Source: Escherichia phage EAWsc9. From it: a DNA stretch of 64,000 nt. The stretch lies in sequence record PQ341120.1. One strand, written 5' to 3'. The notes under the pieces were generated by a model. That model had not been told where the DNA came from. It saw only the letters and a program-made list of their open reading frames with translations, and did not search any database. Of this stretch, positions 1 through 64,000 are shown piece after piece (the first letter of the stretch is position 1; every line of letters starts with the position of its first letter). The position numbers were made by a program, and so were the translations under genes.

Positions 1-849
1 CTCGTACAGACCAACAACCTTTCGGTAATCGTCAATCTTCGATTTAATCAGGAATGATTCCTGCTTTAACTTTGTGAGTTCGTGCTCGGGGTCTTCTCCC
101 AAAATTATCTCGGTCAGTCTTGTTGTTGCTTCTTCGATAGTTGCCTTGATTCCACGTGCTTCTGTAGCAAGTTCATCATACATCGTTTGCAGTCGCAACA
201 GATTATCACCTGACAATTTTCTTTGACGGTCTTCGTTGTCCTGATAGATTTTAATCTGTTGAACGATACCATCATGCTGCACATCCATTACCTGGATTTG
301 GCTATTGACTTCGCGGATAAGAGATTTGTTCAGCTTATCCATATCGGCCAGTACAGAAACCTCTAAAAGGTCTTCGACAAGCTTTCTTCTGGCAGGAGTG
401 GATAGGCCCATAAAAGGGGTATATCCAGCTGTGCCGAGTACGACAATTTGTTTGAAACTGGCGTATGACATTCCGATAAGCTGTTCAAATTCCGCTTGGA
501 AGTCTTTACTGCTGGCAGATTCATCAAGACGTTTACCGCCACAAGAGATTTCAAAAACATTGGGTTTTTGCCCGCGTTTGATATAGTATTCTTTTCCATC
601 ATATTCCATCCACAATTCAACGAGCATATCTTTTTTGTTGCTCGAGTTAATCAACTGGCCTTTCTTTACATCACGGAAAGGCTTACCGAACATAGCAAAG
701 GTAACCGCTTCAAGGAACGTAGATTTACCCGCGCCATTCTTGCCGGTGACCAGAGTTTTCTGGACTTTATCCAGTTCAACAGTAATCGGTTTAGCACCAA
801 CCGACATAATATTTTTATAGATAACTTTCTTAAGCTTAAACGTTTTCAT
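1..849 (-). CDS. 46: gp46 recombination endonuclease subunit (Rad50/SbcC-like ATPase), N-terminal part; runs off window start
   Basis: ATG at 849 (revcomp of cat 847-849); translation begins MKTFKLKKVIYKNIMSVG and contains Walker A GKNGAGKST, matching T4 gp46 N-terminus from memory; lies directly downstream of gp47 as in T4. Confidence 0.85.
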   Translation of the reverse strand, partial: MKTFKLKKVIYKNIMSVGAKPITVELDKVQKTLVTGKNGAGKSTFLEAVTFAMFGKPFRDVKKGQLINSSNKKDMLVELWMEYDGKEYYIKRGQKPNVFEISCGGKRLDESASSKDFQAEFEQLIGMSYASFKQIVVLGTAGYTPFMGLSTPARRKLVEDLLEVSVLADMDKLNKSLIREVNSQIQVMDVQHDGIVQQIKIYQDNEDRQRKLSGDNLLRLQTMYDELATEARGIKATIEEATTRLTEIILGEDPEHELTKLKQESFLIKSKIDDYRKVVGLYE

Positions 850-1058
850 GTATTGTTCTCACGAATTGTTTGTTCAGCATATTCTAGCATTTCTTCGGAA
901 GAAGCAAACACGTCGTCAAGTTCCATGGCCCATGAAACACCTTCAGAATATTCAGAAGTGACATACATAGTTCCGGTATACCAAGAACCATCCACGTCCC
1001 ATTCTACATTACCGAACCAGCCATCGCCAATATGAAAATCATGTTTATACATTTTCAT
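846..1058 (-). CDS. hypothetical small protein between genes 47 and 46
   Basis: minus-strand ORF (track 846..1070, 74 aa); start uncertain (MKMYKH at 1058 preferred); W-rich, no recognisable motif. Confidence 0.3.
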   Translation of the reverse strand: MKMYKHDFHIGDGWFGNVEWDVDGSWYTGTMYVTSEYSEGVSWAMELDDVFASSEEMLEYAEQTIRENNT

Positions 1059-1308
1059 CATTATAAGCATCCTTGATGCATGATTCAGCCATATGAATTA
1101 ATGTTTCTGGAGTATCATCTACCATTACATTAAAGCTAAATTCCACAGCCCAATCGGTGACTACATAGACTTTGATAAGTTGACCGGTTTCCCGGTCAGT
1201 GATAGCTTCAAACCAATACTTAATAGTATTCGGTTGATTATCGTCGTCAACAACATCACATTCGCGGATATGCTCAAGTCCCGCTTCATTAAAATCATAA
1301 AGTCTCAC
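1045..1308 (-). CDS. hypothetical acidic protein
   Basis: 87-aa minus ORF; stop overlaps next ORF, start overlaps gp47 stop (coupled); no recognisable motif. Confidence 0.35.
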   Translation of the reverse strand: MRLYDFNEAGLEHIRECDVVDDDNQPNTIKYWFEAITDRETGQLIKVYVVTDWAVEFSFNVMVDDTPETLIHMAESCIKDAYNDENV

Positions 1309-2324
1309 GGTTGCACCTCAAGATATAATTTGTTGGCCAATGCTTTAAGAGCTTTTGATTCTTTCTCATTGGTGTCAGGTAATGCATCAATATATTCTGC
1401 CATCATATCAGTTAAGCGTTTTATGTCTAACTCTTCTTCGGAGTCAGTCGTATCAACACTGTTATCAACCTTATTGACAACACGCAATTCATGTACACGC
1501 TTTTCTAATTCAGATTCGAACTTGGTCAGGTCTTTATCGACTTTTTCTACAATAACACGGACTGATAAGTCTTTGAAGTCGTCGTAGTTAATAGTTTCGT
1601 TTGGATAAAAAATCTTCCGATGCCAGGTGGTTTCATTCGGAATAAATTTCATCTCTTCGGTTTCTGTATCAAATTCCCAGAATCCGCGCGGGTCATTCTC
1701 ATCACCTGCTGTTAATGTCCATGGTGTCCCTATGTACTTAACGTTCGCAGCTTCCGAAATGGTATGGAAGTGCCCAGACCAAACTTGCTTGTACTTCTTA
1801 AGGAAATCGGGCTCAAGTCCGTGGGATTTCAATCCTTTATAGAAATAAAACCCGGTTAATTCCCAGTGACCGATGCAATATTCGGCACCAGAAGTTTTGA
1901 TGTGTTGATGAATGTCAGTCGCGTTCTCGTCACACATCCATGGAATCATATCAATCTGACAACCGTCAAAATCAACAGTCGTTGGCTTGTCGTAGATTTT
2001 AACATGGTCATACTTATTCAGGAGTTCAGTGATAGCATTAGGATGAATCTTATTCTTCAGATTCATGTCATGGTTCCCGACTATCGTGTGCATAGTAATT
2101 CCTGCTTCACGAAGGAGTTCCATAATCTCGCGGCTGAATTCCATTGTCTTATGCGTTACGGCCTTACGGACGTCAAAAATATCACCATATTGAATCCAGA
2201 CTTTAATTCCATTCGCTTTGGAATATGCAATCGCCTGTAAAATACCATCACGTTGAATGTTTTGAGCCCATGGGTCGTCAGCTTTGACACCTAAGTGCCA
2301 ATCACCTAAATTTAAAATTTTCAT
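1305..2324 (-). CDS. 47: gp47 recombination endonuclease subunit (Mre11/SbcD-like phosphoesterase)
   Basis: internal ATG at 2324 gives 339 aa starting MKILNLGDWHLGVK; metallophosphoesterase motifs GDWHLG, GDIFD, GNHD; length and N-terminus match T4 gp47 from memory. Confidence 0.9.
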   Translation of the reverse strand: MKILNLGDWHLGVKADDPWAQNIQRDGILQAIAYSKANGIKVWIQYGDIFDVRKAVTHKTMEFSREIMELLREAGITMHTIVGNHDMNLKNKIHPNAITELLNKYDHVKIYDKPTTVDFDGCQIDMIPWMCDENATDIHQHIKTSGAEYCIGHWELTGFYFYKGLKSHGLEPDFLKKYKQVWSGHFHTISEAANVKYIGTPWTLTAGDENDPRGFWEFDTETEEMKFIPNETTWHRKIFYPNETINYDDFKDLSVRVIVEKVDKDLTKFESELEKRVHELRVVNKVDNSVDTTDSEEELDIKRLTDMMAEYIDALPDTNEKESKALKALANKLYLEVQP

Positions 2325-2850
2325 AAGCCAAGCGCCGTTATCGCAATGCAAAATAAAATTATTGAAATGAACCCGTCAGGAGTAGAAAAGAATCCTATCC
2401 AACAAGCTCGTGTGAATGTGTAGAATGCCATGAATAACACGACATATCCTAAAAATAATACCATATACTCTCCTCAGTTGGTTCATTTTATCATCCCGAA
2501 TATAAAGCAAAAAAGGAAGCACTAGGCTTCCTTTCCAATTAATACACCATACAGAGGTTCATGAGAAGACCTGAACTTGATAGGCTTATAGGTAATAGTA
2601 CCTTCATTTTCTGCTTTAATACGAGCGGCTTCAAATTGAAGTATCATCTCGTTTTTGTCAGATTTAATCTTATCAAAATCCGTCGAATTCGTCATTCATA
2701 TGACCTCTTAAAAATCAGGATGTTCGTCTTGAAATATATTACCCAATCGTTTTAATTCGTCGGAAGTAAGAATATCTACATCATCAATAGTCATAATACA
2801 CCTCTTAAACTTTTTCGTATTCGTCTTTCATTAGCCACCTGTCCATGTTA

Positions 2851-3051
2851 TCATCGCTGCCACCACTTCTTAAGTTGATGTGAATCTACCCAAACCTTGG
2901 CTACAGGCTCAATCCGAAAAATTTCATCGGAATACTGCCCAACCATTTTATATTCGGTTTCAGTCTGCTTGATACAGATATTACCATATGAGCGAAGTCT
3001 GAAAGCGGCTCCGACAAGAAGCCGTTTAAAAGGTTTATTTACTAATGCCAT
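2851..3051 (-). CDS. hypothetical protein
   Basis: 66-aa minus ORF with ATG at 3051. Confidence 0.3.
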   Translation of the reverse strand: MALVNKPFKRLLVGAAFRLRSYGNICIKQTETEYKMVGQYSDEIFRIEPVAKVWVDSHQLKKWWQR

Positions 3052-3346
3052 TTACGATTTCCCAAATTTGTTTGCGAGTAGTTTCCCACATCAACTTAAT
3101 CAGGTCTTCCGTAACTGGTTGGCGGTAAATTCCACGCAGTTTAACTAAAGCATATTTGTATGCTTCAAAATTGTTTTCCAGCACTGCCCCTTGAGCATGC
3201 TTATTCAGTCGTGCAATTTCACGAGCATTCTTTTTCAGAATCTTTGCCGCTTGACTCTGTGCTTCGAGTGCGTTCGCTTCTTCGAGACGTTCCTGTGCTT
3301 CTTCAATCTGCTTATCGGTCAGTTGAGAAATATCTGGAGCTTGCAT
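3035..3346 (-). CDS. hypothetical coiled-coil protein
   Basis: 103-aa minus ORF, charged helical composition. Confidence 0.35.
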   Translation of the reverse strand: MQAPDISQLTDKQIEEAQERLEEANALEAQSQAAKILKKNAREIARLNKHAQGAVLENNFEAYKYALVKLRGIYRQPVTEDLIKLMWETTRKQIWEIVNGISK

Positions 3347-3347
3347 A

Positions 3348-3581
3348 TTAATCCTTGGGAGTTAACTCAATTGTAAAATATAGATTAGCATTATCCACAT
3401 GATAACGGTAATCAACGTTATTATCCGGCGAAGTAAATTCCAGATTCCGGACGTTTAAAGGGTCGATATCAATTGGAAGACCTTTTATGTCTCGCAGATA
3501 AAGTTTAATGAAATATGGGAGCGCAGTAAAGTCTTCCTCGATTTTATCTAAAAAATCGGTAATATCAAATTGATGTTCCAT
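3348..3581 (-). CDS. hypothetical protein
   Basis: minus ORF (track 3348..3599); internal start [11 protein letters not shown] at 3581 reduces overlap with gene 55. Confidence 0.3.
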
Positions 3582-4122
3582 ATAAAAAATCCAAATCACC
3601 TTCTTTATCTTTGGCGCTCTTATCAGACCCTGGCGCTTTAACTAAAGAGGATTCGTACTGTGTCATTTTGTCATAGATGTCCTGGATAAATGTTTCATCA
3701 GCCAGAGCCACCATATCGTCGTCTCGTGAATCATACACGTTATGAACGAAGTAGCTATATTTCTTTGCCATTTCTTTACGTTCTTTTTTGATACGCTGAA
3801 CGAAAGCATTGAAGCAAGCCATTGTTATGTAAGCATGTGGATTATCGTATTTTGTTTCGTCGAAGTTATGAAGACCTTTTATTGCGGCCTCAATTCCGTC
3901 TGCAATCATTTCTTGCTTCCAGGATTGGGTATATCCGGAGAAGTTGAAACGTTTGCTAAGACCTTCGGCTATAAGCATAATTGCCAGACCAATAACATCG
4001 TTCTGGCGAATAATTTTATTCGGGTCGGTGTTCGCATTCAGCTTCTGTTTCCACTCCGAAATAGCTTTCAGAAGCTCTTTATTATTTACATAGTTATTCT
4101 TGGTTAATTTAATTTCGTTCAT
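3565..4122 (-). CDS. 55: gp55 late-transcription sigma factor
   Basis: 185 aa; motif block [39 protein letters not shown] matches T4 gp55 from memory; same length as T4 gp55. Confidence 0.9.
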
Positions 4123-4170
4123 ATCGCCTCGCTTAGTATATGAATATTATATCATCCTTAATACAAAGCA

Positions 4171-4437
4171 TTAGCGAAGTAAACAGTAAGCCTGAAAGAC
4201 CTTCTCCATAATTGCCTTAAATTCATGAATGTCAATATAAGGAATAACCTCGGCATCACTAATGAATTCCATCAGGCGGTCATGTTCGTTGCGGTATTGC
4301 CCTTCATTCAGCATACTGATATGGGACTCCCAAGAGCCATACCCTTCTGCGTGCGGGAAGAATGTTATTTTCATAAATTCATCCACCCAAAACGTTCCCA
4401 GGTCCTGGACGGATATCATTGTATGATTGATGTGCAT
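4171..4437 (-). CDS. hypothetical protein
   Basis: 88-aa minus ORF in the 55-nrdH small-gene block. Confidence 0.35.
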   Translation of the reverse strand: MHINHTMISVQDLGTFWVDEFMKITFFPHAEGYGSWESHISMLNEGQYRNEHDRLMEFISDAEVIPYIDIHEFKAIMEKVFQAYCLLR

Positions 4438-4703
4438 CAGTACACCATCTGAGCAGCTTCTAAAACATCGTCAAGCTTATCAAACTGGTCAACATAATCA
4501 ATCCCACCTACTTCATCTTTGGCATACAACCAATACTGATGGAATTCATATTCAATAATAAAGTGGTCACCTTCAATCTGGAGAACACCAACATCATTAA
4601 ATTGAACTGCATAACCCGCCAGACGTACATCATTCAGGAGTTCTTCTTTCATAGTAATCATTTCCAGGTTTTTCTCATAATGAGAGAGTTTAATTTTAAT
4701 CAT
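4437..4703 (-). CDS. hypothetical protein
   Basis: 88-aa minus ORF, translationally coupled to neighbours. Confidence 0.35.
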   Translation of the reverse strand: MIKIKLSHYEKNLEMITMKEELLNDVRLAGYAVQFNDVGVLQIEGDHFIIEYEFHQYWLYAKDEVGGIDYVDQFDKLDDVLEAAQMVY

Positions 4704-4944
4704 TTAAGTAGTCCAGGAATTCGTCTAATGTCATGCCTTCCGCCCAAGCTATTTTAGGGTCAGGCATTTTCATATAAGTGGTCTTAGAGCTTATAGGAAG
4801 TATCCTGAAATCATAATGACTTCCACGTAGCCTCTTAGCCTCTTTTATAATAGTTTCACTATTAACCATCATAGATGTACGTTGGAAACCAGATAAAGCT
4901 TTAAGGACGATTATGACTGATACACCTTCTGGTAAATTATTCAT
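4696..4944 (-). CDS. hypothetical protein
   Basis: 82-aa minus ORF. Confidence 0.35.
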   Translation of the reverse strand: MNNLPEGVSVIIVLKALSGFQRTSMMVNSETIIKEAKRLRGSHYDFRILPISSKTTYMKMPDPKIAWAEGMTLDEFLDYLND

Positions 4945-5267
4945 TTCGCACCCTTAACAATTTTCAGGTCAACAAAACCTTTCTTGCGCTGGGACTTCAT
5001 ACGCTTGATAGCTTTATCAGAAACTTCTTTGTTTTCGCGCAGAAGCGGCAGACCAAACGCTACTACATCAAATTCGTTCAGGATATACTGGACAAGGCTT
5101 TCACGAATACGCGCTTTACCCATTGTCTGACCTTCTGCAATAATCAGTTTCTGTACATCGCCTTCCCACTGGTCCAGAATCTCAGGGGTAACAAAACCAG
5201 ATTTCATCAGAGTGTTAACTTTAGCAAATGCGAAATTAGCGATGATGTTAGTGATAGATGCAGTCAT
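4941..5267 (-). CDS. hypothetical protein
   Basis: 108-aa minus ORF. Confidence 0.35.
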   Translation of the reverse strand: MTASITNIIANFAFAKVNTLMKSGFVTPEILDQWEGDVQKLIIAEGQTMGKARIRESLVQYILNEFDVVAFGLPLLRENKEVSDKAIKRMKSQRKKGFVDLKIVKGAK

Positions 5268-5339
5268 GATATATTCCTCAGTCTCATTAAATTAAAATTT
5301 TATTATCCTGGGGCCATTATACCATGACCCCGTTGATTT

Positions 5340-5537
5340 TTATTGCGCTTTAGCCGCTTTCCAGCCTTCATACATCATTGCGGCTGATATCAATATTGCT
5401 CCTGAGCAACTTGAATATTTGTGATTCCAAAACCAGTTCAGAAAAACTTCGTCATCAATACCTTGAGCTATCATATTTTCAAAGAACTGACGACGAGATT
5501 CAGCAATTCGCTGTGATAATTTAGATTCAGGATTCAT
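5340..5537 (-). CDS. hypothetical protein
   Basis: 65-aa minus ORF. Confidence 0.3.
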   Translation of the reverse strand: MNPESKLSQRIAESRRQFFENMIAQGIDDEVFLNWFWNHKYSSCSGAILISAAMMYEGWKAAKAQ

Positions 5538-5676
5538 TTAAATTTTCCAGTTACCGTTTTCATCAATAAATTTAATCCAGTCATTTACTGACCACTTAGT
5601 TGTATCGCCTTTTGGAGCAGAATTTAAAGCGTATAATCCTTGTTTAAAAAGCATTCGTTTGATATTCATGTTTTCC

Positions 5677-5970
5677 TCAGCTGTAACGATAGCACTCGTT
5701 TGATTTACGTTTTGCAACAAGATGAGAAGTATTATAATCCAAATCATCCTCAACGTATACATCTTTTTTCAACTGACGAACTTCTTTACGAAGCTGGCGA
5801 TTCATTTCATTCTTAACTTCAGAATCAACACCACGCATACGCTTCCATTTGTCTGAACGGAAGATATTTTCTTCAACTTGTTCCTGACTTACACCATCAG
5901 GTGCCTGACGGCGTCCTGAATAATAAAAATCTTTTACAGACAATTCTTTGCGACGAATAGTTTTACCCAT
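5677..5970 (-). CDS. hypothetical basic protein
   Basis: 97-aa minus ORF, Arg/Lys-rich. Confidence 0.35.
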   Translation of the reverse strand: MGKTIRRKELSVKDFYYSGRRQAPDGVSQEQVEENIFRSDKWKRMRGVDSEVKNEMNRQLRKEVRQLKKDVYVEDDLDYNTSHLVAKRKSNECYRYS

Positions 5971-5972
5971 AG

Positions 5973-6227
5973 TTACCTCAGCAGTTTGTATCCAATAAGA
6001 TTTTTAATGTACTGGATATCTTTGACATCCAAATCCAACTTAAGGTCTTTCAGACGGTCACCCAGGGTCAAAAAGGTTACATGTTTCCAATTCTTCACTG
6101 GGCAACAATAAGTCTTAGAACCATTTGCAATTTCAATATTCTTATCAGTGACGGTGATAAAAATCAGGCGCTCATCATCAAGATTAAGGGTGGCGACATT
6201 TTTCATTGAATGTAATTTCAGGCTCAT
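5973..6227 (-). CDS. hypothetical protein
   Basis: 84-aa minus ORF; ATG overlaps stop of upstream small ORF. Confidence 0.35.
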   Translation of the reverse strand: MSLKLHSMKNVATLNLDDERLIFITVTDKNIEIANGSKTYCCPVKNWKHVTFLTLGDRLKDLKLDLDVKDIQYIKNLIGYKLLR

Positions 6228-6400
6228 AATTTAATTTCCTTAGCTACTGAACAAAATACACCACGGTCACAAATCATTTTAATATTAAGGTCAATTATGG
6301 TATACCACACATCCAGACTAGATATTTCAGTTACTAGAACAGCTTTGCCGTTGATTGAATAATACTGGTTGACTTTAATTTCTTTATCTTGGATAGTCAT
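6224..6400 (-). CDS. hypothetical small protein (below the 60-aa ORF-track cutoff)
   Basis: hand-translated 58-aa ORF MTIQDKEIKVNQYY...; ATG at 6400 preceded by GAGGAAAACATA and an early promoter at 6432-6461. Confidence 0.3.
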   Translation of the reverse strand: MTIQDKEIKVNQYYSINGKAVLVTEISSLDVWYTIIDLNIKMICDRGVFCSVAKEIKL

Positions 6401-6431
6401 TATGTTTTCCTCATCATTAGTTGATGGGATA

Positions 6432-6461
6432 ATGATACACCGTTCAAAGGGGCTTGTACAC
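6432..6461 (-). promoter_or_regulatory. early sigma70-type promoter (-35 GTGTACA, 17-bp spacer, -10 TATCAT)
   Basis: revcomp of plus tgtacac (6455-6461) and atgata (6432-6437); -35 lies in the loop of a GGGG/CCCC hairpin downstream of nrdH. Confidence 0.45.
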
Positions 6462-6466
6462 CCCTT

Positions 6467-6784
6467 TTAATCTTCAATTAAGTCCTGGTCATACCCCAGG
6501 GATATCAGTTTTGTTTTAAAGGCAGGAATATTGGTCATTTTTTCATCATTGACAAAAATCACCGGGTAACGAATGTTAAGGGTAGGATATCCAGCACGCT
6601 TAGCCAGAGACACGATTAAAGGCCTGTCATAAGCGATTTCAGAGCCTTGTTTGTTAAGGACTGAATAGAATGTATAAGGAAGGTTTAAGGAGCCCAGAAG
6701 GCTCCTGACGTGCATACAACCAGGGCATCGACCGACTTCTTCGGGGATACCATAGATTTCAATCTTAGTCGAGTTTTGGCCCAC
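6467..6784 (-). CDS. nrdH: NrdH-like glutaredoxin
   Basis: 105 aa; CPGC redox motif near N-terminus; position between gene 55 and nrdG as in T4. Confidence 0.7.
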   Translation of the reverse strand: MGQNSTKIEIYGIPEEVGRCPGCMHVRSLLGSLNLPYTFYSVLNKQGSEIAYDRPLIVSLAKRAGYPTLNIRYPVIFVNDEKMTNIPAFKTKLISLGYDQDLIED

Positions 6785-7064
6785 AGGAAATCACTCCTTG
6801 GTAGTTCCAGGTTTTAATAACTTCTTCATCGCTGGTGGTTGCATACGGGACATAAACCTGAATAAGGAAACCTGTGTCATCGAAAGAGAAATAAACCGTC
6901 GGTTTGATTCCATGAATCTCAGATAGAGCATAGATATCTTTAAGGTCTTCTTCTTTATCAGCAAAGAATTTCGGGTCCAGGTCACAGTCGTGGAAGTACC
7001 ATTCATCACCGAACTTGTCCCACGCGGTCCAATTAGTAGCTACATATTCTTCAAAACGTTTCAT
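6765..7064 (-). CDS. hypothetical protein
   Basis: 99-aa minus ORF, acidic. Confidence 0.35.
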   Translation of the reverse strand: MKRFEEYVATNWTAWDKFGDEWYFHDCDLDPKFFADKEEDLKDIYALSEIHGIKPTVYFSFDDTGFLIQVYVPYATTSDEEVIKTWNYQGVISCGPKLD

Positions 7065-7300
7065 TCTTTCACCTTCATCATTTTAGTAATAACACTATGG
7101 ACAGCCTGGATTCGTTTGTCGAACTCAGACCCTTCGAGGCCCTTTTCAGTACTCAGGGCACCAATCATCACAAACAGCAATCCAAATGGGATAACCAGGA
7201 TTAAAAGGCACACAATAAACAGGACAAATGTAATATTGGCCAGGATATCAGAAACAGCATTACGAAATTTATTCATATTTACCCTTAATTGATTAACCAA
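7061..7300 (-). CDS. hypothetical small membrane protein
   Basis: 79 aa with a long hydrophobic stretch ITFVLFIVCLLILVIPFGLLFVMIGAL. Confidence 0.35.
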   Translation of the reverse strand: MVNQLRVNMNKFRNAVSDILANITFVLFIVCLLILVIPFGLLFVMIGALSTEKGLEGSEFDKRIQAVHSVITKMMKVKE

Positions 7301-7390
7301 GCATTGATAAGCACTAAACTATACTGCGAATAAAATTCTGGACCAAAATGAAAAATCATATCATTTATAGTATCCATAATATAATTAAAT

Positions 7391-7861
7391 TTAATCATGT
7401 TTCCACACCCCATCGGTATTTGACCAAAGTCGCTGATTATCTGACCCTCGCCACAGTTTTTTGGTCGGAAGATTTTTCTCATACTTCCCATCAATAATAA
7501 CATCAACATATTTAAGCATTTCTAGTTGTTTAATATCTTCAAACTTATATCCTGTCCACATCCAAATGCTTTTATTTGGATAAAGATTTTTAACAGTTTG
7601 AACCACAGAGTGAATAACATCTCGGTTATCAGGATAGAGAGGGTCTCCTCCAGTTATAGTTAATCCTTCTATATAATCATTATTCAAACATTCAATTAAT
7701 TGTTCTAGTGTTTCACCAGTGAATGGAACCCCATTTCTAGCATTCCATGTTGATTTATTATAACACCCTTCGCATTTATGCAAACAACCTGTGACGAAAA
7801 GAACGACCCTGCATCCAGGGCCATTAATAAAATCACAAGGATAAATTCTATCATAATTCAT
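7391..7861 (-). CDS. nrdG: NrdG anaerobic ribonucleotide reductase activating protein (radical SAM)
   Basis: 156 aa; Cys-rich N-terminal segment GCRVVLFVTGCLHKCEGCYN; immediately downstream of and coupled to nrdD. Confidence 0.9.
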   Translation of the reverse strand: MNYDRIYPCDFINGPGCRVVLFVTGCLHKCEGCYNKSTWNARNGVPFTGETLEQLIECLNNDYIEGLTITGGDPLYPDNRDVIHSVVQTVKNLYPNKSIWMWTGYKFEDIKQLEMLKYVDVIIDGKYEKNLPTKKLWRGSDNQRLWSNTDGVWKHD

Positions 7862-9675
7862 TGGTGTTTAACCCTATGCATGATTTCTTTATTTTTGCCG
7901 AGATTAAATCCGCGCTCGTTCGGATTTCCCAAATAACCACAAGTTCTTCTTATTGTGTTCATCTTTTTAGGGTCAGTTTCTCCACAAATAGAACAAACAA
8001 ATCCGTTTTCAGTAGGAGTCATTTCATGGGTACTTCCACACGTAAAACATTTATCTACTGGCATGTTAACACCAAAATAATCTAAATGTTGCGCAGCATA
8101 ATCCCATACAGCCTCAAGACCTTTTAAGTTATTTTTCATATCAGGAAGTTCAACATAAGAAATGTGACCACCTGTCGCAATGAAATGATATGGAGCTTCG
8201 CGGGAAATCTTTTCAAACGGGGTGATATTTTCTTCTACTGAAACATGGAAACTATTAGTGTACCAGCCTTTATCAGTAACATCCTTTACACTTCCATATT
8301 TTTCAGTATCAAGTTTACAGAAGCGATAACAAAGGTTTTCAGCAGGTGTAGAATACAAGCTAAAAGCAAAACCGGTTCTTTCAGTCCACTGCTTAAGACG
8401 AGCATTCATTTTAGTCAAAATTTCCTGTCCAATATCACGACCGACAAGAATATTCAATTCGTGAATACCAATGTATCCCAAAGACACTGAACTTCTACCG
8501 TTTTTAAATAACTCAATTATATCATCATCAGGTTTAAGACGAACCCCGAATGCACCTTCTTGGTAAAGAATAGGAGCAACAGTCGCTTTAACTCCTTTTA
8601 AGGAATTAATTCTACACATCAAAGCTTCAAAACACAAATCCATTCGCTCATTGAACAATTCGATAAATTTCTGTTCATTGAACTGTGTTCCAATATAAGA
8701 ATCTAACGCAATGCGAGGAAGATTCAGTGTTACAACGCCAAGATTATTACGTCCATCAAGAATTTCATTGCCAGTCGAATCTTTCCATAAGCTCAAGAAA
8801 CTACGGCAACCCATTGGAGAAACAGGAATAGATGAACCAGTGATAGCTTTATTATTCTTAACTGAAATAATATCAGGATACATCCTTTTGCTTGCACACT
8901 CTAGAGCAAGCTGCTTAATATCATAGTTCGGGTCGTCTTTATAAAGATTAACACCTTCTTCAACGAACATAACAAGTTTAGGGAAAATAGGAGTTATCCC
9001 ATCACGGCCAAGACCTTTGATACGATTTTTCAGAATTGCTTTCTGAATCATTCGTTCAGTCCAGTCAGTTCCCGTACCAAATGTAATGGTTACAAAAGGC
9101 GTTTGTCCGTTTGAACTAAAGAGAGTATTTACTTCATATTCATAAGCTTGGAATGCATCGTATACGTCTTTTTCTGTTTTAGATTGGGCGTAATTCAATG
9201 CATCAGTGATTTGCCATTTTTCTGCATCTTCAATATGTTTTGCGTATGTACGTTTAACATAAGGAGAAAATACTTTGTCTACATTAGCAAAAGTCGTTCC
9301 ACCATATTGGTGAGAAGCAACCTGTGCAGTAATTTGTGCCATAATTGCAGTAGCAACACCAATTGATTTAGGAGTTTCAATCTGTGCGTTACCAAGCTTA
9401 AATCCGTTCTCAAGCATTCCTTTTAAATCTACTAAACAGCAATTAGTAAATGGAAGAGCAGGGGAATAATCAATATCATGGAAATGAATAATTCCACTTT
9501 CATGTGCTTTCATAATAAAAGACGCAACCATATTTTTGGCAATGTGTTTAGATACAATACCAGCCATAAGGTCCCGTTGAGTTGGAAAAACACGAGAATC
9601 TTTATTAGCATTCTCGTTTAAAAGGTCTTTATTAGTTTTATGAATCAATCCTTCAATTTCGTTTTCAATTGTCAT
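7858..9675 (-). CDS. nrdD: NrdD anaerobic ribonucleoside-triphosphate reductase (class III)
   Basis: 605 aa; C-terminal glycyl-radical motif RTCGYLG and Zn-site cysteines CFTCG...CSICG; uninterrupted reading frame. Confidence 0.92.
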   Translation of the reverse strand: MTIENEIEGLIHKTNKDLLNENANKDSRVFPTQRDLMAGIVSKHIAKNMVASFIMKAHESGIIHFHDIDYSPALPFTNCCLVDLKGMLENGFKLGNAQIETPKSIGVATAIMAQITAQVASHQYGGTTFANVDKVFSPYVKRTYAKHIEDAEKWQITDALNYAQSKTEKDVYDAFQAYEYEVNTLFSSNGQTPFVTITFGTGTDWTERMIQKAILKNRIKGLGRDGITPIFPKLVMFVEEGVNLYKDDPNYDIKQLALECASKRMYPDIISVKNNKAITGSSIPVSPMGCRSFLSLWKDSTGNEILDGRNNLGVVTLNLPRIALDSYIGTQFNEQKFIELFNERMDLCFEALMCRINSLKGVKATVAPILYQEGAFGVRLKPDDDIIELFKNGRSSVSLGYIGIHELNILVGRDIGQEILTKMNARLKQWTERTGFAFSLYSTPAENLCYRFCKLDTEKYGSVKDVTDKGWYTNSFHVSVEENITPFEKISREAPYHFIATGGHISYVELPDMKNNLKGLEAVWDYAAQHLDYFGVNMPVDKCFTCGSTHEMTPTENGFVCSICGETDPKKMNTIRRTCGYLGNPNERGFNLGKNKEIMHRVKHQ

Positions 9676-10145
9676 TTTAAACTCTTTCTAAGCTGCTTCT
9701 TAAATGAAGCCATTAATTGTGTTTTGGTGTCAGATTCATTATAAGTCATACCATTCAAAAGCATTTCCCGAATCATTTCTTCTTTCCCCAGACGACCGAA
9801 CTCTTTGGCTTTGTCTGTTACAAAATTGGGGTGAATATTGTTTTCGGTATAATCAGATTTCAGATAGACAAGCAAACTCTCTAACCATTCCAGGTAGTCA
9901 ACATCGCGACTTTTCAGACCCGAACGGCTGAACTTATGCTTCATTTGTCCTTCTGTCCCATTGCACAGATTGCATAGTAACCCGCGAACCTTACCAGCTT
10001 TTGGCCCGTTCAATTCGTGGTCATGGTCAAGATGGTTGGCCTGAACATCGGAGTCCAAATCACGGTGGCAAATTGGACACTTACCAGCTTGTGCATCATA
10101 AAGTTTTTGTTTTTCTTCTTTGTATAATTTGCCAGTCAACAACAT
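9672..10145 (-). CDS. 49: gp49 endonuclease VII (Holliday-junction resolvase)
   Basis: 157 aa; MLLTGKLYKEEKQK...HLDHDHELNGPKAGKVRGLLCNLCN matches T4 endo VII from memory, same length. Confidence 0.9.
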   Translation of the reverse strand: MLLTGKLYKEEKQKLYDAQAGKCPICHRDLDSDVQANHLDHDHELNGPKAGKVRGLLCNLCNGTEGQMKHKFSRSGLKSRDVDYLEWLESLLVYLKSDYTENNIHPNFVTDKAKEFGRLGKEEMIREMLLNGMTYNESDTKTQLMASFKKQLRKSLK

Positions 10146-10183
10146 AATAAACCCTTACCATTATTAGATAAGGGTATTTATTA
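10146..10183 (-). promoter_or_regulatory. 5' leader hairpin covering the gene 49 ribosome-binding site, with a late-promoter-like AATAAATA box
   Basis: inverted repeat accctta(10151-10157)/taagggt(10169-10175) on the plus strand; on the mRNA the AAGGG Shine-Dalgarno lies in the 3' arm; AATAAATACCC overlaps the 5' arm. Confidence 0.45.
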
Positions 10184-10356
10184 AATCTTATAAAACGCGC
10201 GGTGTAACCGTTTAAATTGACGAATCATCTTTTTAGTAGGACGAGTATACAATCCCACACAGGTGGCCATAAACTGGTCGGTAGGACTTCCTTTAATAAG
10301 AAGTTTCCAGACCTTGTCACCATTTAACTTTTCAGTATAGACTAATGCAGTTTTCA

Positions 10357-10629
10357 TTAAACAATCCTAAAACAAGGATAATGACATTCAACGTTACCAT
10401 TATCAATTATCATATACTCAGTGATACAGGTCCATGACCCTTCAATTTCTATGGTATCAAAAAGGTATTCATCTGTTTCAACAACGTCCCAAACATTACA
10501 TTCAACATCAGGGTCAAAACGTTGTCTTAACGCATGGATAACATCACCATTTTTAAATCCTGCGTCTTGAAGCTCTTTCATAAAACCTGATTGAGCAGCC
10601 GCATGAATATTAACAATTTCTAAAAACAT
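10357..10629 (-). CDS. hypothetical protein
   Basis: 90-aa minus ORF. Confidence 0.35.
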   Translation of the reverse strand: MFLEIVNIHAAAQSGFMKELQDAGFKNGDVIHALRQRFDPDVECNVWDVVETDEYLFDTIEIEGSWTCITEYMIIDNGNVECHYPCFRIV

Positions 10630-10802
10630 TAAAAGGCCTCATCAGCAAAGCGAAGTTGAGCTTCAAGCCAATGGATATAATCCGCCGCGGCAAAAATTAA
10701 AGCAGATTCTTCATCAGGTAACTTACGGGAATCCGACAGTTCATAAAGTGATTTTTCAATCAGGCGGCCTTTATGACGGCCAATTTCAATTTTGGTACTC
10801 AT
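10629..10802 (-). CDS. hypothetical small protein (below ORF-track cutoff)
   Basis: hand-translated 57-aa ORF MSTKIEIGRHKGRLIEK...; RBS TGGAG; TAATG overlap with downstream ORF; early promoter at 10843-10872. Confidence 0.3.
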   Translation of the reverse strand: MSTKIEIGRHKGRLIEKSLYELSDSRKLPDEESALIFAAADYIHWLEAQLRFADEAF

Positions 10803-10842
10803 ATCCAAACTCCATATCGATTAAATCATTGTTTGAAGGTTC

Positions 10843-10872
10843 ATTATAATCTATTTCGGAATCGTTGTAAAC
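10843..10872 (-). promoter_or_regulatory. early sigma70-type promoter (-35 GTTTACA, 17 bp, -10 TATAAT)
   Basis: plus tgtaaac 10866-10872 and attata 10843-10848; exact consensus hexamers with 17-bp spacer. Confidence 0.55.
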
Positions 10873-10919
10873 AGGTTCCTCTGGCTCGACGGTTTCCCAT
10901 CGAGCGGTATACCATGGTT

Positions 10920-11240
10920 TTATAGCGTAATCCATTCTCTGATAGTTTGGGTTACGACACGTTCTTGGAGCTTAACCAGTTCAACAGTCGGGACCATATG
11001 GTCCCAGTCGGTATGATAAGAACCGGTACGAGTTTCGTTTACAGCCACATGCACATTATGTTTTTTGCTGAAATAAATTGCCTGGCGATATTGGTATTTG
11101 CCGGTTTGTGTCCATTCGCCTAATTCAACCGGAACCAGGTAGTCCGAAAATTCAAACTCGTATGATTCAGTAAACGCATCATGGTCTTCAATGATTTCGC
11201 TTAAAACAGCATCAACATCTAATTCATTTTCAATAGTCAT
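10920..11240 (-). CDS. hypothetical acidic protein
   Basis: 106-aa minus ORF. Confidence 0.35.
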   Translation of the reverse strand: MTIENELDVDAVLSEIIEDHDAFTESYEFEFSDYLVPVELGEWTQTGKYQYRQAIYFSKKHNVHVAVNETRTGSYHTDWDHMVPTVELVKLQERVVTQTIREWITL

Positions 11241-11545
11241 TGGTCACTCCAATAGCTTGATACTTCAAAATCAGGCTCGCCGTCGTCCCAGTACCAGGGA
11301 CCCACCGGATGCCAATCGCCATGCTTATCTTCTTCATATTCTATAGATTCAAGCCCAACGTATTGCCATTGGACTTCATAAGCAGTGCCGCCGATTACAA
11401 CAGTGTTCTCACCATACGGGTTAGCCACAGCAAAGTCAATACCTTCTTCCTTTGCCAGGGCGACCATGTATTCGTATAGTTTATATTCCAGGTCGTCTTC
11501 GTTGCCATCACCCAGATAAATTGTTTGTCCGTCTAATTCACTCAT
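11237..11545 (-). CDS. hypothetical acidic protein
   Basis: 102-aa minus ORF, W/Y- and D/E-rich. Confidence 0.35.
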   Translation of the reverse strand: MSELDGQTIYLGDGNEDDLEYKLYEYMVALAKEEGIDFAVANPYGENTVVIGGTAYEVQWQYVGLESIEYEEDKHGDWHPVGPWYWDDGEPDFEVSSYWSDQ

Positions 11546-11730
11546 AATTCCACCATAAATTCAAATAACTGGTCGCGTACACAAGTATCAGTCCAACCCC
11601 ATTCGTTGGCTTCTTCTTTTAACCAATCCGGGAGATTTGCCAATACGGTTTCTTTACTAGGCGCAGGAGTATCAAACTCTCTTGCAAACTCTCTTGCGCA
11701 GGTTTTATAGGCCATATCAAATTCGGTCAT
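11542..11730 (-). CDS. hypothetical protein
   Basis: 62-aa minus ORF. Confidence 0.3.
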   Translation of the reverse strand: MTEFDMAYKTCAREFAREFDTPAPSKETVLANLPDWLKEEANEWGWTDTCVRDQLFEFMVEL

Positions 11731-11890
11731 TTAAAGTTCCAGAATGAAGCACCAACCAGAAATAAAGGCCAACAAATCATAGACGTCAGCCACCAACAAA
11801 AGTCACCTGCACCGAAATCATCTAATTTAGCTAGGGTCTTAGCATAACCAATACCGATGATAAGATACAAAATACCCAACAATAATTCAA

Positions 11891-12154
11891 TCATTTAAAA
11901 TATTCTCGCAGTTCAGTGAATCCGCCAATATGACTTCCGTCAGGAGCAAATACTTGCGGCATGGTCAAACCAATTTGAGATTCGCGACCAAGTGCAGCCA
12001 GGAGTTGGGCAATCTTCTCATCATCAAACACACCTTTTTCTGGCATAACGTTGATGAACTCGTAAGGTTGTTTTTTAACATCCAAAAAACGTTTTGCATT
12101 ATCGCAGAATACACAGCGATGAATAGATGAATCATAACCATATACTTTAAACAT
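11891..12154 (-). CDS. nrdC: NrdC thioredoxin/glutaredoxin
   Basis: 87 aa; MFKVYGYD...CVFCDNAKR with CxxC active site; matches T4 NrdC from memory. Confidence 0.8.
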   Translation of the reverse strand: MFKVYGYDSSIHRCVFCDNAKRFLDVKKQPYEFINVMPEKGVFDDEKIAQLLAALGRESQIGLTMPQVFAPDGSHIGGFTELREYFK

Positions 12155-12155
12155 A

Positions 12156-12413
12156 TTATTCCTTAATTCCTAATACTTGTTTGAAGGTCTCAGTATAATC
12201 GGGGTATTGACCGGTTTGTTCTTTATGTTTGACCATAATACCATAAACTTCTGAACGCATATTATTATATGAACGAGTTAAAGCAGATTTCAATACTGAA
12301 TAACTATCCGGAAGTTTACCGTGTTCTTTATAATAGGCCAGAGTTAATTCACGGACCGCCTTATCAGCAGTCTCAAGATATTCTTTACGCTTTGCCATTT
12401 TCGTCTCGCTCAA
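12156..12413 (-). CDS. hypothetical protein
   Basis: 85-aa minus ORF. Confidence 0.35.
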
Positions 12414-12729
12414 ATTTGTGTTTACAATGTCTGCATTTGTAACGAAGAGTACTAGTCTGCCAATGGACTAACTGGACCTGTTCAGTTCCGCATTCTGGAC
12501 AGTTTGGAACACGTTTAGAAGCACGTTCACGCCGACGAACCATAGCCATTACCATATCCCAATCAGGAACCTGACTATAATCATCACAGCCATGAATCTT
12601 TCCTAACTGCACAAGGTCAGCACCCTCAGCGTTTTCAATAAATTTTAAAAGACCTTTATTAACCCCCGCAGCGGGGGTCCATTCTGGAAATGCAGTTTCT
12701 GCAATATCTTCAGCTAAACGTTGTTTCAT
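12385..12729 (-). CDS. hypothetical protein with C-terminal zinc ribbon
   Basis: 114 aa; CPECG...CRHCKHKF four-Cys arrangement. Confidence 0.4.
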
Positions 12730-13715
12730 TTCAGCAGCTCCAGAGCCTGTTCCAGTTTATCCAGACGATTAGTTGATTCTTCCCAAAGTCGCTTGGCTTT
12801 GGTATAGTCTTCAGTTGCCTTTTTATTAACAGCAAGAGCTTTATTATACGCCATTTCCAGAGCAACAATTTCAGGCGCTTTTTGTTCCACTGGCTCATTA
12901 TTCAGATTATCAATCAGGTCTTCAAGGGTGGTTTCTTGCGGAGCATTCATAATTTCCTCACTTTTCTTTTTATAAATTTCTGCATCAGTTGGTTGTTTTG
13001 CGCATTTAACTTCGCGTAATGTCACCACAATTTTCCAACCTTTCCAACCATGAGTACTGGTGATAGGGTCTACTTTAATTTTTTCAACAGTACGCATATA
13101 ATTAAGGGCACACTGCATCTGTGAAGTAAGCGTACTCGCAGCATCAAAATACTTTTTGACATTTTCTGGAGTAGCCACTGGCGTAAAGAATCCATACTTA
13201 GCTGTAATAATTACCTGGTTTTCACCAGACTCTTTAACCTTGACCATGTGCTCAGCCAAATGGGAGATAGTGCGATAATCGCCACCCATCAGCTTTGTTG
13301 CTGATTTGATGATAGACATTTTGTTATCTCTGAATTCACGAGCCCAGCAATTTGCGAATTCAGAAACAGTATAGCCTTGATTATCAAGGTAGTATTTTTC
13401 AACATCACCAAACCAATGATATCCAATTGTACCTTTACCACGTCTGGATTCAACACCAAACTTATTAAGAAGGTCTTTATTAACTAGGTATGCCAGGACT
13501 CGGGAACCTTTAAAAGTTTTCTTGATATCATCTTTACCGGCACGACTCGCAATAGTCGCAATGTCTTTCTTGAAGCGACCGGATGCAACAATCGTCGAGT
13601 CAATCTGATTTAACCAGTAATTGATAATTAAAAGGATAGCCGATTCACCTATTAATGGTTTTACTTTTGCATCGATAGTGGTGTTAAAGGCCTGGATATA
13701 TTCGTTACGCGTCAT
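12726..13715 (-). CDS. hypothetical protein with C-terminal coiled coil
   Basis: 329 aa; no catalytic motif recognised; leucine-rich heptads at C-terminus. Confidence 0.45.
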   Translation of the reverse strand: MTRNEYIQAFNTTIDAKVKPLIGESAILLIINYWLNQIDSTIVASGRFKKDIATIASRAGKDDIKKTFKGSRVLAYLVNKDLLNKFGVESRRGKGTIGYHWFGDVEKYYLDNQGYTVSEFANCWAREFRDNKMSIIKSATKLMGGDYRTISHLAEHMVKVKESGENQVIITAKYGFFTPVATPENVKKYFDAASTLTSQMQCALNYMRTVEKIKVDPITSTHGWKGWKIVVTLREVKCAKQPTDAEIYKKKSEEIMNAPQETTLEDLIDNLNNEPVEQKAPEIVALEMAYNKALAVNKKATEDYTKAKRLWEESTNRLDKLEQALELLK

Positions 13716-13773
13716 AGTGTTCTCCTCATAAAGTAGGAATTCATTATACTCCCTCCATCCTTGGAAGTAAACA

Positions 13774-14685
13774 TTATTTTAATGCTAAAATCGCCGCCTG
13801 CAATTTATTGCGTTGTTTTTCCATGTTCTTGATGCGATTCAGAACATCCTGGATACCCTTTTTCTCATCTTCAATCAGACCGTTTAAGCGGTTGACTGAT
13901 TCCTGGATAGCATCAGCATGATAGCTCTCAATAGGCTTCATTGGTGGGTTAAAGATTTCAAGAGAGCTGTTTGGCTGGATTTTCCATTGATACATATTTT
14001 TAACTTCCAGTGGTGAAATTTTAGCCTGGTCGTAAGATTTAAACTGACCTGTAACTGCTGGGTTATATGCTGCAGTAGGGGTTTCCATTTCTGGTTCCTT
14101 TTTCTCTTGATAAGGAGCATAAGACAAAAGATATTCTTTAGTTAATTTAATATCAATGACTATAGTTTTAAGGAATTTTTCTGTTTGATGGATATAATTT
14201 GTATCTTCTTCAAACGTGTATGCTTCAACGGCATGACGCATATAAAACAGAGCAATACCCATAACCTCTTTAAAGGTATCACAAAGAGCAACATCACCCT
14301 TAGTAGTTGGCTTGAACTTAATCTGCACGCCATCGTTCTTGATATTAATAATCAAGTTATCGGAGTTAAAATTATAGTTCTTGATGTTAACCGGAGCCTT
14401 GCGAATACGAAGCCCTGCAGCCAGGATTTCCTTAATGCTCTTACGAACTGTGGCACCAAACAAAAACGCAGGGCGGCGGCAGTAATCATTCAGAGAGTTA
14501 ATTCTTACAATACGTTGTCCATACCCCTGGGTGGCAGAACCTGATTTGATTTTACCAAAGTTAACCAGAGAATTCATCGCGATAAGACGGGTTGCACGAC
14601 CTTCACGCTGTTCAAATCGAGAATATTCTTTACGTGTTTTAATTTTCATATCATAATCCAAATAATTTTTCATAGAGTTTAGCAA
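13774..14685 (-). CDS. hypothetical protein with C-terminal coiled coil
   Basis: 303 aa by ORF track; true start may be MKIKTRK at 14649; C-terminal heptad repeats. Confidence 0.45.
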   Translation of the reverse strand: MLNSMKNYLDYDMKIKTRKEYSRFEQREGRATRLIAMNSLVNFGKIKSGSATQGYGQRIVRINSLNDYCRRPAFLFGATVRKSIKEILAAGLRIRKAPVNIKNYNFNSDNLIINIKNDGVQIKFKPTTKGDVALCDTFKEVMGIALFYMRHAVEAYTFEEDTNYIHQTEKFLKTIVIDIKLTKEYLLSYAPYQEKKEPEMETPTAAYNPAVTGQFKSYDQAKISPLEVKNMYQWKIQPNSSLEIFNPPMKPIESYHADAIQESVNRLNGLIEDEKKGIQDVLNRIKNMEKQRNKLQAAILALK

Positions 14686-14866
14686 AAGGCCAGGTCACAC
14701 ACATTATAACAGCGACTACCCAGAATATAGGCCAGCAAAATGTTGTGAACGCCGCATCATACTCGTCCCCACTTTCGTAGGGACTATCAAACTTGTGGAG
14801 CAACAGGGTAGTAATAAAACCTATCACAAGATAACCAAAAATAATACTGATAATCAAAATGGTCAT
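14651..14866 (-). CDS. hypothetical small membrane protein
   Basis: track ORF 14651..14887; ATG at 14866 overlaps upstream stop (TAATATG) and has AAGGA RBS; two hydrophobic helices. Confidence 0.3.
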   Translation of the reverse strand: MTILIISIIFGYLVIGFITTLLLHKFDSPYESGDEYDAAFTTFCWPIFWVVAVIMCVTWPFAKLYEKLFGL

Positions 14867-14867
14867 A

Positions 14868-15713
14868 TTAATCCTTAAGCAATTCAATAACGTTCATCAG
14901 TTTCTGACGTTCGGCTTTCGCTGCATTGTTCAGTCCTGACAGACGGAAAATTTCATCATCTTGTTGCTGGATGGTGATGTTAAGCTCTTCAATCTGTTTA
15001 GTGAAAAGCTCAATTTGCTCTGAATATTTTTCATTGCTTCGCACTGGTACGGGTTCCATTTTAGGAGCTTGTTCTGAATGTTCTTCAGCCAGGTCTTTAA
15101 TTTTATAAAGTTTAATACGTTGACCTACTCCAGTTTCAGCATCACCAAAACTAAGAACGCCGTGTTGTTCTAATTCAGACAGGGCCAAGCGCAGATGGAA
15201 CTTCCAGTTGTCATATTGACAACCACTAAAAGTTGAAATGGTATACTCATTTTCATTTCCGGGGTGGTTAACAATATTAAAGATAATCCAATCACCTGAA
15301 CCGTTAGTCTTAAATGTCATTTGTTTATCAAGACCTTTTGCAAGACGAGCACCAAGGGCCAGTAGACGACGTTGATTAGTATTAAGGTCTTTAACAACTT
15401 CGCCAAATGACATCGCCGGGATTAAACGACCATAAAGGTCGTAGCCTTTGTTATAATTTTTAAGAATAATTTTGGCATTAGCACGAGACAACATACCTGT
15501 TTTACGAAGAGTTTTCATGACTCGGTCTTCTAAGGTAAACGAACCTTTAGTCTTGTCAAAGATTTTAGTGAAGTCATCTTTAACAGTACAAACATTGAAC
15601 TTGTCCCACATCATATATAGGACCTTTTCAACCACTTCTTTAGTGCTTGGAATACGACCGAATTTAACAACTTTTTTAACTTCAGAACGAATTTCATTAA
15701 TTGCTTGCGACAT
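14868..15713 (-). CDS. hypothetical protein with C-terminal coiled coil
   Basis: 281 aa; C-terminal heptad-like tail IEELNITIQQQDDEIFRL... Confidence 0.45.
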   Translation of the reverse strand: MSQAINEIRSEVKKVVKFGRIPSTKEVVEKVLYMMWDKFNVCTVKDDFTKIFDKTKGSFTLEDRVMKTLRKTGMLSRANAKIILKNYNKGYDLYGRLIPAMSFGEVVKDLNTNQRRLLALGARLAKGLDKQMTFKTNGSGDWIIFNIVNHPGNENEYTISTFSGCQYDNWKFHLRLALSELEQHGVLSFGDAETGVGQRIKLYKIKDLAEEHSEQAPKMEPVPVRSNEKYSEQIELFTKQIEELNITIQQQDDEIFRLSGLNNAAKAERQKLMNVIELLKD

Positions 15714-15776
15714 AATAATTTCCTCAATAGATTAATCAAAGGTCAGAACCATTATACCATCCTTGGTATAAAGCGT

Positions 15777-16301
15777 TTATGCGAGAACCGTCTTTAAACG
15801 CTCTTCAAACTTCTGAAGGAGTACCTGGCGCTCTGCTCTTTGTTTGGTATAGGTTTCAATACGCTCTGAAGTGAGATTGTATTGTTCATTAACTGATTCC
15901 CTCATGAATTCAGGAATCTCTTTACATGCTTTGATTTCATTGAACTTATCAAGCACCGCTTGTTGTTCAGCAATCAGACCATCATAATATTGGATATCTG
16001 ATTTGATGTTTTGTACATCAGATTCAGTAGGCATATTTTTCTTCGCTCTTGTCGCCTGATACTCTGCATTAGTCTCTCTTGACCAGAACAAAGAGCGATT
16101 TTTGTTGGTGTTTTTATACACATCAACAATACCTACTGAATCAACAGTCACAATCCAGTTCCAGGCGTTTTTATAAGTTTGACCACCTGATACTGTAATC
16201 TCACCCGCACAAGCAACATCATTAAAGAACTTGCTTTGTGCTTCTGATTTAAAATTACCATTATTGTAATTAATCAGATTAAAGATTGATTTGGCTTCCA
16301 T
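15777..16301 (-). CDS. hypothetical protein
   Basis: internal ATG at 16301 (MEAKSIFNL...) preceded by CTGGAGAATAAA RBS and early promoter cassette. Confidence 0.4.
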   Translation of the reverse strand: MEAKSIFNLINYNNGNFKSEAQSKFFNDVACAGEITVSGGQTYKNAWNWIVTVDSVGIVDVYKNTNKNRSLFWSRETNAEYQATRAKKNMPTESDVQNIKSDIQYYDGLIAEQQAVLDKFNEIKACKEIPEFMRESVNEQYNLTSERIETYTKQRAERQVLLQKFEERLKTVLA

Positions 16302-16337
16302 TTTATTCTCCAGTATTTGGTAACTCAGTATGGGAAC

Positions 16338-16367
16338 ATTATACGCCCATCCCCATACCATGTACAC
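16338..16367 (-). promoter_or_regulatory. early sigma70-type promoter (-35 GTGTACA, 17 bp, -10 TATAAT) with conserved leader
   Basis: plus attata 16338-16343, tgtacac 16361-16367; followed on mRNA by CCCATACTGAGTTACCAAATA...GGAGAATAAAATG. Confidence 0.5.
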
Positions 16368-16369
16368 AT

Positions 16370-16672
16370 TTAATTAAAAGTTCTTTCAGTATTTTCACCA
16401 CTGAACCAGACGCTCTTAACGGCTTGCTGGGCGCGATGTAGCTGCTCTGCCATATAAACACCAAGGGCCTCAGCCTTACGTGTCCTGTGGGCTTCTGCGG
16501 CGACTATTTGCAACTTATCCATCATGATAAGAGCTTTACATTTCTCCTTCAGAGCATATCGCTTCTTCTCTTCTGGAGTTTTGACCATTCCTCTTAACTT
16601 GTGCATTTTCAACTTAAAATGGTCAGCAGATTTCAGACATGCCTCAATCATGTCAAGTTCATACTTTTTCAT
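16370..16672 (-). CDS. hypothetical protein
   Basis: 100-aa minus ORF. Confidence 0.4.
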   Translation of the reverse strand: MKKYELDMIEACLKSADHFKLKMHKLRGMVKTPEEKKRYALKEKCKALIMMDKLQIVAAEAHRTRKAEALGVYMAEQLHRAQQAVKSVWFSGENTERTFN

Positions 16673-16678
16673 AATTCC

Positions 16679-16885
16679 TCACTTGCGACGACGTTTTGGT
16701 AATGGTTTAGGGAAGAACATTGCTTTACCTGCAGGGGTCAAAGTCACACGCAAAGCATTACCAATACCAAGGGATGCTTTAACCAGACCTTTGGCTTTTA
16801 ACTCACCAAATGCTTGACGTTGTTCAGGGTCACGAGTGTTAACCATCAGACCTTTTTCACCAGCAGCTTTGATTAATTCTAACAT
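16679..16885 (-). CDS. hypothetical basic protein
   Basis: 68 aa; ATG at 16885 behind GGAGAATAAA RBS and promoter cassette. Confidence 0.4.
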   Translation of the reverse strand: MLELIKAAGEKGLMVNTRDPEQRQAFGELKAKGLVKASLGIGNALRVTLTPAGKAMFFPKPLPKRRRK

Positions 16886-16926
16886 TTTATTCTCCGTTTG
16901 TTTATTTGGTAACTCAGTATGAAATC

Positions 16927-16956
16927 ATTATGCATCATGACCATCTGGTTGTACAC
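16927..16956 (-). promoter_or_regulatory. early sigma70-type promoter (-35 GTGTACA, 17 bp, -10 CATAAT) with conserved leader
   Basis: plus attatg 16927-16932, tgtacac 16950-16956. Confidence 0.45.
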
Positions 16957-17002
16957 ATATACTAAATAAAAATACTTAATAAAACCATAAAGGAGAAAGT
17001 TT

Positions 17003-17749
17003 ATGATTTTATCCGGAAGAACTGTTGATGAACTCAATGAAAAAGTCCAGGCTGCCTTGGCTAATAATTGGTATTTGTTTGGTTCTACTATGGTGTTGCC
17101 GAATACCCCTACAGATAGCAAAGAGCGTTTTTTCCAAACTATGTCCAGCTCGGAAACTCAGATACCGGGCCCGCCTGGGCCAAAAGGAGACCCGGGTGTA
17201 CCAGGACCAAAAGGAGACCCAGGCGGGGATGGAAAGTCTTCTTATCAGATATGGCTTGACTTGGGAAATACAGGAACTGTTGATGATTTTTTAACTGATA
17301 CAGCAGGAAAGAGGGAAAAATCCGAGGTGTTTTGGAGTGGTATAAACGTTCTATTAACTAATGGTACGACTTCAAACATAATTAGTGTTTTAAAGGGGAT
17401 TCCACCGACTGCAGGGACTCTATCTCCGTTTTTTAGAACCACTGATGATAAGTTGTGGCCATATAACCAAGACAGAAGCCTAATGTTTAAACTCAACCTT
17501 ATTGGTAATTTTGCAGGAGCCTCGCAAGCTCGAAGTATAACATTAAATTTCGTTGGAACCAACGGAAACACTTATATACAGAATCGTCCGGAAAATGCTA
17601 CAGATATTTTGTCTTTTACAACGTTCTTTAGCATTGATAAAGATGGGGCAATGGCAACCAATGGTACAGCTATAACTGTTATGCCAAATGGCGGCAACTT
17701 TACAATAACCTCTGCATTGTTAGTAGCCGAACAAACAGTGACTTCATAA
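17003..17749 (+). CDS. collagen-like repeat protein with tail-fibre-type motif and C-terminal globular domain
   Basis: 248 aa; AAAGGAG RBS 8 nt upstream of ATG; GPPGPKGDPGVPGPKGDPGGDG Gly-X-Y repeats followed by GKSSYQIWLDLGNTGTVDDFL; only convincing plus-strand gene in the early block. Confidence 0.6.
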   Translation: MILSGRTVDELNEKVQAALANNWYLFGSTMVLPNTPTDSKERFFQTMSSSETQIPGPPGPKGDPGVPGPKGDPGGDGKSSYQIWLDLGNTGTVDDFLTDTAGKREKSEVFWSGINVLLTNGTTSNIISVLKGIPPTAGTLSPFFRTTDDKLWPYNQDRSLMFKLNLIGNFAGASQARSITLNFVGTNGNTYIQNRPENATDILSFTTFFSIDKDGAMATNGTAITVMPNGGNFTITSALLVAEQTVTS

Positions 17750-17755
17750 ACAAAA

Positions 17756-17773
17756 AAGGGCCATCCGGCCCTT
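17756..17773 (-). terminator. intrinsic terminator for minus-strand transcripts
   Basis: AAGGGCC-GGAT-GGCCCTT stem-loop followed by TTTTTTG on the minus strand. Confidence 0.5.
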
Positions 17774-17967
17774 AGATTGCACTCCAAAAATTATGGAATC
17801 TTATAGTATTGATAGCCCAGTTAACAAACCCGCGAGTTTGTTTGGGAGTTGGTTTGCATATGTACTTATTGTTGATTCGTCTGCCAGTTTCCCGACAGAC
17901 TGCTTCGAGATACCAGCGCCGACCTTTATTAGGTCTTCCGTATGATAAGAAGACCTTCATTTCTTCA

Positions 17968-18978
17968 TTAACGATAATAGGAATTGTGGTTGTCAAGATA
18001 TACCTCTTCAACAAACTTGTCCCAGAACTTCATGTCTACCTTATCAGGCATACCATTCTTAGCAGCCTGGATGGCCAGAACTTCAACTAAATCGACAGTA
18101 TCTTCAAGAAGTTCTTGAACTTCTTTAAATGGCAATTCACCAGCTTTAATCAGCTTAATGATAGAGGCTTCACGCAATGGGAATACCAAGTCACCCGTTT
18201 GGTAGATTTCCATCAATTGATACCCTGCACGATAAGCATGGCTCAGTGCTTTCCAATCAATACCTTCGTTAGCTTCTGCTTTACGAGCACGTTCACCATA
18301 TTCGGCGTCGAGTTTATTCAGAGATTGCTTGAGCTCGATTAATGACAGAGTAGTTTGGTATTTACGACCGAGGACAGTATAGAACGTTTGAGGACCTGTT
18401 TTCTCATGGTTATGAAATACCCATTCGCAGAACTCGTTTTCAGGGAGTCTGTGTTTGATATCTTCTACCTTAGTACGTCGTTGCTTAGCGGAACCATCTT
18501 CTTGATAGTCAACCCATTGTTCAGGAATCTGGTTAACAATTTCCAATACACCACGCAGTGCAGCCAATCGAGAACCTTTAACACCATATTTGGAAGCTTG
18601 CTTACGGACGTACCCCAAATAGGCTTTCATGTTAGTTGTATAGAACCGTGAACGGTTGTCCTGAATAAACTTCCATACATCTGGTAAATCGGATTTGACT
18701 ATCAGGTCAGCCGGGGTGTGAATCATATCCAGAGCAACGGTTTCGCCATCAGCCGCCAGTTTAAAGAAATATTTCAGACTATAAAGTTCATGGTCAACAT
18801 CATCTTTTGTATTTTTGGTAGCCGTGTTATTCGTGTTCAGGTTGGTATGGTTCATCGCGGTTCCGAGCAGGATATCTCGCGGATGAGGAACAAAGATTTC
18901 TTTAAAATCGACATCAGATTCCGGGGTACTTGTTCCATAAAGATGGCTACCGAAGTAGCCTTTCATAATAGCTTTCAT
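17968..18978 (-). CDS. Pol-beta-superfamily nucleotidyltransferase-fold protein
   Basis: start at 18978 (ATGA overlap with upstream stop) gives 336 aa; N-terminal GS-x10-SDVDF matches the hG[GS]x9-13Dh[DE]h signature. Confidence 0.5.
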   Translation of the reverse strand: MKAIMKGYFGSHLYGTSTPESDVDFKEIFVPHPRDILLGTAMNHTNLNTNNTATKNTKDDVDHELYSLKYFFKLAADGETVALDMIHTPADLIVKSDLPDVWKFIQDNRSRFYTTNMKAYLGYVRKQASKYGVKGSRLAALRGVLEIVNQIPEQWVDYQEDGSAKQRRTKVEDIKHRLPENEFCEWVFHNHEKTGPQTFYTVLGRKYQTTLSLIELKQSLNKLDAEYGERARKAEANEGIDWKALSHAYRAGYQLMEIYQTGDLVFPLREASIIKLIKAGELPFKEVQELLEDTVDLVEVLAIQAAKNGMPDKVDMKFWDKFVEEVYLDNHNSYYR

Positions 18979-19427
18979 TCTTTGTCCTCGAAGTGGATTA
19001 CTGGGCACATCTTAGATTTACGAGCTTTGATATATTGAATGAAAACATTTTCTTTAATTTCCTTTCCTTCACGTTTAGCTTTAATGCGTTCCCATTCTTT
19101 TTCTTCTTTACGTAAATCGTACCAGGCCCATAAATTCATTAGACCATACATTAGACCAAATGCTACCGTCAGAATAAGAGCCAGTGTAGCTAGTCCTAAA
19201 ATAAACCCTAAGCCTAAACCGACCGGGGTGCTTAATACAAAGAAATGCTCTAATACACCTGCACCCGCGACAGTTAATCCAAAAACCATACTACCGATAA
19301 AAACGGCACAAACAAAACAAGCCCAAACCATTTTCCAGAAATAAGCACACAAAGAGTGTGGACGAGAATGACGGTCATAAAAACGGTCGTGGAAACGAGC
19401 GTGCCATGAGTTTGTATTGATAATCAT
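18975..19427 (-). CDS. hypothetical membrane protein
   Basis: 150 aa; two to three hydrophobic helices followed by a charged tail. Confidence 0.4.
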   Translation of the reverse strand: MIINTNSWHARFHDRFYDRHSRPHSLCAYFWKMVWACFVCAVFIGSMVFGLTVAGAGVLEHFFVLSTPVGLGLGFILGLATLALILTVAFGLMYGLMNLWAWYDLRKEEKEWERIKAKREGKEIKENVFIQYIKARKSKMCPVIHFEDKE

Positions 19428-19438
19428 AATAATTTTCC

Positions 19439-19999
19439 TTAAGAGTTCATAGTTGGGATAACAGAGTTCAGATAAGAGACTAAAACTTTTAGCTCGTCCT
19501 TAGTAAATACCACTTCACTTTCGCCGTCATGTCTTTGGACAATAGATAACAGGTCACGGCCGTTATGTTGATGCACAGTTAATTCAGTATTATAATCTAG
19601 TTCCTCTTCATCGCCTTCAAACGTTTCACTAGAGCGAATCAGTGCATCTTGTCCCGGAACTTTCCATTCAACTTCCGGTTTACATTCTTCCTGGAAGAGT
19701 TTGAAAATACAATCAAAGAATTTATCAGAATCGCTAATGCTCAGGCATTCTATACCATTTTCCAGATTAAACCCATTTTCATTTTTATAGATATAAGCGT
19801 ATAGCTCATCGTTAATATCGACAGGAGCACTATTACGTCCATTGAGATAGTCAGCTCTATCCAAAACCATTAAATCATAAAGTGGTTTAATATCTTGGAT
19901 AGTCAGTACGATTTTATCGTCTTCTTGGCAAAGCTCGATTGCGTTATTAACCACTTCAGCAGTCAGTTCGCCAAACAATTCAGTTGTTTCAATAATCAT
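19439..19999 (-). CDS. hypothetical acidic protein
   Basis: 186-aa minus ORF. Confidence 0.4.
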   Translation of the reverse strand: MIIETTELFGELTAEVVNNAIELCQEDDKIVLTIQDIKPLYDLMVLDRADYLNGRNSAPVDINDELYAYIYKNENGFNLENGIECLSISDSDKFFDCIFKLFQEECKPEVEWKVPGQDALIRSSETFEGDEEELDYNTELTVHQHNGRDLLSIVQRHDGESEVVFTKDELKVLVSYLNSVIPTMNS

Positions 20000-20009
20000 T
20001 TTCTGTTCC

Positions 20010-20294
20010 TCAACGGTTATGTTTTAAAATACTATAAAGCGCTTCTACTTGGCTTGCATCCAGGTAAATAACATCATCATCTTGCTCAATGGAAATCCCA
20101 CCGGTATTACCTTTAACAAAATTACATTCGCATACTTCAACTGGGCGGTATACGTCACCAACTGGATGCTCAGGCTCCAGAACAATCACACCATTTTCAG
20201 AATTACCGCTTGGGTCATATAACATTACATTTTCCTCACTAACCACGAAAAGAATAAACCGATTAAAATAGGACCTATAATCATTGTTGACCAA
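20010..20294 (-). CDS. hypothetical protein
   Basis: 94-aa minus ORF. Confidence 0.35.
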   Translation of the reverse strand: MVNNDYRSYFNRFILFVVSEENVMLYDPSGNSENGVIVLEPEHPVGDVYRPVEVCECNFVKGNTGGISIEQDDDVIYLDASQVEALYSILKHNR

Positions 20295-20316
20295 GCCCAG
20301 GGTTCTAAGTAATAAA

Positions 20317-20574
20317 TCATCTCATGCTCCTGTGCCAACAATTTCTTGGTTCACGTTTAAAAATTTCATCATGCATTGATTGACAACCAACACAATATAT
20401 CACACCTTTAATCGCTTGTCTCCGCGCTTCAGGAATTTTTTCGTCGCAGTCAAAACAGAATTCAGCAGACTCCCTTTCAACTGCAACTTGTGCTCGTGCG
20501 TGAACGATAGCGGCTTGGACAACCGCTTCCATCTCTAACTGTTCAGCACCATCTTTTGCAAATCCAACAGCCAT
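20317..20574 (-). CDS. TraR/DksA-family C4 zinc-finger protein
   Basis: 85 aa; CFDCDEKIPEARRQAIKGVIYCVGCQ = CxxC-x17-CxxC; TAATG coupling with upstream ORF. Confidence 0.55.
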   Translation of the reverse strand: MAVGFAKDGAEQLEMEAVVQAAIVHARAQVAVERESAEFCFDCDEKIPEARRQAIKGVIYCVGCQSMHDEIFKREPRNCWHRSMR

Positions 20575-20756
20575 TATTCTTTCAACTCATTCAGATAAGC
20601 AATTAATTCTTCTTTAGAACTATTCAAATCACGCTTGCACTGTTCTATTCCAGAATATGAATAACCTTCACAATATTCAACAGCCAGGTCATTGGATGCA
20701 TTTTCAATGTGCCAGGCGAGTTTGATAATTTTTTCAATCTGTTCAGTAGTTAACAT
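20574..20756 (-). CDS. hypothetical protein
   Basis: 60-aa minus ORF. Confidence 0.3.
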   Translation of the reverse strand: MLTTEQIEKIIKLAWHIENASNDLAVEYCEGYSYSGIEQCKRDLNSSKEELIAYLNELKE

Positions 20757-20994
20757 AATATCACCAGTATTTTTTGATGGTAGAAATTAATTCTTGGACT
20801 TGAGTAGTCTTCAGCTTACACCCACAACCCTTTAAGGTATCTTTAAGGAGCCATGGTTCCTTGAGCTCATCCTTTTCCAGGCGAATTCTATATCCGCGGT
20901 AATCAGCAAATATGCTTCCGTCATCAAATATCTTAATTTCAAGAATATGATTATTGGTTTCATATTCTTGAAACCATGGTATTTGTAAGTTTCA

Positions 20995-21201
20995 TTATTC
21001 CACCACATATGATAATGAGAAAATTGCTGATGAAAGATGGGTAGCATCTTCTTCACACAGTTCAAATGGAGCTTTCTGTAAGAGTTCAACCACTTCTTCA
21101 TCAGTGGCACTGTCCATAAAGATTGCATAATCATTAAGATAGATAACAACCTCATCACCAGTATTAACTGCATCAATCTTGATATTTTTAATTCTCATCA
21201 T
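20995..21201 (-). CDS. hypothetical acidic protein
   Basis: 68 aa; ATG at 21201 behind GAGGAGAAC RBS and promoter 21227-21256. Confidence 0.35.
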   Translation of the reverse strand: MMRIKNIKIDAVNTGDEVVIYLNDYAIFMDSATDEEVVELLQKAPFELCEEDATHLSSAIFSLSYVVE

Positions 21202-21226
21202 GTTCTCCTCAGTAGTTGATGGGATA

Positions 21227-21256
21227 ATAGTACACCCTTTTTATGAGGATGTAAAC
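21227..21256 (-). promoter_or_regulatory. early sigma70-type promoter (-35 GTTTACA, 17 bp, -10 TACTAT)
   Basis: plus tgtaaac 21250-21256 and atagta 21227-21232. Confidence 0.45.
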
Positions 21257-21266
21257 CCCCTAAATG

Positions 21267-21296
21267 AAAAAAGGTCCACCCGAAGGCAGACCTTTT
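21267..21296 (-). terminator. intrinsic terminator
   Basis: minus strand AAAGGTC...GACCTTT stem followed by TTTTCATTT, just downstream of ORF 21300..21683. Confidence 0.5.
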
Positions 21297-21299
21297 GAA

Positions 21300-21683
21300 T
21301 TACTCTAGTGTTAACAGATACTTAGTCTGAAAGAAAACTCCAACGATATCGTCCAGAGTCGATTGAATAGCCTTAGGTACAACTTTATAGACTCTTTCCG
21401 AGCTTTTAATCATTTCATCTAAAAACAAAATTGTATCTTTCGGCAAGTCCGAGGCGGACGGTAATGCAGCTTTGTATTGTTTCCCGCTGTAACCTAACCA
21501 TTGCTCACTGAACTGGTCGAGTGGACCTTGGATTTCTGTGAAGTAGAAATCATAAGCTTTATGGCGGGCGTAACTTTTGGTTTCAAGATGGGCAGATTTA
21601 AAATAAGCCAAAGAGACTAACAACCACCCAATATATGAATCCACCTCAGACCCACGACCCGTTACGAAATCATCAAATTTCAT
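21300..21683 (-). CDS. hypothetical protein
   Basis: 127-aa minus ORF downstream of rI. Confidence 0.4.
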   Translation of the reverse strand: MKFDDFVTGRGSEVDSYIGWLLVSLAYFKSAHLETKSYARHKAYDFYFTEIQGPLDQFSEQWLGYSGKQYKAALPSASDLPKDTILFLDEMIKSSERVYKVVPKAIQSTLDDIVGVFFQTKYLLTLE

Positions 21684-21966
21684 CTTCCAATTTTACCTTC
21701 ATTAATTTAGCGTATTCGACTGCAGCAGCACGGCCATCAATTTGACATGTGATTTCATTTACACATTGGCTCTTATTGTTCCATTCAGTTTTAATAAAAG
21801 CCCAAAATTGTTCGGACTGCTCGACGCTTGGTTCTTTGAATTGCGAATAGATTTGCATCGCACTATCTGCATACTGGGTAAATTTACCATCTGTCGCAGA
21901 GGACATATTTGGGCCTAAACAGCCCATTAGTAATAGACTTAGAGAAAGTCCTCGAATAAGGTCCAT
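21673..21966 (-). CDS. rI: rI lysis-inhibition regulator (membrane/periplasmic)
   Basis: internal ATG at 21966 behind AAGGAG gives 97 aa; signal-anchor LSLSLLLMGCLG; SVEQSEQFWAFIKTEW...GRAAAVEYAKLMKVKLE resembles T4 RI from memory; same length as T4 RI. Confidence 0.65.
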   Translation of the reverse strand: MDLIRGLSLSLLLMGCLGPNMSSATDGKFTQYADSAMQIYSQFKEPSVEQSEQFWAFIKTEWNNKSQCVNEITCQIDGRAAAVEYAKLMKVKLEDEI

Positions 21967-22040
21967 AAAGGACTCCTTATTGTTGGTCATGATTACGCTT
22001 TGCAGCCTTAACATAGCGGAATACTAGTTAGTAACTGTAT

Positions 22041-22316
22041 TTATAATCTTTTAAATTTGAAGCAATACATTGCAAATAAATCAGAAAAATGTCTATCAAC
22101 CCATATTCTTTGCACTGGACTAGTAACAGTCAGCATATAATGTGATTTTTGTAAATTTATTCCATTTTTATTCGGGCATTCTTTATTAACAGAATGGTAC
22201 GTGCTTGCTACTATTTCAATTTCCCTTTCATATCTCTCGCTATCTGTTTGTGTGGGAATAAATGCAATTCCAGCAATAACAAAAATAGAGATATACGTCC
22301 AAACCTTGTATACCAT
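22041..22316 (-). CDS. hypothetical membrane-anchored protein
   Basis: 91 aa; N-terminal hydrophobic helix YISIFVIAGIAFI. Confidence 0.35.
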   Translation of the reverse strand: MVYKVWTYISIFVIAGIAFIPTQTDSERYEREIEIVASTYHSVNKECPNKNGINLQKSHYMLTVTSPVQRIWVDRHFSDLFAMYCFKFKRL

Positions 22317-22323
22317 GCGAACC

Positions 22324-22896
22324 TCAGCTTGTTAATTCGAGCCAATGTTTTCTGCATAAAGATACGTACGATTCATTCCCACCGACTAACACTTGCTCGC
22401 CGTCCTTTACAGCAGCACCGTCGATTACTCTCGCGGTCATGGTTGCTTTCCGGCCGCAATGACAGACGCCCTTTAATTCAACCAGTTTATCCGAAATAGC
22501 CAGAAGTCTGGCTGAACCGGGAAATAATTGACCCCGAAAATCTGTTCTTAACCCGTAACACATAACGGGGATATTGTAATTATCAACCACTTGAGCTAAC
22601 TGGTCAATTTGCTCTGGTAACAAAAATTGAGCTTCATCGACCAGGACACAGTGGATATCCTTTTGAGACTCGGCCCATTTATAGAATTCAAACAGGTTCA
22701 TGTCGGCCGTTACCAGGTTTGCTTCCTGGCTAATACCAATACGTGATTTAATTTCAGATTCCGAGTCCCGATTATCAATAACAGGTTTTAGCAAAAGCAC
22801 GCTCATTCCACGCTCTTTATAGGAATAAGCTGCAGTCAGCAATGAAGCTGTTTTGCCTGCATTCATTGCTGCGTAATGATAAATTAAACTCGCCAT
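22324..22896 (-). CDS. tk: thymidine kinase
   Basis: 190 aa; P-loop NAGKTASLL, VDEAQF, and C-terminal CHCG...C zinc site typical of TK1-family kinases. Confidence 0.9.
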   Translation of the reverse strand: MASLIYHYAAMNAGKTASLLTAAYSYKERGMSVLLLKPVIDNRDSESEIKSRIGISQEANLVTADMNLFEFYKWAESQKDIHCVLVDEAQFLLPEQIDQLAQVVDNYNIPVMCYGLRTDFRGQLFPGSARLLAISDKLVELKGVCHCGRKATMTARVIDGAAVKDGEQVLVGGNESYVSLCRKHWLELTS

Positions 22897-22905
22897 ATCA
22901 CCTTC

Positions 22906-23091
22906 TTAAAGCGTATTCACATAAGCTATTAATTCGTTTTCTTTCGCATCAAATCGATTAGCAAATTCTTCTTGCTGTTCGGGAGATAGCGGGCCATATT
23001 CATCGTAAAAAGCGTTTGCTTCTGCATGCTCTTCTAAAAGCTCATGGATAAGCTCAAACAATCTACTTTTCTGACTAATACTTAAACTCAT
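22906..23091 (-). CDS. hypothetical protein
   Basis: 61-aa minus ORF. Confidence 0.3.
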   Translation of the reverse strand: MSLSISQKSRLFELIHELLEEHAEANAFYDEYGPLSPEQQEEFANRFDAKENELIAYVNTL

Positions 23092-23294
23092 TTCGGTTCA
23101 CCATATCGCACAAATTTAGGATGTTCGCAATAACCAGAATGAAAACCTTCGCCTTTATGGTTAATGCACCCTTTATTGGAACAGTACCACCAGTAATCGA
23201 ATTCGCAATTCATTTCATCATTGCATAAAGCTGCGATTACTGGCCATTCGCATTTTTCACATTTGGCCGTTTTAAGAATTCGGGCTTGGCTCAT
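23088..23294 (-). CDS. hypothetical Cys-rich protein
   Basis: 68 aa with CEKCEW...CNDEMNC...CSNKGC...CEH pattern. Confidence 0.3.
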   Translation of the reverse strand: MSQARILKTAKCEKCEWPVIAALCNDEMNCEFDYWWYCSNKGCINHKGEGFHSGYCEHPKFVRYGEPK

Positions 23295-23453
23295 AATTCA
23301 ATTCCGTCCATAGCCAAAATTCTTTTTCGTTGGGCCTTGAGAGCTTCATTAGCCCGGTCATAATCTTCTTGACTACCGCTAGGCTGTAAAGCCGCTACTT
23401 TTTTGGCCAAGTGAATAAGCTTATCCAAGTTTTCAACAATACGTTCTTGTTCT

Positions 23454-23918
23454 TCATTCAGTCTCATAATCCACCACTATTAAATCAATATCAGGAGTAA
23501 ACATGTCGATTAATTTAGAAACCTTTTCCCAATCTCCACCTGCAATACCACAACCAATGCGAGGAATGTAAATTACCGGTTTAAACAAAAGGGTTTCTGC
23601 TTGTAGATTTAATTCTATCATACAATTTACTAAAGCACCATAATCAAGATTAGGGCCCGGTTCATATTGGGTGTACAAATTATAACACATACCAAACCCA
23701 GTAGGTTTATGTTTAAAAACAATAGACATATCGCCTAATTTATCACGAGAACCATATTCAGTAGTGGTTTTATCTATTTCTAAAACTTTTGGATAAGCCT
23801 TCGCCAACTGTCCAGCTACACCAGAACCCATTGTGTGGAAGCAGTTGCAACCATGAGCAATAATATTGCCTTGAAGAAAGAGGGCGACGATATCGCCCTT
23901 AATATACTGGGTAATCAT
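23454..23918 (-). CDS. macrodomain (ADP-ribose-binding/processing) protein
   Basis: 154 aa; IAHGCNCFHTMGSGVAGQ and IPRIGCGIAGGDW align to the two glycine-rich macrodomain motifs of YmdB/MacroD-type proteins. Confidence 0.55.
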   Translation of the reverse strand: MITQYIKGDIVALFLQGNIIAHGCNCFHTMGSGVAGQLAKAYPKVLEIDKTTTEYGSRDKLGDMSIVFKHKPTGFGMCYNLYTQYEPGPNLDYGALVNCMIELNLQAETLLFKPVIYIPRIGCGIAGGDWEKVSKLIDMFTPDIDLIVVDYETE

Positions 23919-24274
23919 TTAGAGTTCAATCCTCTATTATATGAATCCACTAACCTGTCAACCATACTGGTGCAGGCCGCCTTATATTTTGCACTTGAAA
24001 GAATGCAATCCATTTCAAATAATTTCTTTTCATATTTGTTGGATAATACATTCTTTTTCAAAAGTGTATGTTCAACATCATTTTGACCATCTTTATATGC
24101 CGCGGTGAGCTTGGCGCTGAACTGGATTACACAATCCACATTGCTTGGTGCGCAATAATCTTTAGCCGTCCTCGTTGCATATTCTATGATGCTGTTGTTG
24201 TCATCGCTCTGTACTGAAGCTATTCCTCCCATGCTGAATACTAACCCTATGGCTAAAGTGATAACTCTTACCAT
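23915..24274 (-). CDS. hypothetical secreted/periplasmic protein
   Basis: 119 aa; N-terminal signal-peptide-like segment MVRVITLAIGLVFSMGGIASV; four Cys. Confidence 0.4.
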   Translation of the reverse strand: MVRVITLAIGLVFSMGGIASVQSDDNNSIIEYATRTAKDYCAPSNVDCVIQFSAKLTAAYKDGQNDVEHTLLKKNVLSNKYEKKLFEMDCILSSAKYKAACTSMVDRLVDSYNRGLNSK

Positions 24275-24276
24275 TT

Positions 24277-24819
24277 TTAATCCACCGTTTTTAATAGGCC
24301 TCGTGATTTTAAGTAGTTAGCTTTTTCTAGGACCTGTGAAGCATACGTATTACCAGCTTTCACATTCCATCCTGCGTTATATGATGATAGTGTTTTCCTT
24401 ATATCCCCCTTATGAATATTCAACCAGTATGAAAGCTCAATGTAAGCCCAGCGTGCACTGTTCTCTCTCTTGCTTATCATTTTGATTATTTCTTTATCTG
24501 TCATTGTCCACCCAACCTGTTTCACGCGTTCGCGCACGGTTGGAAGATAATTTTGGAATATACCATATGCATGATGCTTATCTTTATTTAATCCAGTATT
24601 AATCCCAGCAGAACTCTCCTGCCAGGTTAAACCAGCCATGATATATCCCAAACCATTATGTTGGTGCGGATTTTCTTTGTACTTACCATTTTTCTGGAAC
24701 TGTTCTCCAAACGCATAAGCATATTGGAGGTTTTCCATTTGTTCATTACTGAAAGTAGGCTCTACGCTATGGGCAGACATACTAACTGTCAATAGTAAGG
24801 TGGCGATTACTTTTTTCAT
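24277..24819 (-). CDS. secreted lytic transglycosylase (SLT-domain) protein
   Basis: 180 aa; signal peptide MKKVIATLLLTVSMSAHS; SLT motifs WQESS, YGIFQ, SYNAGW. Confidence 0.55.
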   Translation of the reverse strand: MKKVIATLLLTVSMSAHSVEPTFSNEQMENLQYAYAFGEQFQKNGKYKENPHQHNGLGYIMAGLTWQESSAGINTGLNKDKHHAYGIFQNYLPTVRERVKQVGWTMTDKEIIKMISKRENSARWAYIELSYWLNIHKGDIRKTLSSYNAGWNVKAGNTYASQVLEKANYLKSRGLLKTVD

Positions 24820-24829
24820 GAATTCCCCA

Positions 24830-25288
24830 TTAGATATAAATCACTTTTGTGCTAATTTTTCCTTCCAGACGATTAGAGTTAACAAACGCCATACGACAAC
24901 ACATGGTCGGAGACTTCCCAGGAATAGCGGGGTTAACTGTCATTCCTAACCATAGGTTCTTGTCCGTGATTTCCAGACGAAGTGGACGGTAGTTCACATT
25001 CGGGTCAATTTGTGCTTCAACTTCCGGGAGTGGTTTCATCTCCAAGAATTCAACGATTTCTTTTACATGTGGTGTGATTTTTCCAAACAAGTCAAAAACA
25101 TATTGTTCATCAATTTCACGTTGGATTGCACGGTCCAACAGGTGCGGACTGTACTTAATGAAGAATGCTTCAAGGCCTGCTTCTTTACAAGCCTTGTTGA
25201 TAGCATTATTAATTTTGAGGAACTCCGTTTCAAAAATGCGACGAAGTTTATTGCGGCGAATGTAAACACTTGAATCGATAGTAGTCAT
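24830..25288 (-). CDS. regB: RegB site-specific endoribonuclease
   Basis: internal ATG at 25288 behind AAGGAG gives 152 aa; VYIRRNKLRRIFETEF...KYSPHLLDRAIQREIDEQYVF matches T4 RegB from memory. Confidence 0.85.
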   Translation of the reverse strand: MTTIDSSVYIRRNKLRRIFETEFLKINNAINKACKEAGLEAFFIKYSPHLLDRAIQREIDEQYVFDLFGKITPHVKEIVEFLEMKPLPEVEAQIDPNVNYRPLRLEITDKNLWLGMTVNPAIPGKSPTMCCRMAFVNSNRLEGKISTKVIYI

Positions 25289-25344
25289 GATTATCTCCTT
25301 TTGTTTGATGGGATAATCATAACTCATTTCAATCTGCTTGTACA

Positions 25345-25924
<580 letters not shown>

Positions 25925-25928
<4 letters not shown>

Positions 25929-26143
25929 TTCACTTCCTCATCAGATGCAGTATCATATTCTACCAAACGAAGGCCATCATATCCGCCACGAACAGAGATA
26001 TACGTACTCGGATAAACAATTTCTTTACCATTCCATTGGCCACCGTCCCAACATTCCATAAAGCCTTGTTCGCCCTGTTCGTGGAACCAGTCAACAAACA
26101 GCTTCAGAGCTTCTTCAGAACCTTCAATTGTCAATTTAGACAT
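25925..26143 (-). CDS. hypothetical protein
   Basis: 72-aa minus ORF. Confidence 0.3.
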
Positions 26144-26432
26144 ATTTTTTCCAATCAGAAATCATATGAATCTCTTGGTCATAAGTCAAGAGACTACGAG
26201 TAATAATACCCTTACAAGGCCCAGAGATGAACTCGAGAGTAAAGTAAGGAACCTGTTTCATTAATCGGATACTTGGAGCATGACATCTAAAACGAGAGCC
26301 CTTAAAGGGCCCCGACATGAATACATATTCTAATGGATAGAAATAAGCATATTCAAAATTTGTAGTAAGGTCCTCTCTTCGGACCTTACGTGAGAAATAG
26401 CAGAACTCAAAAAGTTCTTCATCAGTCATCAT
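26136..26432 (-). CDS. hypothetical protein
   Basis: 98-aa minus ORF. Confidence 0.35.
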   Translation of the reverse strand: MMTDEELFEFCYFSRKVRREDLTTNFEYAYFYPLEYVFMSGPFKGSRFRCHAPSIRLMKQVPYFTLEFISGPCKGIITRSLLTYDQEIHMISDWKKYV

Positions 26433-26956
26433 TGCATTCCTATCACAAAGAACAGTGGCAGAGGTTTAGAACCTTGGCACATAAATTTATTCATCATTGT
26501 CTGATAAGCTTCATAGAACTTATCCATCGCTGGTAGGCGAATAGGCTCTTCAATAATAATCAATAATCGGGTAACAGATAGTCCACGGTACTTGTGAAAA
26601 TTATCTTCGTCTAAAAATGAACGAACAGTATCATATACAACAAACCCCGGTCGTTCAACATTAAGATGTGGTTGAGCTTTAGAAACCCGTTTTATTATAT
26701 TACAGATTTCTCGTGAGCGATGCGAAGAACTCGACATAACAATCACATCATTACCCTTAGAAACCCAATCCACAGCAAACTGTGCAATGGCACTTGTTTT
26801 ACCTGTTTGTCTTCCGCCGTCAAGTCTAAGAGTACCAAACTCTTGCATTCTTGAAGCGGGTTCATACCAGGCGTATTGGTCTGAATCTAAGCGTTCAATG
26901 GCGCGTTCAGCGAAGGCGTGCATTAAGGTTAGATAAATTGGAGTTAAAAATTTCAT
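26429..26956 (-). CDS. P-loop NTPase-like protein
   Basis: 175 aa; Walker A-like GGRQTGKTS. Confidence 0.4.
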   Translation of the reverse strand: MKFLTPIYLTLMHAFAERAIERLDSDQYAWYEPASRMQEFGTLRLDGGRQTGKTSAIAQFAVDWVSKGNDVIVMSSSSHRSREICNIIKRVSKAQPHLNVERPGFVVYDTVRSFLDEDNFHKYRGLSVTRLLIIIEEPIRLPAMDKFYEAYQTMMNKFMCQGSKPLPLFFVIGMQ

Positions 26957-27105
26957 AGTTGTCTCTTAATTGTGGGGCCGTTCCTTGGCACATTAATTCA
27001 TCCCTTTCTGCATTTACCCATTACCGCACTTGGGCTCGACCTTATTACAGGTTGGTGGGAGTCCCTCACAGAATTGTGAGGTCCAGGTTGCTCCCCATTT
27101 AATTA

Positions 27106-27366
27106 TTACGCTTTACCGCCGGAAACAATACCAAAGGTCTCAAAGTCCCATTCAATATCATCAACATCAACTTTCTTACCAGCAACCACGAATGCGATTT
27201 CGCGACGTTTTGCATAGGTGACAATTTCTTTACCATCACCACCAAAGAAAGAATAACCATTGCGCTTCATGGTGCCAAAGTCTTCAGCATCGCCAGCAAA
27301 GGCGCGAACTTTAAAAGCACCAGTAGGAGCTTTGGCTTCTGTGATAAATTCTTGATAAGTTTTCAT
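27106..27366 (-). CDS. internal-protein-like protein with N-terminal capsid-targeting sequence
   Basis: ATG at 27366 gives 86 aa starting MKTYQEFITEAK; 5' DNA end nearly identical to those of the 40042 and 40353 genes. Confidence 0.55.
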   Translation of the reverse strand: MKTYQEFITEAKAPTGAFKVRAFAGDAEDFGTMKRNGYSFFGGDGKEIVTYAKRREIAFVVAGKKVDVDDIEWDFETFGIVSGGKA

Positions 27367-27414
27367 TTTATATTCCATTGTTTGGTTGATAAAATCATTA
27401 TACAACCTTTTTAG

Positions 27415-27831
27415 TTAAGCGTACACAGCTTTCCCATAGTATTTGTACCAGGTAGGCTTTTGAGAAATTTTCTCATTCAGTCTGGCTTGACTGATTTCAA
27501 TTGACCAGATTGATGGTTGATAATCATTCTTCCATTCATCAGGAATATCAGTTAAATCTTGGGTAGAAATATCTTTTATGTTAAACCCTCGCTTTAAACA
27601 TTCCGCAATAAGTTCTTGATGCCGGTTTTTAAGGAACAAAAGCTTATCATAAAAGAAGGTGACATGACCAGTCCCTAAAAGGAAAGATGATGGGATTTTA
27701 AAGTCAGACACCTTTTTACCATTTTGCACATGCTTACGAACAGCGCCAAAAACGCGAGGAAGTTCACGATATTCAGCCATAAGATGTTGGTCAGCGAGTT
27801 CAGATACCAGGGTTAAATTAATGCGAGTCAT
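27415..27831 (-). CDS. denV: DenV endonuclease V (pyrimidine-dimer DNA glycosylase)
   Basis: 138 aa; [35 protein letters not shown]...[11 protein letters not shown] near-identical to T4 DenV from memory. Confidence 0.92.
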
Positions 27832-27857
27832 GTTTGTTCTCCGTAGTTGATAGGGTC

Positions 27858-27887
27858 ATTATAACCCTATCATTTGGAGATGTACAC
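27858..27887 (-). promoter_or_regulatory. early sigma70-type promoter upstream of denV
   Basis: plus attata 27858-27863 and tgtacac 27881-27887, 17-bp spacer; overlaps palindrome gatagggt...accctatc. Confidence 0.45.
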
Positions 27888-28375
27888 TAATATGCGTCAA
27901 AAGTTCCGGTGCGGAAAGTTTCAATAACTCGTTTAGCCCGGTTCGGAGTCTGGACTTTATACCATCTTGAGTCTGCCAGTTCCTTGGCAGCCGCTTCCCA
28001 TGATTTAGCCTTCAGCAATCGCATACCCTTAGGAAAACCAGCAACACCAGCAACACCCATCTGGAATACCATATTAATGAGTGCACAACGACGAACTTCA
28101 TCAAGTACATCATAAACAGGTTTTAAGACAGGATGTCTCAAGATTCCGGCTTTAGCCTTTTCGACCGAACGGTTAAACAGTGTTTCGGCTTCGTGCTGGG
28201 TTATACGACCATTACAGACGCGACCCATGAGCTTATCGAGCTCGGCGCGAGCAACATCTTTTGATGGGTTCTTAGTTATCAGTTGCCCGATACCAATGGT
28301 CCAATAGCCTTCAGTATCTTTATACAAATCCAACTTACAACCTTCATCTATGCGTAACATTTCGAATATATTCAT
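27887..28375 (-). CDS. e: lysozyme (endolysin, T4 e-type)
   Basis: 162 aa; [12 protein letters not shown]...[13 protein letters not shown] with catalytic E11/D20/T26 context; matches T4 lysozyme from memory. Confidence 0.92.
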
Positions 28376-28403
28376 AATACCCCCTTATATAGGGGTATTT
28401 ATT
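28376..28403 (-). promoter_or_regulatory. 5' leader hairpin covering the e ribosome-binding site, with a late-promoter-like AATAAATA box
   Basis: plus aatacccc(28376-28383)/ggggtatt(28392-28399) inverted repeat directly upstream of the e ATG; AATAAATA on the mRNA strand at 28396-28403. Confidence 0.5.
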
Positions 28404-28860
28404 ATCCGAAAATTTGAGTCATTACCTTGTACATCGATTTGCCCATCACATACTGCCATTGACTCGGTTTAATCAGAGCAAATGCATCGAACTCTGGAAC
28501 CGAACTACCATCCGGAAAGGTATGATAGGCAGAGCATTTACTATGTCTGAACTGCTCATGCTCGACCGGAACCGTGTACAAAAACAGGTGAAGATTTTTG
28601 TTATCTGAATAACGGAACTCACCTAAGTCTTTTAAGAATGCTGGGTCGTATTGGGTAAACCCGGTTTCTTCTTCGGTTTCACGGATAGCCGCTTCAATCG
28701 GGGATTCACCAGCTTCAACATGACCCTTAGGGATGTCCCATTTGTGTGCAGGCATACCTGGTTTACGAGAACCAGTCACACGACCCATGAATAACTCTTT
28801 ATCTTCAGTCATGAAAATAATGCCGGCGGATAATTCTTTCACCTTGTTTTTCTTACTCAT
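28402..28860 (-). CDS. nudE: NudE Nudix hydrolase
   Basis: ATG at 28860 gives 152 aa; Nudix box GHVEAGESPIEAAIRETEEETG. Confidence 0.75.
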   Translation of the reverse strand: MSKKNKVKELSAGIIFMTEDKELFMGRVTGSRKPGMPAHKWDIPKGHVEAGESPIEAAIRETEEETGFTQYDPAFLKDLGEFRYSDNKNLHLFLYTVPVEHEQFRHSKCSAYHTFPDGSSVPEFDAFALIKPSQWQYVMGKSMYKVMTQIFG

Positions 28861-29089
28861 CGTCACGTTTCCATGATTGGTTAAAAATATCACTCATTAA
28901 AAATTCAAGTCTATTTTCCAATGAAGGGCTTTCACTACTAGAAACTTGAACCATATAGTCAGCAATAGGTCGGAACATATCCAAGTCAGTTTCTAAATCA
29001 TCTTTGATTTTCTCTTCTGATGTACCTGTATCATAGGAATACAGATAAGAATCGCATGACTCAGATTTAATATAAATTGCAATACTCAT
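28853..29089 (-). CDS. hypothetical acidic protein
   Basis: 78-aa minus ORF. Confidence 0.3.
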   Translation of the reverse strand: MSIAIYIKSESCDSYLYSYDTGTSEEKIKDDLETDLDMFRPIADYMVQVSSSESPSLENRLEFLMSDIFNQSWKRDDE

Positions 29090-29673
29090 TTACGACATTC
29101 CTCAATAAAGGAGTTCAATGTATTTTTCTTAGTGATATCGTCATATACCTTTTTAACTTTAGAAATACGAAAAGGTACTTCAATAACCATAGTCCATAAA
29201 AATGATGCAATAAGCCCAGCGAGAGCAGTAGAAAAGCACGCACCCATTACAGCTACTGGTGCTTCATTTTTGCCTGTCAAGAAAAACCACAGGAATGGTA
29301 AAAATAAGATTCCAGCCCAGGCATAAAACCTGGAACAAATTAACTTATCAAATTCATCACTCCAGGTACGAAATCCATATTTCTTGCTATAAGAAATTAA
29401 TGGGTCGGGTGTCTGTTCTTTGAGCGGTTCTGGTTGATGCCCATTAATGATGTATCCCATTTTATATTCCTTAATTAAAAGCTCTTTCACATGACGATTG
29501 CATCGCGACCAATCAACATTTTCCACCTTGATTCCTTCATCACCATCATCAAGGTTCGCCCAATATTTTTTGGTAATCATAAATTCGTCTCTTGATACAA
29601 TTATACCTGCATTTTCTGCCCGGCGGATGAAGTTTACATCAACACCCATGCAGCCGGGTTCATAAAGGGCCAT
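29086..29673 (-). CDS. hypothetical membrane protein with C-terminal FIEECRK motif
   Basis: 195 aa; hydrophobic helices in the C-terminal half; ends ...TLNSFIEECRK. Confidence 0.4.
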   Translation of the reverse strand: MALYEPGCMGVDVNFIRRAENAGIIVSRDEFMITKKYWANLDDGDEGIKVENVDWSRCNRHVKELLIKEYKMGYIINGHQPEPLKEQTPDPLISYSKKYGFRTWSDEFDKLICSRFYAWAGILFLPFLWFFLTGKNEAPVAVMGACFSTALAGLIASFLWTMVIEVPFRISKVKKVYDDITKKNTLNSFIEECRK

Positions 29674-30365
29674 TACCAGCCCTCCATGGGGAATTCCAGA
29701 TATACTTGAGCATTAACGCGGATTTCATTGGTAACTTTATTAACACGGTCAGTTTTACGAGATACGCGACCAAACCAACGCCAACCGTTACTAACTGTTT
29801 TTGTTCCAGTATGCCATGTCTGCCAGTTGAATTCACATAATGTGCGGTCAGGAGCTTCTTGAACTAAAAGTTCACCTGCCTTGATTTTTTCCAGAACTTC
29901 CTGGTGCCACTGGCGATAGATAAGTTCGCCATCAGGAATCTGACTGAATTCTGCAGTTCCAAGAGCAAAATTAGTAGGGCAAACAGAAGCGTTAACCAGA
30001 CCCAGGATGTGTTCAGAATGGTAACGAGGGTTATCATAATCAGGTTGTCCTGCTGTAATAAAATGTTGTCCTGCTGGAATATCTGGACGTGGTACATCAT
30101 CATGGTGATACCCAGGGATAGCGGGATACCAACCAGGCATCAACATATGGACGCGAGAATCAAACACCAAATTATCAGGACCATCAGTCCATTCTTTTGG
30201 TAGGTTATCAAGAAAACTGCGCGTGATTGGGCCACCATGCTTATGCGCAAATTCTGGATAGCAGTTAAAGAACATAGGCTCATTTTTGATTTGGTCATTA
30301 CTGATATCTTGAGCAAATTGACCAACTTCACGCATTTGACTATTAAAAGTTTTTGAACTATTCAT
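29673..30365 (-). CDS. hypothetical protein, His-rich
   Basis: 230 aa; several His/Asp clusters (YHHDD, HSEH) that could bind metal; fold not assigned. Confidence 0.4.
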   Translation of the reverse strand: MNSSKTFNSQMREVGQFAQDISNDQIKNEPMFFNCYPEFAHKHGGPITRSFLDNLPKEWTDGPDNLVFDSRVHMLMPGWYPAIPGYHHDDVPRPDIPAGQHFITAGQPDYDNPRYHSEHILGLVNASVCPTNFALGTAEFSQIPDGELIYRQWHQEVLEKIKAGELLVQEAPDRTLCEFNWQTWHTGTKTVSNGWRWFGRVSRKTDRVNKVTNEIRVNAQVYLEFPMEGW

Positions 30366-30424
30366 AATATTTTCCTCATTGATTGTGGGACCATTGTGTC
30401 ATAGTCCCACTTGGATGTACACAC

Positions 30425-31384
30425 TTATTTTTCGAAAGGACGAATTAAATGTTGGTTAGCTTTGAAACGTTTAACATAGTCTTCGTGCCCCAGGGTGTTG
30501 TACATATTAACCACTTCCTGATAATGTTCCCAAGCATACTCGCGGAACCATCCAGAAGTAATGGAGGTGCAGACTTTTTCCAGAGCAATATGGAAGCTCA
30601 CGGATGGAGAGATATTGAACTCATTGGGAACCTGCGAACGCTCCAGAGCGAGTACACATGCTTCTTCATAAACCCCTGCCAGTTTAATAATCTCAGGGAG
30701 TGCTTCAAATTTTTCACGCGAGGTCATAACTTCTGAATCATCCTTCATATAGAACTTATATGCAGGCTTATCAGCAAGCGCCACAGCCTCGTGGATGGAG
30801 TCATGGTCAAGGGTATAGATTGTATCATTAAAGAAAGTTTTCTTGCCCACGTCTAGTTTAGGGTGACTATATGACAATGTTTCTGCCTGGCGCTGCAGCA
30901 TGATTTTATGCAGTTCGTCATTAAGAACAACACCCTTATTGCGAAGGTAATTAATATGACTCATTGTCTTCAGGAAGAATGGATTGTTCTTCAGGTAACG
31001 ATGAGACAGTTTAATTGCCAGACAAATATCAGGAGTCGCCCAATAGAAACCTGTAAGACGGTCTTTCTTAATATGATTTTCAGCGTATTTCAAGAGACGA
31101 TAACTTGAGGTGAAATCTTCATCTTGAAGCTCACCAGTAATTTCTCGTACGTTAGTCAGGGCACGGACAATATAAGCTTCAAAATAGGTTTCTTTTCCAT
31201 TGTACATACATTTAAAAGCTTGGACATCAGGGTTATCCACAGGAACATGAGCACCGAACATACGTGCTTTAAAGTGGTTCCAGGAGCCCTGGTCAGCGAT
31301 AAAGTCCCAATCAGAGTTTTCAATTTTCTGACTTTCAATCAGACCAGCGTTATGTAATGCACGAGAACCAATAACTAACATCAT
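30425..31384 (-). CDS. hypothetical protein with possible nucleotidyltransferase-like N-terminus
   Basis: 319 aa; N-terminal IGSRAL...x17...SDWDF loosely resembles a GS...DxD nucleotidyltransferase signature; weak. Confidence 0.4.
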   Translation of the reverse strand: MMLVIGSRALHNAGLIESQKIENSDWDFIADQGSWNHFKARMFGAHVPVDNPDVQAFKCMYNGKETYFEAYIVRALTNVREITGELQDEDFTSSYRLLKYAENHIKKDRLTGFYWATPDICLAIKLSHRYLKNNPFFLKTMSHINYLRNKGVVLNDELHKIMLQRQAETLSYSHPKLDVGKKTFFNDTIYTLDHDSIHEAVALADKPAYKFYMKDDSEVMTSREKFEALPEIIKLAGVYEEACVLALERSQVPNEFNISPSVSFHIALEKVCTSITSGWFREYAWEHYQEVVNMYNTLGHEDYVKRFKANQHLIRPFEK

Positions 31385-31397
31385 AATATTTTCCTCA

Positions 31398-31565
31398 TTA
31401 GTAAAGACGAGTTACTTCATATTTTCCAATTGCCGATTTTTTCGCTTCAATTCGTGAGGCAGCAAGATTGGCGGCCTCTAGTGAAGAAAATTGAACCACT
31501 TGAGAAGTATTCTGTCTTACTCCACCTTGCGGGTGAGTGACAAAAACAATAAGAATATTATACAT
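31398..31565 (-). CDS. hypothetical small protein (below ORF-track cutoff)
   Basis: hand-translated 55 aa MYNILIVFVTHPQGG...; RBS GAGGAAAATATT identical to the two downstream genes. Confidence 0.3.
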   Translation of the reverse strand: MYNILIVFVTHPQGGVRQNTSQVVQFSSLEAANLAASRIEAKKSAIGKYEVTRLY

Positions 31566-31575
31566 AATATTTTCC

Positions 31576-31776
31576 TCAAATAATACCGTATGCGTAAATA
31601 TCTCTTTTAATGCAGGAAACTACTTCTTCCAAAGAATCACAAACACGTTCTGTGGCGCCTGCGTAATCACCACTGATGGTTACTTTAATGCCATCAGAAA
31701 CTTCCTGGAGATTAACCTCCAGTTGGTTGACTTTGGCTTCGTTCAGAACTTTGATTAATTCGTTTGCGATAGACAT
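31576..31776 (-). CDS. hypothetical protein
   Basis: 66 aa; AGGAGA RBS. Confidence 0.35.
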   Translation of the reverse strand: MSIANELIKVLNEAKVNQLEVNLQEVSDGIKVTISGDYAGATERVCDSLEEVVSCIKRDIYAYGII

Positions 31777-31840
31777 TTTTATTCTCCTGTTCTGATAACG
31801 TGATTGTCATCAGTTGATAGGAGTATAGTAACACAGTTTT

Positions 31841-32170
31841 TTAGACTTGTATACTGCTTCTACAATATTCTAAAAATAATTTATCGTTGTTTACCTTATC
31901 CCAACGACGCCAAGATGGATTCCAGACCAGAGCGTTGTCACCGCAATCATTGAGCTTAAAGTGGTCGTAGTACATAGCTATATGTCTGGTTTCGTCACCA
32001 GAGAACCCCAGTATATGCTCACCGTGGGTATGATACATATGATGATGCATTGAGAGGTCGCATTTGTAAAACATCTCACGTTTACCACGAACGAACAAGA
32101 AGGCTTGCTCATTCATATAGAATTCTTTATCTGTTTTCAAAAGATATTTGAATACCGAATCTTTATGCAT
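31841..32170 (-). CDS. hypothetical His-rich protein
   Basis: ATG at 32170 behind AGGAGG gives 109 aa; SMHHHMYHTHGEH cluster. Confidence 0.35.
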   Translation of the reverse strand: MHKDSVFKYLLKTDKEFYMNEQAFLFVRGKREMFYKCDLSMHHHMYHTHGEHILGFSGDETRHIAMYYDHFKLNDCGDNALVWNPSWRRWDKVNNDKLFLEYCRSSIQV

Positions 32171-32200
32171 AATTCCTCCTACCACATCCTTGTGATTAAA

Positions 32201-32428
32201 TTATTTTCCTAACGAAATACGAGTAGGTTTTTTACCGAAATATTCTTCATAGGAACCATCTAAACGACCCGCTTTAGACCGACAATACGAATCATACTTT
32301 TTGTAATAAGTCAACTCGTTATTATAACGTGGATGTCTATCAGCCATAATAATACTTAATGGCCAACCTTTGGCATAATCACGAAGACCATTTATTTTAC
32401 GAATATATCTTTTCTTTAATTTTAGCAT
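32201..32428 (-). CDS. hypothetical basic protein
   Basis: 75-aa minus ORF. Confidence 0.3.
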   Translation of the reverse strand: MLKLKKRYIRKINGLRDYAKGWPLSIIMADRHPRYNNELTYYKKYDSYCRSKAGRLDGSYEEYFGKKPTRISLGK

Positions 32429-32646
32429 GAGCTCGGGTACCAGATTTTACCGTCGGCGCGGGCAACGAAGGTACGACCAGCTTCTTCGCCGTAACAAGAG
32501 CTATTCAGCCAATCTTCAAGACGAACTTCACCGTCATAATCATCTAGCTCAACACCAAAATCCTGAGCAGAAGCCATATCTTTTACTTTCTTATACAGGG
32601 CAGCCAGTTCAAGAGCAGCTTTTTCTAATTCGTTAATATCAGTCAT
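32422..32646 (-). CDS. small protein, C-terminal W-Y-P-S-S-C tail family member D
   Basis: 74 aa; TAAGGAA RBS; ends ...GKIWYPSSC. Confidence 0.45.
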   Translation of the reverse strand: MTDINELEKAALELAALYKKVKDMASAQDFGVELDDYDGEVRLEDWLNSSCYGEEAGRTFVARADGKIWYPSSC

Positions 32647-32656
32647 TTTTTATTCC

Positions 32657-32854
32657 TTAGCATTCGTAAGAGGAGGACACCCAAGAGGTACCACTAATTG
32701 TAATACAACCATTATAAAGCGTGATATGTCGTTCTAAGTCACGAACACCATCAATGTAGATATCAGCTTCTTCGCGTTCTTCTTTACAAATCTGGATAAC
32801 ATTTTCAATAGCTGCCGCGGCAGTACGGATTGCACAATCTAATTCACGAGACAT
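32657..32854 (-). CDS. small protein, C-terminal W-V-S-S-S-x-x-C tail family member C
   Basis: ATG at 32854 behind AAGGAA gives 65 aa; ends ...SGTSWVSSSYEC. Confidence 0.45.
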   Translation of the reverse strand: MSRELDCAIRTAAAAIENVIQICKEEREEADIYIDGVRDLERHITLYNGCITISGTSWVSSSYEC

Positions 32855-32862
32855 AACATTCC

Positions 32863-33144
32863 TTAACATTCAGCAGAAGAGGACACCCAACCACCATTTT
32901 CCAGGTCAGTTGTATAGTCATGAGTATTAACAATAGCCCATTCAGGATGACCATGTTCTTCCCAATGAGCAAGGTCAGCTTTCAGGGCGCCAGGAGAATA
33001 ATAGTCACCGCCCATACCGCGAGCAGGGTATATATTAAAATGAGTCTCATATTTGTCTGCAATTTCCTCGGCACGACGAATAGCTTTATGGATGTCATTT
33101 ACTGCGTTAGCCAGTTCTTTATTTTTACGGTAATCATTCATCAT
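32863..33144 (-). CDS. small protein, C-terminal W-V-S-S-S-x-x-C tail family member B
   Basis: 93 aa; ends ...NGGWVSSSAEC; shares EEIADKY segment with member A. Confidence 0.45.
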   Translation of the reverse strand: MMNDYRKNKELANAVNDIHKAIRRAEEIADKYETHFNIYPARGMGGDYYSPGALKADLAHWEEHGHPEWAIVNTHDYTTDLENGGWVSSSAEC

Positions 33145-33153
33145 AACGTTTCC

Positions 33154-33444
33154 TTAGCACATTGCCGAAGAGGAGACCCAAGCACCAACTGTAACGACAC
33201 CGTTTTCAACTTCACCGCCGTTGTTTTCAATTTCATCTTTAAACCACTGGGAGCACTCATAACCGACAGGATAATATGTACGGCCTGAACCATAATCACC
33301 GGTACCGAATTGGATACCATATTCATCTGCGATTTCTTCACAGTGTTTTTCAATTTCAGAGGTCTTATTTAGAAGAGAATAGATGGCTTTTTCTGCAGAT
33401 TTCTCATCATAATACTTGGGGATAGCAATTTCAATTTTATTCAT
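33154..33444 (-). CDS. small protein, C-terminal W-V-S-S-S-x-x-C tail family member A
   Basis: 96 aa; ends ...VGAWVSSSAMC; AAGGAA RBS. Confidence 0.45.
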   Translation of the reverse strand: MNKIEIAIPKYYDEKSAEKAIYSLLNKTSEIEKHCEEIADEYGIQFGTGDYGSGRTYYPVGYECSQWFKDEIENNGGEVENGVVTVGAWVSSSAMC

Positions 33445-33794
33445 GATTTACATTCCTTAATAAAGGTTTCAAGGTCATTACGTTTTGTTTTGTCTAGGAA
33501 CTTATTATACTCAGCCATTGCTGAAGCATATCTCTTCCGACTAGGAGCATTCACGGCGTTTGTGTGACAAATATCATACACAACCGGGATAAAATAAGCC
33601 ACAACAGCCGGAGCGATTATCATAAAGAAACCCATCTCAATGGGCATGACTCCCTCGATTGCAGCCATAACCGTGGTCATTACCAGACCAACCAAACCAC
33701 CGAGCATACCGGTGACAATTCCCAATAATAAATTGCCGCCAATATCATATTCAGCCAATTGATAAACATGTGATGCAAGACTAGGCCGTTCCAT
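33441..33794 (-). CDS. hypothetical membrane protein with C-terminal FIKECKS motif
   Basis: ATG at 33794 behind AAGGAGG gives 117 aa; two hydrophobic helices; ends ...LETFIKECKS. Confidence 0.4.
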   Translation of the reverse strand: MERPSLASHVYQLAEYDIGGNLLLGIVTGMLGGLVGLVMTTVMAAIEGVMPIEMGFFMIIAPAVVAYFIPVVYDICHTNAVNAPSRKRYASAMAEYNKFLDKTKRNDLETFIKECKS

Positions 33795-34140
33795 TACGAA
33801 CCTCCTTAATAAATTCTTCGGCACATTTAATTTTGTGCTCTTCTTGTAGGGAAACACATTTTTGTTCCCACTCTTTAACTCGCCCACGATATCCTTTATT
33901 CATATGATTTTGATGCCACACATTTATCAATATCATACTCAGGACCGTAATAAAAGGAGCTGCGATTATTAGCGCCCAGGCAACTCCAACACTAATGATA
34001 TCCATATCCCCGCAAAGCACCATCATTATAACCCCAACGATGCACATGGACAAAGCTCCAAATGGAGGCATAAGGTCTTTATCAATCTTGTCTGCGTATA
34101 CAAATTTTTCTGGTTTACTTGGCAGATATAGCGTTCGCAT
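33781..34140 (-). CDS. hypothetical membrane protein with C-terminal FIKEV motif
   Basis: track ORF 33781..34176; start MRTLYLP at 34140 preferred; hydrophobic helices; ...CAEEFIKEVRNGTA. Confidence 0.35.
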   Translation of the reverse strand: MRTLYLPSKPEKFVYADKIDKDLMPPFGALSMCIVGVIMMVLCGDMDIISVGVAWALIIAAPFITVLSMILINVWHQNHMNKGYRGRVKEWEQKCVSLQEEHKIKCAEEFIKEVRNGTA

Positions 34141-34687
34141 TTTGAACCCCTTTAGCATATTCACGACATTCAGCAATAAAACGATTAAGCTTACGTTTCC
34201 GTTTACGACCCTCTAATGTGTACTCAGCCGCCAAATCAAGAAGCTCATCTTTATCATAATTTTTAATATCAGTATAAGTTGGGCGGCGGTCAACCATTCC
34301 AAAGTGGTCACCATTTTCCAACATCAAATAACACACCAAATGGTCATCATCGTCCGCATTAATAAGCTGCTTATAATCACTTGGTTCATTTAACGCATAC
34401 ACAGAATAACTCAGCCCAGCGAATTCCACTCGTTGAATACCCAGATTTACGTCAATAATTTCCAAGGCATCTGCAAAAGAAAGGTCTTCAGCTAAAGCAA
34501 AAATAAAAGGCAATTTGGTAGTATCGCCGCGACTTGTTGTTCTTCTTAAGAAATCATTGGAATAACCCAAGTCGCGGCGGATTCTATAAAGAACTGTGTT
34601 AGTTTCAGTGGCAAGACCACTACCGCCAAACCATTCCACATTTGATAAAAGATTATCATATAAAGTCATAATTTTCTCCTCTCCCAA
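34115..34687 (-). CDS. hypothetical protein with C-terminal FIAECREY motif
   Basis: 190 aa; ends ...KLNRFIAECREYAKGVQNANAISAK. Confidence 0.4.
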   Translation of the reverse strand: MGEEKIMTLYDNLLSNVEWFGGSGLATETNTVLYRIRRDLGYSNDFLRRTTSRGDTTKLPFIFALAEDLSFADALEIIDVNLGIQRVEFAGLSYSVYALNEPSDYKQLINADDDDHLVCYLMLENGDHFGMVDRRPTYTDIKNYDKDELLDLAAEYTLEGRKRKRKLNRFIAECREYAKGVQNANAISAK

Positions 34688-34711
34688 TTAGGGGGCTTTG
34701 CCCCCTTTATC

Positions 34712-35305
34712 TTACTTAAGTGAATTGATGTATTCTTCAATGTCAGCGGACGTGGTATCCACACCAACCTGTGGACCTTTGAAGGTTTCAACACGCATCA
34801 AGGTGTCTTCAATATCAATCTTAGTCAATGCAGCGATTTCAACAACATCATCTGCAGTCGCAATACCCAGGGCAGATACCTTACGGGTTTCGCGGATGTA
34901 TTCCAGTTTAACAGCTAGTTCCTGACGAGAATCATCCAGCTCTTTAACTTTCAATTTAATTTCATTACGCATTTCAACATAATCGTCTGCCTTCTTACGA
35001 AGTTGTTTAGCAGTGCGACGATACAGGAGACCCAGTTTAGCATGGACCTGGACATCCGCACCATCAGCAATCAGTTTGCGGATTTCACGCTCTTTTGAGG
35101 CGGCAAGTTGGTCTTTTTCATTCGCTAACTCGCGGATGCGTTTTTCTTCATTAACAGACTTAACGTGGGCGGTCTGGAGCTCAGTAATCTTGTCAATCAG
35201 GGTAGACGCCGCTTGAGTATATTGGTCTTCAATAGACAGGTTTTTTGCCATTGCAGTACCCAGTTTGGAGCGGATGAATTCAACAAGTTTCTTTAAAGTA
35301 TTCAT
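34712..35305 (-). CDS. coiled-coil protein, possibly PspA/IM30-like
   Basis: 197 aa, long charged heptad-rich helices; similarity to PspA judged by eye only. Confidence 0.35.
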
Positions 35306-35377
35306 GGTATTTCCTTCAGTTGGTTAATGTTTTATTATCCAGGGAACATACTATCATGTTCCCATTAAAGCACTAAT

Positions 35378-35683
35378 TTAGATTTTGTTTTCCTGCACAC
35401 CATAATAAAGTTCATCAGACACAATATCCAGGATGCGGCGAACATATTCATCATGGTATTGGCAGTCAAAATCAAATGCAACAGTAGTTTCCGCTTCACG
35501 AGTGAATTTAACTTGCACATTCAGGTGATTAACAACGTTAGTTAATTTATCAGTAAAGAACTCTTTTGCTACCGCCTGTTGGACTTGCACTTTAAACTTG
35601 GTGTTGCGAATCATATTTTCAGCAGATGCGAAATTACCAGTTTTATCAAAGTCAACAAGCGCCAGGTTGATGATGAATTTCAT
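35378..35683 (-). CDS. hypothetical protein
   Basis: 101 aa; ATG at 35683 behind CACTGGAGAATAAA leader cassette. Confidence 0.35.
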   Translation of the reverse strand: MKFIINLALVDFDKTGNFASAENMIRNTKFKVQVQQAVAKEFFTDKLTNVVNHLNVQVKFTREAETTVAFDFDCQYHDEYVRRILDIVSDELYYGVQENKI

Positions 35684-35724
35684 TTTATTCTCCAGTGTTT
35701 TATTTGGTAACTCAGTATGGAATC

Positions 35725-35754
35725 ATTATGCCTTAAAGCAGGGGGCTTGTATAC
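35725..35754 (-). promoter_or_regulatory. early sigma70-type promoter (-35 GTATACA, 17 bp, -10 CATAAT) with conserved leader
   Basis: plus attatg 35725-35730 and tgtatac 35748-35754; -35 in loop of GGGGG/CCCCC hairpin. Confidence 0.45.
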
Positions 35755-35766
35755 CCCCTTTTTGAA

Positions 35767-36234
35767 TTAAATTTCAAATTCTTTGCGGAAGTTGGAAGCA
35801 TAAGACTGAACTGATGCTTTGTTGAATCCAAACTCACGCACAATCATATCAATAACAGCTCTGCGAGCAGCACCATTAGACATATTAACAGTTTTGAACA
35901 TATCATAGCATAAATCTTTGTTGCTCATACCGGAGCGTTTAGGTGCCTTACGTTCAGCTTTTGGTTCAGCTTTTGGTTCAGCTTTTGGTTCAGCTTTAGG
36001 AGTAGGTTTAACTTCTGGTTTAACCTGTCCATCATTCAGACCTTTAAAAATTTTACCTGCCAGAGTTGCCAGTTTAGCAGCTTCGCCACGAGTGATACCA
36101 AATACTGCCGGGTTAAATGAAATACCTTCAGCTGCCAGACGTTTGAAGAACATACGTGCTGCGGATTGTGCTTCAGCTTCAGAAGAGTTGTTTAATGCCA
36201 GCTTAACGTACTTAACCAGTTTTGAAGTTTTCAT
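35767..36234 (-). CDS. hypothetical protein with (PKAE)4 tandem repeat and conserved C-terminal domain
   Basis: 155 aa; PKAEPKAEPKAEPKAE encoded by 12-nt direct repeats; C-terminal DGAARRAVID...VQSYASNFRK shared with ORF 36317..36742. Confidence 0.45.
   Translation of the reverse strand: MKTSKLVKYVKLALNNSSEAEAQSAARMFFKRLAAEGISFNPAVFGITRGEAAKLATLAGKIFKGLNDGQVKPEVKPTPKAEPKAEPKAEPKAERKAPKRSGMSNKDLCYDMFKTVNMSNGAARRAVIDMIVREFGFNKASVQSYASNFRKEFEI
35953..36000 (-). repeat. four tandem copies of a 12-nt coding repeat (plus-strand ttcagcttttgg)
   Basis: direct repeats read directly from sequence; encode P-K-A-E on the minus strand. Confidence 0.8.
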
Positions 36235-36316
36235 TTTATTCTCCAGTGTTTTATTTGGTAACTCAGTATGGGATAATTATACACTATCCCACCTGGAAGT
36301 AAAACACTTTTCTCAA

Positions 36317-36742
36317 TTATTTTTGAGCTTTGCGGAAGTTGGAAGCATATGACTGAACAACAGTCTTTTTGATATCATAGGTGTTAACCAGAACATCAAT
36401 CAGGGCGCGGCGAGCTGCACCATCTGCCATATCAATTTCTGCAAATGCCTGGAAGCAAATGTCACGAGCATTACCAGATTTGGACTGGATTTTTTCTTCT
36501 TTAACTTCTTCAATTGGGAATTCAATCATTTCAGCTTGGATTAATTCAATGATAGATTCTTTTGACTGTTTGGTGTTTACCTTCAGTTCAGAATTAAGGG
36601 ACTTAGCGATGGCAACAATCTGGGTTGAAGTCAGATGAATAAGTGCATCTTCACGAATGCAGATTTCACATACTTCGTCGGCAACCATTTTGTTAGTGAT
36701 GCGGGTAACAGAGAATGCAGAAGTCAGGGTCAGGAAGTTCAT
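36317..36742 (-). CDS. hypothetical protein, paralog of 35767..36234 C-terminal domain
   Basis: ATG at 36742 behind TTTGGAGAAATAAA gives 141 aa; C-terminus DGAARRALIDVLVNTYDIKKTVVQSYASNFRK. Confidence 0.45.
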   Translation of the reverse strand: MNFLTLTSAFSVTRITNKMVADEVCEICIREDALIHLTSTQIVAIAKSLNSELKVNTKQSKESIIELIQAEMIEFPIEEVKEEKIQSKSGNARDICFQAFAEIDMADGAARRALIDVLVNTYDIKKTVVQSYASNFRKAQK

Positions 36743-36793
36743 TTTATTTCTCCAAAGTTTTGTTTGATTCAGTGTGTAACTCAGTATGGAATC

Positions 36794-36823
36794 ATTATGC
36801 ATCCAGTCAATTCGGATGTACAC
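36794..36823 (-). promoter_or_regulatory. early sigma70-type promoter with conserved leader
   Basis: plus attatg 36794-36799 and tgtacac 36817-36823, 17-bp spacer. Confidence 0.45.
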
Positions 36824-36841
36824 TACTTTTTGAAGAAATAT

Positions 36842-36868
36842 TAAAAATAAACCCGCCGAAGCGGGTTT
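36842..36868 (-). terminator. intrinsic terminator
   Basis: minus strand AAACCCGC-TTCG-GCGGGTTT followed by ATTTTTA. Confidence 0.55.
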
Positions 36869-36870
36869 GA

Positions 36871-37425
36871 TTAGTTCTTATAAAAGCGGAACGGATTTAT
36901 ATGAAAGGCGAGCATAGCCTTAGGGATTGGTCGGGACAGAAGACTCTTGAGCTTCCAGCCACAATAAACACGCAGATAAAAGGTGATTCCACCGACCTTA
37001 AGATAAGGAACAGAAGCAAAAACACCCCAGGCATTATCCGTCCACATCCAGAGCCAGCCATGGTGAGCTTTGTCTGGGGAGCCGGATTCAACATCAGGAT
37101 TACCTTTATAATGGAATTCTGAATTGCAATCACGACCAAGCTTGTGGTAAGCAAAATTGTATGCTTTATTTCGCCAGAGCCAGGCTACTCGTTGGAAGTA
37201 AACACCTAACGGCCATTTTCGGATTTTTGACCAACGTTCGACATGACCCCGGTCACCATCAATCGGATTGTCATATGTCATCATCCAATCAAATCCGAAC
37301 GGAAGTTTACCAGTCTTTTTATTATGGAATGGAACTACAAATGGAGCCAGGATAACGGCCAGAATCATGGAGATAAAATCCAGCGGAACTAACAGAATCC
37401 AACTCAAATATTTTAACAGTTTCAT
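36871..37425 (-). CDS. hypothetical membrane-anchored protein, Trp-rich
   Basis: ATG at 37425 (AAAGAG RBS) gives 184 aa; N-terminal TM helix LSWILLVPLDFISMILAVILAPFVV; flanked by terminators on both sides. Confidence 0.45.
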   Translation of the reverse strand: MKLLKYLSWILLVPLDFISMILAVILAPFVVPFHNKKTGKLPFGFDWMMTYDNPIDGDRGHVERWSKIRKWPLGVYFQRVAWLWRNKAYNFAYHKLGRDCNSEFHYKGNPDVESGSPDKAHHGWLWMWTDNAWGVFASVPYLKVGGITFYLRVYCGWKLKSLLSRPIPKAMLAFHINPFRFYKN

Positions 37426-37447
37426 ACGTTTCTCTTTAGTTGATTTA

Positions 37448-37477
37448 TAAAAAAGCCCCAACCTTTCGGAAGGGGCT
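37448..37477 (-). terminator. intrinsic terminator followed by late-promoter-like TATAAATC
   Basis: minus strand AGCCCC...GGGGCT stem then TTTTTTATAAATC (plus gatttata 37442-37449). Confidence 0.5.
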
Positions 37478-37514
37478 ATACCTTGTCGGGGTTCCACCTG
37501 CAAGGCAAGTGTTC

Positions 37515-37898
37515 TTATCCGCGAGCGAATGCCATTGCAGCGCGTTCGTTGGCACGGTCGGTGATGTTCAAGAATTTATCACGAGCAATTTCGATTGGGG
37601 CGCCGACCCAGTCAGCAGCACCATTACCCGGAGACTGTTTAGGGCGAACCATATAAGTTGAAACTTTGGAACCAGCTAGTTTGGCACCTGGCGCCGCGGC
37701 ATTTTTAACGTCTTTAGCTTTGATGCCAAACCCAGTTACGATACCCCAAGAAACGCCATTAACTGGTTTCTTGAACATAACACGGTCACCAATTGAAACA
37801 CCGGCTTTTTCTGGAGCCACTAAAGAAAATTTACCAGCTTCAGTCAGTACGGATTCGGTGATGGTATTGCGATTTAAAAATTCTGCATATGTAAGCAT
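37515..37898 (-). CDS. internal-protein-like protein with degenerate capsid-targeting sequence
   Basis: 127 aa starting MLTYAEFLNRNTITE; exact late-promoter box TATAAATA upstream. Confidence 0.5.
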   Translation of the reverse strand: MLTYAEFLNRNTITESVLTEAGKFSLVAPEKAGVSIGDRVMFKKPVNGVSWGIVTGFGIKAKDVKNAAAPGAKLAGSKVSTYMVRPKQSPGNGAADWVGAPIEIARDKFLNITDRANERAAMAFARG

Positions 37899-37920
37899 TT
37901 TGTTTTTCCATTATTAGGGT

Positions 37921-37928
37921 TGTTGTTA
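37921..37928 (-). promoter_or_regulatory. late promoter box TATAAATA
   Basis: plus tatttata = minus TATAAATA, about 25 nt upstream of ATG at 37898. Confidence 0.5.
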
Positions 37929-38131
37929 ATATTTATATTCCATAGTACCGGATGCACCATCCGCTCGGATTTCTCATACTACCGGACGCACCGTCCGCTC
38001 TGGAAAAACTCCGTTAAAAGGGTGCGCCGTTTCAGCTGTGGTAGTAAAGAACCAGAACACAGTAAAACTGTGGGAGGAACTATACTTCAGGGAACTTCAG
38101 TCCGACGACTTACCGGTAGCGACCCGGTTTC

Positions 38132-38371
38132 TCATTCAATTGTAATAGCTAATTTGACTTTAACAACCTTATAATTGGAATCAAGGTCATTGAATTCCAT
38201 AAAATTTGTTGCTAATCTGCGAGTCGGGAAACTTAGATATTTATTATGCTCAGGTGGAGCAGTTAATGCAAACCATGGGACTTGTTTATCATTTTCATCA
38301 AACTCATCAAAGCTATAAACCAGCTCGTTGTTGGTTATATCCATAACTGCATATGATTCACTAATAACCAT
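38132..38371 (-). CDS. hypothetical protein downstream of tRNA genes
   Basis: ATG at 38371 behind GAGGA gives 79 aa; the longer track ORF would overlap tRNA-Arg. Confidence 0.3.
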   Translation of the reverse strand: MVISESYAVMDITNNELVYSFDEFDENDKQVPWFALTAPPEHNKYLSFPTRRLATNFMEFNDLDSNYKVVKVKLAITIE

Positions 38372-38386
38372 AATATCCTCGGTAAT

Positions 38387-38463
38387 TGGTCGGGGTGGTG
38401 GGATTCTAACCCACAACCTACGGTTTAGAAGACCGTTGCTCTATACAATTGAGCTACACCCCG
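38387..38463 (-). tRNA. tRNA-Arg (anticodon UCU)
   Basis: hand-folded cloverleaf: acceptor CGGGGTG/CACCCCG, D stem GCTC/GAGC, anticodon stem ACGGT/ACCGT with loop CTTCTAA, T stem GTGGG/CCCAC, encoded CCA; T loop TTAGAAT and D loop without GG are atypical. Confidence 0.75.
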
Positions 38464-38539
38464 GGTGGCCCCATCCGGACTTGAACCGGAAACCTGCCAG
38501 TTATGAGCCGGATGCTCTAACCAATTGAGCTACAGGGCC
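38464..38539 (-). tRNA. tRNA with anticodon CAU (Ile-lysidine or Met type)
   Basis: hand-folded: acceptor GGCCCTG/TGGGGCC, D arm GCTC-AATTGGTTA-GAGC, anticodon loop CTCATAA, T arm TCCGG-TTCAAGT-CCGGA; one mismatch in anticodon stem; abuts tRNA-Arg. Confidence 0.7.
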
Positions 38540-38544
38540 TAAAA

Positions 38545-38814
38545 TTAAATTACAAATCCAGCGGGAGCATTATCATCTTTAGCCATGTGCTGAATTGTAT
38601 GATAAGTCATTTCTTCTGGTGCAACCAGATAAGCCGCTGCGTTAACCAACGGGATTAATTTGACTTTATTAAATGTTGGACAACCAATTGACATAAAGGT
38701 TTCGCCTGTTGGATGCTGAATTTCGCCAAATTGACACTCATACGAAATAGAGCAACGTTTGGTAGTGGTTGTCTTTGTTTTAGGGTCGTAAAAAGCTAAT
38801 TTTAATACTAACAT
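38545..38814 (-). CDS. hypothetical protein
   Basis: 89-aa minus ORF ending 6 nt before the tRNA pair. Confidence 0.35.
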   Translation of the reverse strand: MLVLKLAFYDPKTKTTTTKRCSISYECQFGEIQHPTGETFMSIGCPTFNKVKLIPLVNAAAYLVAPEEMTYHTIQHMAKDDNAPAGFVI

Positions 38815-38934
38815 AACACCTCAAGTAAAATTAAGTAAAGTAAGTTTGATTAATAGCACATGCTATTATGAAAGGTTCTTTGAGGGAAGAACCTTTGGTA
38901 ATAGAGGGTACTTATTAATAATAACGCGTTTTTA

Positions 38935-39417
38935 TTAAAGCATATCAAGCGCTTTAACAGATGGGATTTGGATTTCTTCTTCGATTATATATAGCTTAAC
39001 ATAAGAAATTACACGCATGAAATCGCCATCATATTCGCAAGCCATACCAAGGAGCTCAGTAAGGGCTTCATTCAAATAGTATGCTTCTTCATCATTATTC
39101 AGCAAGGCTTCTAAGTCTTGGATACCAAGAACTTTATCCAAAAATTCATAAGTCAACTGGCCAGATTTTACGCCAGATGCAATGTGGGCGATAACCAAGT
39201 GTTTAACTACATCCCATTCTGAATTACCACATTTATTGCAGTTATTGCAATGCGAACCATGGAAAAGTTCCAGGATATATTTGTACTGTTGGATTTCTTG
39301 TTCTTCTACACCAAATACCGTTTGGGTTTTATAGTTGTCACCATCATTTTCCCAGGTTTCAATTTCAATCACATAACCTTTAGGGATGGTCTGACCAAAT
39401 TTGATATTCATTCGCAT
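38935..39417 (-). CDS. hypothetical protein
   Basis: 160 aa; CNNCNKCG cluster. Confidence 0.4.
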   Translation of the reverse strand: MRMNIKFGQTIPKGYVIEIETWENDGDNYKTQTVFGVEEQEIQQYKYILELFHGSHCNNCNKCGNSEWDVVKHLVIAHIASGVKSGQLTYEFLDKVLGIQDLEALLNNDEEAYYLNEALTELLGMACEYDGDFMRVISYVKLYIIEEEIQIPSVKALDML

Positions 39418-39797
39418 GTTCCTTCATCAACAATAGTATGCGTATTGGCATTAACAATCTGCCACCAGTCAAAACGGTTGGAACCATAACAAGGCTTCTT
39501 CTCGTTTTCTTTAATGATATCACGCAGTTCATCTTCAGTCGCAGCCTTTGCGATTAAGTCAGCATAACCGCCACGAGGATAATAGCTATCACCAGCAAAG
39601 AGCAAAAAGTTTGTTTTGATATTCTTGAATTCTTCAAGAGTAATAACTGTTCCACCCGGTTGAACAATATCTACATAACTATATCCTAATTTCTGTGCTT
39701 CATTTACCGCTTCGAGCAGGGTGTCGTGTGCCCACCCAATTTGACAATCTGGTTTTTCAGATGGGTTTGCCTGATAATCCGCATACACTTTATACAT
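39408..39797 (-). CDS. hypothetical protein
   Basis: ATG at 39797 behind AAAGGTGAG gives 129 aa. Confidence 0.4.
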   Translation of the reverse strand: MYKVYADYQANPSEKPDCQIGWAHDTLLEAVNEAQKLGYSYVDIVQPGGTVITLEEFKNIKTNFLLFAGDSYYPRGGYADLIAKAATEDELRDIIKENEKKPCYGSNRFDWWQIVNANTHTIVDEGTCE

Positions 39798-39798
39798 T

Positions 39799-39984
39799 TT
39801 ACTCACCTTTGGAGATTTTATCCATAACGAAAGAGATTGAACCAATTAAAAATGCAACTACTAAAGAGATTATATTCTCAGAAGTTGAAAGCATATTCAA
39901 CATAAAGCCAGCAAACATGCTAAAACCAAAAGCGGTAACAGCAACAAGGGCAGTAACATTTCTAATTAATTCGCAACGTTTCAT
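39799..39984 (-). CDS. hypothetical small membrane protein
   Basis: 61 aa, two hydrophobic helices. Confidence 0.3.
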   Translation of the reverse strand: MKRCELIRNVTALVAVTAFGFSMFAGFMLNMLSTSENIISLVVAFLIGSISFVMDKISKGE

Positions 39985-40041
39985 TTTATTCTCCTCAGTA
40001 GTTGATGGGATAATTATACGCTATCCCATTCAAAAGTACAC

Positions 40042-40296
40042 TTATTTTTTAGGGATACGATAGTAACGCATCTCAACATCTTTCTGCTTGTGCCACTTTT
40101 TGATAAGGTCTTCAGAACCTTTAATGGTAACGATGTCATAGCGACCATCATGCGATACTTCAGCACTTAACTGCATGAAGTTGTCTAGTGAACGGCGCAA
40201 TTCCTCATTAGAAAAACTACCACGCGGGGAACCAACATAAGCAAACTCAACTTTTGCATCTGCGGCTTCGTTAATAAATTCTTGATAAGTTTTCAT
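40042..40296 (-). CDS. internal-protein-like protein with capsid-targeting sequence
   Basis: 84 aa starting MKTYQEFINEAADAK. Confidence 0.55.
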   Translation of the reverse strand: MKTYQEFINEAADAKVEFAYVGSPRGSFSNEELRRSLDNFMQLSAEVSHDGRYDIVTIKGSEDLIKKWHKQKDVEMRYYRIPKK

Positions 40297-40352
40297 GTTG
40301 TCTCCAGTAGTTGATGGGATAATTATACTGCAGTTATCCCATCGCGTATACT

Positions 40353-40595
40353 TTATTTTAAGTCTTCCAGACGTTTTTTCATCTTGGTGCCATTCTTAGC
40401 AATTTCGCCAGCATCAGAACAAAGAGCGAGGAGAGCTTTAACTTTACCCTGGTCGCCTTTAAAAGATGATGCATCTACAGAATCAGCAAGTTCTTTGATA
40501 CGTGCAAACAGGCGCTCTGCTTCAGCAAGGGCTTGGCCAAGTTTAACTTCCATACCATGGGAAGATTCTGTTATAAATGTTTGATAAGTTTTCAT
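40353..40595 (-). CDS. internal-protein-like protein with capsid-targeting sequence
   Basis: ATG at 40595 behind GGAGA gives 80 aa starting MKTYQTFITESS. Confidence 0.55.
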   Translation of the reverse strand: MKTYQTFITESSHGMEVKLGQALAEAERLFARIKELADSVDASSFKGDQGKVKALLALCSDAGEIAKNGTKMKKRLEDLK

Positions 40596-40611
40596 GTTGT
40601 CTCCAAGCCAT

Positions 40612-40632
40612 AAAAAGGGGATAATTATCCCC
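40612..40632 (-). terminator. intrinsic terminator between two internal-protein genes
   Basis: palindrome GGGGATAATTATCCCC followed by TTTTTAT on the minus strand. Confidence 0.45.
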
Positions 40633-40640
40633 ATTTGTTA

Positions 40641-40940
40641 TTACATCTTACTACCACGAATTACGCCATAAGCGGCGAAGTCGTCAGTGATATTTTTAGG
40701 GGTGTTCTTACCAGTTTCAATGAAGGCAATGCTTGATTTCTGACTAAAAGAGGTAATTTTGTTATAGTTAGAGTCAAGGAAGGTATAACCATTTTTACGC
40801 AACTGGTCAAAGTCTTCAGCGTCGCCTTTACCTTTGAAGTCAACCCATTTGTAGGTGTTTTTCTTCTGAAGGCCCAGAGGCCAGGTTTTTGCTTCTGCTA
40901 GGTAATTGTTTTCTACCAAAAATTCATGAAAAGTTTGCAT
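40641..40940 (-). CDS. internal-protein-like protein with capsid-targeting sequence
   Basis: 99 aa starting MQTFHEFLVENN; shares GDAEDF...NGY[ST]F block with ORF 27106..27366. Confidence 0.5.
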   Translation of the reverse strand: MQTFHEFLVENNYLAEAKTWPLGLQKKNTYKWVDFKGKGDAEDFDQLRKNGYTFLDSNYNKITSFSQKSSIAFIETGKNTPKNITDDFAAYGVIRGSKM

Positions 40941-40948
40941 TTGAAATC

Positions 40949-41221
40949 CTATTTTAAATAAATTGCATATTTTTTATAACCAGCCGTCTCATGACGGAGA
41001 CCCTTGTCATTGGCAAAACGCTCAATGTTATTAATTTGGTTCTGGTCAAGTTCTGAAATGTCAAACGCGAAAAAGTTGCGTTTGTTGCCAATTGTTATAT
41101 GGTCAGTTAAGTCAATGCTATACAGGTGATTGATATTGTCAATCATAGCTTTGACCGCTTTACTAATTTTTACTTCTTCATTCAGTTGTGACTCGTTGAA
41201 AAATTCATTGAAAGTTTTCAT
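40949..41221 (-). CDS. internal-protein-like protein with capsid-targeting sequence
   Basis: 90 aa starting MKTFNEFFNESQ. Confidence 0.5.
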   Translation of the reverse strand: MKTFNEFFNESQLNEEVKISKAVKAMIDNINHLYSIDLTDHITIGNKRNFFAFDISELDQNQINNIERFANDKGLRHETAGYKKYAIYLK

Positions 41222-41229
41222 AAGAAACC

Positions 41230-41562
41230 TTATTTATAAAGTTTTGCCAGTTCTTTACGTCCGCGAGCAGACATAATAAATTGTTCATCGCCAATTTTAA
41301 AATAAGCCATACCGCCGTCAACAGCGATACCAATTTCTTTAGTACCTTCTTTGCCTTTCCACTTGCCACCAGATTTCAGGACAGCTTCAACTGCAGCTTT
41401 GGAATATTTGGACGTTTGAAAACGTTCATTACCAATCTGAAAGAAAACACCATCTGCATTTTTGGTTAAACCAAATTTCAGAGAGCCTTCACTATCATCA
41501 ATTGATTTGGTCTCATTGATGGCGGATTCGGCTAAAAACTCGTTGTAAGTTTTGATGTTCAT
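41230..41562 (-). CDS. internal-protein-like protein with capsid-targeting sequence
   Basis: 110 aa starting MNIKTYNEFLAESA. Confidence 0.5.
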   Translation of the reverse strand: MNIKTYNEFLAESAINETKSIDDSEGSLKFGLTKNADGVFFQIGNERFQTSKYSKAAVEAVLKSGGKWKGKEGTKEIGIAVDGGMAYFKIGDEQFIMSARGRKELAKLYK

Positions 41563-41597
41563 ATTAACTCCGTTTGTTCATTCGTTGGTGTAGGAAC

Positions 41598-41626
41598 ATA
41601 ATACTGTACCTACACTTATTTGTACA

Positions 41627-41627
<1 letters not shown>
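41598..41627 (-). promoter_or_regulatory. early sigma70-type promoter (-35 GTGTACA, 17 bp, -10 TATTAT) heading the internal-protein array
   Basis: plus ataata 41598-41603 and tgtacac 41621-41627. Confidence 0.45.
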
Positions 41628-42317
<690 letters not shown>

Positions 42318-42318
<1 letters not shown>

Positions 42319-42995
42319 TATATTACCTTATTAATTTTATCAAAAAGTTCTTCGAGTGTGCCATTGTTTTTAATAACAATGTCACTAGCTAGTGGTGGAA
42401 GTCCAGCTTCCGTAATGTGTGTATCGGTAGAATGATTTGCTTCATCGCGTTCTACAAAGATTATTGTAGCACCCATCGCCCGAAGCGAATCAAGTTCGTT
42501 CTTTTGACGAACATCTGGGACAACGTAATATTTATATCCAGAATAGAGGTTGTCAAGATAATCGCACGCAAAAGTTTTAATCCAAAACATGCTGTCGAAC
42601 TCTGTACAAACGATGTCAGTTCCAAGGGTCTGCATGAAACGTCTAACTGTCCAGGGCTCAACATTATTTAGTGTGTGAAATTCAATGATTTTACGAACCA
42701 TATCTGGATTCGGAAGGTCAAGATTGTATTGTTGTTTCAACCATTCAAGAGCATCAACCAGAAGAATATAAGCTTCGGTGTTGTTCATTATCAAGGTTTT
42801 TTCACGGTCATAACCTTGTCCATCAAAATTTTCCAGGGTCAAATTGTGTGGCAGGTCTTGACGAATCCACGCTTTATAAAGCGCTTCTTTAATCGGACCT
42901 GCAAGCTGCCACTTTGTTCCGTTTTGACTAATAACATAATCAGCAGTCGTATCTTTACCACTGCGTTTTTTGCCCACAATCGCAATTAATTTCAT
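42318..42995 (-). CDS. 1: gp1 deoxynucleoside monophosphate kinase
   Basis: 225 aa; P-loop GKKRSGKDT; position between 57A and gene 3. Confidence 0.8.
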
Positions 42996-43591
42996 ACGTT
43001 TCTCATAGATGGATGCATTGACTTAGACCTGATTTCCTGTTGCATTGCTGCATTACTATCAATCTGTGGTCTACCTTCTATTATTATACCATCAATTTCT
43101 ACAGCAAAAGACTTAAAGTTAAAAGTTGCTGTTGCATTGATAGCCGGGTCAGAATCTTCTTTATATGAGTACTGAATCTCTGACAGGTCGGACGGCCATG
43201 CTCCATAGTAATGGATTGACATGACAATTTTGTCCTTGTTGTTATCTAAGATATGAAGCGTGACCGCTTCGGGGCGACCCTTCGGATGCCATGCTTTTGA
43301 TTCGTGTGTGATGTAGTTGTTGAGCGAGAGCATCCATTTATAAATGTCAAGCCATGCTCTTAGGTCTTTGTCACACAGAAAGTTAACAATCAGCGGGTCG
43401 AATTCTATTGTACTACCAGGAAGGCTGGAGCGATTTATACCTTGTGTTCCGCCCGGAACATCCGTCACAGGAATGTGAACTCCAGGGAGGGTAACGTCTT
43501 GAACGTTGAGTTTAAAGGTCTGTGTGAGGTTTGAATCGCTTACCTCTAATATAAAGTTAGTCGTGTTAGTTTGATTATATAAACCTGACAT
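42992..43591 (-). CDS. 3: gp3 tail completion / sheath stabiliser
   Basis: internal ATG at 43591 gives 199 aa and avoids overlap with gp2; assignment by T4 gene order. Confidence 0.65.
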   Translation of the reverse strand: MSGLYNQTNTTNFILEVSDSNLTQTFKLNVQDVTLPGVHIPVTDVPGGTQGINRSSLPGSTIEFDPLIVNFLCDKDLRAWLDIYKWMLSLNNYITHESKAWHPKGRPEAVTLHILDNNKDKIVMSIHYYGAWPSDLSEIQYSYKEDSDPAINATATFNFKSFAVEIDGIIIEGRPQIDSNAAMQQEIRSKSMHPSMRNV

Positions 43592-43676
43592 AATGCACCT
43601 TGTTTGCTTTAAAACAATCAGTGTTATAATGGTTCTAGACCTTTTGTCCTTACCAATAACACTGACCGATAATAGA

Positions 43677-44501
43677 TTATGAATTTCTCCATACTTTCTG
43701 TGAAGAGAATCTTTTGCCTTTCGACATAAATTGTTGCAACGGAAGCATAACAACGTTTGCCCAGTCGCTGGGCTTGATTTCAGTGATAGTACCTTTTATA
43801 TTGCCAGGTATATATGCTTTAATCATCTGGTCAGCCCCTTTAAATCCCTTCACCTTTGACCAATCAATCTTCAGATGAGTCTTGTTCGTAATCGTAGGAG
43901 TATTGGCATATTGCTTAAGAAGTTCCTCAAGGAACTCTTGACGCGCCTTCGGTGGAATATAGTGCAAGTTCAAACCATACATCAAATTGTGCTTACCTAG
44001 CCCAAGATAAATGATTAACGGATATTTGTCCCAGTACGGAAGAGTATCCTTATGCTTTGCATCATAGATATAAGCATAAAGTTTACCTGGTTGAGGTTTA
44101 GCCGTTACGTGGCCACGAACTGATTTCTTAATTGTCTCTGCGAACCATCTGGCGGATTTGGTGTTGCTTGCAGCGCCTTCGTTAGCAATCTTATCTCTTA
44201 TGCTCTTCCTAAAGCTATTCACCATTATCAGCTGGCGTTCAGCCTTCGTAAGTTTACCAGCAGGTTTCTTTTTGAGCTTGGATACTTTATAAGCAGTCTG
44301 AATTCTTGAATGATACCTCGACATGCTTTTGGTAAAGGTCGAATAGTTGATTCCTTTCTCTTCAGCAAACTTCTTCGAGGTCATTCCTTTTTCTTTTGCT
44401 GTATAAAATTCAACCCCTATCTCAACCCATTGTTGTTCGGATTTACTGGGTTTCGGACCTGGTTTATCTGCAGATTCATTGATAAATGTAAAAATACTCA
44501 T
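43677..44501 (-). CDS. 2: gp2 DNA end-protector protein
   Basis: ATG at 44501 gives 274 aa (T4 gp2 length from memory) with ATGA overlap to gp4 stop. Confidence 0.75.
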
Positions 44502-44947
44502 CCTTTCCATCCTAATTTTTTCAGTGAGTTTTCAGTGATTATCCTGAACGTTATACCCATTTTATCTGCGGTAGCTTGCGCAGCTTTCCATTTGTCAGAG
44601 TTAACACTCCAGGTGTACATCTCGTTAATAAATCTCTTTTTACTCGCGGCTGTATTATTAACTGGCTTGGTTGGAGGTCTTGTTTCTTTTAATGGCTTAA
44701 CTTCGAAAAAGAACTGTTGTCCTGTATCAAACTTAACCCAGAAATCCATATAATATCTGCGCTTTTTCCCTTCAGCATTGCAGAAGTATGGAATAATCAC
44801 AGTCTCAGAGCCCCATTGAACAACGTTCGGATGGTTGTCGAGCCATCTCATCAACCAAGCCTCCCAGCTTGACCGGTATTGTATTTTCTTCCAGTCGCCC
44901 TTATATTTTTCTATATTAGTGGGCTTAAATTTCCCGGAGTATGCCAT
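44498..44947 (-). CDS. 4: gp4 head completion protein
   Basis: 149 aa; [18 protein letters not shown]...; position and size as T4 gp4. Confidence 0.8.
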
Positions 44948-44995
44948 ATAGCCTCCTAATAAATATTGATATACTTATTTATAAATGGAGGCTTT

Positions 44996-45598
44996 ATGCT
45001 TTTTTCATTTTTTAACCCAATTGATTATGATGCTAAAACAATCAGAAAAAACTCGGCATCATTAACGAAAGAAGATGTCTTAAGCATCCCAATGACTGAC
45101 ATCTTCAGAAACTATCGTGCGTATTTTGATAAGGTTGCGGTTAATTATACACCGAAAACATATTACATCGCCGGAGCTCCGAGACCTGAAGAACTTGCAT
45201 ATCAGCTCTATGGTAATACTCAACTCTATTGGGTTCTCCTTATGCTTAATAATATCTATGACCCGTATTATGGTTGGATATGTTCACAAGAATCATCATA
45301 TCAGGCATCAATTCAACGCTATTCGAATATAGGTGGTAATCAGGTCCTTTATCATGTAAATGAAGACGGTGAAAAATTCTGGAATCTTGTTTCTTATCCT
45401 GATAATCCATACATATGGTACGATAAAGGTGATAAGAACAAATTATACCCACAGTATGAAGGCCCATTAGCTGCAGTGGATATCTACGAAGATGCTATTC
45501 GCAAAAATGAATATAAACGAGAAATAAAGATAATCGACCCTAATGATATCGAATCATTTATTTCGGCATTAATCCGCGAGATGGAGAAGGCGCTATGA
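44996..45598 (+). CDS. 53: gp53 baseplate wedge protein
   Basis: ATG at 44996 behind TGGAGG gives 200 aa starting MLFSFFNPIDYD; MTDIFRNYRAYF and YPQYEG blocks match T4 gp53 from memory. Confidence 0.85.
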   Translation: MLFSFFNPIDYDAKTIRKNSASLTKEDVLSIPMTDIFRNYRAYFDKVAVNYTPKTYYIAGAPRPEELAYQLYGNTQLYWVLLMLNNIYDPYYGWICSQESSYQASIQRYSNIGGNQVLYHVNEDGEKFWNLVSYPDNPYIWYDKGDKNKLYPQYEGPLAAVDIYEDAIRKNEYKREIKIIDPNDIESFISALIREMEKAL

Positions 45599-47337
45599 TT
45601 AATATGTCAGATAGTGTAAGTTGGTTCGTCGGTGTTGTCGAAGACCGAATGGACCCACTTCAACAAGGTCGTGTTCGCGTCCGGGTATGGGGTATGCATC
45701 CATATGAGAAATCACAAGGGCCTGTAAAAGGTATCAGAACTGAAGACCTGCCATGGATGTCCGTACTGATGCCAACATCATCTGCATCGGTTTCCGGTAT
45801 TCAAACTGCCATGACTGGTATGGTACCAGGGACTCAGGTATATGGTCACTTTTTGGACAAGTGGAAGCTCAATGGATTAGTCCTTGGTACATATGGCTCA
45901 GCATCAAGACAGAAGGCAAACACAACAGAAGGTTTTAGTGACCCCACAGGGCAATATCCGCTTTATGTGGGCAATGATGCTGCTGCGCTTAACCGAGGCG
46001 GTGAGGTCGGTTATGATGACACTTCAAACGTAATACAAGATGCAAACACTGATGTAGGTATTAATCCAGACGGGTTAGATTTAAGCCAAGTTAAGCCTGA
46101 TGATAATCCTAATTTCACAATAGAAAACATGCTTCACCGCGATGAAGGTCTTCGTCTGAAAGTATATTGGGACACTGAAGGTTATCCTACTATAGGTATA
46201 GGACACTTAATTACACCACAACCTATTAGAGATATGAATCAGATAAACAAAATATTATCTAATCAAATAGGCCGTGAAGTTAAAGGTAACCCTGGTGCAA
46301 TATCAATGGACGAGGCTTCTAAGTTATTCCAAGAAGACCTTAAAAAAGTCCAAAATGATATAGGCAGGCATAGCGTTGTAGGTCCGGTTTACAATAAAGA
46401 AAACCGTTCAAGACAAATGGCTCTTGAAAACATGGCTTTCCAAATGGGATTAGGTGGACTTGCTAAATTCCGTGGAATGCTTAGTGCAATGTTAATAGGC
46501 GATTATAAAAAGGCATTTGAAGAAGCTCGTAATTCAGTATGGTTTAACCAAACTAAAGGGCGTGCATCAAGGGTATCAATGATTATCCTTACCGGTAATA
46601 TGGAATCATATGGTATTATGGCTCCCAAAGAAAGGGAATTTAATGGGCGTTCTTATAGGATGATTCAAACCTTTGCAGCCCCTACAAATTCCGACCCGGC
46701 CGACCCGTGGACTCCAGAAGATACGAGGATTCTATTTAAAGAGCCAGAATCAAGTTACAAGGGCGAATATCCTTATGTGCAGACAATGCAAACTGAAGGC
46801 GGGCATATTCAGGAATTCGATAACACTCCAGGACAAGAACGTTATCGATTGATTCATCCGACCGGTTCCTATGAGGAAGTTGCACCAGATGGTCGTAAGA
46901 CTTCGAAGACGGTAGCCGATGGCTATTATATGACCCAGGGTGATTCAAACACTTATGTTGGCGGGAATAATAAAGTCAACGTTGGTGGTGATGAAACCTA
47001 TTACAATATGGCTAACGTTCGTCGTCAGACCGATGGAAACGAAACCATCCATATTCGTGGTAACGAAGAGAAAACTGTAGAAGGTAATGGAACACTCAGA
47101 GTTAAAGGCAACGTTACTGTTATTGTTGAAGGAAATGCTGATGTTACTGTTAAGGGTGATGCGACTACCTTAGTAGAAGGTAATGAAACTCGCACGACTA
47201 ATGGTAATTTAAACTGGACTGTAAATGGTACCGTATCTTGGACTTGTGCAGGTGCTTGGTCCGAGACTATGGCTTCAATGAGTTCTATTGCATCTGGTCA
47301 ATATACTATTGATGGTTCGAGGATTGACATTGGCTAA
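45595..47337 (+). CDS. 5: gp5 baseplate hub/spike with lysozyme domain
   Basis: 580 aa; internal T4-lysozyme-like domain RDEGLRLKVYWDTEGYPTIGIGHLI; C-terminal VxGxxxVxV beta-helix repeats. Confidence 0.92.
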   Translation: MINMSDSVSWFVGVVEDRMDPLQQGRVRVRVWGMHPYEKSQGPVKGIRTEDLPWMSVLMPTSSASVSGIQTAMTGMVPGTQVYGHFLDKWKLNGLVLGTYGSASRQKANTTEGFSDPTGQYPLYVGNDAAALNRGGEVGYDDTSNVIQDANTDVGINPDGLDLSQVKPDDNPNFTIENMLHRDEGLRLKVYWDTEGYPTIGIGHLITPQPIRDMNQINKILSNQIGREVKGNPGAISMDEASKLFQEDLKKVQNDIGRHSVVGPVYNKENRSRQMALENMAFQMGLGGLAKFRGMLSAMLIGDYKKAFEEARNSVWFNQTKGRASRVSMIILTGNMESYGIMAPKEREFNGRSYRMIQTFAAPTNSDPADPWTPEDTRILFKEPESSYKGEYPYVQTMQTEGGHIQEFDNTPGQERYRLIHPTGSYEEVAPDGRKTSKTVADGYYMTQGDSNTYVGGNNKVNVGGDETYYNMANVRRQTDGNETIHIRGNEEKTVEGNGTLRVKGNVTVIVEGNADVTVKGDATTLVEGNETRTTNGNLNWTVNGTVSWTCAGAWSETMASMSSIASGQYTIDGSRIDIG

Positions 47338-47371
47338 TATACTTCCGATGAGCACTGACCTAGGAGACTCC

Positions 47372-47869
47372 ATGGAAGGAGCCTCAATCGATGTTACGTT
47401 TACAGCTCAATTAGAAACAAACGAAACATTAGTCGAAATAAATATAACTGAATATGAGGCCACCCCTGGCGTTAATGTTGAGGGAAATCATCTTTATGGT
47501 GTTTATGAATCCGTGTTCGGATTTGCAGATGATGCACTTAAATATCGGCTTAATGCTGAATTTAAAACTGCTGGTTCATGGGAAGACCTTCCTACCGATA
47601 AGAGTACTCAATTGTATCTCTGGAGGGCCCCATCGAGCCTCCAGAAGGTCTTTTCATACACGGTAACCCTAACCTATGATTTTCAAGAAGAGAGCTCTGG
47701 TGGAGACACAGGGAACTCTGGTGGCAGTAATAGCCGTACAGGTAATGAGACCGACCCACCTCCTGCTCCAGTAAGAAAGACAATGACAAAAGTTTACACA
47801 AAAACTATCGTTGGCAACTGGTCAAGATGGGCCGATAAATTGCGTTCATACGTATACGCGAGGGATTAA
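47372..47869 (+). CDS. 5.1: gp5.1-like protein
   Basis: ATG at 47372 behind AGGAG gives 165 aa; located between gp5 and the PAAR gene; function unknown. Confidence 0.5.
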
Positions 47870-48162
47870 TGGCTGGATTAAGTTTTAATCAATGTGTTAC
47901 AGCAGGCCACGAAGCATGGCCGCCGACTGTAATTAATGCAACTCAAAGTAAAGTATTCACCGGGGGAATTCCAGTATTAGTTGCTGGAGACCCTATTACC
48001 GAGCATACCGAAATTAAAAAACCATATGAAACCCATGGTGGAGTAACACAACCGCGTACATCAAAGGTATTTGTTACTGGTAAGAAAGCTGTTCAAATGG
48101 CAGACCCGATTTCATGTGGTGATACTGTGGCTCAAGCCTCATCAAAAGTCTTTATAAAATAG
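47869..48162 (+). CDS. 5.4: gp5.4 PAAR-repeat spike tip protein
   Basis: 97 aa, same length as T4 gp5.4; PAAR-like [11 protein letters not shown] and SCGDTVA segments. Confidence 0.7.
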
Positions 48163-48170
48163 GAAATAAA

Positions 48171-50117
48171 ATGGTTACTCCTACGAATTACCAATTAACA
48201 AGAACCGTTAACGCTATCCCAAAAGTATTTGTGGGAGCTACGTTTGAAGAAATTAAAAAGAATATCATCGACTGGTTATCAAGCCAGGATGAATTTAAGG
48301 ATTATGATTTCGTAGGTTCGCGAATGAATATCCTGATTGACATGCTTGCATATAATACATTGTATATGCAGCAGTTTGCTAACACGGCGGTTTACGAATC
48401 ATTTATCGGAACTGCAAACTTAAGGTCTTCAGTTGTTCAGGCTGCACAGGATAATGGTTATCTTCCATCTTCTCGCTCAGCTGCAAAGACTTCGGTTATG
48501 TTGACATGTTCTCATGCTCTGCAACCATCGAATATTGAAATCCCACGAGGAACTAAATTCCTGGCCTATGCTCGTGATACATCAGCTGACCCTTATGTTT
48601 TTGTTACCACGGAAAACGTTATCGCGGTTAAAGATATTAACAACCAATATCTTCCGATTGTATCTCTGGCGCAGGGTCGTATTATTCGTACAGAACTTTT
48701 ATATGACCCGAAACAACCTATTCTTATCCGCGACCCGGATATTGACCGCAAAGAAGTTAAGTTATATGTGAATGGTGTTGAGTGGGATGACTGGACGAAC
48801 AAATCAATGGTTCATGCTGGTTCGACTTCCACCATATTTTATATGCGTGAAACAATCGATGGCTATACCGAATTTTTCTTTGGTGAAGGTGAATCCACCA
48901 AATCTGTGGCCGGTGGCGTTATGGAAGCCAACTATATTGGCGGTCTTAAACCCGTGCAAGATTCAACAATTGTTATTGAGTATCTTCGTACTTCCGGGGC
49001 AGATGCAAACGGCGCTGTCGATTTCAGTTATGCTGATACGTTGTCTTATATCACAGTGGATAAGATTACTGAAAACTACAATAATGACCCTGATTATGTC
49101 GGTGCTGATGGTGGTGGTGACCCAGAAGATATCGAACGTATCCGTGAACTGGCTGTTGTTAAACGTGAAGCGCAGATGCGTGCTGTCACCGGAACAGATT
49201 ATGATACCTTCGTATCCGAAAGATTTGGCTCAATCGTGCAAGCTGTGCAGACGTTTACAGACGCTAATAAACCCGGGTATGCGTTTATATCAGTTAAGCC
49301 TAAATCGGGCTTGTATCTCACTGCAGTGCAGCGTGAGGACATCCAGAACTACCTTAGCGAGTTCAACGTATCAACAATTACACCATCGGTAATTTCTCCG
49401 GATTATTTGTTCCTTAAACATAATATCAAAGTGTCTTATGCGCTGAACAAATTGCAAGAATCTGAACAATGGTTGCAAGCACAAATCATTAATCAGATTG
49501 ACCGTTATTATATTGATGAAGTTGAAATCTTTAACAGAAGTTTTGCTAAGTCAAAAATGCTTACATACGTGGATAATACCGACCATAGTATTCTTGGTTC
49601 GTCTGCAACCATTTCGATGGTGCGTGAGGTCCTGAACTTCTTTAAGACTCCGGAATCCGGCATTAAATACTATAACCAGTATGGCAACCGTTCAGTCGAA
49701 TCAAGCGAATTTGAATTTGTTCCGACTACGGGTGAAGCCTATAACGTTCGCATTGTTGCAACTGATAAAGATTCTCGTGGTGATGGCAAAATGGTAATTG
49801 GTCCATTCCGTCCGGGTGATGTTATCGAAAACGTAAACATCCAGCCTTACCTACAAGATGACTTTAATAAAATGGAAGCTCCGGCTGACCAAACAGTTTA
49901 TTACGCAATTGGCGAAATTGACTATTACTCTGACTATATTTTTTGGGATATCGCCGCGATTGGATTGACCTCCGAGCGCTTTGAAGTTCAATCAATCGAA
50001 CTTTATGCAAGTCCCAACCAAGATAATATATACACGCAAGATGGTTCACTGATTGTATTTGAGAATGACCTTCGTCCGCAATATACAAAGATTGACCTTG
50101 AACCGATTACACTATAA
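48171..50117 (+). CDS. 6: gp6 baseplate wedge protein
   Basis: 648 aa; position and size as T4 gp6. Confidence 0.85.
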   Translation: MVTPTNYQLTRTVNAIPKVFVGATFEEIKKNIIDWLSSQDEFKDYDFVGSRMNILIDMLAYNTLYMQQFANTAVYESFIGTANLRSSVVQAAQDNGYLPSSRSAAKTSVMLTCSHALQPSNIEIPRGTKFLAYARDTSADPYVFVTTENVIAVKDINNQYLPIVSLAQGRIIRTELLYDPKQPILIRDPDIDRKEVKLYVNGVEWDDWTNKSMVHAGSTSTIFYMRETIDGYTEFFFGEGESTKSVAGGVMEANYIGGLKPVQDSTIVIEYLRTSGADANGAVDFSYADTLSYITVDKITENYNNDPDYVGADGGGDPEDIERIRELAVVKREAQMRAVTGTDYDTFVSERFGSIVQAVQTFTDANKPGYAFISVKPKSGLYLTAVQREDIQNYLSEFNVSTITPSVISPDYLFLKHNIKVSYALNKLQESEQWLQAQIINQIDRYYIDEVEIFNRSFAKSKMLTYVDNTDHSILGSSATISMVREVLNFFKTPESGIKYYNQYGNRSVESSEFEFVPTTGEAYNVRIVATDKDSRGDGKMVIGPFRPGDVIENVNIQPYLQDDFNKMEAPADQTVYYAIGEIDYYSDYIFWDIAAIGLTSERFEVQSIELYASPNQDNIYTQDGSLIVFENDLRPQYTKIDLEPITL

Positions 50118-50136
50118 GCCTCTTCGGAGGCTTTTT
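50118..50136 (+). terminator. stem-loop plus T-run between gp6 and gp7 (possible attenuator)
   Basis: GCCTC-TTCG-GAGGC followed by TTTTT immediately after gp6 stop. Confidence 0.4.
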
Positions 50137-50145
50137 AAGGAAACC

Positions 50146-53100
50146 ATGATGAGTGTTAAAGCCCCTTATGTAACCAGCTTACGGATTGATAAACTATCTG
50201 CTAACCAGGTTAGCATAAAATGGGATAATGTTGGCGCCAACTTTTATTATTTTGTTGAGATTGCTACGACAAAAGAAAATGGTGTTGCTATTCCAGAAGA
50301 AAATCTGTTATGGAGGAATTTAGGTTATACTCCAGACAATGAATGGTTCGAACAAGATTTTATTCGTCCAGTATCATTTTACAAAATGCGTGTTGCTGTT
50401 GCAGCAATGGGTTTTGAACAATCTGATTGGGTTTATACCGAAGAATTTGAAACCTTTGCAACTAACGCATACACATTTGAGCACATGCGTGAATTTACAT
50501 TAACAAATAAATTCATCGAAGAAAAATTTACAAACAATAACCAAGCTTATATCAACTTTAATAATGATGCAATTATGGCATCGCTGATGTCTGAAGATTT
50601 TAGCTTTACTCCTGCGTATTCTCATTTGTCTTCAATTTCAAACTATGTATTAAAAGAAGACCAATATCACGAAATTCAGGGTAGTATTCAGCCGGTGTGT
50701 AATGATGTTAATCGTACAATGATTGCTGAACTTGGTGGCGTACTGTATTTGTTTGAACGATTCCAGACAACTGTCAAAGTCTCCAATGATAAAGGGCAGA
50801 ACTGGTATTATGTAAAATTGTTTAATGACCGTATCGGTAACCCGGTATCGCGCACAATTTATTATCAATCAGATACGACAACTTACGTACTCGGGTATGA
50901 CCGAATTTTTTACGGCCGCAAATCAAGTGACATAAGATGGTCTGCTGATGATGTTCGATTCAGTTCCCAGGATATAACATTTGCAAAAATTGGTTCGGAT
51001 ATCAATCTTGGATTTGATATTGAAATATTTGGCACATACGCAAGACTTCCTGCTTATATCTCGACAATTGCTGAAGCAATCACTACGACCGATTCCATGA
51101 TTTACGTTGCCGGGCGCGACCGCGTGTACAAAGCTAAATCTTCTGATGCTCCAATTGATAATGACCCCAACTCCCCAACATTCGGTGAAAAATTATTTGA
51201 AGCTGGATATAGCACAATAAGTGGTAACCCAAAAGCTGTTTGTTATAAGATGGATTCAATTGACGGTGAAGTATTTGCATTAATCACGGGGGAAGTAAAA
51301 GAAGAGCGACAAGACCCGACTAAACCTGAAAACGTTGTCGATTCGTTATCTAAGGGCGTTTATAAATTAAATGCTGACACCGATACATGGACACGAGTTT
51401 TTGGTAACACAGAGGATGAACGTCGACGTATTGAACATGGTTACACAAGCATGTCAACCGACGGAATTGAACTTTTTATCAGTTCAAGCAACTTCCGTTA
51501 TTCCGTAGAGCCGGATACTGAACTCCCTGCTAAGTATCCTGAAGAAGTTAATGAAGCAGTCAAATATGTGTATGACGAACAATGGATACATGACAAGCAT
51601 TATTTGATGATGAGTTTTAGGTCGAATAAAGATTCAGGTTGGGAAGAGTTTAAACCTGGTCGTATGTCATATTACGCTGAACCGTTCTTTAACTGGTCTC
51701 GTCGTGATGATACTCGTTGTTGGATTACCACATCAGACAGAGCTCTGGTTGTATATAATGACATGCTATATCAAAAGATTATCGATACCTTTGGTGGTTC
51801 ATCGCCTGAACGTATTGTACACGAATACTGGAATAAAGGTCAAGTAAAAGTTACTTCTCCTAACATCGAATTCAATGGCTTTAAAAAATACGCCTCGGGT
51901 ATTATGTTACACAAAAATACTGGAGAGCTTATTGGTTATTTTGAATTTGACTATCGTAAACGTGATGAAGTTAGATTAATCTGGAAACCGAAAGAAGTTA
52001 TGTTCACTGCAGAATTACAGAACCAGGAACATGATATTCCATGGACCCCAGATAATGACGAACAAGAGAAAGACCCAGACTTGCGTCCTCTTTTAACAAA
52101 GATGGTTCCGGATAGTTATTTGCTCCAGGATAGCAACTTCGAAAAATTCTGTGAATATTATTTGCAGTTTATCAGTGATGGCTCTGGTACCTATTATAAC
52201 AACCTTTTGAACTTGATTCGCAACCAGTACCCGCGCGAGGAAGATGCATGGGAATACCTTTGGAGCGAAATGTACAAAAGAAATATATATTTGTCAAAGA
52301 CCAAGCGTGACGAAGTAGTTCGTTTCTTTGAAGCAAGACAGTCTGATTTTTGGGCCACTAAGGGTACTGAAGCATCCTATAAGTTTTTGTTCAAATTGTT
52401 ATATAATGAAGACGTTGAAATCGATATTGAATCCAAGAACGGAACCGAGTATGACATAATCGTCGAATCTGATAACATCAGCGAAGATATTGTTGGACAA
52501 ACAATTTACACACCAACTGGTCGCAGTAACGTTACTTATATGGAACGTGACTACAAACAGGGTAAATTGAGATGGCGTATCACGATTCATAACTTACTTG
52601 GTCGCTTTATTGTTGGGCAAGAAATTAAATCCGAAAGGACTTCCTTTGAAGGTATGATTGTTCAGGGTGTTCGTGGGAAAGAATTACTTAGCAACAACAT
52701 CGATTATATCAACCGAAATCGTTCTTACTATGTAATGACCATTAAATCAAGTCTCCCAACATCTCGTTATCGTAATGACGTATTGCGATTTGTTCATCCG
52801 GTTGGATTTGGATTCGTTGGAATTACATTATTGACAATGTTTGTTAATGCTGGTCTGTCATTAAAACATACAGAAACTATTATCAATAAACTGAACAACT
52901 ATCGTTGGTCGTCTGGTATTCCGTCAGAATGGTGCGACCGTATCGCAGTTATTGGGGCCGATGGAAACATTGAGCATAGTCCTGTTACAGGTGAAGCAGT
53001 ATATAATATTGCTCCTAATGCAGGTTTACCATTCCCATTACCAGCAGATTACGATGCCGAAAACGATTTTTCGGATTTTCATGGGACTCTCCCGTCTGAA

Positions 53101-53244
53101 CGTCGTAAAAAATACAGTCCATTGTTTGACCAGTCTGCCGTGACTTTTGCTAACTGGCGCAATTTGGTTAATCAACGTCTTAAGGATGATATTGGTAATC
53201 CACGCGACCCGAAAGACCCCACACAGGTAAAGGTAAATGAATAA
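50146..53244 (+). CDS. 7: gp7 baseplate wedge protein
   Basis: internal ATG at 50146 (AAGGAAACC upstream) gives 1032 aa, the T4 gp7 length from memory. Confidence 0.85.
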   Translation: MMSVKAPYVTSLRIDKLSANQVSIKWDNVGANFYYFVEIATTKENGVAIPEENLLWRNLGYTPDNEWFEQDFIRPVSFYKMRVAVAAMGFEQSDWVYTEEFETFATNAYTFEHMREFTLTNKFIEEKFTNNNQAYINFNNDAIMASLMSEDFSFTPAYSHLSSISNYVLKEDQYHEIQGSIQPVCNDVNRTMIAELGGVLYLFERFQTTVKVSNDKGQNWYYVKLFNDRIGNPVSRTIYYQSDTTTYVLGYDRIFYGRKSSDIRWSADDVRFSSQDITFAKIGSDINLGFDIEIFGTYARLPAYISTIAEAITTTDSMIYVAGRDRVYKAKSSDAPIDNDPNSPTFGEKLFEAGYSTISGNPKAVCYKMDSIDGEVFALITGEVKEERQDPTKPENVVDSLSKGVYKLNADTDTWTRVFGNTEDERRRIEHGYTSMSTDGIELFISSSNFRYSVEPDTELPAKYPEEVNEAVKYVYDEQWIHDKHYLMMSFRSNKDSGWEEFKPGRMSYYAEPFFNWSRRDDTRCWITTSDRALVVYNDMLYQKIIDTFGGSSPERIVHEYWNKGQVKVTSPNIEFNGFKKYASGIMLHKNTGELIGYFEFDYRKRDEVRLIWKPKEVMFTAELQNQEHDIPWTPDNDEQEKDPDLRPLLTKMVPDSYLLQDSNFEKFCEYYLQFISDGSGTYYNNLLNLIRNQYPREEDAWEYLWSEMYKRNIYLSKTKRDEVVRFFEARQSDFWATKGTEASYKFLFKLLYNEDVEIDIESKNGTEYDIIVESDNISEDIVGQTIYTPTGRSNVTYMERDYKQGKLRWRITIHNLLGRFIVGQEIKSERTSFEGMIVQGVRGKELLSNNIDYINRNRSYYVMTIKSSLPTSRYRNDVLRFVHPVGFGFVGITLLTMFVNAGLSLKHTETIINKLNNYRWSSGIPSEWCDRIAVIGADGNIEHSPVTGEAVYNIAPNAGLPFPLPADYDAENDFSDFHGTLPSERRKKYSPLFDQSAVTFANWRNLVNQRLKDDIGNPRDPKDPTQVKVNE

Positions 53245-54241
53245 TTCATCTGTAGTTTATCGTTCGATAATTACCTCGAAATTTCGAACTGAAAAAATGT
53301 ATAACTTTTATAAAATGATTGGTAATGAGCCCGACCAAAATACGATGTATGTAACATTCGGTCGTGCTGAACCCTGGGCTTCGAATGAGAATGACCCAGG
53401 GTTCGCCCCTCCTTATCCGGTTGATACAGCACAAGGTGTTGAAGATACTTGGACCAATATGATGGGGGCAGTCAAAGTTTATAAATCAATGCTTGATTGT
53501 GTTGTCCCACGTAAAGACTGGGGCGATATCAGATATCCTAATCCGCTTAACTTCCAGGTAGGGGAAATTGTTGTAGCTAACAGTGCTCCATATAACCGAA
53601 CTGATGTTGGTAAAGGTTGGATGGTTTATCGTTGTGTAGATGTTCCTGATGTTGGGACTTGCTCCATTTATTCCATTATCAATAAAGAAGAGTGCTTAAA
53701 ACTCGGTGGTAAATGGACGGCGGAATATAACTCGACGAGAGCTCCAGCAGGGACTGGCGACACTGAAGGACGAGTTGATATGGGCGATGGTTATCTCTGG
53801 GAATATTTGTATGAGATTCCGCCTGATGTATCCATCAACCGTTGTACTAACGAATATATTGTTGTTCCATGGCCTGAAGAAATCGAAGAAGACCCATCAC
53901 GTTGGGGTTACAAAGACAATATCAGCTGGCAACAAGATGATTTCGGTTTAATATATAGAATCAAAGGATATACAATCAGATTTAAAGCATTTATGGATTC
54001 CATTTACTTCCCAGAATTCAGTCTCCCGGGAAACAAAGGCTTCCGACAGCTGTCGATTATATCCAACCCACTTGAAGTTAAAGTGCATCCTAATGACCCA
54101 AATATCAAAGCAATCAAAGAATACTACGATGCAATTGATTTGGACCGTCATTCTGGGGAAATGATTTATATGGAAAACCGCCCACCAATTATTCGTGCAA
54201 TGGACCAGACAGAAGAAGTTAACATTATTTTTGAATTCTAA
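53237..54241 (+). CDS. 8: gp8 baseplate wedge protein
   Basis: 334 aa, same as T4 gp8; start overlaps gp7 stop. Confidence 0.85.
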   Translation: MNNSSVVYRSIITSKFRTEKMYNFYKMIGNEPDQNTMYVTFGRAEPWASNENDPGFAPPYPVDTAQGVEDTWTNMMGAVKVYKSMLDCVVPRKDWGDIRYPNPLNFQVGEIVVANSAPYNRTDVGKGWMVYRCVDVPDVGTCSIYSIINKEECLKLGGKWTAEYNSTRAPAGTGDTEGRVDMGDGYLWEYLYEIPPDVSINRCTNEYIVVPWPEEIEEDPSRWGYKDNISWQQDDFGLIYRIKGYTIRFKAFMDSIYFPEFSLPGNKGFRQLSIISNPLEVKVHPNDPNIKAIKEYYDAIDLDRHSGEMIYMENRPPIIRAMDQTEEVNIIFEF

Positions 54242-54243
54242 CT

Positions 54244-54267
54244 AGGGACCTTCGGGTCCCTTTTTTA
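54244..54267 (+). terminator. intrinsic terminator after gp8
   Basis: AGGGACC-TTCG-GGTCCCT followed by TTTTTTATT. Confidence 0.6.
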
Positions 54268-54270
54268 TTC

Positions 54271-54278
54271 TATAAATA
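54271..54278 (+). promoter_or_regulatory. late promoter box TATAAATA upstream of gp9
   Basis: exact TATAAATA about 28 nt upstream of gp9 ATG. Confidence 0.55.
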
Positions 54279-54305
54279 TAGCTATATCAATAACGAGGCT
54301 TACCT

Positions 54306-55175
54306 ATGATTAATCAAACCCCAAAATTATTAGTAGACATCGGCGAGATTGGTAACGCCAGCACCGGTGATATTCTATATGAAGGCGGTCGTAAACTGAA
54401 CGTGGATTTAGACAGTTTGTATAATACATTCGGCGACCAGCGTCTGTACTCTGTGAACAATGGAGAAAACTCCCAGGTACTTCATGCGACTGGCTACTAT
54501 CAAAAAGCCACAAATATCATCGAATGGAACTCGACTGTTGCTCTCGGTTCTATGCGAGACGTCAATACTTCCGAAGGTGTTATCACTGCAAGAATTGCAA
54601 AAGGTAAAGCAGGCGAAGGTGTTATCTTTATTAACTCCAATGGTTCATTATCCACCTCGATGCCTCTGGAAGTTGAACTACAAGGCACGGATTCATTCCT
54701 GACCGCTGCAACGAACAAAATGAAATTTACTCAGCCTTATACAAAAATTACATTGTGGTGTATTGACGATGCTAACGGCGTAGGGACCTGGGACTACAAA
54801 ATTGAAAGTATGTTTGGTAACCAATCTGTATTGCTCGACAAAACATACAATATGAGCTCGGTTGTTCGTGATATTCCAATCGCTTACCGCGCAGATTATA
54901 AAACTATCAAATTGATGCTCACGGCTATTTCAACAGACGAAACTAAATACAAAGCATCAGAAATGTTACTTTACATCGACCTTAAGGACCGCAAGGTATA
55001 TAGCACAGAATACGCTGTAATCAGACGTGGACAAGCTAACGACGATGATGAGATATATGCTATCGATTTTAGAATTGATAACCAGGACATCATACAGGCG
55101 GCTATAAGCTCACCCACTGCCATGAAGCTCGCTATTAAAGTAATTTCCGCCCAAACAATCGGAGTACCGGTATAA
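54306..55175 (+). CDS. 9: gp9 baseplate wedge / long-tail-fibre socket
   Basis: 289 aa; GEIGNASTGDILY and HATGYYQK blocks match T4 gp9 from memory. Confidence 0.88.
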   Translation: MINQTPKLLVDIGEIGNASTGDILYEGGRKLNVDLDSLYNTFGDQRLYSVNNGENSQVLHATGYYQKATNIIEWNSTVALGSMRDVNTSEGVITARIAKGKAGEGVIFINSNGSLSTSMPLEVELQGTDSFLTAATNKMKFTQPYTKITLWCIDDANGVGTWDYKIESMFGNQSVLLDKTYNMSSVVRDIPIAYRADYKTIKLMLTAISTDETKYKASEMLLYIDLKDRKVYSTEYAVIRRGQANDDDEIYAIDFRIDNQDIIQAAISSPTAMKLAIKVISAQTIGVPV

Positions 55176-56986
55176 TGAAACAGAATTTAAAAATTGGCAA
55201 TATGGTTGATGATGGTACGGGTGATTACCTTCGTCTCGGCGGTCAAAAAATAAATAATAACTTTGATGACCTTTATTATCAGCTAGGGGACGGTGAAAAT
55301 CCCCATGCAGCTGGTGCATGGAAAACTTGGACTACGCAAGAAGGCACCGAGTTGTCCGCTGTTATGGGCCGAAGCTATACCATCGATACATCAGCCGGTG
55401 CAGTTCGAGTCGTCCTCCCGAAAGGAACAACACAAGAATATAATTATGTAATTCGTTTGCGTGATGTGTTTGCTACCTGGCAAATCAACCCGGTGACAAT
55501 TGTTCCTGCAGTCGGGGATACGATTAAAGGCTCACCGAATCCAGTAGAAATTAAACGCAACTTAGCCGACCTTGAACTTGTATATTGTTCACCGGGTCGT
55601 TGGGAATATATCGATAATAAACAAGTCGATAAAATTTCAAATAACGACGTTGCCACAGTTGCATCCCAACAGTTTATTGCCACCGAAGGACAAACTGACT
55701 TTATCAATGTGTTTGGTGCTATTCCATATAGCATATCGAACTTAGAAGTCAAACATCGTGGTAACGACCTGTTTTATGGTAAAGATGATATTTTCGACCC
55801 GGTGAATGCTGAATTTGGTTCCCCTGGTGCAAACCCTGGTGAAATCGTTGCGCTTGATGGTAAAAGCATCCGTCTGAAAATGCCATGTGCTGAAGGTGAT
55901 ACTGTTATCATCCGAACATTTAATGATGGTATTGCTCAATGGCGTAGTTCGTATAATCGTCGTGATATACTTGTTCGTAGTCAAGACAGGACCAAAGAAA
56001 CAACAATTAATGGTTCTTTGATTGTTACAGATTTGACAACCAAACACACCTTTACAATTGAAGAACTTGGTATTTCTCCTGGTAGCCCAATTAACCCAAA
56101 CGCATGTCAGGTATTCATTAACAGTATTTTGCAACATCAAGCTGGTACTGCGGGAACTCCAGTATTTTATTGTGAAGGTGCACAAGGTTCTACTGCTGCA
56201 GAATGTAGTGCAAATGGTGGTAGCTGGTCTGAATCAAACCAGGATTATTTGCTGCAATTTGATGATGATAACCGTATCGAAGGCATTAGCATTTACCGTG
56301 AATTTGAAGATGGTGATATTCTGTCGGTCATTTGGTACAATAACGATATCGGTACAACTATGACCATGGATGAAATCCGTGATGAGACTGATACTCTTTA
56401 TGTTTCTCAGGGAAATACGTTGAGCCTAACCGGTCGTGTGCGTATTACAGATTTTGATAATCCGTTTGCACCAAACGTTGAGCCAGTCGGTCTTCAGGAA
56501 GTTGTTCCATCTTCTGTTGGCGCTATCTTTGAATTATTCTATCCGGTCGGTACAATTTACGAAAATACTGTTAACCCAAATAACCCGGTTACTTATATGG
56601 GATTTGGTTCATGGAAACGTTTGAAAGAACGTGTAATTGTTGCCTGGTCAGACGACCCTGCCTCAAACTTCCATACAAACAATAATGACCTGGATTCTGG
56701 TGGTAACCCACAAGCGACAGCAGGTGGTACAGGTGGTAGCGTTGAAGTTCATATTAAAGATATAAACGTACCTAAACTTGAAACTGATGAGAAGGTTTTA
56801 GTTGTTGATGATAATGGCCCGATTGTTGTCGGTGGTTGTCAGGTAGACCCGGATGCACAAGGTCCAGCCTATACCAAATACAGAGAAGACAAAGCCACCA
56901 TTAACCAGGCGCAAGACCCTCAAGCTCAACCGGTTTATACAATGCCTCCATATTTGATTGCTCATCGCTGGGTAAGGATTGCTTAA
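55175..56986 (+). CDS. 10: gp10 baseplate wedge protein
   Basis: 603 aa; TAATG coupling to gp9; size as T4 gp10. Confidence 0.85.
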   Translation: MKQNLKIGNMVDDGTGDYLRLGGQKINNNFDDLYYQLGDGENPHAAGAWKTWTTQEGTELSAVMGRSYTIDTSAGAVRVVLPKGTTQEYNYVIRLRDVFATWQINPVTIVPAVGDTIKGSPNPVEIKRNLADLELVYCSPGRWEYIDNKQVDKISNNDVATVASQQFIATEGQTDFINVFGAIPYSISNLEVKHRGNDLFYGKDDIFDPVNAEFGSPGANPGEIVALDGKSIRLKMPCAEGDTVIIRTFNDGIAQWRSSYNRRDILVRSQDRTKETTINGSLIVTDLTTKHTFTIEELGISPGSPINPNACQVFINSILQHQAGTAGTPVFYCEGAQGSTAAECSANGGSWSESNQDYLLQFDDDNRIEGISIYREFEDGDILSVIWYNNDIGTTMTMDEIRDETDTLYVSQGNTLSLTGRVRITDFDNPFAPNVEPVGLQEVVPSSVGAIFELFYPVGTIYENTVNPNNPVTYMGFGSWKRLKERVIVAWSDDPASNFHTNNNDLDSGGNPQATAGGTGGSVEVHIKDINVPKLETDEKVLVVDDNGPIVVGGCQVDPDAQGPAYTKYREDKATINQAQDPQAQPVYTMPPYLIAHRWVRIA

Positions 56987-57651
56987 TGAAAACATTAACG
57001 AATAAAAAGGCTGGAGTAATTTCCCGCCTTGCTAGTTGCTTAGAATTTCAAAATACATCAAAAAATATTACGGCTGTCATGGGTCAACGAGCAATCGGCG
57101 GCCCATCTGCAACACAAACAACCGAGGGTATTTTTTATCCAACAGTTCAGAGCGCAATAGATGATATTGCGTTTCGATATGAGCTTCCGGTTGGCAGTGT
57201 AATTACTAATACGAATAACCTTTCTCCTGCGGCAATCAGTCAGTCGGATAAAATTAAATTTACCGGGTCTATTTCTGGTGCTGGAGTTGGTGATACTGTT
57301 TTATTTTTCATTTTTGGTATTCCAGTTGAGGTTATTGTCGGGGATTCGGCTGTATTAGTTGCTTCCAAGGTTAACGATGCTTTGTTAGCGGCTGTTGCTG
57401 ATAGTTTAATTGTGTCAAGCTCTGCAATTGATAGTGTAGACCAGTCTATATTAAATATTACATATAACGATTATCAAAACCATAATTTTGCACCTTTTGC
57501 TCAATATGGTTGTACGCTTAGCCAGACTATTATACAACAACCGCGCGGTGGTTATGGTTCCTGGGAATATCTTGGAACTTCAACCCAGACATTATCAGGT
57601 GGCACAGCAGATGGCGCAATTTCACTTTACCATTATAAGCGAGTATCGTAA
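56986..57651 (+). CDS. 11: gp11 baseplate wedge / short-fibre attachment
   Basis: 221 aa; size and position as T4 gp11. Confidence 0.85.
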   Translation: MKTLTNKKAGVISRLASCLEFQNTSKNITAVMGQRAIGGPSATQTTEGIFYPTVQSAIDDIAFRYELPVGSVITNTNNLSPAAISQSDKIKFTGSISGAGVGDTVLFFIFGIPVEVIVGDSAVLVASKVNDALLAAVADSLIVSSSAIDSVDQSILNITYNDYQNHNFAPFAQYGCTLSQTIIQQPRGGYGSWEYLGTSTQTLSGGTADGAISLYHYKRVS

Positions 57652-59201
57652 TGACAACGACTAACACGCTAAAACACATTAGCGATAAATCCGAATATAA
57701 AACATTCGACCCGACGGGAACAGCTTTCCCGTCGACTGTTACCAACGTGCAAGAGGCTTTAGGGTCTCTTAATAAAATTGCGTTAGATGGATATATCCCA
57801 GCCTCATCCGAAACGACCGCAGGACTCATCAGGCTAGCCACCACACAAGAAGTTATTGATGGTATTAGTCCAGACTCTGCTGTCACCCCAGCGACCTTAA
57901 AAGCTCGTTTAGACATTCCTACGCAAGCTACAGAAACTTATGTAGGTATTACCCGTTATGCAACCAATGCCGAAGCAATTGCCGGGACAGTAACCGATGC
58001 AGCTATTGTTCCATCTTCATTAAAAGCAACAATTGATAATGTTTTTACTGTTCGTGTTGGTACTGAAAATAACCTGGGTGTTCTTCGTATTAGTACCGAG
58101 GATGCAGCTTTAGCTGGCACAGATGACACAACCGCTATGTCTCCGTTGAAAGTTGCTCTGGCAATTGGCAAAGCAACAGCGGCGCTTCCAACTTATTCAA
58201 CTGCCACACAAACTGTTTCTGGTTTAGTACGAATTGCTACAAATGCTGAAGTGCAAGCAGGAACCCTGGGTGACGGTGTAGCAATTTCTCCAGCAGGTTT
58301 AAATGCTCGTACAGCAACACAAGACCGCGCTGGGATTATTCGTCTTGGTAATCAGTCAGAGATTAATAACAGTGCTGATGGTGTTGCGGTAACTGGCGCA
58401 ACTCTTAATGGTCGTGGAGCCACAACCGATAATCGCGGCGTCGTTAGATTAACTACTCAGGCTGGGGTTGCTCCTGGTGGTGATGGTGCCGGTGCACTGG
58501 CTTGGAATGCTGATGTAATCAACACTCGCGGTGGTCAACGAATTAATGGAAGTCTTTCTTTAGATTATATTTCCACCGGCAATTTTGATTCCAATACAGC
58601 TCATATGGGCGGTCAATTACTTTCTACACAGCGTTATGCTTCTGAACGGGTTCCGGTTGGAACGGTGATGATGTTCGCAGGTGATAGTGCTCCTCCTGGC
58701 TGGATTATGTGTCACGGCGGCACCGTTAATGGTGACCAATTCCCTGACTATCGAAATACTGTTGGAACTCGTTTCGGTGGCGATTGGACCAACGTCGGTA
58801 TTCCTGATATGCGTGGTTTGTTTGTTCGTGGTGCTGGTACCGGTGGACATATTCTGAATAACCGCGGTCAAGATGGTTATGGCAAAGACCGTTTGGGTGT
58901 TGGTTGTGATGGTTCATGGGTCGGTGGTGTACAAGCTCAGCAAATGTCATATCATAAACACGCGGGTGGTTGGGGTGAATACCAACGTAACGAAGCTCCA
59001 TTTGGTGCATCAGTTTATCAAGGTTATCTGGGTACAAGAAAATATGCAGACTGGGATAACGCTTCATATTTTACTAACGATGGATTTGAACTCGGTGGCG
59101 GCAGAGATGCTTTAGGTACGTTAAACCGTGAAGGTCTTATTGGTTATGAAACTCGCCCATGGAATATGTCTTTAAACTATATTATCAAAATTCATTACTA
59201 A
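57651..59201 (+). CDS. 12: gp12 short tail fibre
   Basis: 516 aa; repeat-rich N-terminal region and C-terminal receptor-binding region with WIMCHGG and HKHAGG segments. Confidence 0.9.
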   Translation: MTTTNTLKHISDKSEYKTFDPTGTAFPSTVTNVQEALGSLNKIALDGYIPASSETTAGLIRLATTQEVIDGISPDSAVTPATLKARLDIPTQATETYVGITRYATNAEAIAGTVTDAAIVPSSLKATIDNVFTVRVGTENNLGVLRISTEDAALAGTDDTTAMSPLKVALAIGKATAALPTYSTATQTVSGLVRIATNAEVQAGTLGDGVAISPAGLNARTATQDRAGIIRLGNQSEINNSADGVAVTGATLNGRGATTDNRGVVRLTTQAGVAPGGDGAGALAWNADVINTRGGQRINGSLSLDYISTGNFDSNTAHMGGQLLSTQRYASERVPVGTVMMFAGDSAPPGWIMCHGGTVNGDQFPDYRNTVGTRFGGDWTNVGIPDMRGLFVRGAGTGGHILNNRGQDGYGKDRLGVGCDGSWVGGVQAQQMSYHKHAGGWGEYQRNEAPFGASVYQGYLGTRKYADWDNASYFTNDGFELGGGRDALGTLNREGLIGYETRPWNMSLNYIIKIHY

Positions 59202-59209
59202 GGACCAAA

Positions 59210-60835
59210 ATGATTAATAAACTCAGTCTCAAAGAACTGCCGTATAGCATCGGTATTCCAGACGAAGGTCAACAGAGAATTCGTTGGATACAAAACGGCG
59301 ATTGTATGACTGCGGCCAGTACCAAATATGGTCATGATGGTAATTTGAACGCCGCTGCAGTTGGCGTTCAAACAAACGTAGATACACTCGACGACAACTC
59401 AAATGCATCTAAAGAAAAAATAAACGAAATTATTGATAACGTCAATAATATTCAGGAAGCTTTGAATATAACAACTAACACGGAAGTTGTTAAACAAATT
59501 GAAAAAAACCGTACGGATATTCTTGACCTTGATGAACGTCAATTTAATACCGAATTGTTATCAAGCGAAACATCTGAAGACCTTAAAAAGTTAAAAGAAG
59601 ATGTTGGTGTTTATGACCCGTTAACCGATTCATATTATCGCACAGTTCGTAATGACCTCGTATGGATTAAAAATGAATTAGGCCAGTATGTCGACCAAGA
59701 TATAAATGGTCTCCAGGTTATCGGCAATCCGTCAAAAGGCATGAAACGCCGCATCATCGATAACAGTTCGGCTATTGTTGCCCATGGAGTTCGTATTAAG
59801 ACTCTTGAAGATAACTATCATGATTCTGATGTTGGTTCTCTTAACGTAAAAGTAATTAAAATTCGTGAAGAATTAGGTGAGTCTACTTTAGCAACAGGTA
59901 AACCGGCTGTATTTGTTCGACTGAATACTCTTGATGGTAAAGCAGTTGAAATTGACGAAGATATTGCCAACATTCAAGAAGCTATTGGTTTTGGTACCGG
60001 ACTTGCAATTACAACTCGCGTTGAAAATCTTGGTGGACGTGTTTCGGTCAATGAAACAGATATTGCGAATATCAAACCAAGACTTGCTAAGGTTGAAGCT
60101 GATATCGGCACCGCTCTGGAACCGTTAACAATTAATGGTCGAATCAGTGCTTTGCGCTCGGATGTTAATGGCTTACAGGTTGTTGTTGGTCAGGATTCAA
60201 GCTCTGGTTTACGCGGAACCACTGCATGGCTTTCTCAGAGAATCGGTACAGAGCAATCTCCGGAGCCAAACACTATCACGTATAAGTTGAATGCGACCAC
60301 TACACTGGCTAACGAAACTGCATCAGGCCTTCAGGATGTACAGGCCGAAATCGGTACAAATAACACTGGTATGAAAGGCTCTATTTTGACTTTAACTAGC
60401 CAGATGAATGGTACAAACCCTAACGGTGCTACCGTGGCTGAACGTGGTGTTCTTCCGGTTGTAATTAACTTGGATATGCTGATGGCGTCCAAGCTGAACG
60501 ACGCACCATTGGACAATAAGTTATATGGTCGCAAGCAAGGAAACTGGACTGAAATTATCGATACCAAAACCGAGATTGATGCAATTAAACTCGATACTGC
60601 AAAAATTGCACCATTAACCACTCGCGTGACAACCCTTGAAGGTACAGTAACTCCGCTCCCTGGTCGCCTGGATGCGGCTGAGGCGAAGATAACTACTTTA
60701 GAAGGTAAAGTATCAGCCTTAGAAACAGAGCTCGCCAAAAGGCCTCCTGTCGCTCCTGCAGCTGATGGTCTCCCTTATGTGCTCGTTGATAACGCATGGG
60801 TTCTTTTGTCTACATTTGTGACTGTTGGACCATAA
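59210..60835 (+). CDS. wac: fibritin (whisker) Wac
   Basis: ATG at 59210 behind AAGGA gives 541 aa; N-terminal LPYSIGIPDEGQQRIRWIQNGD and foldon-like C-terminus ...VLVDNAWVLLSTFV match T4 fibritin from memory. Confidence 0.88.
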   Translation: MINKLSLKELPYSIGIPDEGQQRIRWIQNGDCMTAASTKYGHDGNLNAAAVGVQTNVDTLDDNSNASKEKINEIIDNVNNIQEALNITTNTEVVKQIEKNRTDILDLDERQFNTELLSSETSEDLKKLKEDVGVYDPLTDSYYRTVRNDLVWIKNELGQYVDQDINGLQVIGNPSKGMKRRIIDNSSAIVAHGVRIKTLEDNYHDSDVGSLNVKVIKIREELGESTLATGKPAVFVRLNTLDGKAVEIDEDIANIQEAIGFGTGLAITTRVENLGGRVSVNETDIANIKPRLAKVEADIGTALEPLTINGRISALRSDVNGLQVVVGQDSSSGLRGTTAWLSQRIGTEQSPEPNTITYKLNATTTLANETASGLQDVQAEIGTNNTGMKGSILTLTSQMNGTNPNGATVAERGVLPVVINLDMLMASKLNDAPLDNKLYGRKQGNWTEIIDTKTEIDAIKLDTAKIAPLTTRVTTLEGTVTPLPGRLDAAEAKITTLEGKVSALETELAKRPPVAPAADGLPYVLVDNAWVLLSTFVTVGP

Positions 60836-60836
60836 C

Positions 60837-60858
60837 AAAAGGGCTTCGGCCCTTTTTT
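60837..60858 (+). terminator. intrinsic terminator after wac
   Basis: GGGC-TTCG-GCCC followed by TTTTTT. Confidence 0.6.
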
Positions 60859-60860
60859 CG

Positions 60861-60868
60861 TATAAATA
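60861..60868 (+). promoter_or_regulatory. late promoter box TATAAATA upstream of gp13
   Basis: exact TATAAATA 19 nt upstream of gp13 ATG. Confidence 0.55.
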
Positions 60869-60886
60869 CAGTAAAGAGGAAAACAT

Positions 60887-61825
60887 ATGGCAACTGAATC
60901 ATACAACCCGAAACAATTAAAAGATGCAATCCTTCGACGTCTTGGTGCTCCAATTACGAATATCGAAGTTACGACCGAACAGGTCTATGATTGCATCCAA
61001 CGTGCATTAGAATTATATGGCGAATATCATTATAATGGTTATAACAAAGGTTATCAGGCTTTTTATATCGGTCATGATGACGTTTCACAACAGAAATTTC
61101 GCGATGGTGTTTTCGATTTAAAAGGCCGTAATATTTTTGCAGTAACGCAGATTATTCGTACTAACGTCGGTTCATTAACTTCGATGGATGGTCAAGCTAC
61201 ATATCCATGGTTCACAGATTTTGTTCTGGGACTGGCCGGGATTAACGGTGGAATGGGTAGCTCATGTAACAGCTTTGGTCCAAATGCTTTTGGTGCAGAC
61301 CTTGGTTATTTTACACAGCTTATGCAATACCGTTCAATGATGCAAGACCTGATGGTTCCGCTGCCAGATTACTGGTATAATGACGATACCGAACAACTTA
61401 AAATTATGGGCAACTTCCGCCAGGGAGATGTGATTGTAATTGAAGTTTATACCAAATCGTATAACGGTGTGGATTCAATGGTAGGCAATACAGCTGGCTA
61501 TGGTTTTGCTTCGGCTGATTGTGATAATCCGTGGAATGCAGGCGCACAGTGGGATAACCCGGCGCGCAGAATAAGCGGTATGAGAGCCGGTGAGGACCTT
61601 GGACTTCAAGATGGTGCATACAACAACCGTTGGGTGAAAGACTATGCCACAGCGCTCGTTAAGGAAGTTAACGGCAACGTATTGGCTAAACACCAGGGGA
61701 TGATGATGCCAGGTGGTACCACGGTTGATGGTGTTCGTTTAATTGAAGAAGCTCGTATGGAAAAAGAACGTCTCCGCGAAGAACTTGACCTGCTGGATGC
61801 ACCGACTCCTATATTGGTGGGCTAA
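60887..61825 (+). CDS. 13: gp13 neck protein
   Basis: 312 aa; AAGAGGA RBS; position and size as T4 gp13. Confidence 0.85.
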
Positions 61826-62610
61826 TGGCTACTTATGACGCAAGATTATTCGCCCGGCTCGAAGACGGGACCGGGTATGACAATACCAATGCTACAGAGA
61901 TATTGAACCCTTATGTAAACTTTATGCATCATGAAAATACCCAGACTTTAGCCGATGCTATTGTTGCTGAAAGTATTCAGATGCGCGGAATGTCTCTCTA
62001 TTATATCCCAAGACAATTCGTTAAACCGGATTTATTATTCGGTGAAGACCTCCAGAGTAAATTTGATAAAGCATGGAAATTTGCTGGATATCTGGATACG
62101 TTCGATGCATATCAGGGTGATGGTTCTATCTTTAGTAAATTCGGTATGACTGTGAACGATGAAATTACAATATCGATTAACCCTAATCTGTTTAAACACC
62201 AATGCAACGGAACTGAACCTATCGCCGGGGATTTGATTTATTTCCCTCTCGATAACAGTCTGTTCGAAATTACGTGGGTGCAGCCTTATGACCCATTCTA
62301 TCAGGTAGGTCAAAATGCTATCCGTAAAATCACCGCGAGCAAATACATTTACTCCGGAGAAGAGCTTAAACCCGAATTGCAACGGAATGAAGGTATTAAT
62401 ATTTCAGAATTCAGCGAGCTCGATTTACAACCAATCCACAATATTGATGGCCTTACAGATATCAGCGATATCCCTTATGCTGAATCCAATGAGATTAACG
62501 CAGAAGCATCTGAATATGTTAAACCATATTTTGTGCAGAATGGTCGTGGACTTGAGGCTCCTCCGAAGGCAAAACAGGATAGCTTTGACGATAGTTTCTT
62601 TGATGAATAA
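61825..62610 (+). CDS. 14: gp14 neck protein
   Basis: 261 aa; TAATG coupling to gp13. Confidence 0.85.
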
Positions 62611-62653
62611 ATACATTTATTAATGCGCCCGAACTGGGCGCCTGGAGGTTACT

Positions 62654-63529
62654 TTGTTTGGGCATTTTTATAATTCGTCTCTGCGTCGCTATATCGTTTT
62701 AATGGGCGATTTATTTTCCCATGTACAAGTGGCCAGAACCAGAGAAGACACTGGACTTAAATATATTAAGGTCCCTATTTCTTATGCTTCAAAAGAAAAA
62801 TTCATGATGCAGCTTGGAAAATGGACCGCTATTCAGAATACACCGACTCCTGACATGTCACCACAAGAACGTGCTGCTCAGAAGGCTAAAATCGAGACCG
62901 TATTGCCCCGTATGAACCTACATATGGTTGACTTGATGTATAATGGGCAATATAAAACGGCTCTCCAGAATCACACACAAGCGCGATTTGCTAATAACGA
63001 CCCTCGCAAGCAGATATCTCAATATTCTCCTGTGCCGGTCAAAATGATTTTCGAGCTTGGAATATATACAAGGCATCAAGATGATATGTTCCAGATTATC
63101 GAACAAATCATGCCTTACTTCCAGCCACATTTTAATACAACCATCACTGAACTTTACACGAATGAAATTACGTTCGAACGTGATATAAGAATCGTATTAC
63201 AGTCCATAGCAATGGATGAGCAAATTGAAGGTGATGCAATGACTCGTCGTAGACTCGAATGGTCCATTATGTTCGAAGTTAACGGTTGGTTATATCCACC
63301 GGTCAAGGAAGTAGCCGGGGAAATCCGTACTATCTATCTTGACTTCTTTGCAAATTCCAGAGAGCTTGCACCGGAGGGCAATTTCGAATCTGTTGACTCG
63401 GAAGCTGTTCCACGAGACGTCGACCAAGAAGACTGGCAAGGTGAATCTGTTCAAACATATTCGCAGGATATTCCTGTACCGGTTGACCCAGCGCCGCCAG
63501 CCCCAAGAAAAAATAGGGTACCACTATGA
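62654..63529 (+). CDS. 15: gp15 tail sheath stabiliser / tail terminator
   Basis: 291 aa; [22 protein letters not shown] matches T4 gp15 N-terminus from memory; apparent TTG start 5 nt after GGAGG. Confidence 0.85.
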
Positions 63530-64000
63530 GTGAACTTGATATTAACAAATTGATGGATATAACAGACCTCCCCGGAATTGCCGGGGAGGAAGTTACTGCA
63601 TACGAACCTCTCGTATTAAAAGAAGTCGAAAGCAATCCAAATAACCGTACGCCAGACCTTGAGGATGACTATTCTGTTGTTCGTAAAAACTTGCACTTCC
63701 AACAGCAGATGTTGATGGATGCAGGTAAGATATTCCTTGAAGCAGCTAAGAACGCCGAATCGCCGCGGCATATGGAAGTCTTTGCAACTCTTATGGGGCA
63801 AATGACTACCACGAACAAAGAGCTGTTAAAACTTCATAAAGAAATGAAAGAAATCACCGCTGAACAAATCGGCACAAAAGGTGGTACACCATCACAGACA
63901 AATATTGAAAATGCAACTATTTTCATGGGGTCTCCTGCTGATTTGATGGATGAGGTTGGTGACTCATACGAAGCTCAGGAAAGACAAGAGAAAATAATTA
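63526..64000 (+). CDS. 16: gp16 terminase small subunit, N-terminal part; runs off window end
   Basis: ATG at 63526 overlapping gp15 stop (ATGA); [22 protein letters not shown]...RTPDLEDDY matches T4 gp16 from memory. Confidence 0.85.

Follow-up and report, generated by a model that had tools for sequence, protein, structure and literature searches.

The question raised by this locus is why genes of unrelated families on one strand of a T4-like phage genome are preceded by almost the same short sequence, which extends from a promoter-like element to the start codon. The window analysed here, the whole 64-kb stretch of Escherichia phage EAWsc9 DNA, is T4-like Gaprivervirus DNA that spans approximately the region from gene 46 to the baseplate genes and shares 97–99% identity with Gaprivervirus genomes. 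A sequence-only reading had distinguished two types of repeated module in front of minus-strand genes and had proposed a genome-wide motif search. A search of this kind, performed with a profile built from the cassettes, returned 16 sites over the whole 64-kb window, all on the minus strand, with E values from 1e-13 to 7e-7; beyond these 16, no site with E <0.01 was found in the window. In an unbiased repeat search over the whole window, the same cassettes account for the four direct-repeat families of greatest size (D1–D4). Because the profile and the repeat search unite them, types 1 and 2 are part of one 16-member family: both repeats exist, but they are sub-families of one continuum and not separate modules. 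The cassette consists of an AT-rich tract, the −35 element (G)TGTACA, a 17-nt spacer, a TATAAT-like −10 element and CCC before the likely start, continued by a short G-poor leader, a GGAG Shine-Dalgarno sequence and the ATG. All 16 cassettes end in a Shine-Dalgarno sequence and an ATG, 20–50 nt past the −10. They are confined to the early region, and none is located among the plus-strand baseplate genes beyond approximately 45 kb.

The genes behind the cassettes include nrdC.8, internal-protein (IP) genes and ORFs of 68, 101, 141 and 155 aa without a Pfam domain; known genes stand behind three cassettes, namely regB, denV and the nrdC.4 homolog. The downstream families are unrelated to each other and comprise nrdC.8 (phrog_2274), phrog_6001, phrog_7474, the tRNA.4 homolog (phrog_1692), the IPs, denV and regB. 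The cassettes are sited in a hyperplastic region ahead of small uncharacterised genes, as are the PeSLs described for RB49/phi1 (Arbiol et al. 2010, PMC2839356) and for PST/T4 and nt-1/KVP40 (Comeau et al. 2014, PMC4122927). PeSLs activate small accessory genes early in infection and are sometimes crossover points for gene gain or loss. It is extremely unlikely that the repeats are by-products of tandem gene duplication, in which promoter and gene were copied together. The adjacent cassette genes starting at 36234 and 36742 do share a C-terminal domain (cross-hit between phrog_18416 and phrog_9997; 31-nt repeat D12), but the other cassette genes come from unrelated families, at least nine families carry the type-1 leader, the similarity ends at the ATG, and copies lie approximately 19 kb apart.

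The near-identical module that had been claimed for five minus-strand genes was found directly 5′ of all five ATGs, at 16301, 16885, 35683, 36234 and 36742. Its 19-nt core CATACTGAGTTACCAAATA occurs in four exact minus-strand copies (16314–16332, 16903–16921, 35701–35719 and 36252–36270), compared with 0.03 expected in the window. The fifth type-1 copy, at 36776–36789, retains CCATACTGAGTTAC and then diverges. The 37-nt string given for the module is exact before 35683 and 36234, but its middle part is shorter or altered in the other three copies. The −35 GT[G/A]TACA likewise applies to four of the five copies, which have GTGTACA or GTATACA, but not to 36304, where the sequence is TTTTACT; the 17-bp spacer is 17 nt long in the type-1 copies except at 36304, where it measures 16 nt. 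A 14-nt near-match at 46529–46542 was considered as a sixth type-1 copy and rejected as a chance match lacking promoter, Shine-Dalgarno and ATG context.

The individual type-1 cassettes are all on the minus strand. The cassette of the nrdC.8 homolog (ATG 16301; 16299..16395; profile E 4.5e-10) has its −35 GTGTACA at 16367, a TATAAT −10 crossed by the hairpin GTATGGG/CCCATAC (z −1.9), and the leader ATACTGAGTTACCAAATACT followed by GGAGAATAAAATG. The profile match at 16883..16971, before the 68-aa ORF (ATG 16885), combines −35 GTGTACA at 16956 with −10 CATAAT and again GGAGAATAAAATG. Position 16956 is the exact end of homology in 6 of 10 relatives. The plus-strand ORF 17003–17749 was considered as a homing endonuclease that would explain this breakpoint, and it was rejected on the basis of Pfam and PHROG, which point to a tail-needle-knob domain. 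Three further profile matches precede the 101-aa ORF (ATG 35683; 35681..35776), the 155-aa ORF (ATG 36234; 36232..36325) and, in diverged form, the 141-aa ORF (ATG 36742; 36740..36868). In the first of these, the −35 lies inside the hairpin GGGGG-TATACAAG-CCCCC and the 3′ end is GGAGAATAAAATG; the second has the −35 TTTACT and the hairpin GGGATA/TATCCC over its −10; just upstream of the third there is a terminator-like hairpin (36849–36868) with a T-run.

The type-2 sequence TTATCCCATCAACTA is present in four exact copies and one copy with two mismatches, compared with 0.22 expected in the window, and these precede the starts at 6400, 21201, 25288, 39984 and 40296. The corresponding minus-strand cassettes stand before the gp55.6 homolog (6398..6485; profile E 1e-13; −35 enclosed by the hairpin GGGG-TGTACAAG-CCCC), before the ATG at 21201 (21199..21296; a strong terminator-like hairpin at 21269–21296 immediately upstream), before regB (25286..25366; type-2-like, a profile match), before the tRNA.4 homolog (39982..40062; hairpin ATGGGATA/TATCCCAT, then GGAGAATAAAATG) and before the IP gene starting at 40296 (40294..40369; hairpin ATGGGATAA/TTATCCCAT). 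The remaining members, also on the minus strand, are the early promoter cassette of the nrdC.4 homolog (ATG 13715; 13713..13795; −35 GTTTACT, −10 TATAAT), that of an IP gene beginning MKTYQEFI... (ATG 27366; 27364..27449; small hairpin over the −10), the denV cassette (ATG 27831; 27829..27910; a profile match), those of a 230-aa ORF (ATG 30365; 30363..30447; hairpin GTGGGAC/GTCCCAC over the −10, z −2.9) and a 66-aa ORF (ATG 31776; 31774..31876), and that of the first IP-like gene (ATG 41562; 41560..41640; hairpin GTGTAGG/CCTACAC over the −10). The cassette of the 66-aa ORF carries GGAGAATAAAA, and its locus is found in only 3 of 10 relatives. A hairpin-only remnant, GGGGATAATTATCCCC with a T-run followed by GGAGACAACATG, is located on the minus strand at 40596..40640 ahead of the IP gene at 40595. 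It resembles the cassette at 40351 without its −10 loop, and may represent a "half PeSL".

The elements upstream of the leader are those of a promoter. Across the 16 sites the form is TGTACA/TATACA/TTTACW, N17 and a TATAAT-like −10, and the −35 and −10 are invariant among orthologs. In the profile alignment the AT-rich tracts AAAAAGTA, TTAATTAAAT and AAAAAATAA lie immediately 5′ of the −35, and upstream stop codons are found within 5–25 nt. The proposed assignment to T4-type early promoters is borne out by the −35, the 17-nt spacer, the −10 and the C-rich positions −3..−1 when set against the T4-like early consensus. The sequence thus supports the view that the cassettes carry predicted sigma-70-type early promoters. 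A scan with a generic sigma-70 consensus gave 56 and 58 sites versus 45 and 60 expected in shuffles; since the number of sites is not above that in shuffles, such a scan cannot validate promoters, and the promoter sites are defined here by the family-specific profile and not by the generic consensus. For this phage, promoter activity, start site and cleavage are deduced from sequence features and from studies of T4, RB49 and phi1. The AT-rich UP-like tract, the −35 (G)TGTACA, the 17-nt spacer and the −10 TATAAT would recruit the host sigma-70 RNA polymerase right after infection, and transcription probably starts at the A of CCCAT. The early promoters of T4 have an UP element, −35 GTTTAC and −10 TATAAT, and C-rich positions −3..−1 occur in RB69, RB49 and 44RR. 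The cassettes share with T4 early promoters the A-rich upstream tract, a GT(T/G)TAC −35, the 17-nt spacer, TATAAT and CCC before the start. They differ from them in the third position of the −35, which is G in the cassettes and T in T4, in a TG that directly abuts the −10 instead of the canonical TGn, and in a conservation that reaches well into the transcript.

It has to be asked what the conserved transcribed part is for. The sequence-only reading had suggested a shared regulatory RNA element, and the leader could accordingly be a structured cis-regulatory RNA (a riboswitch, a thermosensor or a protein-binding hairpin) or a shared small-RNA target that co-regulates the genes. Such a role would be in keeping with the identity of 19–40 transcribed nt between unrelated genes and with the retention of the core CCATACTGAGTTAC across four genera. 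But the structure prediction proposed for the leader speaks against a structured RNA: six leaders folded from the predicted +1 contain no more structure than shuffles (z +0.7 to +1.9), and the Rfam scan of the window at the gathering threshold returned two tRNAs as its only matches and no leader family. Among orthologs, the stretch that separates the core from GGAG is constant neither in length nor in sequence, with a duplication in TH55, and the other near-matches to the core on either strand of the window are intragenic and lack promoter or start-codon context. Conservation of the leader above that of its surroundings in related phages was seen in part. The leader value of 0.94 is modestly above that of third codon positions (0.88), so that the conservation of orthologous leaders is somewhat above that of synonymous sites, but it equals that of first and second positions (0.945). 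The relatives in this profile share 88–95% identity, and because they are this close the profile is only weakly informative on leader constraint. A regulatory RNA of either kind is regarded as very unlikely.

A better explanation for conservation as far as the ATG is a GGAG Shine-Dalgarno sequence that lies within a putative RegB site. GGAG is found in 13 of the 16 cassette genes, compared with 13 of 87 other early-strand genes (p = 3.5e-7). The strong cleavage consensus of RegB/S1 is GG*AGRAYARAA (Durand et al. 2006, cited in Uzan and Miller 2010, PMC3014915), and GGAGAATAAAA, at the conserved 3′ end of the leader, agrees with GGAGRAYARAA at all 11 positions. There are six exact matches to this 11-mer in 64 kb versus 0.39 expected, and all of them are in cassettes directly 5′ of the ATG; the exact 11-mer is thus present in 6 of the 16 cassettes, while the other 10 have only a partial match. 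The window also contains regB (24830..25288, minus strand; PF10715, E 2.2e-72), which encodes the endoribonuclease cutting GGAG in early ribosome-binding sites and is annotated as such in VR7, VR20 and ECML-359. Its product is likely to be the trans-acting partner of the GGAGAATAAAA motif. As in the RegB/S1 sites of T4, the motif is located where translation of promoter-proximal early genes begins, the RNA around it is unstructured, and regB is encoded nearby; in contrast to the strong sites of T4, the sites in this phage are putative and known from the motif match. The cassette's own leader is short, G-poor and, as the folding shows, unstructured, which would favour ribosome loading. In the best-conserved copies the Shine-Dalgarno GGAG is contained in GGAGAATAAAA, so that the presence of regB together with the motif match suggests cleavage by RegB at this point. 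Since the Shine-Dalgarno sequence and the RegB site coincide, we propose that one element provides a burst of translation followed by rapid shut-off. This suggests that each cassette packages an "on" function, the predicted strong early promoter with its open leader, and an "off" function, the presumed RegB cleavage, in one portable unit.

A second feature of the cassettes is a hairpin that spans the promoter. Ten of the 16 cassettes contain a stem-loop, which lies over the −10 in eight and over the −35 in two (z −1.6 to −5.1 versus dinucleotide shuffles); the strongest of the set is GATAGGGT/ACCCTATC of denV, which spans the −10 (z −5.1). The cassettes at 21256 and 36823 have terminator-like hairpins just upstream instead, and four other cassettes are without a convincing stem. 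The arm sequences vary between copies, as in ATGGGATA/TATCCCAT, GATAGGGT/ACCCTATC, GTGGGAC/GTCCCAC and GTGTAGG/CCTACAC. The promoters' own arms pair with a mean of −8.8 kcal/mol, compared with −5.5 kcal/mol for arms swapped between promoters (permutation p = 5e-5), and in 8 of the 16 promoters the own pair is better than every swap. The hairpin arms thus co-vary, which is evidence for selection of the promoter-spanning hairpin as a structure. Most of the −10-spanning hairpins have no following U-run, and these are therefore not canonical intrinsic terminators; T-rich tails are present at the copies 35754, 6461, 21256 and 36823. Transcripts of the cassette itself would begin within the 3′ arm, and the hairpin would thus be restricted to single-stranded DNA and to RNA that reads through from upstream. 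In the genes e, 49, soc and I-TevI of T4, transcripts from the internal promoter also lack the 5′ arm of a hairpin; there the ribosome-binding site is concealed by the hairpin, and the internal promoter belongs to the late class. Common to these cases and the cassettes are the promoter within the hairpin and a structure in the read-through RNA but not in the RNA of the internal promoter. Unlike in the T4 genes, the Shine-Dalgarno sequence of the cassettes follows the hairpin at a distance of 10–30 nt and is not sequestered by it. On the basis of the PeSL papers, the inverted repeat around the −10 (around the −35 in two cassettes) would serve to insulate transcripts arriving from upstream, to attenuate them or to stabilise them.

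For the conserved core ATACTGAGTTACC there is only a partial explanation: in some copies it forms the hairpin's 3′ arm. One could imagine that the core and the co-varying hairpin form a purpose-built "insulated expression plug" that goes beyond a passive promoter context, although we consider this unlikely. The core and the promoter spacer would then pair in read-through RNA into a hairpin that terminates the upstream message or protects it, and this hairpin would sit just 5′ of a RegB cut site, whereas in the cassette's own RNA the single-stranded core would serve as a specific enhancer or as a binding site for a phage or host factor. If this were true, dual-use selection and not hitch-hiking would explain the occurrence of the core in four genera and at least nine gene families. 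A related possibility is a dedicated factor that recognises the hairpin and promotes the exchange of cassettes.

The cassettes had also been proposed to be portable junctions that promote gene shuffling, a process that the literature already describes as mediated by PeSLs. Comparison with relatives shows crossovers at four of them, at 36304, 40351, 27426 and 40041. In six relatives a 98-aa gene lies between two type-1 cassettes, and the crossover site for its loss is the cassette at 36304. The gene is missing in the window and in ECML-359, both of which have the junction at the leader's 3′ end, and also in TH40, TH55 and TH41, where the junction is mid-leader and the leader is chimeric, with its 5′ half from one cassette and its 3′ half from the next. 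The two different junctions indicate that the gene was lost twice independently. At 36304 and 40351, relatives with the extra gene have cassette copies on both sides of it; in TH44 an additional IP gene is located between two full copies of the 40351 cassette. At 27426 the neighbouring IP gene is affected by an indel in five relatives, and the overlap lies in the shared leader and the capsid-targeting codons. At 40041, P8 has an additional IP gene between the promoter and the tRNA.4 homolog, with only Shine-Dalgarno microhomology. Since the copies share 40–90 nt, the efficient homologous recombination of the phage would occasionally cross over between cassettes and thereby delete, insert or swap the intervening gene, as is seen at the four loci with modest frequency. 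The spacing of the type-1 copies (repeat family D1) predicts excision circles of 589, 551 and 518 bp.

The comparison does not support these crossovers as the dominant route of gene exchange. Only 11 of 79 breakpoint clusters are inside cassettes, which make up 3.7% of the bases, and the other 68 are elsewhere, many at microhomologies or terminators. The per-base figure looked positive for a hot-spot, but the fairer per-junction comparison did not: breakpoints are present at 8 of 16 cassette junctions and at 32 of 83 other gene junctions, which is no significant enrichment (Fisher p = 0.42). Therefore the cassettes are not claimed as hot-spots, and only the crossovers inside them are. The absence of enrichment, the many indels that end at microhomologies or terminators without a promoter, and the invariance of the −35 and −10 among orthologs are what would be expected if very strong promoters and ribosome-binding sites were alike solely through functional convergence or purifying selection. 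The cassettes would then have no real role in recombination, and the coincidence with indels would merely reflect whole-gene indels that end in intergenic DNA. This explanation is unlikely. The identity runs through non-essential leader sequence, which argues for copying and not for convergence. The chimeric leader of TH40, TH55 and TH41, the other junction used for the same loss in the window and ECML-359, and the TH44 gene between two full copies also speak against it, as do the four longest overlapping-end indels (30–93 nt), all of which are at cassettes, compared with only 12–26 nt for those outside cassettes. In addition, experiments with RB49 and phi1 have demonstrated crossovers between PeSLs.

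An active mobilisation of the cassettes in an integron-like manner, by a dedicated phage recombinase or nuclease that recognises the hairpin or the core and excises or inserts genes, is very unlikely. The conservation of the hairpins as structure and the presence of the same cassette in several genera would agree with it, and a helper protein was raised as a possibility by the PeSL authors. But the crossover points differ between events and may be anywhere in the shared sequence, which fits homology-driven exchange and not a fixed cleavage site. Furthermore, no recombinase gene was seen adjoining the cassettes, and according to the PeSL reports short homology suffices for T4-type recombination.

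The cassettes are very probably PeSL-type self-contained early expression units of Gaprivervirus, placed before small and mostly uncharacterised genes. Another T4-like genus is thereby added to those with PeSLs; the importance of this is modest, and the current understanding is not changed. The 98-aa gene is a natural example of repeated loss: its two losses went through crossovers at different points of one 50-nt leader. In phages relevant to therapy, the cassettes can help to annotate early genes and promoters, and phage engineering could use them as a compact part for early expression.

A literature search on the early promoters of VR7 and JS98 found no account of these cassettes in Gaprivervirus. 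The type-1 "extra" leader forms a sub-family specific to the genus and has spread across at least nine unrelated protein families. It is also known from Gualtarvirus, Dhakavirus and one Tequatrovirus. Shuffling of the IP locus in T-even phages was described by Repoila et al. (1994), as cited in the PeSL reports. Similar to these loci, the IP genes at 40296, 40595, 40940, 41221, 41562 and 27366 share a promoter or leader together with a capsid-targeting N-terminus (MKTYQEF...), and the number and identity of IP genes differ between relatives, with junctions in the shared 5′ sequence. The repeat of the IP genes runs approximately 30 nt into the coding sequence, whereas the type-1 similarity ends at the ATG and the downstream proteins are unrelated. 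By analogy only, the cassettes resemble integron cassettes and attC sites in that repeated elements of imperfectly palindromic sequence border small accessory genes close to a promoter and that circular intermediates are proposed. Unlike integrons, they have no integrase and no fixed crossover point, each cassette contains a promoter, and the exchange is homology-driven.

The closest comparison is that with the PeSLs. The cassettes differ from the PeSLs of RB49/phi1, PST/T4 and nt-1/KVP40 in the genus and in the −35, which is (G)TGTACA and not TTGACA or TTTACW. Their arms are of the ATGGGATA/TATCCCAT type and not mostly a G-run and a C-run, GGGG...CCCC being found only at 35754 and 6461. A sub-family carries an extra conserved leader of 20–25 nt, and the Shine-Dalgarno region contains the exact RegB/S1 consensus, which is absent from the PeSL descriptions compared. 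Like the PeSLs, the cassettes are approximately 100 bp long and multicopy, are located ahead of small uncharacterised ORFs (ORFans) in hyperplastic regions, and combine an AT-rich tract, a sigma-70-type promoter, a stem-loop between the boxes or overlapping the −10 or −35, a Shine-Dalgarno sequence and an ATG. In both, elements can stand beside indels between close relatives, with crossovers from the −10 to the ATG or in the stem-loop, although for the cassettes this is seen at four loci and without significant enrichment over other gene junctions. The "half" elements known for PeSLs are probably represented here as well.

An unbiased repeat search of the whole window placed the promoter cassettes at the head of the list (D1–D4). 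The type-1 core CATACTGAGTTACCAAATA is present in four exact copies (0.03 expected), and the fifth type-1 copy retains CCATACTGAGTTAC. The repeats are real, and all five copies lie directly 5′ of the ATGs named in the sequence-only reading (16301, 16885, 35683, 36234 and 36742). The module described there needs slight amendment: the full 37-nt leader is exact in only two copies, and the −35 GTGTACA is replaced by a T4-like TTTACT in one of the five. The type-2 core TTATCCCATCAACTA occurs in four exact copies and one diverged copy, against 0.22 expected. The proposed division into two module types was not retained: scanning with a regular expression and then with a profile HMM revealed one family of 16 minus-strand cassettes (E 1e-13 to 7e-7), and the profile HMM detected nothing beyond these 16 in the window at E below 0.01. 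Common to them are an A/T-rich tract, (G)TGTACA separated by 17 nt from a TATAAT-like hexamer, (T/G)AT(C/T)CCAT, a short leader, a Shine-Dalgarno sequence and the ATG. Judging from the alignment, type 1 may be regarded as type 2 with approximately 18 additional nt between ACTGAG and GGAG.

The 2.1 kb surrounding the cassettes of the original observation share 98–99% identity with Yersinia phage vB_YenM_P8, the Escherichia phages ECML-359 and vB_EcoM_RZ and other Gaprivervirus genomes; by this similarity the genome is assigned to Gaprivervirus (Straboviridae, Tevenvirinae). By comparison with annotated VR7, the initial 50 kb lead from gene 46 through nrdC, tk, regB, denV, e, the tRNA and internal protein (IP) region and genes 57–4, all on the minus strand, and the baseplate genes follow beyond them on the plus strand. 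Two neighbouring tRNA genes (38390–38463 and 38466–38539, minus strand; RF00005, 73.7 and 62.2 bits) are located in a variable region, for which one tRNA is annotated in VR7 and two in VR20.

The earlier assignment of the cassettes as T4-type early promoters is supported at the sequence level: the predicted −35 GT(T/G)TAC and the C-run before the start match the published early-promoter logos of T4 relatives. A generic sigma-70 scan of the window was uninformative because its site counts did not exceed those in shuffles. The promoter call therefore relies on conservation within the cassette family and on placement, and draws nothing from the scan.

Alignment of the cassettes showed that inverted repeats flank the −10 hexamer, and that their arms vary between copies yet remain complementary (ATGGGATA/TATCCCAT, GATAGGGT/ACCCTATC, GTGGGAC/GTCCCAC, GTGTAGG/CCTACAC and GTATGGG/CCCATAC). 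In cassettes 35754 and 6461, preceding the ATGs at 35683 and 6400, the arms GGGG(G)...CCCC(C) surround the −35 and not the −10. Ten of the 16 cassettes give folds that are significantly more stable than those of dinucleotide shuffles (z −1.6 to −5.1). When the arms were swapped, the own 3′ arm gave a mean of −8.8 kcal/mol versus −5.5 kcal/mol for borrowed arms (permutation p = 5e-5), and the own pair was better than every swap in 8 of the 16 promoters. Since the predicted transcript of each cassette starts inside the 3′ arm, the hairpin is possible only in read-through RNA or single-stranded DNA. Upstream of the P8 tRNA.4 homolog lies a different element (P8 locus 10480–10533), whose hairpin GGTCTAG...CTAGACC around a TATCAT box is a further compensatory variant of the −10-spanning stem. 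In the Morganella phage vB_MmoM_MP1, a member of a different genus, the cassette of a 65-aa ORF (MKTLIKVV...) contains a perfect 13-bp inverted repeat, GGTAACTCAGTAT/ATACTGAGTTACC, spanning the −10, and the type-1 leader core ATACTGAGTTACC itself forms the 3′ arm. This core is strongly kept, and a role as hairpin arm accounts for some copies only.

The leader had also been considered a regulatory RNA. As a structured RNA it found no support: when folded from the predicted +1, leaders did not outperform shuffled sequences (z +0.7 to +1.9), an Rfam scan of the window returned two tRNAs only and no leader family, and the segment separating GGAG from the core differs in length among orthologs (AAATACTGGAG, AAATAAAACTGGAG, AAATAAACAAACGGAG), with a duplication in TH55. 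Orthologous leaders are as conserved (identity 0.94) as the first and second positions of codons (0.945), and only modestly more so than third positions (0.88) and promoter spacers (0.875). The proposal holds only insofar as the Shine-Dalgarno region doubles as a predicted RegB/S1 site. Strong sites of the T4 endoribonuclease RegB acting with S1 have the published consensus GG*AGRAYARAA and are found where translation of early mRNAs is initiated, in RNA that lacks structure (PMC3014915). The sequence GGAGAATAAAA agrees with this consensus at 11/11 positions, and this match offers an explanation for conservation as far as the start codon. Six exact matches occur in the window (0.39 expected), and 6/6 lie in cassettes, abutting the ATG. 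A GGAG Shine-Dalgarno sequence precedes 13/16 cassette genes versus 13/87 other early-strand genes (p = 3.5e-7), and the window contains a regB gene (PF10715, E ~2e-72) with its own cassette upstream. From these site matches, the presence of regB and the GGAG enrichment, the cassette therefore seems to carry on and off signals; it appears to combine a strong "on" signal with a RegB-dependent "off" signal, at which we infer cleavage.

A database search with a 50-nt leader query hit 46 records at a query coverage of 80% or more, mostly Gaprivervirus, where the type-1 leader occupies 10–14 places per genome. Single or few copies are found in Gualtarvirus (Morganella MP1, whose record annotates the leader as "promoter"), Providencia phages, Dhakavirus IME341 and one Tequatrovirus. 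Across the loci examined, at least nine unrelated protein families are encoded downstream. Gene duplication as the source of the repeats accounts only for the adjacent paralogs starting at 36234 and 36742. These two neighbours (35767–36234 and 36317–36742, minus strand), each behind a cassette, have a C-terminal domain in common (…VQSYASNFRK; phrog_18416 and phrog_9997 cross-hit) but are unrelated in their N-terminal halves. A (KAEP)n-like repeat is also present in the 155-aa protein starting at 36234.

The first 50 kb of the window were compared with ten relatives for breakpoints. The 98-aa gene VR7ORF146c lies between two type-1 cassettes in six relatives. It is missing from the window and ECML-359, where the upstream cassette is intact as far as the ATG, and from TH40, TH55 and TH41, where the leader is a chimera whose 5′ half comes from one cassette and whose 3′ half comes from the cassette that follows. 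The two arrangements represent independent losses with different crossover points inside approximately 50 nt. TH44 contains an extra IP gene flanked by two copies of cassette 40351 (before the ATG at 40296); in P8 an extra IP gene follows the promoter of cassette 40041 (before the ATG at 39984), with microhomology only, at the Shine-Dalgarno sequence. In five relatives an extra IP gene adjoins 27366, the overlap falling within the leader common to these genes and their codons for capsid targeting. The four indels whose ends overlap most (30–93 nt) are all at cassettes, and homology ends in six relatives exactly at 16956, the end coordinate of the sequence-only reading. Cassettes make up 3.7% of the bases and contain only 11 of the 79 breakpoint clusters; enrichment at cassette-bearing gene junctions was not significant (8/16 versus 32/83 other junctions, p = 0.42), and many small-gene indels terminate at Shine-Dalgarno-level microhomologies or at terminators. 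The suggestion of a portable junction for gene shuffling was right in kind, already published and reflected in visible exchanges, but without significant junction enrichment. Cassette-mediated exchange therefore occurs, as one route among several here.

Other variable loci were noted. A 184-aa gene (36871–37425, within 36846–37446, minus strand) is missing from TH54; this indel is bounded by terminators, not promoters, because each end of the deletion comes straight after a terminator hairpin with a T-run. At 32652–33181 (minus strand), small paralogous ORFs in tandem carry three copies of a 33-nt repeat at their 3′ ends, and breakpoints at 32631–32662 in seven relatives coincide with these repeats, a second, promoter-independent class associated with gene-number variation. 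A 248-aa ORF at 17003–17749 (plus strand, opposite to all neighbours) encodes collagen-like Gly-X-Y repeats (DNA repeat 17165–17218) together with a tail-needle-knob domain of the Sf6 type (PF16532, E 2.6e-32; phrog_1030, E 3e-67). For the early nrdC region of a T4-like phage, this is an unusual gene to carry. The window shares it with P8, ECML-359, TH54 and TH40, six other relatives lack it, and its insertion boundary is exactly the base just upstream of the −35 at 16956.

The cassettes correspond to promoter-early stem-loops (PeSLs), defined in RB49/phi1 (Arbiol et al. 2010, PMC2839356) and in PST/T4 and nt-1/KVP40 (Comeau et al. 2014, PMC4122927). PeSLs are conserved elements of approximately 100 bp upstream of ORFans in hyperplastic regions, adjoining indels; minicircles can arise from their recombination, and crossovers have been mapped to the loop or to the interval from the −10 to the ATG; and the papers name PeSL-like sequences in JS98, not in the VR7/SP18 group (PMC2839356; PMC4122927). 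A description of PeSL cassettes for Gaprivervirus was not found in the literature searched. Every sequence-level feature of a PeSL is present in the window cassettes. PeSL "half" elements also have a counterpart, at 40596–40640 (minus strand), before the IP gene at 40595: a hairpin-only remnant, GGGGATAATTATCCCC with a T-run, followed by GGAGACAACATG. It looks like the neighbouring cassette 40351 without its −10 loop, the promoter-hairpin having apparently turned into a plain terminator-like hairpin. The elements are PeSL-type early promoter cassettes, and the sequence-only reading rediscovered them.

Follow-up and report, generated by a model that had tools for sequence, protein, structure and literature searches.

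The window analysed here, a 64,000-nucleotide stretch of Escherichia phage EAWsc9 (PQ341120.1), comes from a T4-like phage of the genus Gaprivervirus (Straboviridae) with 99% identity to phages P8, RZ, and DK-13. It contains an antisense gene, flanked by an ORF102c-like gene (beside nrdC.9) on one side and nrdC.11 on the other, with the following features in and around it.

16957-17767, no strand assigned: variable cassette; the gene-less relative VR7 is homologous up to 16956 and again from 17768
16961-16974, plus strand: ACTAAATAAAAATA, two overlapping late-promoter boxes with one core mismatch each (ACTAAATA at 16961-16968 and TAAAAATA at 16967-16974)
16989-16995, plus strand: Shine-Dalgarno sequence AAAGGAG, separated from the ATG by 7 nt and conserved in phages C6 and AnYang
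17003-17749, plus strand: coding sequence of 248 aa (DUF1737-like domain, collagen-like stalk, helical module, and Sf6-type knob)
17003-17152, plus strand: residues 1-50, DUF1737-like β-α-β-β domain by profile and model comparison, proposed capsid anchor
17168-17239, plus strand: residues 56-79, collagen-like stalk of eight Gly-X-Y triplets, GPPGPKGDPGVPGPKGDPGGDGKS
17231-17293, plus strand: residues 77-97, GKSSYQIWLDLGNTGTVDDFL module with two short predicted helices, which recurs beside collagen runs
17297-17734, plus strand: Sf6-type knob domain with conserved L-glutamate-binding residues E108, K163, S210, and D212
17756-17773, no strand assigned: G+C-rich hairpin that also serves the convergent nrdC.11 transcript, with a U-tract strong on the minus strand and weak on the plus strand

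The first-pass annotation had placed a plus-strand gene at 17003, and this gene is confirmed, with an intact ORF behind its ribosome-binding site. Conservation at the protein level reaches phages in which the DNA identity is only ~67% or less, and dN/dS was 0.06-0.29 wherever dS could be estimated, with a value of ~0.13 against RZ that derives from few differences. The minus-strand ORFs overlapping the gene are shorter than it. Direct reading of the protein sequence revealed no signal peptide or membrane segment. The gene was also said to be the sole convincing plus-strand gene between 1 and 44947, which stands: the other plus-strand ORFs there (2561-2755, 32920-33288, 39761-40063, and 42076-42435) have no PHROG match and were treated as spurious, the RZ annotation, as far as it was read, has minus-strand genes only across the stretches containing them, and 32920-33288 was found directly to overlap minus-strand ORFs. 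The surrounding "early-gene block" is indeed a minus-strand block, but its right end carries the late structural genes gp4 (head closure, 44498-44947), gp2, and gp3, together with TATAAATA boxes on the minus strand.

Most close relatives lack the gene, which forms a self-contained accessory cassette. Its presence/absence polymorphism has sharp borders (16956/17768), with the terminator hairpin present, and in VR7 the slot consists of ~400 bp with two small minus-strand ORFs. The comparison of this slot among related phages, proposed in the first-pass annotation, revealed the gene in eight of the 76 records that match the flanks, which supports its dispensability. In these eight independently isolated phages the gene is intact and the proteins share 98-99.6% identity. 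No second copy of the gene or of the knob was found within the window. A second "place" in related records was considered as a paralogue and set aside; it is probably a short repeated promoter-region sequence, since the sole other matches of the query within the window are such repeats.

The C-terminal domain is, by sequence and model comparison, a TNF/C1q-like fold of a known family, the Sf6-type needle knob. It matches PF16532 with 112.3 bits (cut-off 27) over residues 99-244, and a phmmer comparison with 3RWN gave an E-value of 1.3e-31, with 3RWN and 4K6B both at ~1e-31. The knob part of the AlphaFold2 (AF2) model is of uneven confidence (pLDDT block means 43-90), and within that limit Foldseek aligned the model with 3RWN at an E-value of 1.2e-14, a TM-score (target) of 0.84, and an r.m.s. 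deviation of 2.6 Å, consistent with a TNF-like jelly roll; PRD1 P5, C1q-like proteins, and TNF-like lectins are also among its structural neighbours. The C1q/TNF-like domain of ~150 residues suggested from the sequence alone is thus upheld by both profile and fold prediction. Residues E108, K163, S210, and D212 align with E146, K200, S248, and D250 of Sf6, which contact a buried L-glutamate (PMC3741392), and in the homologue alignment the first three are invariant and D212 nearly so. A complete P22/Sf6-type tail needle (gp26/gp9) was considered and rejected: homology to gp9 begins only at residue 99, there is neither a portal-plug N terminus nor a coiled-coil shaft, the longest predicted helix being ≤13 residues, and the host genome is that of a Gaprivervirus with the gene outside any P22-like podovirus tail module.

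Preceding the knob, the Gly-X-Y run is uninterrupted, with Pro at eight of its 16 X/Y positions. The claim that a direct repeat encodes these triplets proved correct, as a 27-nt tandem duplication lies within 17165-17218 (17165-17191 versus 17192-17218, 78% identity). The collagen family (PF01391) scores 17.6 against a cut-off of 27.2, and the only reason for this shortfall is that the run is short; among orthologues the collagen region varies from 0 to roughly 15 triplets. The adjoining module, described in the first-pass annotation as following collagen repeats in phage fibre proteins, does so: the homology search found GKSSYQIWLDLGNTGTVDDFL after Gly-X-Y runs in ~20 unrelated collagen-like proteins, the collagen region and GKSAYQIW module match PHROG tail-fibre families, and both are also found in prophage collagen-like tail-fibre proteins (PMC3368898). 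Assignment of the module (as GKSSYQIW) to Pf2/PF03406 or PF22337 is not claimed, there being no Pfam match at E ≤ 1, and the Pfam search of the protein gave no further match at that threshold.

Residues 1-50 are, as judged from profiles and a predicted model, a divergent DUF1737-type domain. Against DUF1737 (PF08410) the domain scores 17.6 bits, below the gathering cut-off of 24, over ~45 of 53 profile positions; four orthologues match nearly the whole profile (~45/53 positions) at 13.7-20.7 bits, and the close relative P0037 reaches 26.2 bits, above the cut-off. Run against 1.84 billion sequences, a profile made solely from members of this family recovered genuine DUF1737 proteins, five of which score 26-63 bits, and hhalign with residues 9-50 of phi24B gp84 gave an E-value of 7e-5. 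The AF2 model of the whole protein is mediocre (pLDDT 64.5), with the N-terminal domain at pLDDT 83 and elements E2-5, H8-20, E30-32, and E42-48, predicting one helix packed against a three-stranded antiparallel sheet as in residues 2-57 of phi24B gp84. This model resembles named DUF1737 proteins in BFVD (TMq 0.69-0.84). Searches of the PDB returned only chance matches with the N-terminal profile (E ≥ 0.2) and nothing at E ≤ 0.001 with the N-terminal model, and no DUF1737 structure was found there. The capsid-binding role of DUF1737 comes from one unreviewed cryo-EM preprint on phi24B, a T=9 podovirus, in which the domain forms hexamers that plug the pore at the hexon centre, anchored by Tyr42 (10.64898/2026.04.10.717836). 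The loop equivalent to the Tyr42 anchor loop is three residues longer in the window protein and has no aromatic residue.

Full-length orthologues occur in five Straboviridae genera, antisense, in or beside the gap between nrdC.10 and nrdC.11, and the T4-like orthologues without exception run antisense to the genes beside them. Of the traits of the moron suggested in the first-pass annotation, the sharp presence/absence borders and the terminator hairpin are seen, but no promoter of its own could be discerned in the window lineage; given the spread over five genera, the gene is not a recent one-off acquisition. The gene shares 67% DNA identity with its AnYang counterpart, as compared with 87% for the flanking nrdC.11, and phage C6 carries a knob that was exchanged as a module. 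Fast divergence, knob exchange, and varying collagen length are typical of surface proteins. In the T4-like phages the gene lies outside the head module, among non-structural accessory genes. Elsewhere, knob/DUF1737 genes are found between gp23 and gp24 (Aeromonas Biquartavirus), behind the genes for the major capsid protein and Inh and ahead of a phi29-head-fibre-like ORF (Mydovirus AV124; PF11133, E = 5e-11), and directly after TerL (Carvajevirus), a slot that in a Carvaje-like contig holds a protein with DUF1737 in duplicate and a distal part of another kind. Wherever such genes were found inside a morphogenesis module, it was the head module. The contexts of two further relatives, a knob with a different N terminus at the end of a T7-like contig (P0010) and a single-domain DUF1737 protein (P0042), are uninformative as to head or tail. 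Kuttervirus Sajous1 gp119, a knob-only homologue, has been detected in CsCl-purified virions.

The ACTAAATAAAAATA element ends 28 nt before the ATG, at the position where orthologues have TATAAATA or CATAAATA. A T4-type late gene is defined by TATAAATA (core ATAAATA) spanning -13 to -6 relative to the start of transcription, and no such box lies upstream of the gene in the window. Its absence, as first reported, is true of the window but is a peculiarity of the lineage: a perfect TATAAATA is located 22-25 nt before the ATG in four of the six orthologues examined (C6, AnYang, fHe-Yen9-01, and PEi20), and RB43 has CATAAATA upstream. All four carriers compared in this region (RZ, ECML-359, pEC-M719-6WT.2, and TH40) have ACTAAATAAAAATA. 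As evidence for a late promoter TAAAAATA was rejected, because it occurs in the window at chance frequency (7 and 5 copies on the two strands versus 4.3 expected), leaving the ACTAAATAAAAATA box without statistical weight. Position -13 of late promoters is known to vary, and Aeh1 uses CTAAATA, which is present upstream of the window gene (PMC1524935). Upstream of the gene, the plus strand yielded no σ70-type promoter. The minus-strand promoter proposed at 16927-16956 does match the consensus at 9/12 positions (16955-16927), but such matches are no commoner than in shuffled sequence (4 in the region versus 4.9 expected). The minus-strand terminator at 17756-17773 fared better, the hairpin being real with a good U-tract on that strand only, and a G+C-rich inverted repeat follows the stop codon directly in all T4-like orthologues examined. 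Literature searches, among them ones on fHe-Yen9-01, Carvaje, GuL6, and the Pfam name, turned up no expression or virion proteome data for full-length orthologues.

The reading favoured here, with middling confidence, is that the gene product is an optional, late-expressed, trimeric virion fibre, most likely on the head. We infer its location from the DUF1737 domain and from head-module synteny in other phages. The earlier tail-fibre reading had missed the DUF1737 N terminus; a head fibre is likelier than a tail fibre, as the only structural evidence on DUF1737 is of capsid binding and knob genes elsewhere reside in head modules. Judging from the orthologues, transcription would be monocistronic, starting at a gp55-type late promoter just upstream and ending at the post-stop hairpin, with an uncertain level of expression in the window lineage because the promoter box is degenerate. 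Three chains would join via the Sf6-type knob into a TNF-like trimer, with three L-glutamates buried at the subunit interfaces, and the knob would then set the register of the eight Gly-X-Y triplets in a collagen triple helix of ~7 nm, capped by the two-helix module. The three DUF1737 domains would dock on the capsid, as that of phi24B gp84 does at hexon centres, leaving the knob to project roughly 12-15 nm from the head. There it may serve as an adhesin, weak and exchangeable, for glycans or other ligands on cells or in the environment, raising the rate of host encounter. An adhesin role of this type has been proposed for Hoc, T5 pb10, phi29 gp8.5, and SPP1 gp12.

The hexon centre is where Hoc sits in T4, and RZ, a close relative, carries this gene together with one for a Hoc-like protein, so that the presumed docking site of DUF1737 may already be taken. 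A more specific and doubtful proposal is that some T4-like phages possess a second optional head-fibre system beside Hoc, in which trimers might be held by the DUF1737 plug at the centres of gp23 hexons or at gp24 vertices, and a collagen spacer of adjustable length might display an L-glutamate-loaded TNF-like knob that is swapped between genera to retarget capsid-mediated adhesion. If so, one knob module would tip the tail in podoviruses and the head fibres in myoviruses and siphoviruses.

Of the alternatives, an accessory fibre on the tail, baseplate, or neck, attached by its N terminus as an auxiliary receptor-binding protein, is rather unlikely. In P22-like phages the knob forms the far end of a tail organelle, the PHROG and prophage matches of the collagen and GKSAYQIW region (PMC3368898) are to tail fibres, and the knob exchange in C6 resembles the shuffling of receptor-binding proteins. 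Against this, the needle plug and shaft are replaced by a DUF1737 N terminus, no domain for attachment to the tail was detected, the tails of T4-type phages terminate in a gp5/gp5.4 spike rather than a needle (RZ has a PAAR gene), and the morphogenesis-module genes point consistently to the head. Both the database name "tail needle knob" and the earlier label "tail-fibre motif" imply a tail protein.

It is unlikely that the product is a non-virion late protein, i.e. a soluble trimeric TNF-like or lectin-like molecule released at lysis or acting in or on the infected cell. Such a role would suit a dispensable gene that is missing from most Gapriverviruses and sits among non-structural accessory genes, and the functional esterase part of the phi24B DUF1737 protein is reportedly cleaved off the capsid (10.64898/2026.04.10.717836); however, the protein has no signal peptide or membrane segment, a putative capsid anchor followed by a rigid spacer and a trimeric tip is how a displayed fibre is built, and the knob-only Kuttervirus homologue is present in purified virions. 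The NanS-p esterase domains of Stx phages, which end up free, offer an analogy. A silent or decaying cassette in the window lineage, with an intact ORF, a degenerated late promoter, and little or no transcription, is quite improbable. The missing ATAAATA core, the sharing of ACTAAATAAAAATA by the four carriers, the missing σ70-type promoter, and the weak plus-strand U-tract would all fit, but the ORF has stayed intact and nearly identical in eight independent isolates, the few differences from RZ give dN/dS ~0.13, the strong Shine-Dalgarno sequence is kept, and T4-type late promoters tolerate some variation, with the CTAAATA of Aeh1 present here (PMC1524935).

The gene family is already annotated, and the head-fibre reading appears to be new. 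Should the product be a capsid fibre, the anchor role recently proposed for DUF1737 in Stx podoviruses would also apply to T4-type myoviruses and Carvaje-type phages (vB_KpnS, siphoviruses), the knob homologues outside the P22-like phages, given by Leavitt et al. (2013) for T4-like phages with function unknown, would gain a function, and databases would be labelling a head protein as a "tail needle knob". In practical terms, it would offer a natural modular display scaffold on T4-like heads, with an anchor, an adjustable spacer, and an exchangeable trimeric tip, and in therapeutic coliphages it may influence adsorption or mucus adherence in a way so far overlooked. If, on the other hand, the product is just an additional tail fibre or is not part of the virion, this is a routine accessory gene.

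Among known systems, the Sf6 gp9/HS1 needle knob (3RWN, 4K6B; PF16532) is closest to the C-terminal 146 residues, with 38-40% identity in the structural alignment, a predicted TNF-like jelly roll, and the four buried-L-glutamate residues in common. The window protein differs from gp9 in having no portal plug or trimeric coiled-coil shaft, its knob being carried instead by DUF1737 and collagen, and the phage is a T4-type myovirus without a needle. With phi24B gp84 and the NanS-p esterases it shares a small predicted N-terminal β-α-β-β domain at the start of an accessory multi-domain phage protein, late in phi24B and probably so here, but the cargo is an esterase there and a knob on a collagen stalk here, the window domain is divergent (sub-threshold in Pfam) with no equivalent of Tyr42 in the anchoring loop, and gp84 has six independent chains where a trimer is expected here.

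SPP1 gp12 is a collagen-like trimer at hexon centres (PMC7602432). Both it and phi29 gp8.5 are, as proposed for the window protein, trimeric and dispensable capsid fibres with a suggested part in host adhesion; they have no sequence relationship to it, their anchors and tips differ, and their capsid binding is demonstrated, whereas its place on the capsid is deduced. PRD1 P5, like Bacillus BclA/ExsFA and C1q, shares the overall plan of an anchor at the N terminus, a short Gly-X-Y stalk, and a trimeric TNF/C1q-like knob at the C terminus, and all were recovered as structural neighbours of the knob; the similarity to P5 is at the level of fold only (7-15% identity), and P5 is located on the five-fold vertices of a membrane-containing phage. 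Finally, T4 Hoc is likewise an optional surface protein of a T4-type head, as demonstrated for Hoc and proposed here, with a presumed adhesive role in both cases, and the two would have the hexon centre in common if DUF1737 binds as in phi24B, although Hoc consists of Ig-like domains strung together in a monomer with a C-terminal anchor and its gene lies beside inh near genes 23 and 24.

The plus-strand accessory gene at 17003–17749 is real and its architecture is well defined: it encodes a 248-residue protein comprised of a DUF1737-like domain, a collagen stalk, a helical module and an Sf6-type knob. The sequence features listed by the first-pass annotation, which had described a collagen-like gene with a tail-fibre motif, were all found in the window: the ORF, an AAAGGAG ribosome-binding site 7 nt ahead of the ATG, eight uninterrupted Gly-X-Y triplets (residues 56–79), an internal direct repeat, here a 27-nt tandem duplication (17165–17218) coding for PGPPGPKGD and PGVPGPKGD, the GKSSYQIWLDLGNTGTVDDFL module and a hairpin (17756–17773) with a proper U-tract for a minus-strand transcript only. 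The statement that the module trails collagen repeats was also correct, as a homology search located G(K)SAYQIWLDLGNTG(S/T)ExDF(I/L) immediately after the Gly-X-Y runs of ∼20 otherwise unrelated collagen-like proteins, often in several copies per protein. The ORF is under purifying selection (dN/dS 0.06–0.29 in comparisons with unsaturated dS). Its annotation is inconsistent among near-identical genomes; in the regions matching 16600–18170, ECML-359 leaves the gene wholly unannotated, whereas pEC-M719-6WT.2 has small overlapping minus-strand ORFs added and its nrdC.11 homologue labelled 'thioredoxin'.

Residues 99–244 form an Sf6-type tail needle knob (Pfam PF16532, 112 bits; phrog_1030, E 3e-67), with phmmer matches to PDB entries 3RWN and 4K6B at E about 1e-31 and an AF2 model that superimposes on 3RWN with a TM of 0.84. 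At greater structural distance the model matches the phi812 central-spike knob, PRD1 P5, Bacillus ExsFA, C1q-like domains and Bc2L-C and PLTL, the last two being TNF-like lectins; judged by these neighbours, the earlier suggestion of a C1q/TNF-like module is right at the level of fold. Residues touching a buried L-glutamate are kept in all non-P22 knob homologues (Leavitt et al. 2013, PMC3741392), and the contact residues in the studied protein are E108, K163, S210 and D212.

Residues 1–50 form a divergent, DUF1737-like domain. The N termini of four orthologues match nearly the full PF08410 profile, each below the cut-off, and a close relative, P0037, is itself above it. A profile built from the studied family alone recovered genuine DUF1737 proteins from the 1.84 billion representatives searched. 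The N-terminal model has a β-α-β-β order (pLDDT 83), its nearest BFVD neighbours once past the orthologues are proteins named DUF1737, and the N terminus aligns with that of phi24B gp84 (hhalign, E 7e-5). This domain and the knob are joined by a linker made up of the collagen run and of two helices predicted at residues 80–86 and 93–101.

A megablast search with 16600–18200 matched 76 phage records, the best being Yersinia phage vB_YenM_P8 (99.4%) and Escherichia phages DK-13 and vB_EcoM_RZ (99%), of which RZ is classified in Gaprivervirus, Tevenvirinae, Straboviridae. The gene is carried by eight of the 76 records that match its flanks, and the polymorphic cassette relative to VR7, which lacks the gene, spans 16957–17767. 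A ∼50-nt sequence (16883–16933), which takes in the beginning of the minus-strand gene at 16679–16885 and the DNA upstream of it, is repeated at four further sites in the window.

Flanking genes of the cassette and copies of the ∼50-nt repeat
16679–16885, minus strand: ORF of 68 aa, function unknown (phrog_6001, RB69 ORF102c-like), one flank
17968–19008, minus strand: nrdC.11 nucleotidyltransferase (phrog_388), other flank
16299–16342, 35681–35731, 36232–36283 and 36740–36823: copies of the repeat, 77–90% identity

One copy is ∼20 nt away from the left edge of the variable cassette (16956). These repeats resemble the early-promoter cassettes to which gene shuffling in T4-type genomes is ascribed.

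No other credible plus-strand gene was found in 1–44947, as had been claimed; the description of this region as an early-gene block holds only in part, since the minus-strand block ends in gp3, gp2 and gp4. These late structural genes (tail-tube, DNA end protector and head closure, respectively) occupy 42992–44947, and perfect TATAAATA boxes are found on the minus strand at 37937, 41238, 42536 and 44983; strand is thus not a clean proxy for early or late expression in the window.

Orthologues that are full-length and share the three-part architecture are present in the Dhakavirus phages AnYang (69% identity) and C6 (83%), in Tegunavirus fHe-Yen9-01, in Kanagawavirus PEi20 and PEi26, in many Pseudotevenvirus phages (among them RB43, Miller and CfP1) and in Carvaje-type Klebsiella phages of roughly 57–60 kb. 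In AnYang, C6, PEi20 and RB43, where the neighbours are named, and in fHe-Yen9-01, judged by gene size, the gene runs antisense to those around it, in or beside the nrdC.10–nrdC.11 gap. In these T4-like genomes it is thus a long-standing, patchily kept occupant of the slot, not a one-off acquisition. It diverges more quickly than the sequence on either side (67 versus 87% DNA identity to AnYang), and its collagen stretch varies from no triplets at all (RB43, Carvaje) to roughly 15 (fHe-Yen9-01). The C6 gene (2501–3256 of its locus) is a clean mosaic when compared with 17003–17749 and the AnYang gene (3001–3759 of its locus): the 5′ ∼310 nt are 100% AnYang-type save a few differences inside the collagen-coding repeats, whereas the 3′ portion encoding the knob, together with the downstream terminator, is window-type (93–98%). 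Recombination took place within the conserved AGKRxKSEVFW segment, where stalk and knob meet.

A perfect TATAAATA box lies 22–25 nt ahead of the ATG in C6, AnYang, fHe-Yen9-01 and PEi20; RB43 has CATAAATA, and position −13 of late promoters is variable (PMC1524935). With a G+C-rich inverted repeat just past the stop codon in all T4-like orthologues examined, these genes read as monocistronic late cassettes. The window and the four carriers read (RZ, ECML-359, pEC-M719-6WT.2 and TH40) have ACTAAATAAAAATA at the equivalent position, two overlapping one-mismatch boxes that are without statistical weight. Positions 16957–16968 read TATACTAAATA, and deletion of the central CTA would give a perfect TATAAATA; an ancestral late promoter may have been damaged here by a 3-bp insertion, or the resemblance may be a coincidence. 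Late expression in the window lineage is suggested by the perfect boxes of four orthologues; its own box is degenerate, and no sigma-70-type plus-strand promoter was seen upstream of the gene.

The best explanation, to which we give about an even chance, is that the protein is made late and forms a trimeric fibre of the virion, probably sited on the capsid. By analogy, a head location is favoured. Aeromonas Biquartavirus phages have their knob gene flanked by gene 23 (major capsid) and gene 24 (vertex); the protein of phage L9-6 (2566–3432 of its locus, 288 aa) combines a Phage_fiber_rpt repeat with an Sf6-type knob at the C terminus, and has a different N terminus and no DUF1737. A Kuttervirus knob-only homologue found in CsCl-purified virions also speaks for the virion. 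Mydovirus AV124 encodes a 379-aa collagen and Sf6-knob protein, labelled 'tail fiber protein' (2823–3962 of its locus), directly behind the genes for the major capsid protein and an Inh-like protein, and the next ORF (3975–4271, 98 aa) matches the C terminus of PF11133, the family of the phi29 head fibre (E 5e-11); this is probably a mis-annotated head-fibre locus. In Carvaje the gene directly follows TerL, with overlapping stop and start codons. The same post-TerL slot of a metagenomic Carvaje-like contig (7001–8563) holds P0038 (520 aa), with two tandem DUF1737-like domains, IQWR-type repeats and an unrelated C-terminal domain; the proposed anchor is conserved and the tip exchanged.

Counting against the head are a Hoc-like gene also present in RZ, the anchoring loop of phi24B gp84, which differs from that of the studied protein, and the unreviewed state of the DUF1737 result. 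A tail-associated fibre is unlikely, set beside these capsid-gene neighbourhoods. A late protein that stays outside the virion is unlikely too, given the Kuttervirus homologue in purified virions. The Ackermannviridae homologue of CBA120 (2956–3474 of its locus) has little besides the knob (172 aa, with about 14 residues ahead of the domain), and its gene follows closely on a tRNA cluster in a region of hypothetical genes; the homologue of a related phage was seen in virions by mass spectrometry. Poor expression of the cassette in the window lineage, with the degenerate box on one side and purifying selection on the other, is improbable. A P22/Sf6-type tail needle was rejected: homology begins only at residue 99, the protein has neither a plug domain nor a coiled-coil shaft, and the tails of T4-type phages bear a gp5/PAAR spike. 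The database label 'tail needle knob' describes the domain, not the role of the protein.

The knob family was already noted in 2013 with 'function unknown' (Leavitt et al. 2013, PMC3741392), and the head-fibre reading derives from the 2026 finding that phi24B gp84 binds the capsid through its DUF1737 domain, which makes a ring over the hexon pores (unreviewed preprint, 10.64898/2026.04.10.717836); this is the only structural information on DUF1737. SPP1 gp12 is a precedent for collagen-like trimers at hexon centres (PMC7602432). Under the best explanation, a capsid-borne fibre, the studied protein probably belongs with the phage head fibres and decoration proteins.

Follow-up and report, generated by a model that had tools for sequence, protein, structure and literature searches.

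Which substrate does the putative nucleotidyltransferase encoded at positions 17968-18978 of Escherichia phage EAWsc9 (PQ341120.1) act on, and to what end? The window analyzed here is a 64,000-nt stretch of this genome, and the gene in question is a minus-strand open reading frame (ORF) that runs from an ATG at 18978 to a stop at 17968, encoding a protein of 336 amino acids that begins MKAIMKGYFGSHLYGTSTPESDVDF. A first-pass annotation, made by reading the letters, had noted a Pol-beta signature in a protein of this length, had likened it to a minimal nucleotidyltransferase or a CD-NTase-like enzyme of a family that could not be determined by eye, and had offered second-messenger synthesis, nucleotidylation of a host target, or a step in DNA hypermodification as possible roles. 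The ORF is real, with G10-S11, D22-x-D24, and a third aspartate, D62, all intact. The catalytic motif spans residues 9-25, FGSHLYGTSTPESDVDF (18904-18954, minus strand), in which F9-G10-S11-x10-D22-V-D24-F conforms to the pattern hG[GS]-x(9-13)-Dh[DE]h, and no other ORF of 60 amino acids or more, in any of the six frames of the window, matches this pattern. Because shuffled long ORFs yield approximately 0.3 matches per window, the motif by itself is weak evidence.

Profile searches settled the question of family. Pfam PF10127, "RlaP, RNA repair pathway DNA polymerase beta family," matched with 47.2 bits against a cutoff of 23 (E = 3e-12), the best stretch running from residue 9 to 133 of the protein and from position 26 to 141 of the 249-position profile, and PHROG 388, "nucleotidyltransferase," matched with an E value of 1e-131. 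A search of a protein database returned 2655 relatives at E ≤ 0.001, with PF10127 on all those listed; an exhaustive search of cluster representatives returned 3248 clusters, of which 838 had E ≤ 1e-30; and tblastn detected a homolog in 1511 phage records. Two further matches were rejected. MntA (NCBIfam NF047752) scored 15.5 bits against a cutoff of 60, its alignment being limited to the 17-18-residue GS...DxD motif, and PADLOC PDC-S09 was a sub-threshold match of motif length only.

Genome comparison identified the gene as the ortholog of nrdC.11. Across the 3 kb around it, identity is 99.6% with Yersinia phage vB_YenM_P8 and 86-96% with T4-type phages like JS98 and SP18 (genus Gaprivervirus), and the protein is 99.7% identical to that of vB_YenM_P8; over the best 120 matches, identity ranges from 66 to 100% at 99-100% query coverage, with the exception of one 303-aa cluster representative. 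The syntenic gene of SP18 bears the name nrdC.11 and lies between the nrdC.x genes and mobD.1/tk. P8 and the RefSeq phage vB_EcoM_RZ share this gene order, the annotation in the latter reading "nucleotidyltransferase." With the nrdC-tk position shared by T4, JS98, and SP18 and with high full-length identity, membership in the RlaP family and orthology to NrdC.11 are close to certain; where the eye could not name a family, the tools return PF10127/RlaP and the T4 NrdC.11 orthologous group. Gene, family, and proposed role can all be found in the databases and the literature already, and the presence of the gene is ordinary for a T4-like phage. Orthologs of nrdC.11 had been matched to a nucleotidyltransferase COG as early as 2006 (PMC1524935). 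Database names for the protein vary among "nucleotidyltransferase," "RNA repair pathway DNA polymerase beta family protein," and, wrongly, "thioredoxin." The last name is carried by dozens of entries for NrdC.11 orthologs and, in PP693301.1 (locus L001), by most of the nrdC.x genes, and the error has spread into UniRef cluster names, apparently by way of the gene-name prefix nrdC.

In T4, the block from nrdC.11 to mobD.3 can be deleted (PMC9825161), which fits an accessory or counter-defense role. A T4 record of 159,752 bp (OL964745.1), presumably a genome-reduced derivative, retains only the last 35 or so codons of nrdC.11, in agreement with the reported deletability.

The start of the gene was read as follows. 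A Shine-Dalgarno sequence, GAGGA (18985-18989, minus strand), lies 6 nt 5' of the ATG, and this start codon shares the sequence ATGA with the TGA stop codon of the upstream gene. The upstream gene (18975-19427, minus strand) encodes a 150-aa membrane protein according to its profile match (phrog_944), and the overlap suggests that translation of the two genes is coupled; a "membrane protein" annotation adjoins the nucleotidyltransferase gene in many T4-like records. The alternative GTG start at 19008, taken by a mechanical ORF call, falls inside the upstream gene and is unlikely to be the true start. Beyond the membrane-protein gene is a y05I/MobD.1-like gene (19439-19999), and downstream is a gene for a 62-aa protein (17772-17960, minus strand; DUF7279, phrog_8921), the last in the transcription unit. 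No functional hint came from the y05I/MobD.1-like, phrog_944, or DUF7279 neighbors.

The nucleotidyltransferase gene is the seventh of approximately eight minus-strand genes between two terminator-like hairpins. The minus-strand unit ends at an intrinsic-terminator-like hairpin, AAGGGCCGGATGGCCCTT, which is followed by TTTTTG (17756-17773, minus strand), and a second strong terminator-like hairpin is present at 21269-21296 on the same strand; the two bracket a minus-strand block of about 3.5 kb made up of small genes, with nrdC.11 and the DUF7279 gene at its end. A sigma-70-like site, TTTACA-17-TACTAT, follows the hairpin at 21269-21296, at positions 21255-21227; the frequency of sigma-70-like matches was not above that in shuffles. 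Neither MotA-box middle promoters nor TATAAATA late promoters were found around the nucleotidyltransferase gene. Its predicted placement with the early genes agrees with the nrdC-tk gene order of T4 and with a transcription unit on the minus strand; the timing of expression is read from synteny, since the promoter search found no MotA or late promoters there and sigma-70-like matches stand at the level of shuffles.

Right after the terminator of this unit, a lone plus-strand gene (17003-17749) sits among the minus-strand early genes. Its 248-aa product carries a collagen-like GPPGPKGDPGVPGPKGDPG repeat and, at its C terminus, an Sf6-type tail-needle-knob domain (PF16532, E = 3e-32; phrog_1030). 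Matches to it occur in 294 phage records, 10 of them at 80% identity or more, and most cover the knob domain only; no exact TATAAATA late promoter was found upstream. The gene looks like a recently acquired moron. Elsewhere in the window, two adjoining phage tRNA genes, tRNA-Arg(tct) and tRNA-Met(cat), occupy 38387-38539 on the minus strand.

We then considered whether the predicted structure agrees with an active nucleotidyltransferase. AlphaFold, run on an alignment of 83 sequences with 38-95% identity (alignment A3), returned a model with a mean pLDDT of 88.2. Approximately the first 100 residues (18679-18978, minus strand) form an alpha/beta nucleotidyltransferase core that comprises strand 2-8, a turn at G10-S11, helix 11-14, and strand 23-30 starting at D22/D24, followed by strands 44-48 and 61-67, the latter with D62/E64; connecting helices extend to residue 149. 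The hG[GS] turn, F9-G10-S11, is therefore placed between strand 2-8 and helix 11-14, the metal-binding pair D22-V-D24-F stands where strand 23-30 starts, and D62, on strand 61-67, aligns by hhalign with the invariant D88 of canonical RlaP. A C-terminal helical bundle (residues 213-335; 17974-18342, minus strand) carries the invariant residues K243, H247, and R250. The helical C-terminal region noted earlier is thus borne out by the model, which adds a beta-rich insert that the first-pass annotation had not mentioned.

Structure comparison confirmed the alpha/beta nucleotidyltransferase fold, and the closest solved folds in the PDB copy searched, which lacked the PfRlaP crystal structure, are those of minimal nucleotidyltransferases, namely HalB (9dbh), 3c18, and kanamycin nucleotidyltransferase; no structure of cGAS, DncV, or OAS was among the structural matches of the model. 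Many viral models named "nucleotidyltransferase" in BFVD share a common whole-chain architecture with it (TM 0.6-0.75, 20-33% identity). Searches of PDB sequences with the single protein, with a profile, and with the N-terminal domain alone found no relative, and a marginal match to SAMTOR (7vkk; E = 0.12-1.6) was rejected as chance. Altogether, PF10127 above its cutoff, PHROG 388, the model, and the structure comparison uphold the earlier assignment to the nucleotidyltransferase fold, and D22, D24, and D62 align with canonical RlaP, so the protein does not fall outside the superfamily; of the two likenesses proposed earlier, that to minimal nucleotidyltransferases stands, while that to CD-NTases failed the tests run.

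Conservation points in the same direction. G10, S11, D22, and D24 do not vary in either of the alignments that we built (A2 and A3; 83-86 sequences, down to 34% identity); D62 and D84 are likewise without variation in A3, and in A2 their conservation is 90% or higher. From its invariance in A3, the model, and the hhalign pairing, D62 (codon 18793-18795, minus strand) is presumed to be the third metal-binding carboxylate. Also invariant or nearly so are K26, R125, K130, K134, R137, R230, K243, R250, K278, and H247. Since the catalytic residues and many basic residues are retained in this way, the enzyme is almost certainly active, as predicted from the alignments.

The beta-rich insert behaves differently from the rest of the chain. 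It spans residues 154-208 (approximately 151-210; 18355-18519, minus strand), is built in the model from strands 154-158, 164-168, 184-191, 195-202, and 205-208, and is a possible substrate-recognition element. Conservation is lowest here, with a mean column identity of 0.38 versus 0.57-0.68 in the rest of the protein. Among T4-like orthologs that are 70-95% identical, three sharply different variants of the insert occur, one of them with two deletions, which suggests module exchange or diversifying selection that may have acted on a recognition element.

The idea that enzymes of this family restore nucleotides to cut tRNAs was reportedly put forward by Burroughs and Aravind in 2016, as cited in a preprint on the family. 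It is also found in Carruthers et al. 2025, and Iyer et al. 2021 (PMC7824862) predict that phage RlaP puts back, ahead of ligation, the nucleotides that RloC-type nucleases have removed. The preprint itself (December 2025; bioRxiv 10.64898/2025.12.29.696909), which is not peer reviewed and whose in vivo model is a hypothesis, characterizes two canonical Pseudomonas RlaPs, PfRlaP and PaRlaP, whose genes lie between rtcB and rtcA. Both enzymes extend RNA 3'-OH ends by one or two NMPs (or dAMP) and then stop, prefer Mn2+, and are inactive on DNA and proteins; they favor the 3' end left by cleavage in the anticodon loop over the acceptor end, and they partly restore aminoacylation of a tRNA that lacks one anticodon-loop nucleotide. 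Canonical RlaPs also label many E. coli RNAs, including rRNA-sized species and full-length tRNA, with little NTP specificity (bioRxiv 10.64898/2025.12.29.696909). The same preprint raises a 3'-phosphate problem for RtcB and places T4 NrdC.11 in cluster 5 of the PF10127 similarity network, labeled "RlaP of unknown function."

When the NrdC.11 type was compared with canonical RlaPs by hhalign, the N-terminal 87 or so columns alone aligned, with a probability of 32% and an E value of 4.8e-4, and within them GSHLYG was paired with GSRAWG, SDxD with SDYD, D62 with D88, and D84 with E110 (NrdC.11 type and canonical RlaP, respectively).

We examined the genomic neighborhoods of the NrdC.11-type subfamily in a set that held one genome per prokaryotic species, giving 80 bacterial and archaeal loci from many phyla with full-length homologs (33-51% identity), whose neighbors were clustered and scanned with Pfam. 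An RNA-repair gene was present within 6 kb in 18 of the 80 loci, and in 12 of the 44 in which both flanks reached at least 3 kb. These genes encode RtcB (9 loci), Pnkp kinase-phosphatase-ligase (7), Hen1 (6), Ro60/TROVE (5), PrfH-like proteins (3), and Rnl1-like ligase (2), and a separate scan of immediate neighbors found RtcA (Pfam RTC) directly adjacent in two loci. They are mostly adjacent to the NrdC.11-type gene and on the same strand, in several phyla; by our own estimate, genes this rare would occur by chance in approximately 1-2% of windows of the same size. An association with RNA-repair genes is thus found for the NrdC.11-type subfamily but not locally in the EAWsc9 window. Among 80 viral loci, the close T4-like relatives, like the window, have no linked repair gene within 10 kb, and local context therefore gives no support; of the divergent viral loci (40-47% identity), 7 of 25, plus the JGI phage contig L004, carry a gene for Pnkp, Rnl1, Rnl2, or RtcB no more than 10 kb away. 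Elsewhere in its genome, the near-identical phage P8 has genes for Pnkp (301 aa), Rnl1 (378 aa), and Rnl2 (335 aa), all confirmed by Pfam. That operon linkage to RNA-repair genes holds for the long-form NrdC.11 subfamily itself may be a modestly new point.

Four uncultured phage-like contigs (L004, L007, L013, and L028) share a module of an NrdC.11-type nucleotidyltransferase, a protein of about 510 aa with a UDG-superfamily domain, and a ResIII/SNF2 helicase; in L004 and L028, the module is followed by RtcB.

In approximately 24 of the 80 bacterial loci, a canonical RlaP gene of about 270 codons lies 0-170 bp downstream of the NrdC.11-type gene on the same strand (Pfam E = 1e-51 to 1e-81). 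Such tandem loci include L050, L052-L056, L059, L064-L066, L074, L079, and L080, an example being L055:8001-8954 followed by L055:8981-9787, and in Asticcacaulis and one Chlamydiales genome the order is Hen1, Pnkp, NrdC.11 type, RlaP. Catalytic residues are kept in both paralogs. The tandem arrangement argues that the two enzymes are not redundant, and it suggests that they may differ in substrate or product. Phages, this one included, have the NrdC.11 type only, and no second, canonical RlaP was found in the whole phage genome. The frequent pairing with canonical RlaP in bacteria may likewise be a modestly new point.

Altogether, we hold with moderate confidence that the NrdC.11-type RlaP restores nucleotides at RNA 3' ends in tRNA repair; that RNA is the acceptor, how many nucleotides are added, and a role in counter-defense are parts of this proposal that we infer. 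D22, D24, and D62 would hold two metal ions, and one or a few NMPs would be moved from NTPs to the 3'-OH of a broken RNA. The target would be host tRNA from which anticodon nucleases such as RloC have excised nucleotides. RloC takes out the wobble nucleotide, and excision of this type has been proposed to defeat the classic T4 tRNA-repair pathway of Pnkp and Rnl1. In the proposed sequence, phage Pnkp would heal the cut ends to 3'-OH and 5'-P, NrdC.11 would restore the missing nucleotide or nucleotides, and RNA ligase 1 (or 2) of the phage would reseal the tRNA. Because Rnl1 and Rnl2 are 5'-P/3'-OH ligases, the product of the nucleotidyltransferase acting after Pnkp could be ligated by them directly, and this order would avoid the 3'-phosphate problem of RtcB. 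If this is true, NrdC.11 would fill the place of a missing third enzyme in phage tRNA repair; the window brings no new concept, adding one more well-behaved ortholog.

A variant of this proposal, which we put forward only tentatively, takes the NrdC.11 type to be a specialized second activity that partners canonical RlaP, with the insert selecting the damaged ends or the restored nucleotide, and supposes that phages captured it alone. The lone NrdC.11 half in T4-like phages would then serve counter-counter-defense, allowing Pnkp and Rnl1 to ligate tRNAs that RloC-type nucleases have trimmed.

Other roles have to be weighed against nucleotide restoration. An RNA 3'-end nucleotidyltransferase might instead have a purpose other than repair, tailing or tagging host or phage RNAs so as to change their stability or acting at tRNA acceptor (CCA) ends; the fold and family evidence would serve this reading equally, and the broad labeling of E. 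coli RNAs by canonical RlaPs with little NTP specificity and the T4-like phages that have no adjacent repair gene agree with it. However, the operonic neighbors are RtcB, Pnkp/Hen1, Rnl1-like ligase, and Ro60 rather than decay factors, and canonical RlaP favors the cleaved anticodon-loop end over the acceptor and stops after one or two nucleotides, making a non-repair purpose unlikely in our judgment. Nucleotidylation, for instance AMPylation, of a host or phage protein or of a small molecule is the mode of action of MntA, DrrA, GlnE, and the nucleotidyltransferases for aminoglycosides and lincosamides, but matches to such enzymes lie far under their cutoffs (15.5 bits versus 60 for MntA) and extend over motif length only, E. 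coli proteins are not labeled by canonical RlaPs, and the neighborhoods are those of RNA repair and not of toxin-antitoxin systems or antibiotic resistance. We regard it as quite improbable.

Synthesis of a nucleotide signal or oligonucleotide, be it a CD-NTase-like second messenger or a decoy for a host defense made by HalB-like, template-independent oligonucleotide synthesis, is a reading to which we give very little weight; neither a cGAS/DncV/OAS-like fold nor a match to a CD-NTase family model was found for the protein. A step in DNA hypermodification has one point in its favor, that an enzyme with no assigned substrate comes from a T4-like phage and modified DNA is well known in that group, but canonical RlaP is inactive on DNA, homologs are widespread in bacteria beside RNA-repair genes, no DNA-modification neighbors recur, and the gene is deletable from T4, so that this role is hardly credible. 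The three roles suggested in the first-pass annotation, second messenger, nucleotidylation of a host target, and DNA hypermodification, are thus each less supported by family biochemistry and neighborhoods than RNA 3'-end addition; its interpretation holds as to a nucleotidyltransferase fold with aligned catalytic aspartates and gives way as to what the enzyme is for.

Among known systems, HalB of Hailong (PDB 9dbh) is a minimal Pol-beta nucleotidyltransferase that produces oligodeoxyadenylate and is 14% identical to the NrdC.11 ortholog; at 217 aa, it has neither the beta insert nor the large C-terminal bundle, it is a host defense enzyme paired with the effector HalA, and no sequence-family relationship to it was detected. 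Kanamycin nucleotidyltransferase and the MNT/HEPN-type nucleotidyltransferases have small molecules or proteins as acceptors, and their sequence matches remain below family cutoffs. Canonical RlaP (cluster 1a; P. fluorescens and P. aeruginosa) is like the NrdC.11 type in PF10127, in the collinear GS, DxD, third-Asp, and acidic motifs, and in genomic association with RtcB, Pnkp/Hen1, and further RNA-repair genes; the overall plan, an N-terminal nucleotidyltransferase domain followed by a C-terminal helical domain (which in canonical RlaP forms the RNA/NTP cleft and in the NrdC.11 type is seen in the model), appears to be similar. The NrdC.11 type, cluster 5 according to the preprint, differs in being longer by approximately 65 aa, in its beta-rich insert, and in a C-terminal half that cannot be aligned at the profile level; judged by sequence, it is a divergent branch of the RlaP family. 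With the T4 NrdC.11 group, the EAWsc9 protein shares the nrdC-tk position on the early/middle strand, the length class of 328-338 aa, and all conserved motifs, at approximately 82% identity to the T2-type protein and 68% to the 328-aa T4-type proteins. The differences from that group are not substantive: its beta insert is one of the three variants known among T4-like phages, and a membrane-protein gene stands upstream of it, whereas the T4 order (nrdC.11 then mobD; PMC9825161) implies the mobD homing-endonuclease gene in that place.

Follow-up and report, generated by a model that had tools for sequence, protein, structure and literature searches.

The open reading frame occupying positions 23454 to 23918 on the minus strand of the window, i.e. 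of the whole 64,000-nucleotide stretch of Escherichia phage EAWsc9 DNA that was analysed (PQ341120.1), is the Gaprivervirus-type ortholog of T4 tk.4, now called adfM (anti-DarT factor, macrodomain). Orthology, synteny, macrodomain fold, subclass and the conservation of the active-site residues were all observed in this analysis, and there is hardly any doubt that the frame is a T4 tk.4/adfM ortholog and encodes a genuine macrodomain. The protein belongs to the ALC1-like class of macrodomains (TARG1/Poa1p/SCO6735/DarG), and within it to the lysine-less type. Its likely role is to guard the phage against DarTG2 through hydrolysis of thymidine-ADP-ribose (thymidine-ADPr) on phage DNA, probably in a Gln84-dependent and lysine-independent manner. 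The family itself is already on record, as are its occurrence in T4, the macrodomain character of its products and their role against DarTG2.

T4 Tk.4 (NP_049723.1) was 57% identical to the product over 152 of 154 residues (E=3e-68). In T4 the gene is annotated as 'phosphatase; Tk.4; contains A1pp phosphatase motif', a historical label that goes back to the relationship with Poa1p. The initial annotation knew of no macrodomain gene in T4, and this has to be corrected, since tk.4 occupies the same slot there. The two proteins are of nearly the same length (154 aa in the window, 155 aa in T4), both genes lie between tk.3 and vs, and all 13 residues that are invariant in the family, H22, N25 and Q84 among them, are present also in T4 Tk.4. 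The proteins differ in 43% of their residues, and the second loop reads GAGIGKGNW in T4 and GCGIAGGDW in the window. The 154-aa frame was found at its given place with both of the motifs that the initial annotation had quoted, IAHGCNCFHTMGSGVAGQ and IPRIGCGIAGGDW, in the translation; the strand, missing from that annotation, is minus. The gene order of T4 (tk, tk.1, tk.2, tk.3, tk.4, vs, vs.1, regB) is repeated in the window as tk, three small open reading frames, tk.4, vs, vs.1 and regB, with the flanking genes 45–71% identical to their T4 counterparts. Also the earlier placement of the gene in the tk–regB interval was borne out, Tk and RegB both being readily matched to T4. The features are as follows.

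23454..23918 (stop codon included), minus strand: tk.4/adfM ortholog with an ATG start, from the list of open reading frames; 154 aa, a single-domain macrodomain protein.
23808..23861, minus strand, residues 20–37: putative first ADP-ribose-binding loop region, IAHGCNCFHTMGSGVAGQ, from the translation and the invariant columns.
23667..23681, minus strand, residues 80–84: NLYTQ motif, from the family invariants, HMM alignments and an eight-sequence multiple alignment.
23529..23567, minus strand, residues 118–130: putative second glycine-rich (diphosphate-binding) loop, IPRIGCGIAGGDW, from the translation and alignments.
23915..23918, minus strand: ATGA, overlap of the vs stop (TGA) and the tk.4/adfM start (ATG), read from the sequence.
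23915..24274, minus strand: vs ortholog (valyl-tRNA synthetase modifier), upstream neighbour, 45% identical to T4 Vs (E=4e-30).
23291..23467, minus strand: small open reading frame in the T4 tk.3 position, downstream neighbour, from the list of open reading frames.
22324–22896: Tk, 71% identical to T4 Tk.
24277–24819: Vs.1, 65% identical to T4 Vs.1.
24830–25288: RegB, 60% identical to T4 RegB.

The ATGA overlap of stop and start codon is found also in T4; translationally coupled genes of a co-transcribed string typically have the layout seen here for vs and tk.4/adfM. Upstream of the tk.4/adfM start codon, at a distance of 13 nt, there is a GAGG, and at the other end of the gene the frame in the tk.3 position overlaps the last 14 nt. 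Scanning of positions 22000–26500 detected 13 sigma-70-like sites (13.6±3.7 in shuffled sequence) and five terminator-like sites (3.2±1.6 in shuffled sequence), thus no excess of either, and a promoter or terminator belonging to tk.4/adfM alone was rejected on these counts. Since such sites were no more common than in shuffled sequence, tk.4/adfM is apparently transcribed together with the rest of the vs–tk string, as one of its cistrons. There was no sign of recent horizontal import of the frame: its GC content (36.8%) is near that of the window (39.9%), and its 57% identity to T4 falls within the range of its neighbours.

The terminator-like scan also flagged a stable hairpin in the 5' part of the coding sequence (23881..23899, minus strand, CDS nt 20–38), consisting of an 8-bp stem and a 3-nt loop, AGGGCGAT-ATC-GTCGCCCT, and followed by a T-rich run. 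It is nearly identical in T4 though the flanks have diverged. Of 40 distinct homolog sequences, 14 keep all eight pairs, two distant homologs with different stem sequences (L029 and L073) among them, and one more (L026) keeps seven of the eight; most of the others have no hairpin. Wherever the peptide is KGDIVAL the hairpin is kept at synonymous sites, and in a few distant homologs it has been rebuilt by compensatory changes.

Relatives were present in 2,756 of the 50,697 phage records searched by tblastn, and 317 of these contained one at least 90% identical. The closest record was Escherichia phage ECML-359 (Gaprivervirus; 99.4%), in which the upstream neighbour is annotated as vs and the gene itself has been left unannotated. 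Many other records label the gene as 'phosphatase' or 'hypothetical protein' and several as 'macro domain protein', and in one recent preprint the tk.4 of T2 is called 'putative thymidine kinase'. Among 79 related IMG/VR loci, both tk and vs.1 were located within 3 kb of the homolog at 25, and homologs of the frame in the tk.3 position were present at three. Distant homologs recurrently adjoin genes of the NAPRTase family or ComF-like PRTase genes, and some of them are fused to extra domains.

The reading of the protein as a macrodomain, made in the initial annotation by eye, was upheld by profile searches and by structure prediction. Pfam PF01661 (Macro) matched it over profile positions 2–117 of 118 with 33.2 bits against a gathering score of 22 (E=5.6e-8), and PHROG 335 matched at E=4e-70. 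A family alignment of 116 members, the query and 115 homologs from a database of 5.8 billion proteins, gave a profile that matched solved macrodomains at E=3e-19 to 5e-10. The AlphaFold2 model built from the same alignment (mean pLDDT 95.4, pTM 0.90) consists of a mixed beta-sheet and helices, predicting the three-layer alpha/beta/alpha fold of macrodomains. In a Foldseek search of the PDB with this model, TARG1, Poa1p, BT1257 and DarG structures were retrieved at E=6e-11 to 5e-8 with probability 1.00; of the 167 matches at E≤1e-3, the best 50 were all macrodomains or enzymes designed on a macrodomain scaffold. The initial annotation had named a predicted structure without the macrodomain fold as a refutation; the model obtained shows that fold. 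The resemblance is well beyond chance, and both glycine-rich loops of the presumed ADP-ribose site are conserved.

The class of the macrodomain is a different matter, as the initial annotation had assigned it to the YmdB/MacroD type. Among solved relatives the family profile ranked BT1257 (E=3e-19), SCO6735 and TARG1 (both 2e-16) and Poa1p (1.5e-14) highest, followed by the DarG macrodomains of Mycobacterium (Mtb; 8e-12) and Thermus (Taq; 5e-10), while MacroD-like nsp3 domains reached only about 7e-4. The best NCBIfam model was that of the DarG antitoxin (NF048014, E=1e-6) and PADLOC returned DarG alone (E=5e-7), in both cases for the macrodomain portion only. NF001661, the NCBIfam model of the YmdB-type O-acetyl-ADP-ribose deacetylase, scored 13 bits against a cutoff of 291 (E=0.068). 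The Foldseek top 20 consisted of TARG1, Poa1p, BT1257, the Taq and Mtb DarG macrodomains and a DarTG complex, coronavirus nsp3 macrodomains being weaker by two to five orders of magnitude, and every significant sequence match in the PDB as well as all of the top 20 were members of the ALC1-like class. The profile, NCBIfam and PADLOC rankings therefore place the protein in the ALC1-like/TARG1/DarG class, and the NF001661 score together with the weak profile match to MacroD-like nsp3 rules out membership in YmdB/MacroD.

Thirteen positions were invariant among the 116 family members: H22, G23, N25, C26, G33, A35, D49, N80, Y82, Q84, G88, P119 and W130. The first six of these lie in the first loop region, and N80, Y82 and Q84 in NLYTQ. 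In the second loop, P119 and W130 are invariant and G122, G124, G127 and G128 at least 90% conserved. Asn25 aligns with Asn22 of DarG and Asn23 of PhiKZ AdfM, and H22 with the His of the 'ILIHSCNC' motif of yeast Poa1p, of which an H23A mutant structure has been deposited (6lfs). Judging from the alignment to solved complexes, H22, N25 and Q84 would cluster around the ADP-ribose. The column of Gln84 is occupied by Gln also in T4 Tk.4, BT1257 and SCO6735 (Gln85), and by Lys in TARG1 (K84), both DarG structures (K80) and PhiKZ AdfM (K78). The hhalign alignment to PhiKZ gp104 set Lys78 two columns off Gln84. Lys and Gln shared one column both in a MAFFT alignment that included six further structures and homologs and in the HMM alignment to TARG1, and a published structural superposition likewise places them at one position (PMC9411070); the offset was treated as an artefact of gap placement.

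The human TARG1/OARD1 (PDB 4J5R/4J5S) was the best Foldseek match (E=6e-11, TM 0.74–0.81), and its HMM alignment to the window protein is free of gaps around the catalytic position. The Lys84/Asp125 dyad of TARG1 is nevertheless replaced by Gln84 and Ala126, the latter standing where Asp125 is located in the TARG1 loop PRIGCGLDRLQW, and catalysis of the TARG1-like Lys/Asp kind is thereby ruled out. In this respect the protein resembles Streptomyces coelicolor SCO6735 (PDB 5E3B) and Bacteroides BT1257 (PDB 2AFC/2FG1), lysine-less ALC1-like macrodomains that were among its best sequence relatives of solved structure. It shares with them an 'N-x-x-x-Q' motif with Gln in place of Lys (NLYTQ; NMIGQ in SCO6735) and a second loop of the form 'PRIGCG[IL]AGGxW' with Ala in place of Asp125 of TARG1; this loop is PRIGCGLAGGxW in BT1257 and SCO6735, and GCGIAGGDW aligns with GCGLAGGTW of SCO6735. 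Both are cellular proteins, only 25–28% identical to the window protein. In SCO6735 the 'mobile loop' that follows the Gln is longer and includes the DNA-contacting Lys89, and loop 1 has Lys34, whereas in the window protein Ser32 is aligned with Lys34, the loop after Gln84 is 5–6 residues shorter and the lysines are missing. Since SCO6735 has been characterised as a DNA thymidine-ADPr hydrolase that does without Lys and Asp, the window protein bears, on these alignments, an SCO6735-type catalytic signature, without the DNA-contacting lysines of SCO6735.

With the DarG macrodomain (PDB 5M3I, 5M31/5M3E, 7OMU) the protein has in common the fold and class (Foldseek E~8e-9) and the Asn at N25/N22, and thymidine-ADPr made by DarT2 is presumably the substrate of both. 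DarG proper was nevertheless ruled out: NF048014 gave 28.3 bits against a cutoff of 250, the identity is 17–22%, and Lys80 is replaced by Gln84. The model was aligned at positions 3–138 of 338 only, the C-terminal DarT-binding domain being absent, and the neighbours of the gene are vs and the tk.3-like frame, with no darT adjoining it. PhiKZ gp104 of a chimallivirus (Cell Rep 2026, PMC13309987), which received the name AdfM independently, is likewise a stand-alone macrodomain of about the same size and active against DarTG2. It is of the DarG type, with E=9e-25 to Mtb DarG, 137.8 bits on the DarG model and Lys78 in 'FPTKDNW', and its relationship to the window protein, which is of the Gln type, is remote (BLASTP E=1e-3 over 33 residues, hhalign probability 95%). 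Membership in the PhiKZ AdfM lineage was thus ruled out, and most likely the T4-type and PhiKZ groups of 'AdfM' are independent acquisitions. T4 AdfN resembles the protein as an anti-DarT 'orphan antitoxin' enzyme that strips ADP-ribose from DNA (PMC11825919), but the adducts it removes are those of DarT1 on guanine, not those of DarT2 on thymidine. The anti-DarT factors AdfN (NADAR) and AdfA and AdfB (small binding proteins) have folds unrelated to the macrodomain.

Within the orthologous group, the anti-DarTG2 phenotype is on record for T4 alone. According to a preprint (bioRxiv 10.1101/2025.11.20.689424), tk.4 was the sole significant hit when a T4 transposon library was screened by HIDEN-SEQ on a DarTG2 host, and a clean tk.4 knockout sensitised T4 to DarTG2. 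The gene was there renamed adfM and its similarity to the M. tuberculosis DarG macrodomain noted; removal of ADP-ribose from DNA by T4 Tk.4 is described in this source, which is not peer-reviewed, as 'likely', i.e. as inferred. The literature yielded no biochemical assay of a T4-type AdfM. SCO6735, without Lys and Asp, cleaves DarT-made thymidine-ADPr off DNA and protects E. coli against DarT. The Q85A substitution abolishes its activity on DNA carrying thymidine-ADPr, and the proposed mechanism is water-mediated, the water being positioned by Gln85 and a backbone carbonyl (PMC9411070). PhiKZ gp104 AdfM strips thymidine-linked ADP-ribose in vitro and guards against DarTG2, and its activity is reduced by N23A (PMC13309987). 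AdfN, encoded by gene 30.3 (NADAR), is the counterpart of T4 against DarTG1, and the paper on DarTG1 and AdfN does not mention tk.4 (PMC11825919).

These data suggest the following course of events. A free-standing macrodomain would be expressed from the early/middle tk–vs gene string and would bind the ADP-ribose that host DarT2 puts on thymidines of single-stranded phage DNA. Hydrolysis of the thymine–ribose bond would then release the ADP-ribose and restore replicable DNA, so that the phage would serve as its own 'orphan antitoxin' against DarTG2. Catalysis would follow the lysine-independent, Gln-dependent route of SCO6735 and not the Lys route of DarG and TARG1. The initial annotation had proposed that a phage macrodomain could reverse DarT-type ADP-ribosylation of DNA; for the T4 ortholog this agrees with the genetics against DarTG2 published in the preprint (10.1101/2025.11.20.689424), and we infer the same role for the window allele. 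The phenotype itself belongs to T4, the enzymatic de-ADP-ribosylation of DNA is the presumed mechanism behind it, and the analogy with SCO6735 points to Gln-dependent catalysis in the window protein. Speaking against this explanation are the loss of the SCO6735 lysines K34 and K89, the score far short of the DarG cutoff, the remoteness of PhiKZ AdfM and the NAD-salvage neighbours of distant homologs.

The main competitor of DNA-adduct hydrolysis is a small-molecule function, in which the protein would, like Poa1p, remove the phosphate from ADP-ribose-1''-phosphate or the acetyl group from O-acetyl-ADP-ribose, feeding the recycling of ADP-ribose and NAD+ during infection, with any anti-DarT2 effect of this allele secondary or absent. 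T4 Tk.4 and PHROG 335 do carry a 'phosphatase' annotation, but this comes from the domain name and not from an assay. Poa1p, the yeast ADP-ribose-1''-phosphate phosphatase (PDB 6LFQ–6LFU), is a significant relative (sequence E=1.5e-9, Foldseek 7e-10) that shares the 'H-x-C-N-C' first motif, including the invariant H22, and the 'GIAG' of the second loop; it is a protein of 180 aa with inserts, and the significant sequence match covers mainly the N-terminal half. A distant homolog adjoins a NAPRTase-family gene in Pakpunavirus EM, and such a neighbour was present at 7 of 54 non-T4-like IMG/VR loci, yet these NAD-salvage neighbours were encountered only at homologs of 30–40% identity in other phage groups, neither in the window nor in T4. 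As the sole ortholog phenotype recorded in the accessible portion of the preprint is sensitivity to DarTG2 (10.1101/2025.11.20.689424), the small-molecule function is considered unlikely as the main one, though hydrolysis of small molecules and of DNA adducts are not mutually exclusive. In unrelated phages, the location of distant homologs beside NAD-salvage genes hints at a possible additional role of the wider family in the processing of small ADP-ribose metabolites. Somewhat less probable still is that the protein neutralises DarT2 chiefly as a binder that blocks the toxin. This reading is favoured by the in vitro inhibition of DarT by the dead mutants SCO6735 Q85A, DarG K80A and TARG1 K84A, strongest with SCO6735 (PMC9411070), and by the phage anti-DarT factors AdfA and AdfB, which have been proposed to be binders (PMC11481870). 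The protein has, however, no equivalent of the DarT-binding domain of DarG, and the invariant residues H22, N25, G33, Q84, P119 and W130 cluster in the motifs of the ADP-ribose site, as would be expected of an enzyme facing diverse toxins and not of a toxin-specific binder.

Two further explanations draw on other ADP-ribose chemistry of the infected cell. That the protein reverses or tunes the phage's own Alt/ModA/ModB ADP-ribosylation of host proteins or RNA–protein conjugates is very improbable, mainly on chemical grounds. To our knowledge, ADP-ribose is removed from arginine by enzymes of the ARH/DraG type and not by macrodomains. The substrates of macrodomains are esters of acidic residues, phosphate ends and thymidine. 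Alt, ModA and ModB modify arginine (PMC8120803), and no phenotype of this kind is among the T4 screens reported in the accessible portion of the preprint (10.1101/2025.11.20.689424). An eraser would still be a natural partner for the three ADP-ribosyltransferases of T4-like phages (PMC8120803), and SCO6735 and TARG1 act also on protein substrates (PMC9411070). Destruction of ADP-ribose-derived immune messengers, such as the cyclic ADPR isomers and His-ADPR of the Thoeris type, was the second suggestion of the initial annotation; it is favoured by the general ADP-ribose-binding fold only and is likewise very improbable. Thoeris components containing a macrodomain reportedly exist, and the known phage counters to Thoeris are sponges. 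Literature and database searches gave no evidence for messenger destruction by this protein, and apart from DarTG2 sensitivity no genetic phenotype of the ortholog is described in the accessible portion of 10.1101/2025.11.20.689424.

With hydrolysis of thymidine-ADPr on phage DNA as the preferred reading, the window protein is one more allele of a family present in 2,756 of 50,697 phage records, and the practical value of the result lies in the annotation: the gene can be labelled as a Tk.4/AdfM-type macrodomain and a candidate anti-DarTG2 factor. The statement that T4-type AdfM is lysine-less and of the Gln type, unlike DarG and PhiKZ AdfM, was not found in the accessible literature. Because of this active site, catalytically dead controls should be designed at Q84, N25 or H22 and not at a lysine. 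For the family as a whole, we tentatively suggest that T4-type AdfM may be a second, independently recruited anti-DarT2 enzyme, lysine-less and built on Gln84 (with Asn25 and His22), which would use an SCO6735-like water mechanism without the DNA-binding lysines of SCO6735 and might, because of what the neighbourhoods of the distant homologs suggest, have a broader range of substrates that includes the ADP-ribose metabolites of NAD+ salvage.

The macrodomain gene tk.4/adfM of the window lies directly downstream of the vs ortholog, the stop codon of vs and the start codon of tk.4/adfM overlapping as ATGA, and is followed towards tk by three small ORFs. The features of this interval, the small ORFs being assigned by position, are:

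23915-24274, (-) strand: vs ortholog (modifier of valyl-tRNA synthetase), with 45% identity to T4 Vs
23881-23899, (-) strand: hairpin AGGGCGAT-ATC-GTCGCCCT, within the coding sequence of tk.4/adfM (nt 20-38)
23291-23467, (-) strand: small ORF in the position of T4 tk.3
23088-23294, (-) strand: small ORF of 68 aa in the position of T4 tk.2
22906-23091, (-) strand: small ORF in the position of T4 tk.1

According to the HIDEN-SEQ preprint (bioRxiv 10.1101/2025.11.20.689424), T4 vs showed the strongest depletion of all T4 genes in minimal versus rich medium, and vs and tk.4/adfM therefore form a neighbouring pair of conditionally important genes.

The hairpin within the 5' end of tk.4/adfM has a stem of 8 bp and a loop of 3 nt (approximately -12.6 kcal/mol), and a T-rich run comes after it. 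The corresponding T4 hairpin differs by a single base change, located in the loop, while the neighbouring codons are divergent. All eight pairs were intact in 14 of the 40 distinct homolog 5' ends compared, including two distant homologs (loci L029 and L073) with stem sequences other than that of the window (GGGAGAT/ATCTCCC in L029). A further homolog, in locus L026, retained seven of the eight pairs, and the majority of the remaining homologs lacked the hairpin. Three of the eight pairs are dictated by the encoded G-D-x-V-A peptide. The hairpin could serve as an attenuator, contribute to RNA stability or couple translation, and it may also be connected with the sRNA contacts reported for the T2 tk.4 mRNA in a 2026 preprint.

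The stretch of small ORFs that separates tk from the macrodomain gene seems to form a variable cassette, because homologs of the ORF in the tk.3 position were detectable in only 3 of the 79 related loci. The 68-aa ORF is rich in Cys and His (CEKCEW...CNDEMNC...CSNKGCINH), a composition suggestive of a small zinc-binding protein.

The closest GenBank record, Escherichia phage ECML-359 (OL631482.1), encodes a 99.4% identical macrodomain protein. No genes are annotated between its vs and tk (L001 3005-4022, corresponding approximately to 22897-23914 of the window), and thus both the macrodomain gene and three small ORFs resembling tk.1-tk.3 are left unannotated there. Among other records, some label the macrodomain gene 'phosphatase', some 'hypothetical protein' and some 'macro domain protein', and the 2026 preprint on T2 names tk.4 a 'putative thymidine kinase'. 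Moreover, two phage macrodomains whose relationship is only remote were each named AdfM, independently of one another: PhiKZ gp104 (L004 12518-13006) is DarG-type and contains Lys, whereas the T4 Tk.4 family, including the window protein (23454-23918), is Gln-type. Annotation pipelines may mix the two up.

Certain macrodomain homologs carry a fused extra region of about 100 aa, for which no Pfam match was found in either of the following:

L005 2240-2956: Escherichia phage ESCO9, 238 aa, extra region N-terminal, macrodomain at residues 106-217
L006 2495-3280: Salmonella phage Mushroom (Felixounavirus), 261 aa, extra region C-terminal, macrodomain at residues 25-141

A polynucleotide kinase gene is present approximately 2 kb upstream of the Mushroom homolog.

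In non-T4-like phages, macrodomain homologs of 30-40% identity adjoin NAD-related genes:

L007 773-2980: Pseudomonas phage EM (Pakpunavirus)
L005 741-2956: ESCO9 (Justusliebigvirus)
L031, L035, L066, L067, L069, L084 and L085: further loci

An NAPRTase-family gene is located directly 5' of the homolog in EM (Pfam E = 9e-37), and upstream of the ESCO9 homolog there is a ComF-like PRTase (PF15610, E = 1.5e-41) together with a borderline match to a HAD-type hydrolase (26.3 bits against a cutoff of 26.4). An NAPRTase homolog was found within 3 kb of the macrodomain homolog in 7 of the 54 non-T4-like IMG/VR loci. These neighbourhoods suggest that in those non-T4-like clades the macrodomain family is tied to NAD+/ADP-ribose recycling.
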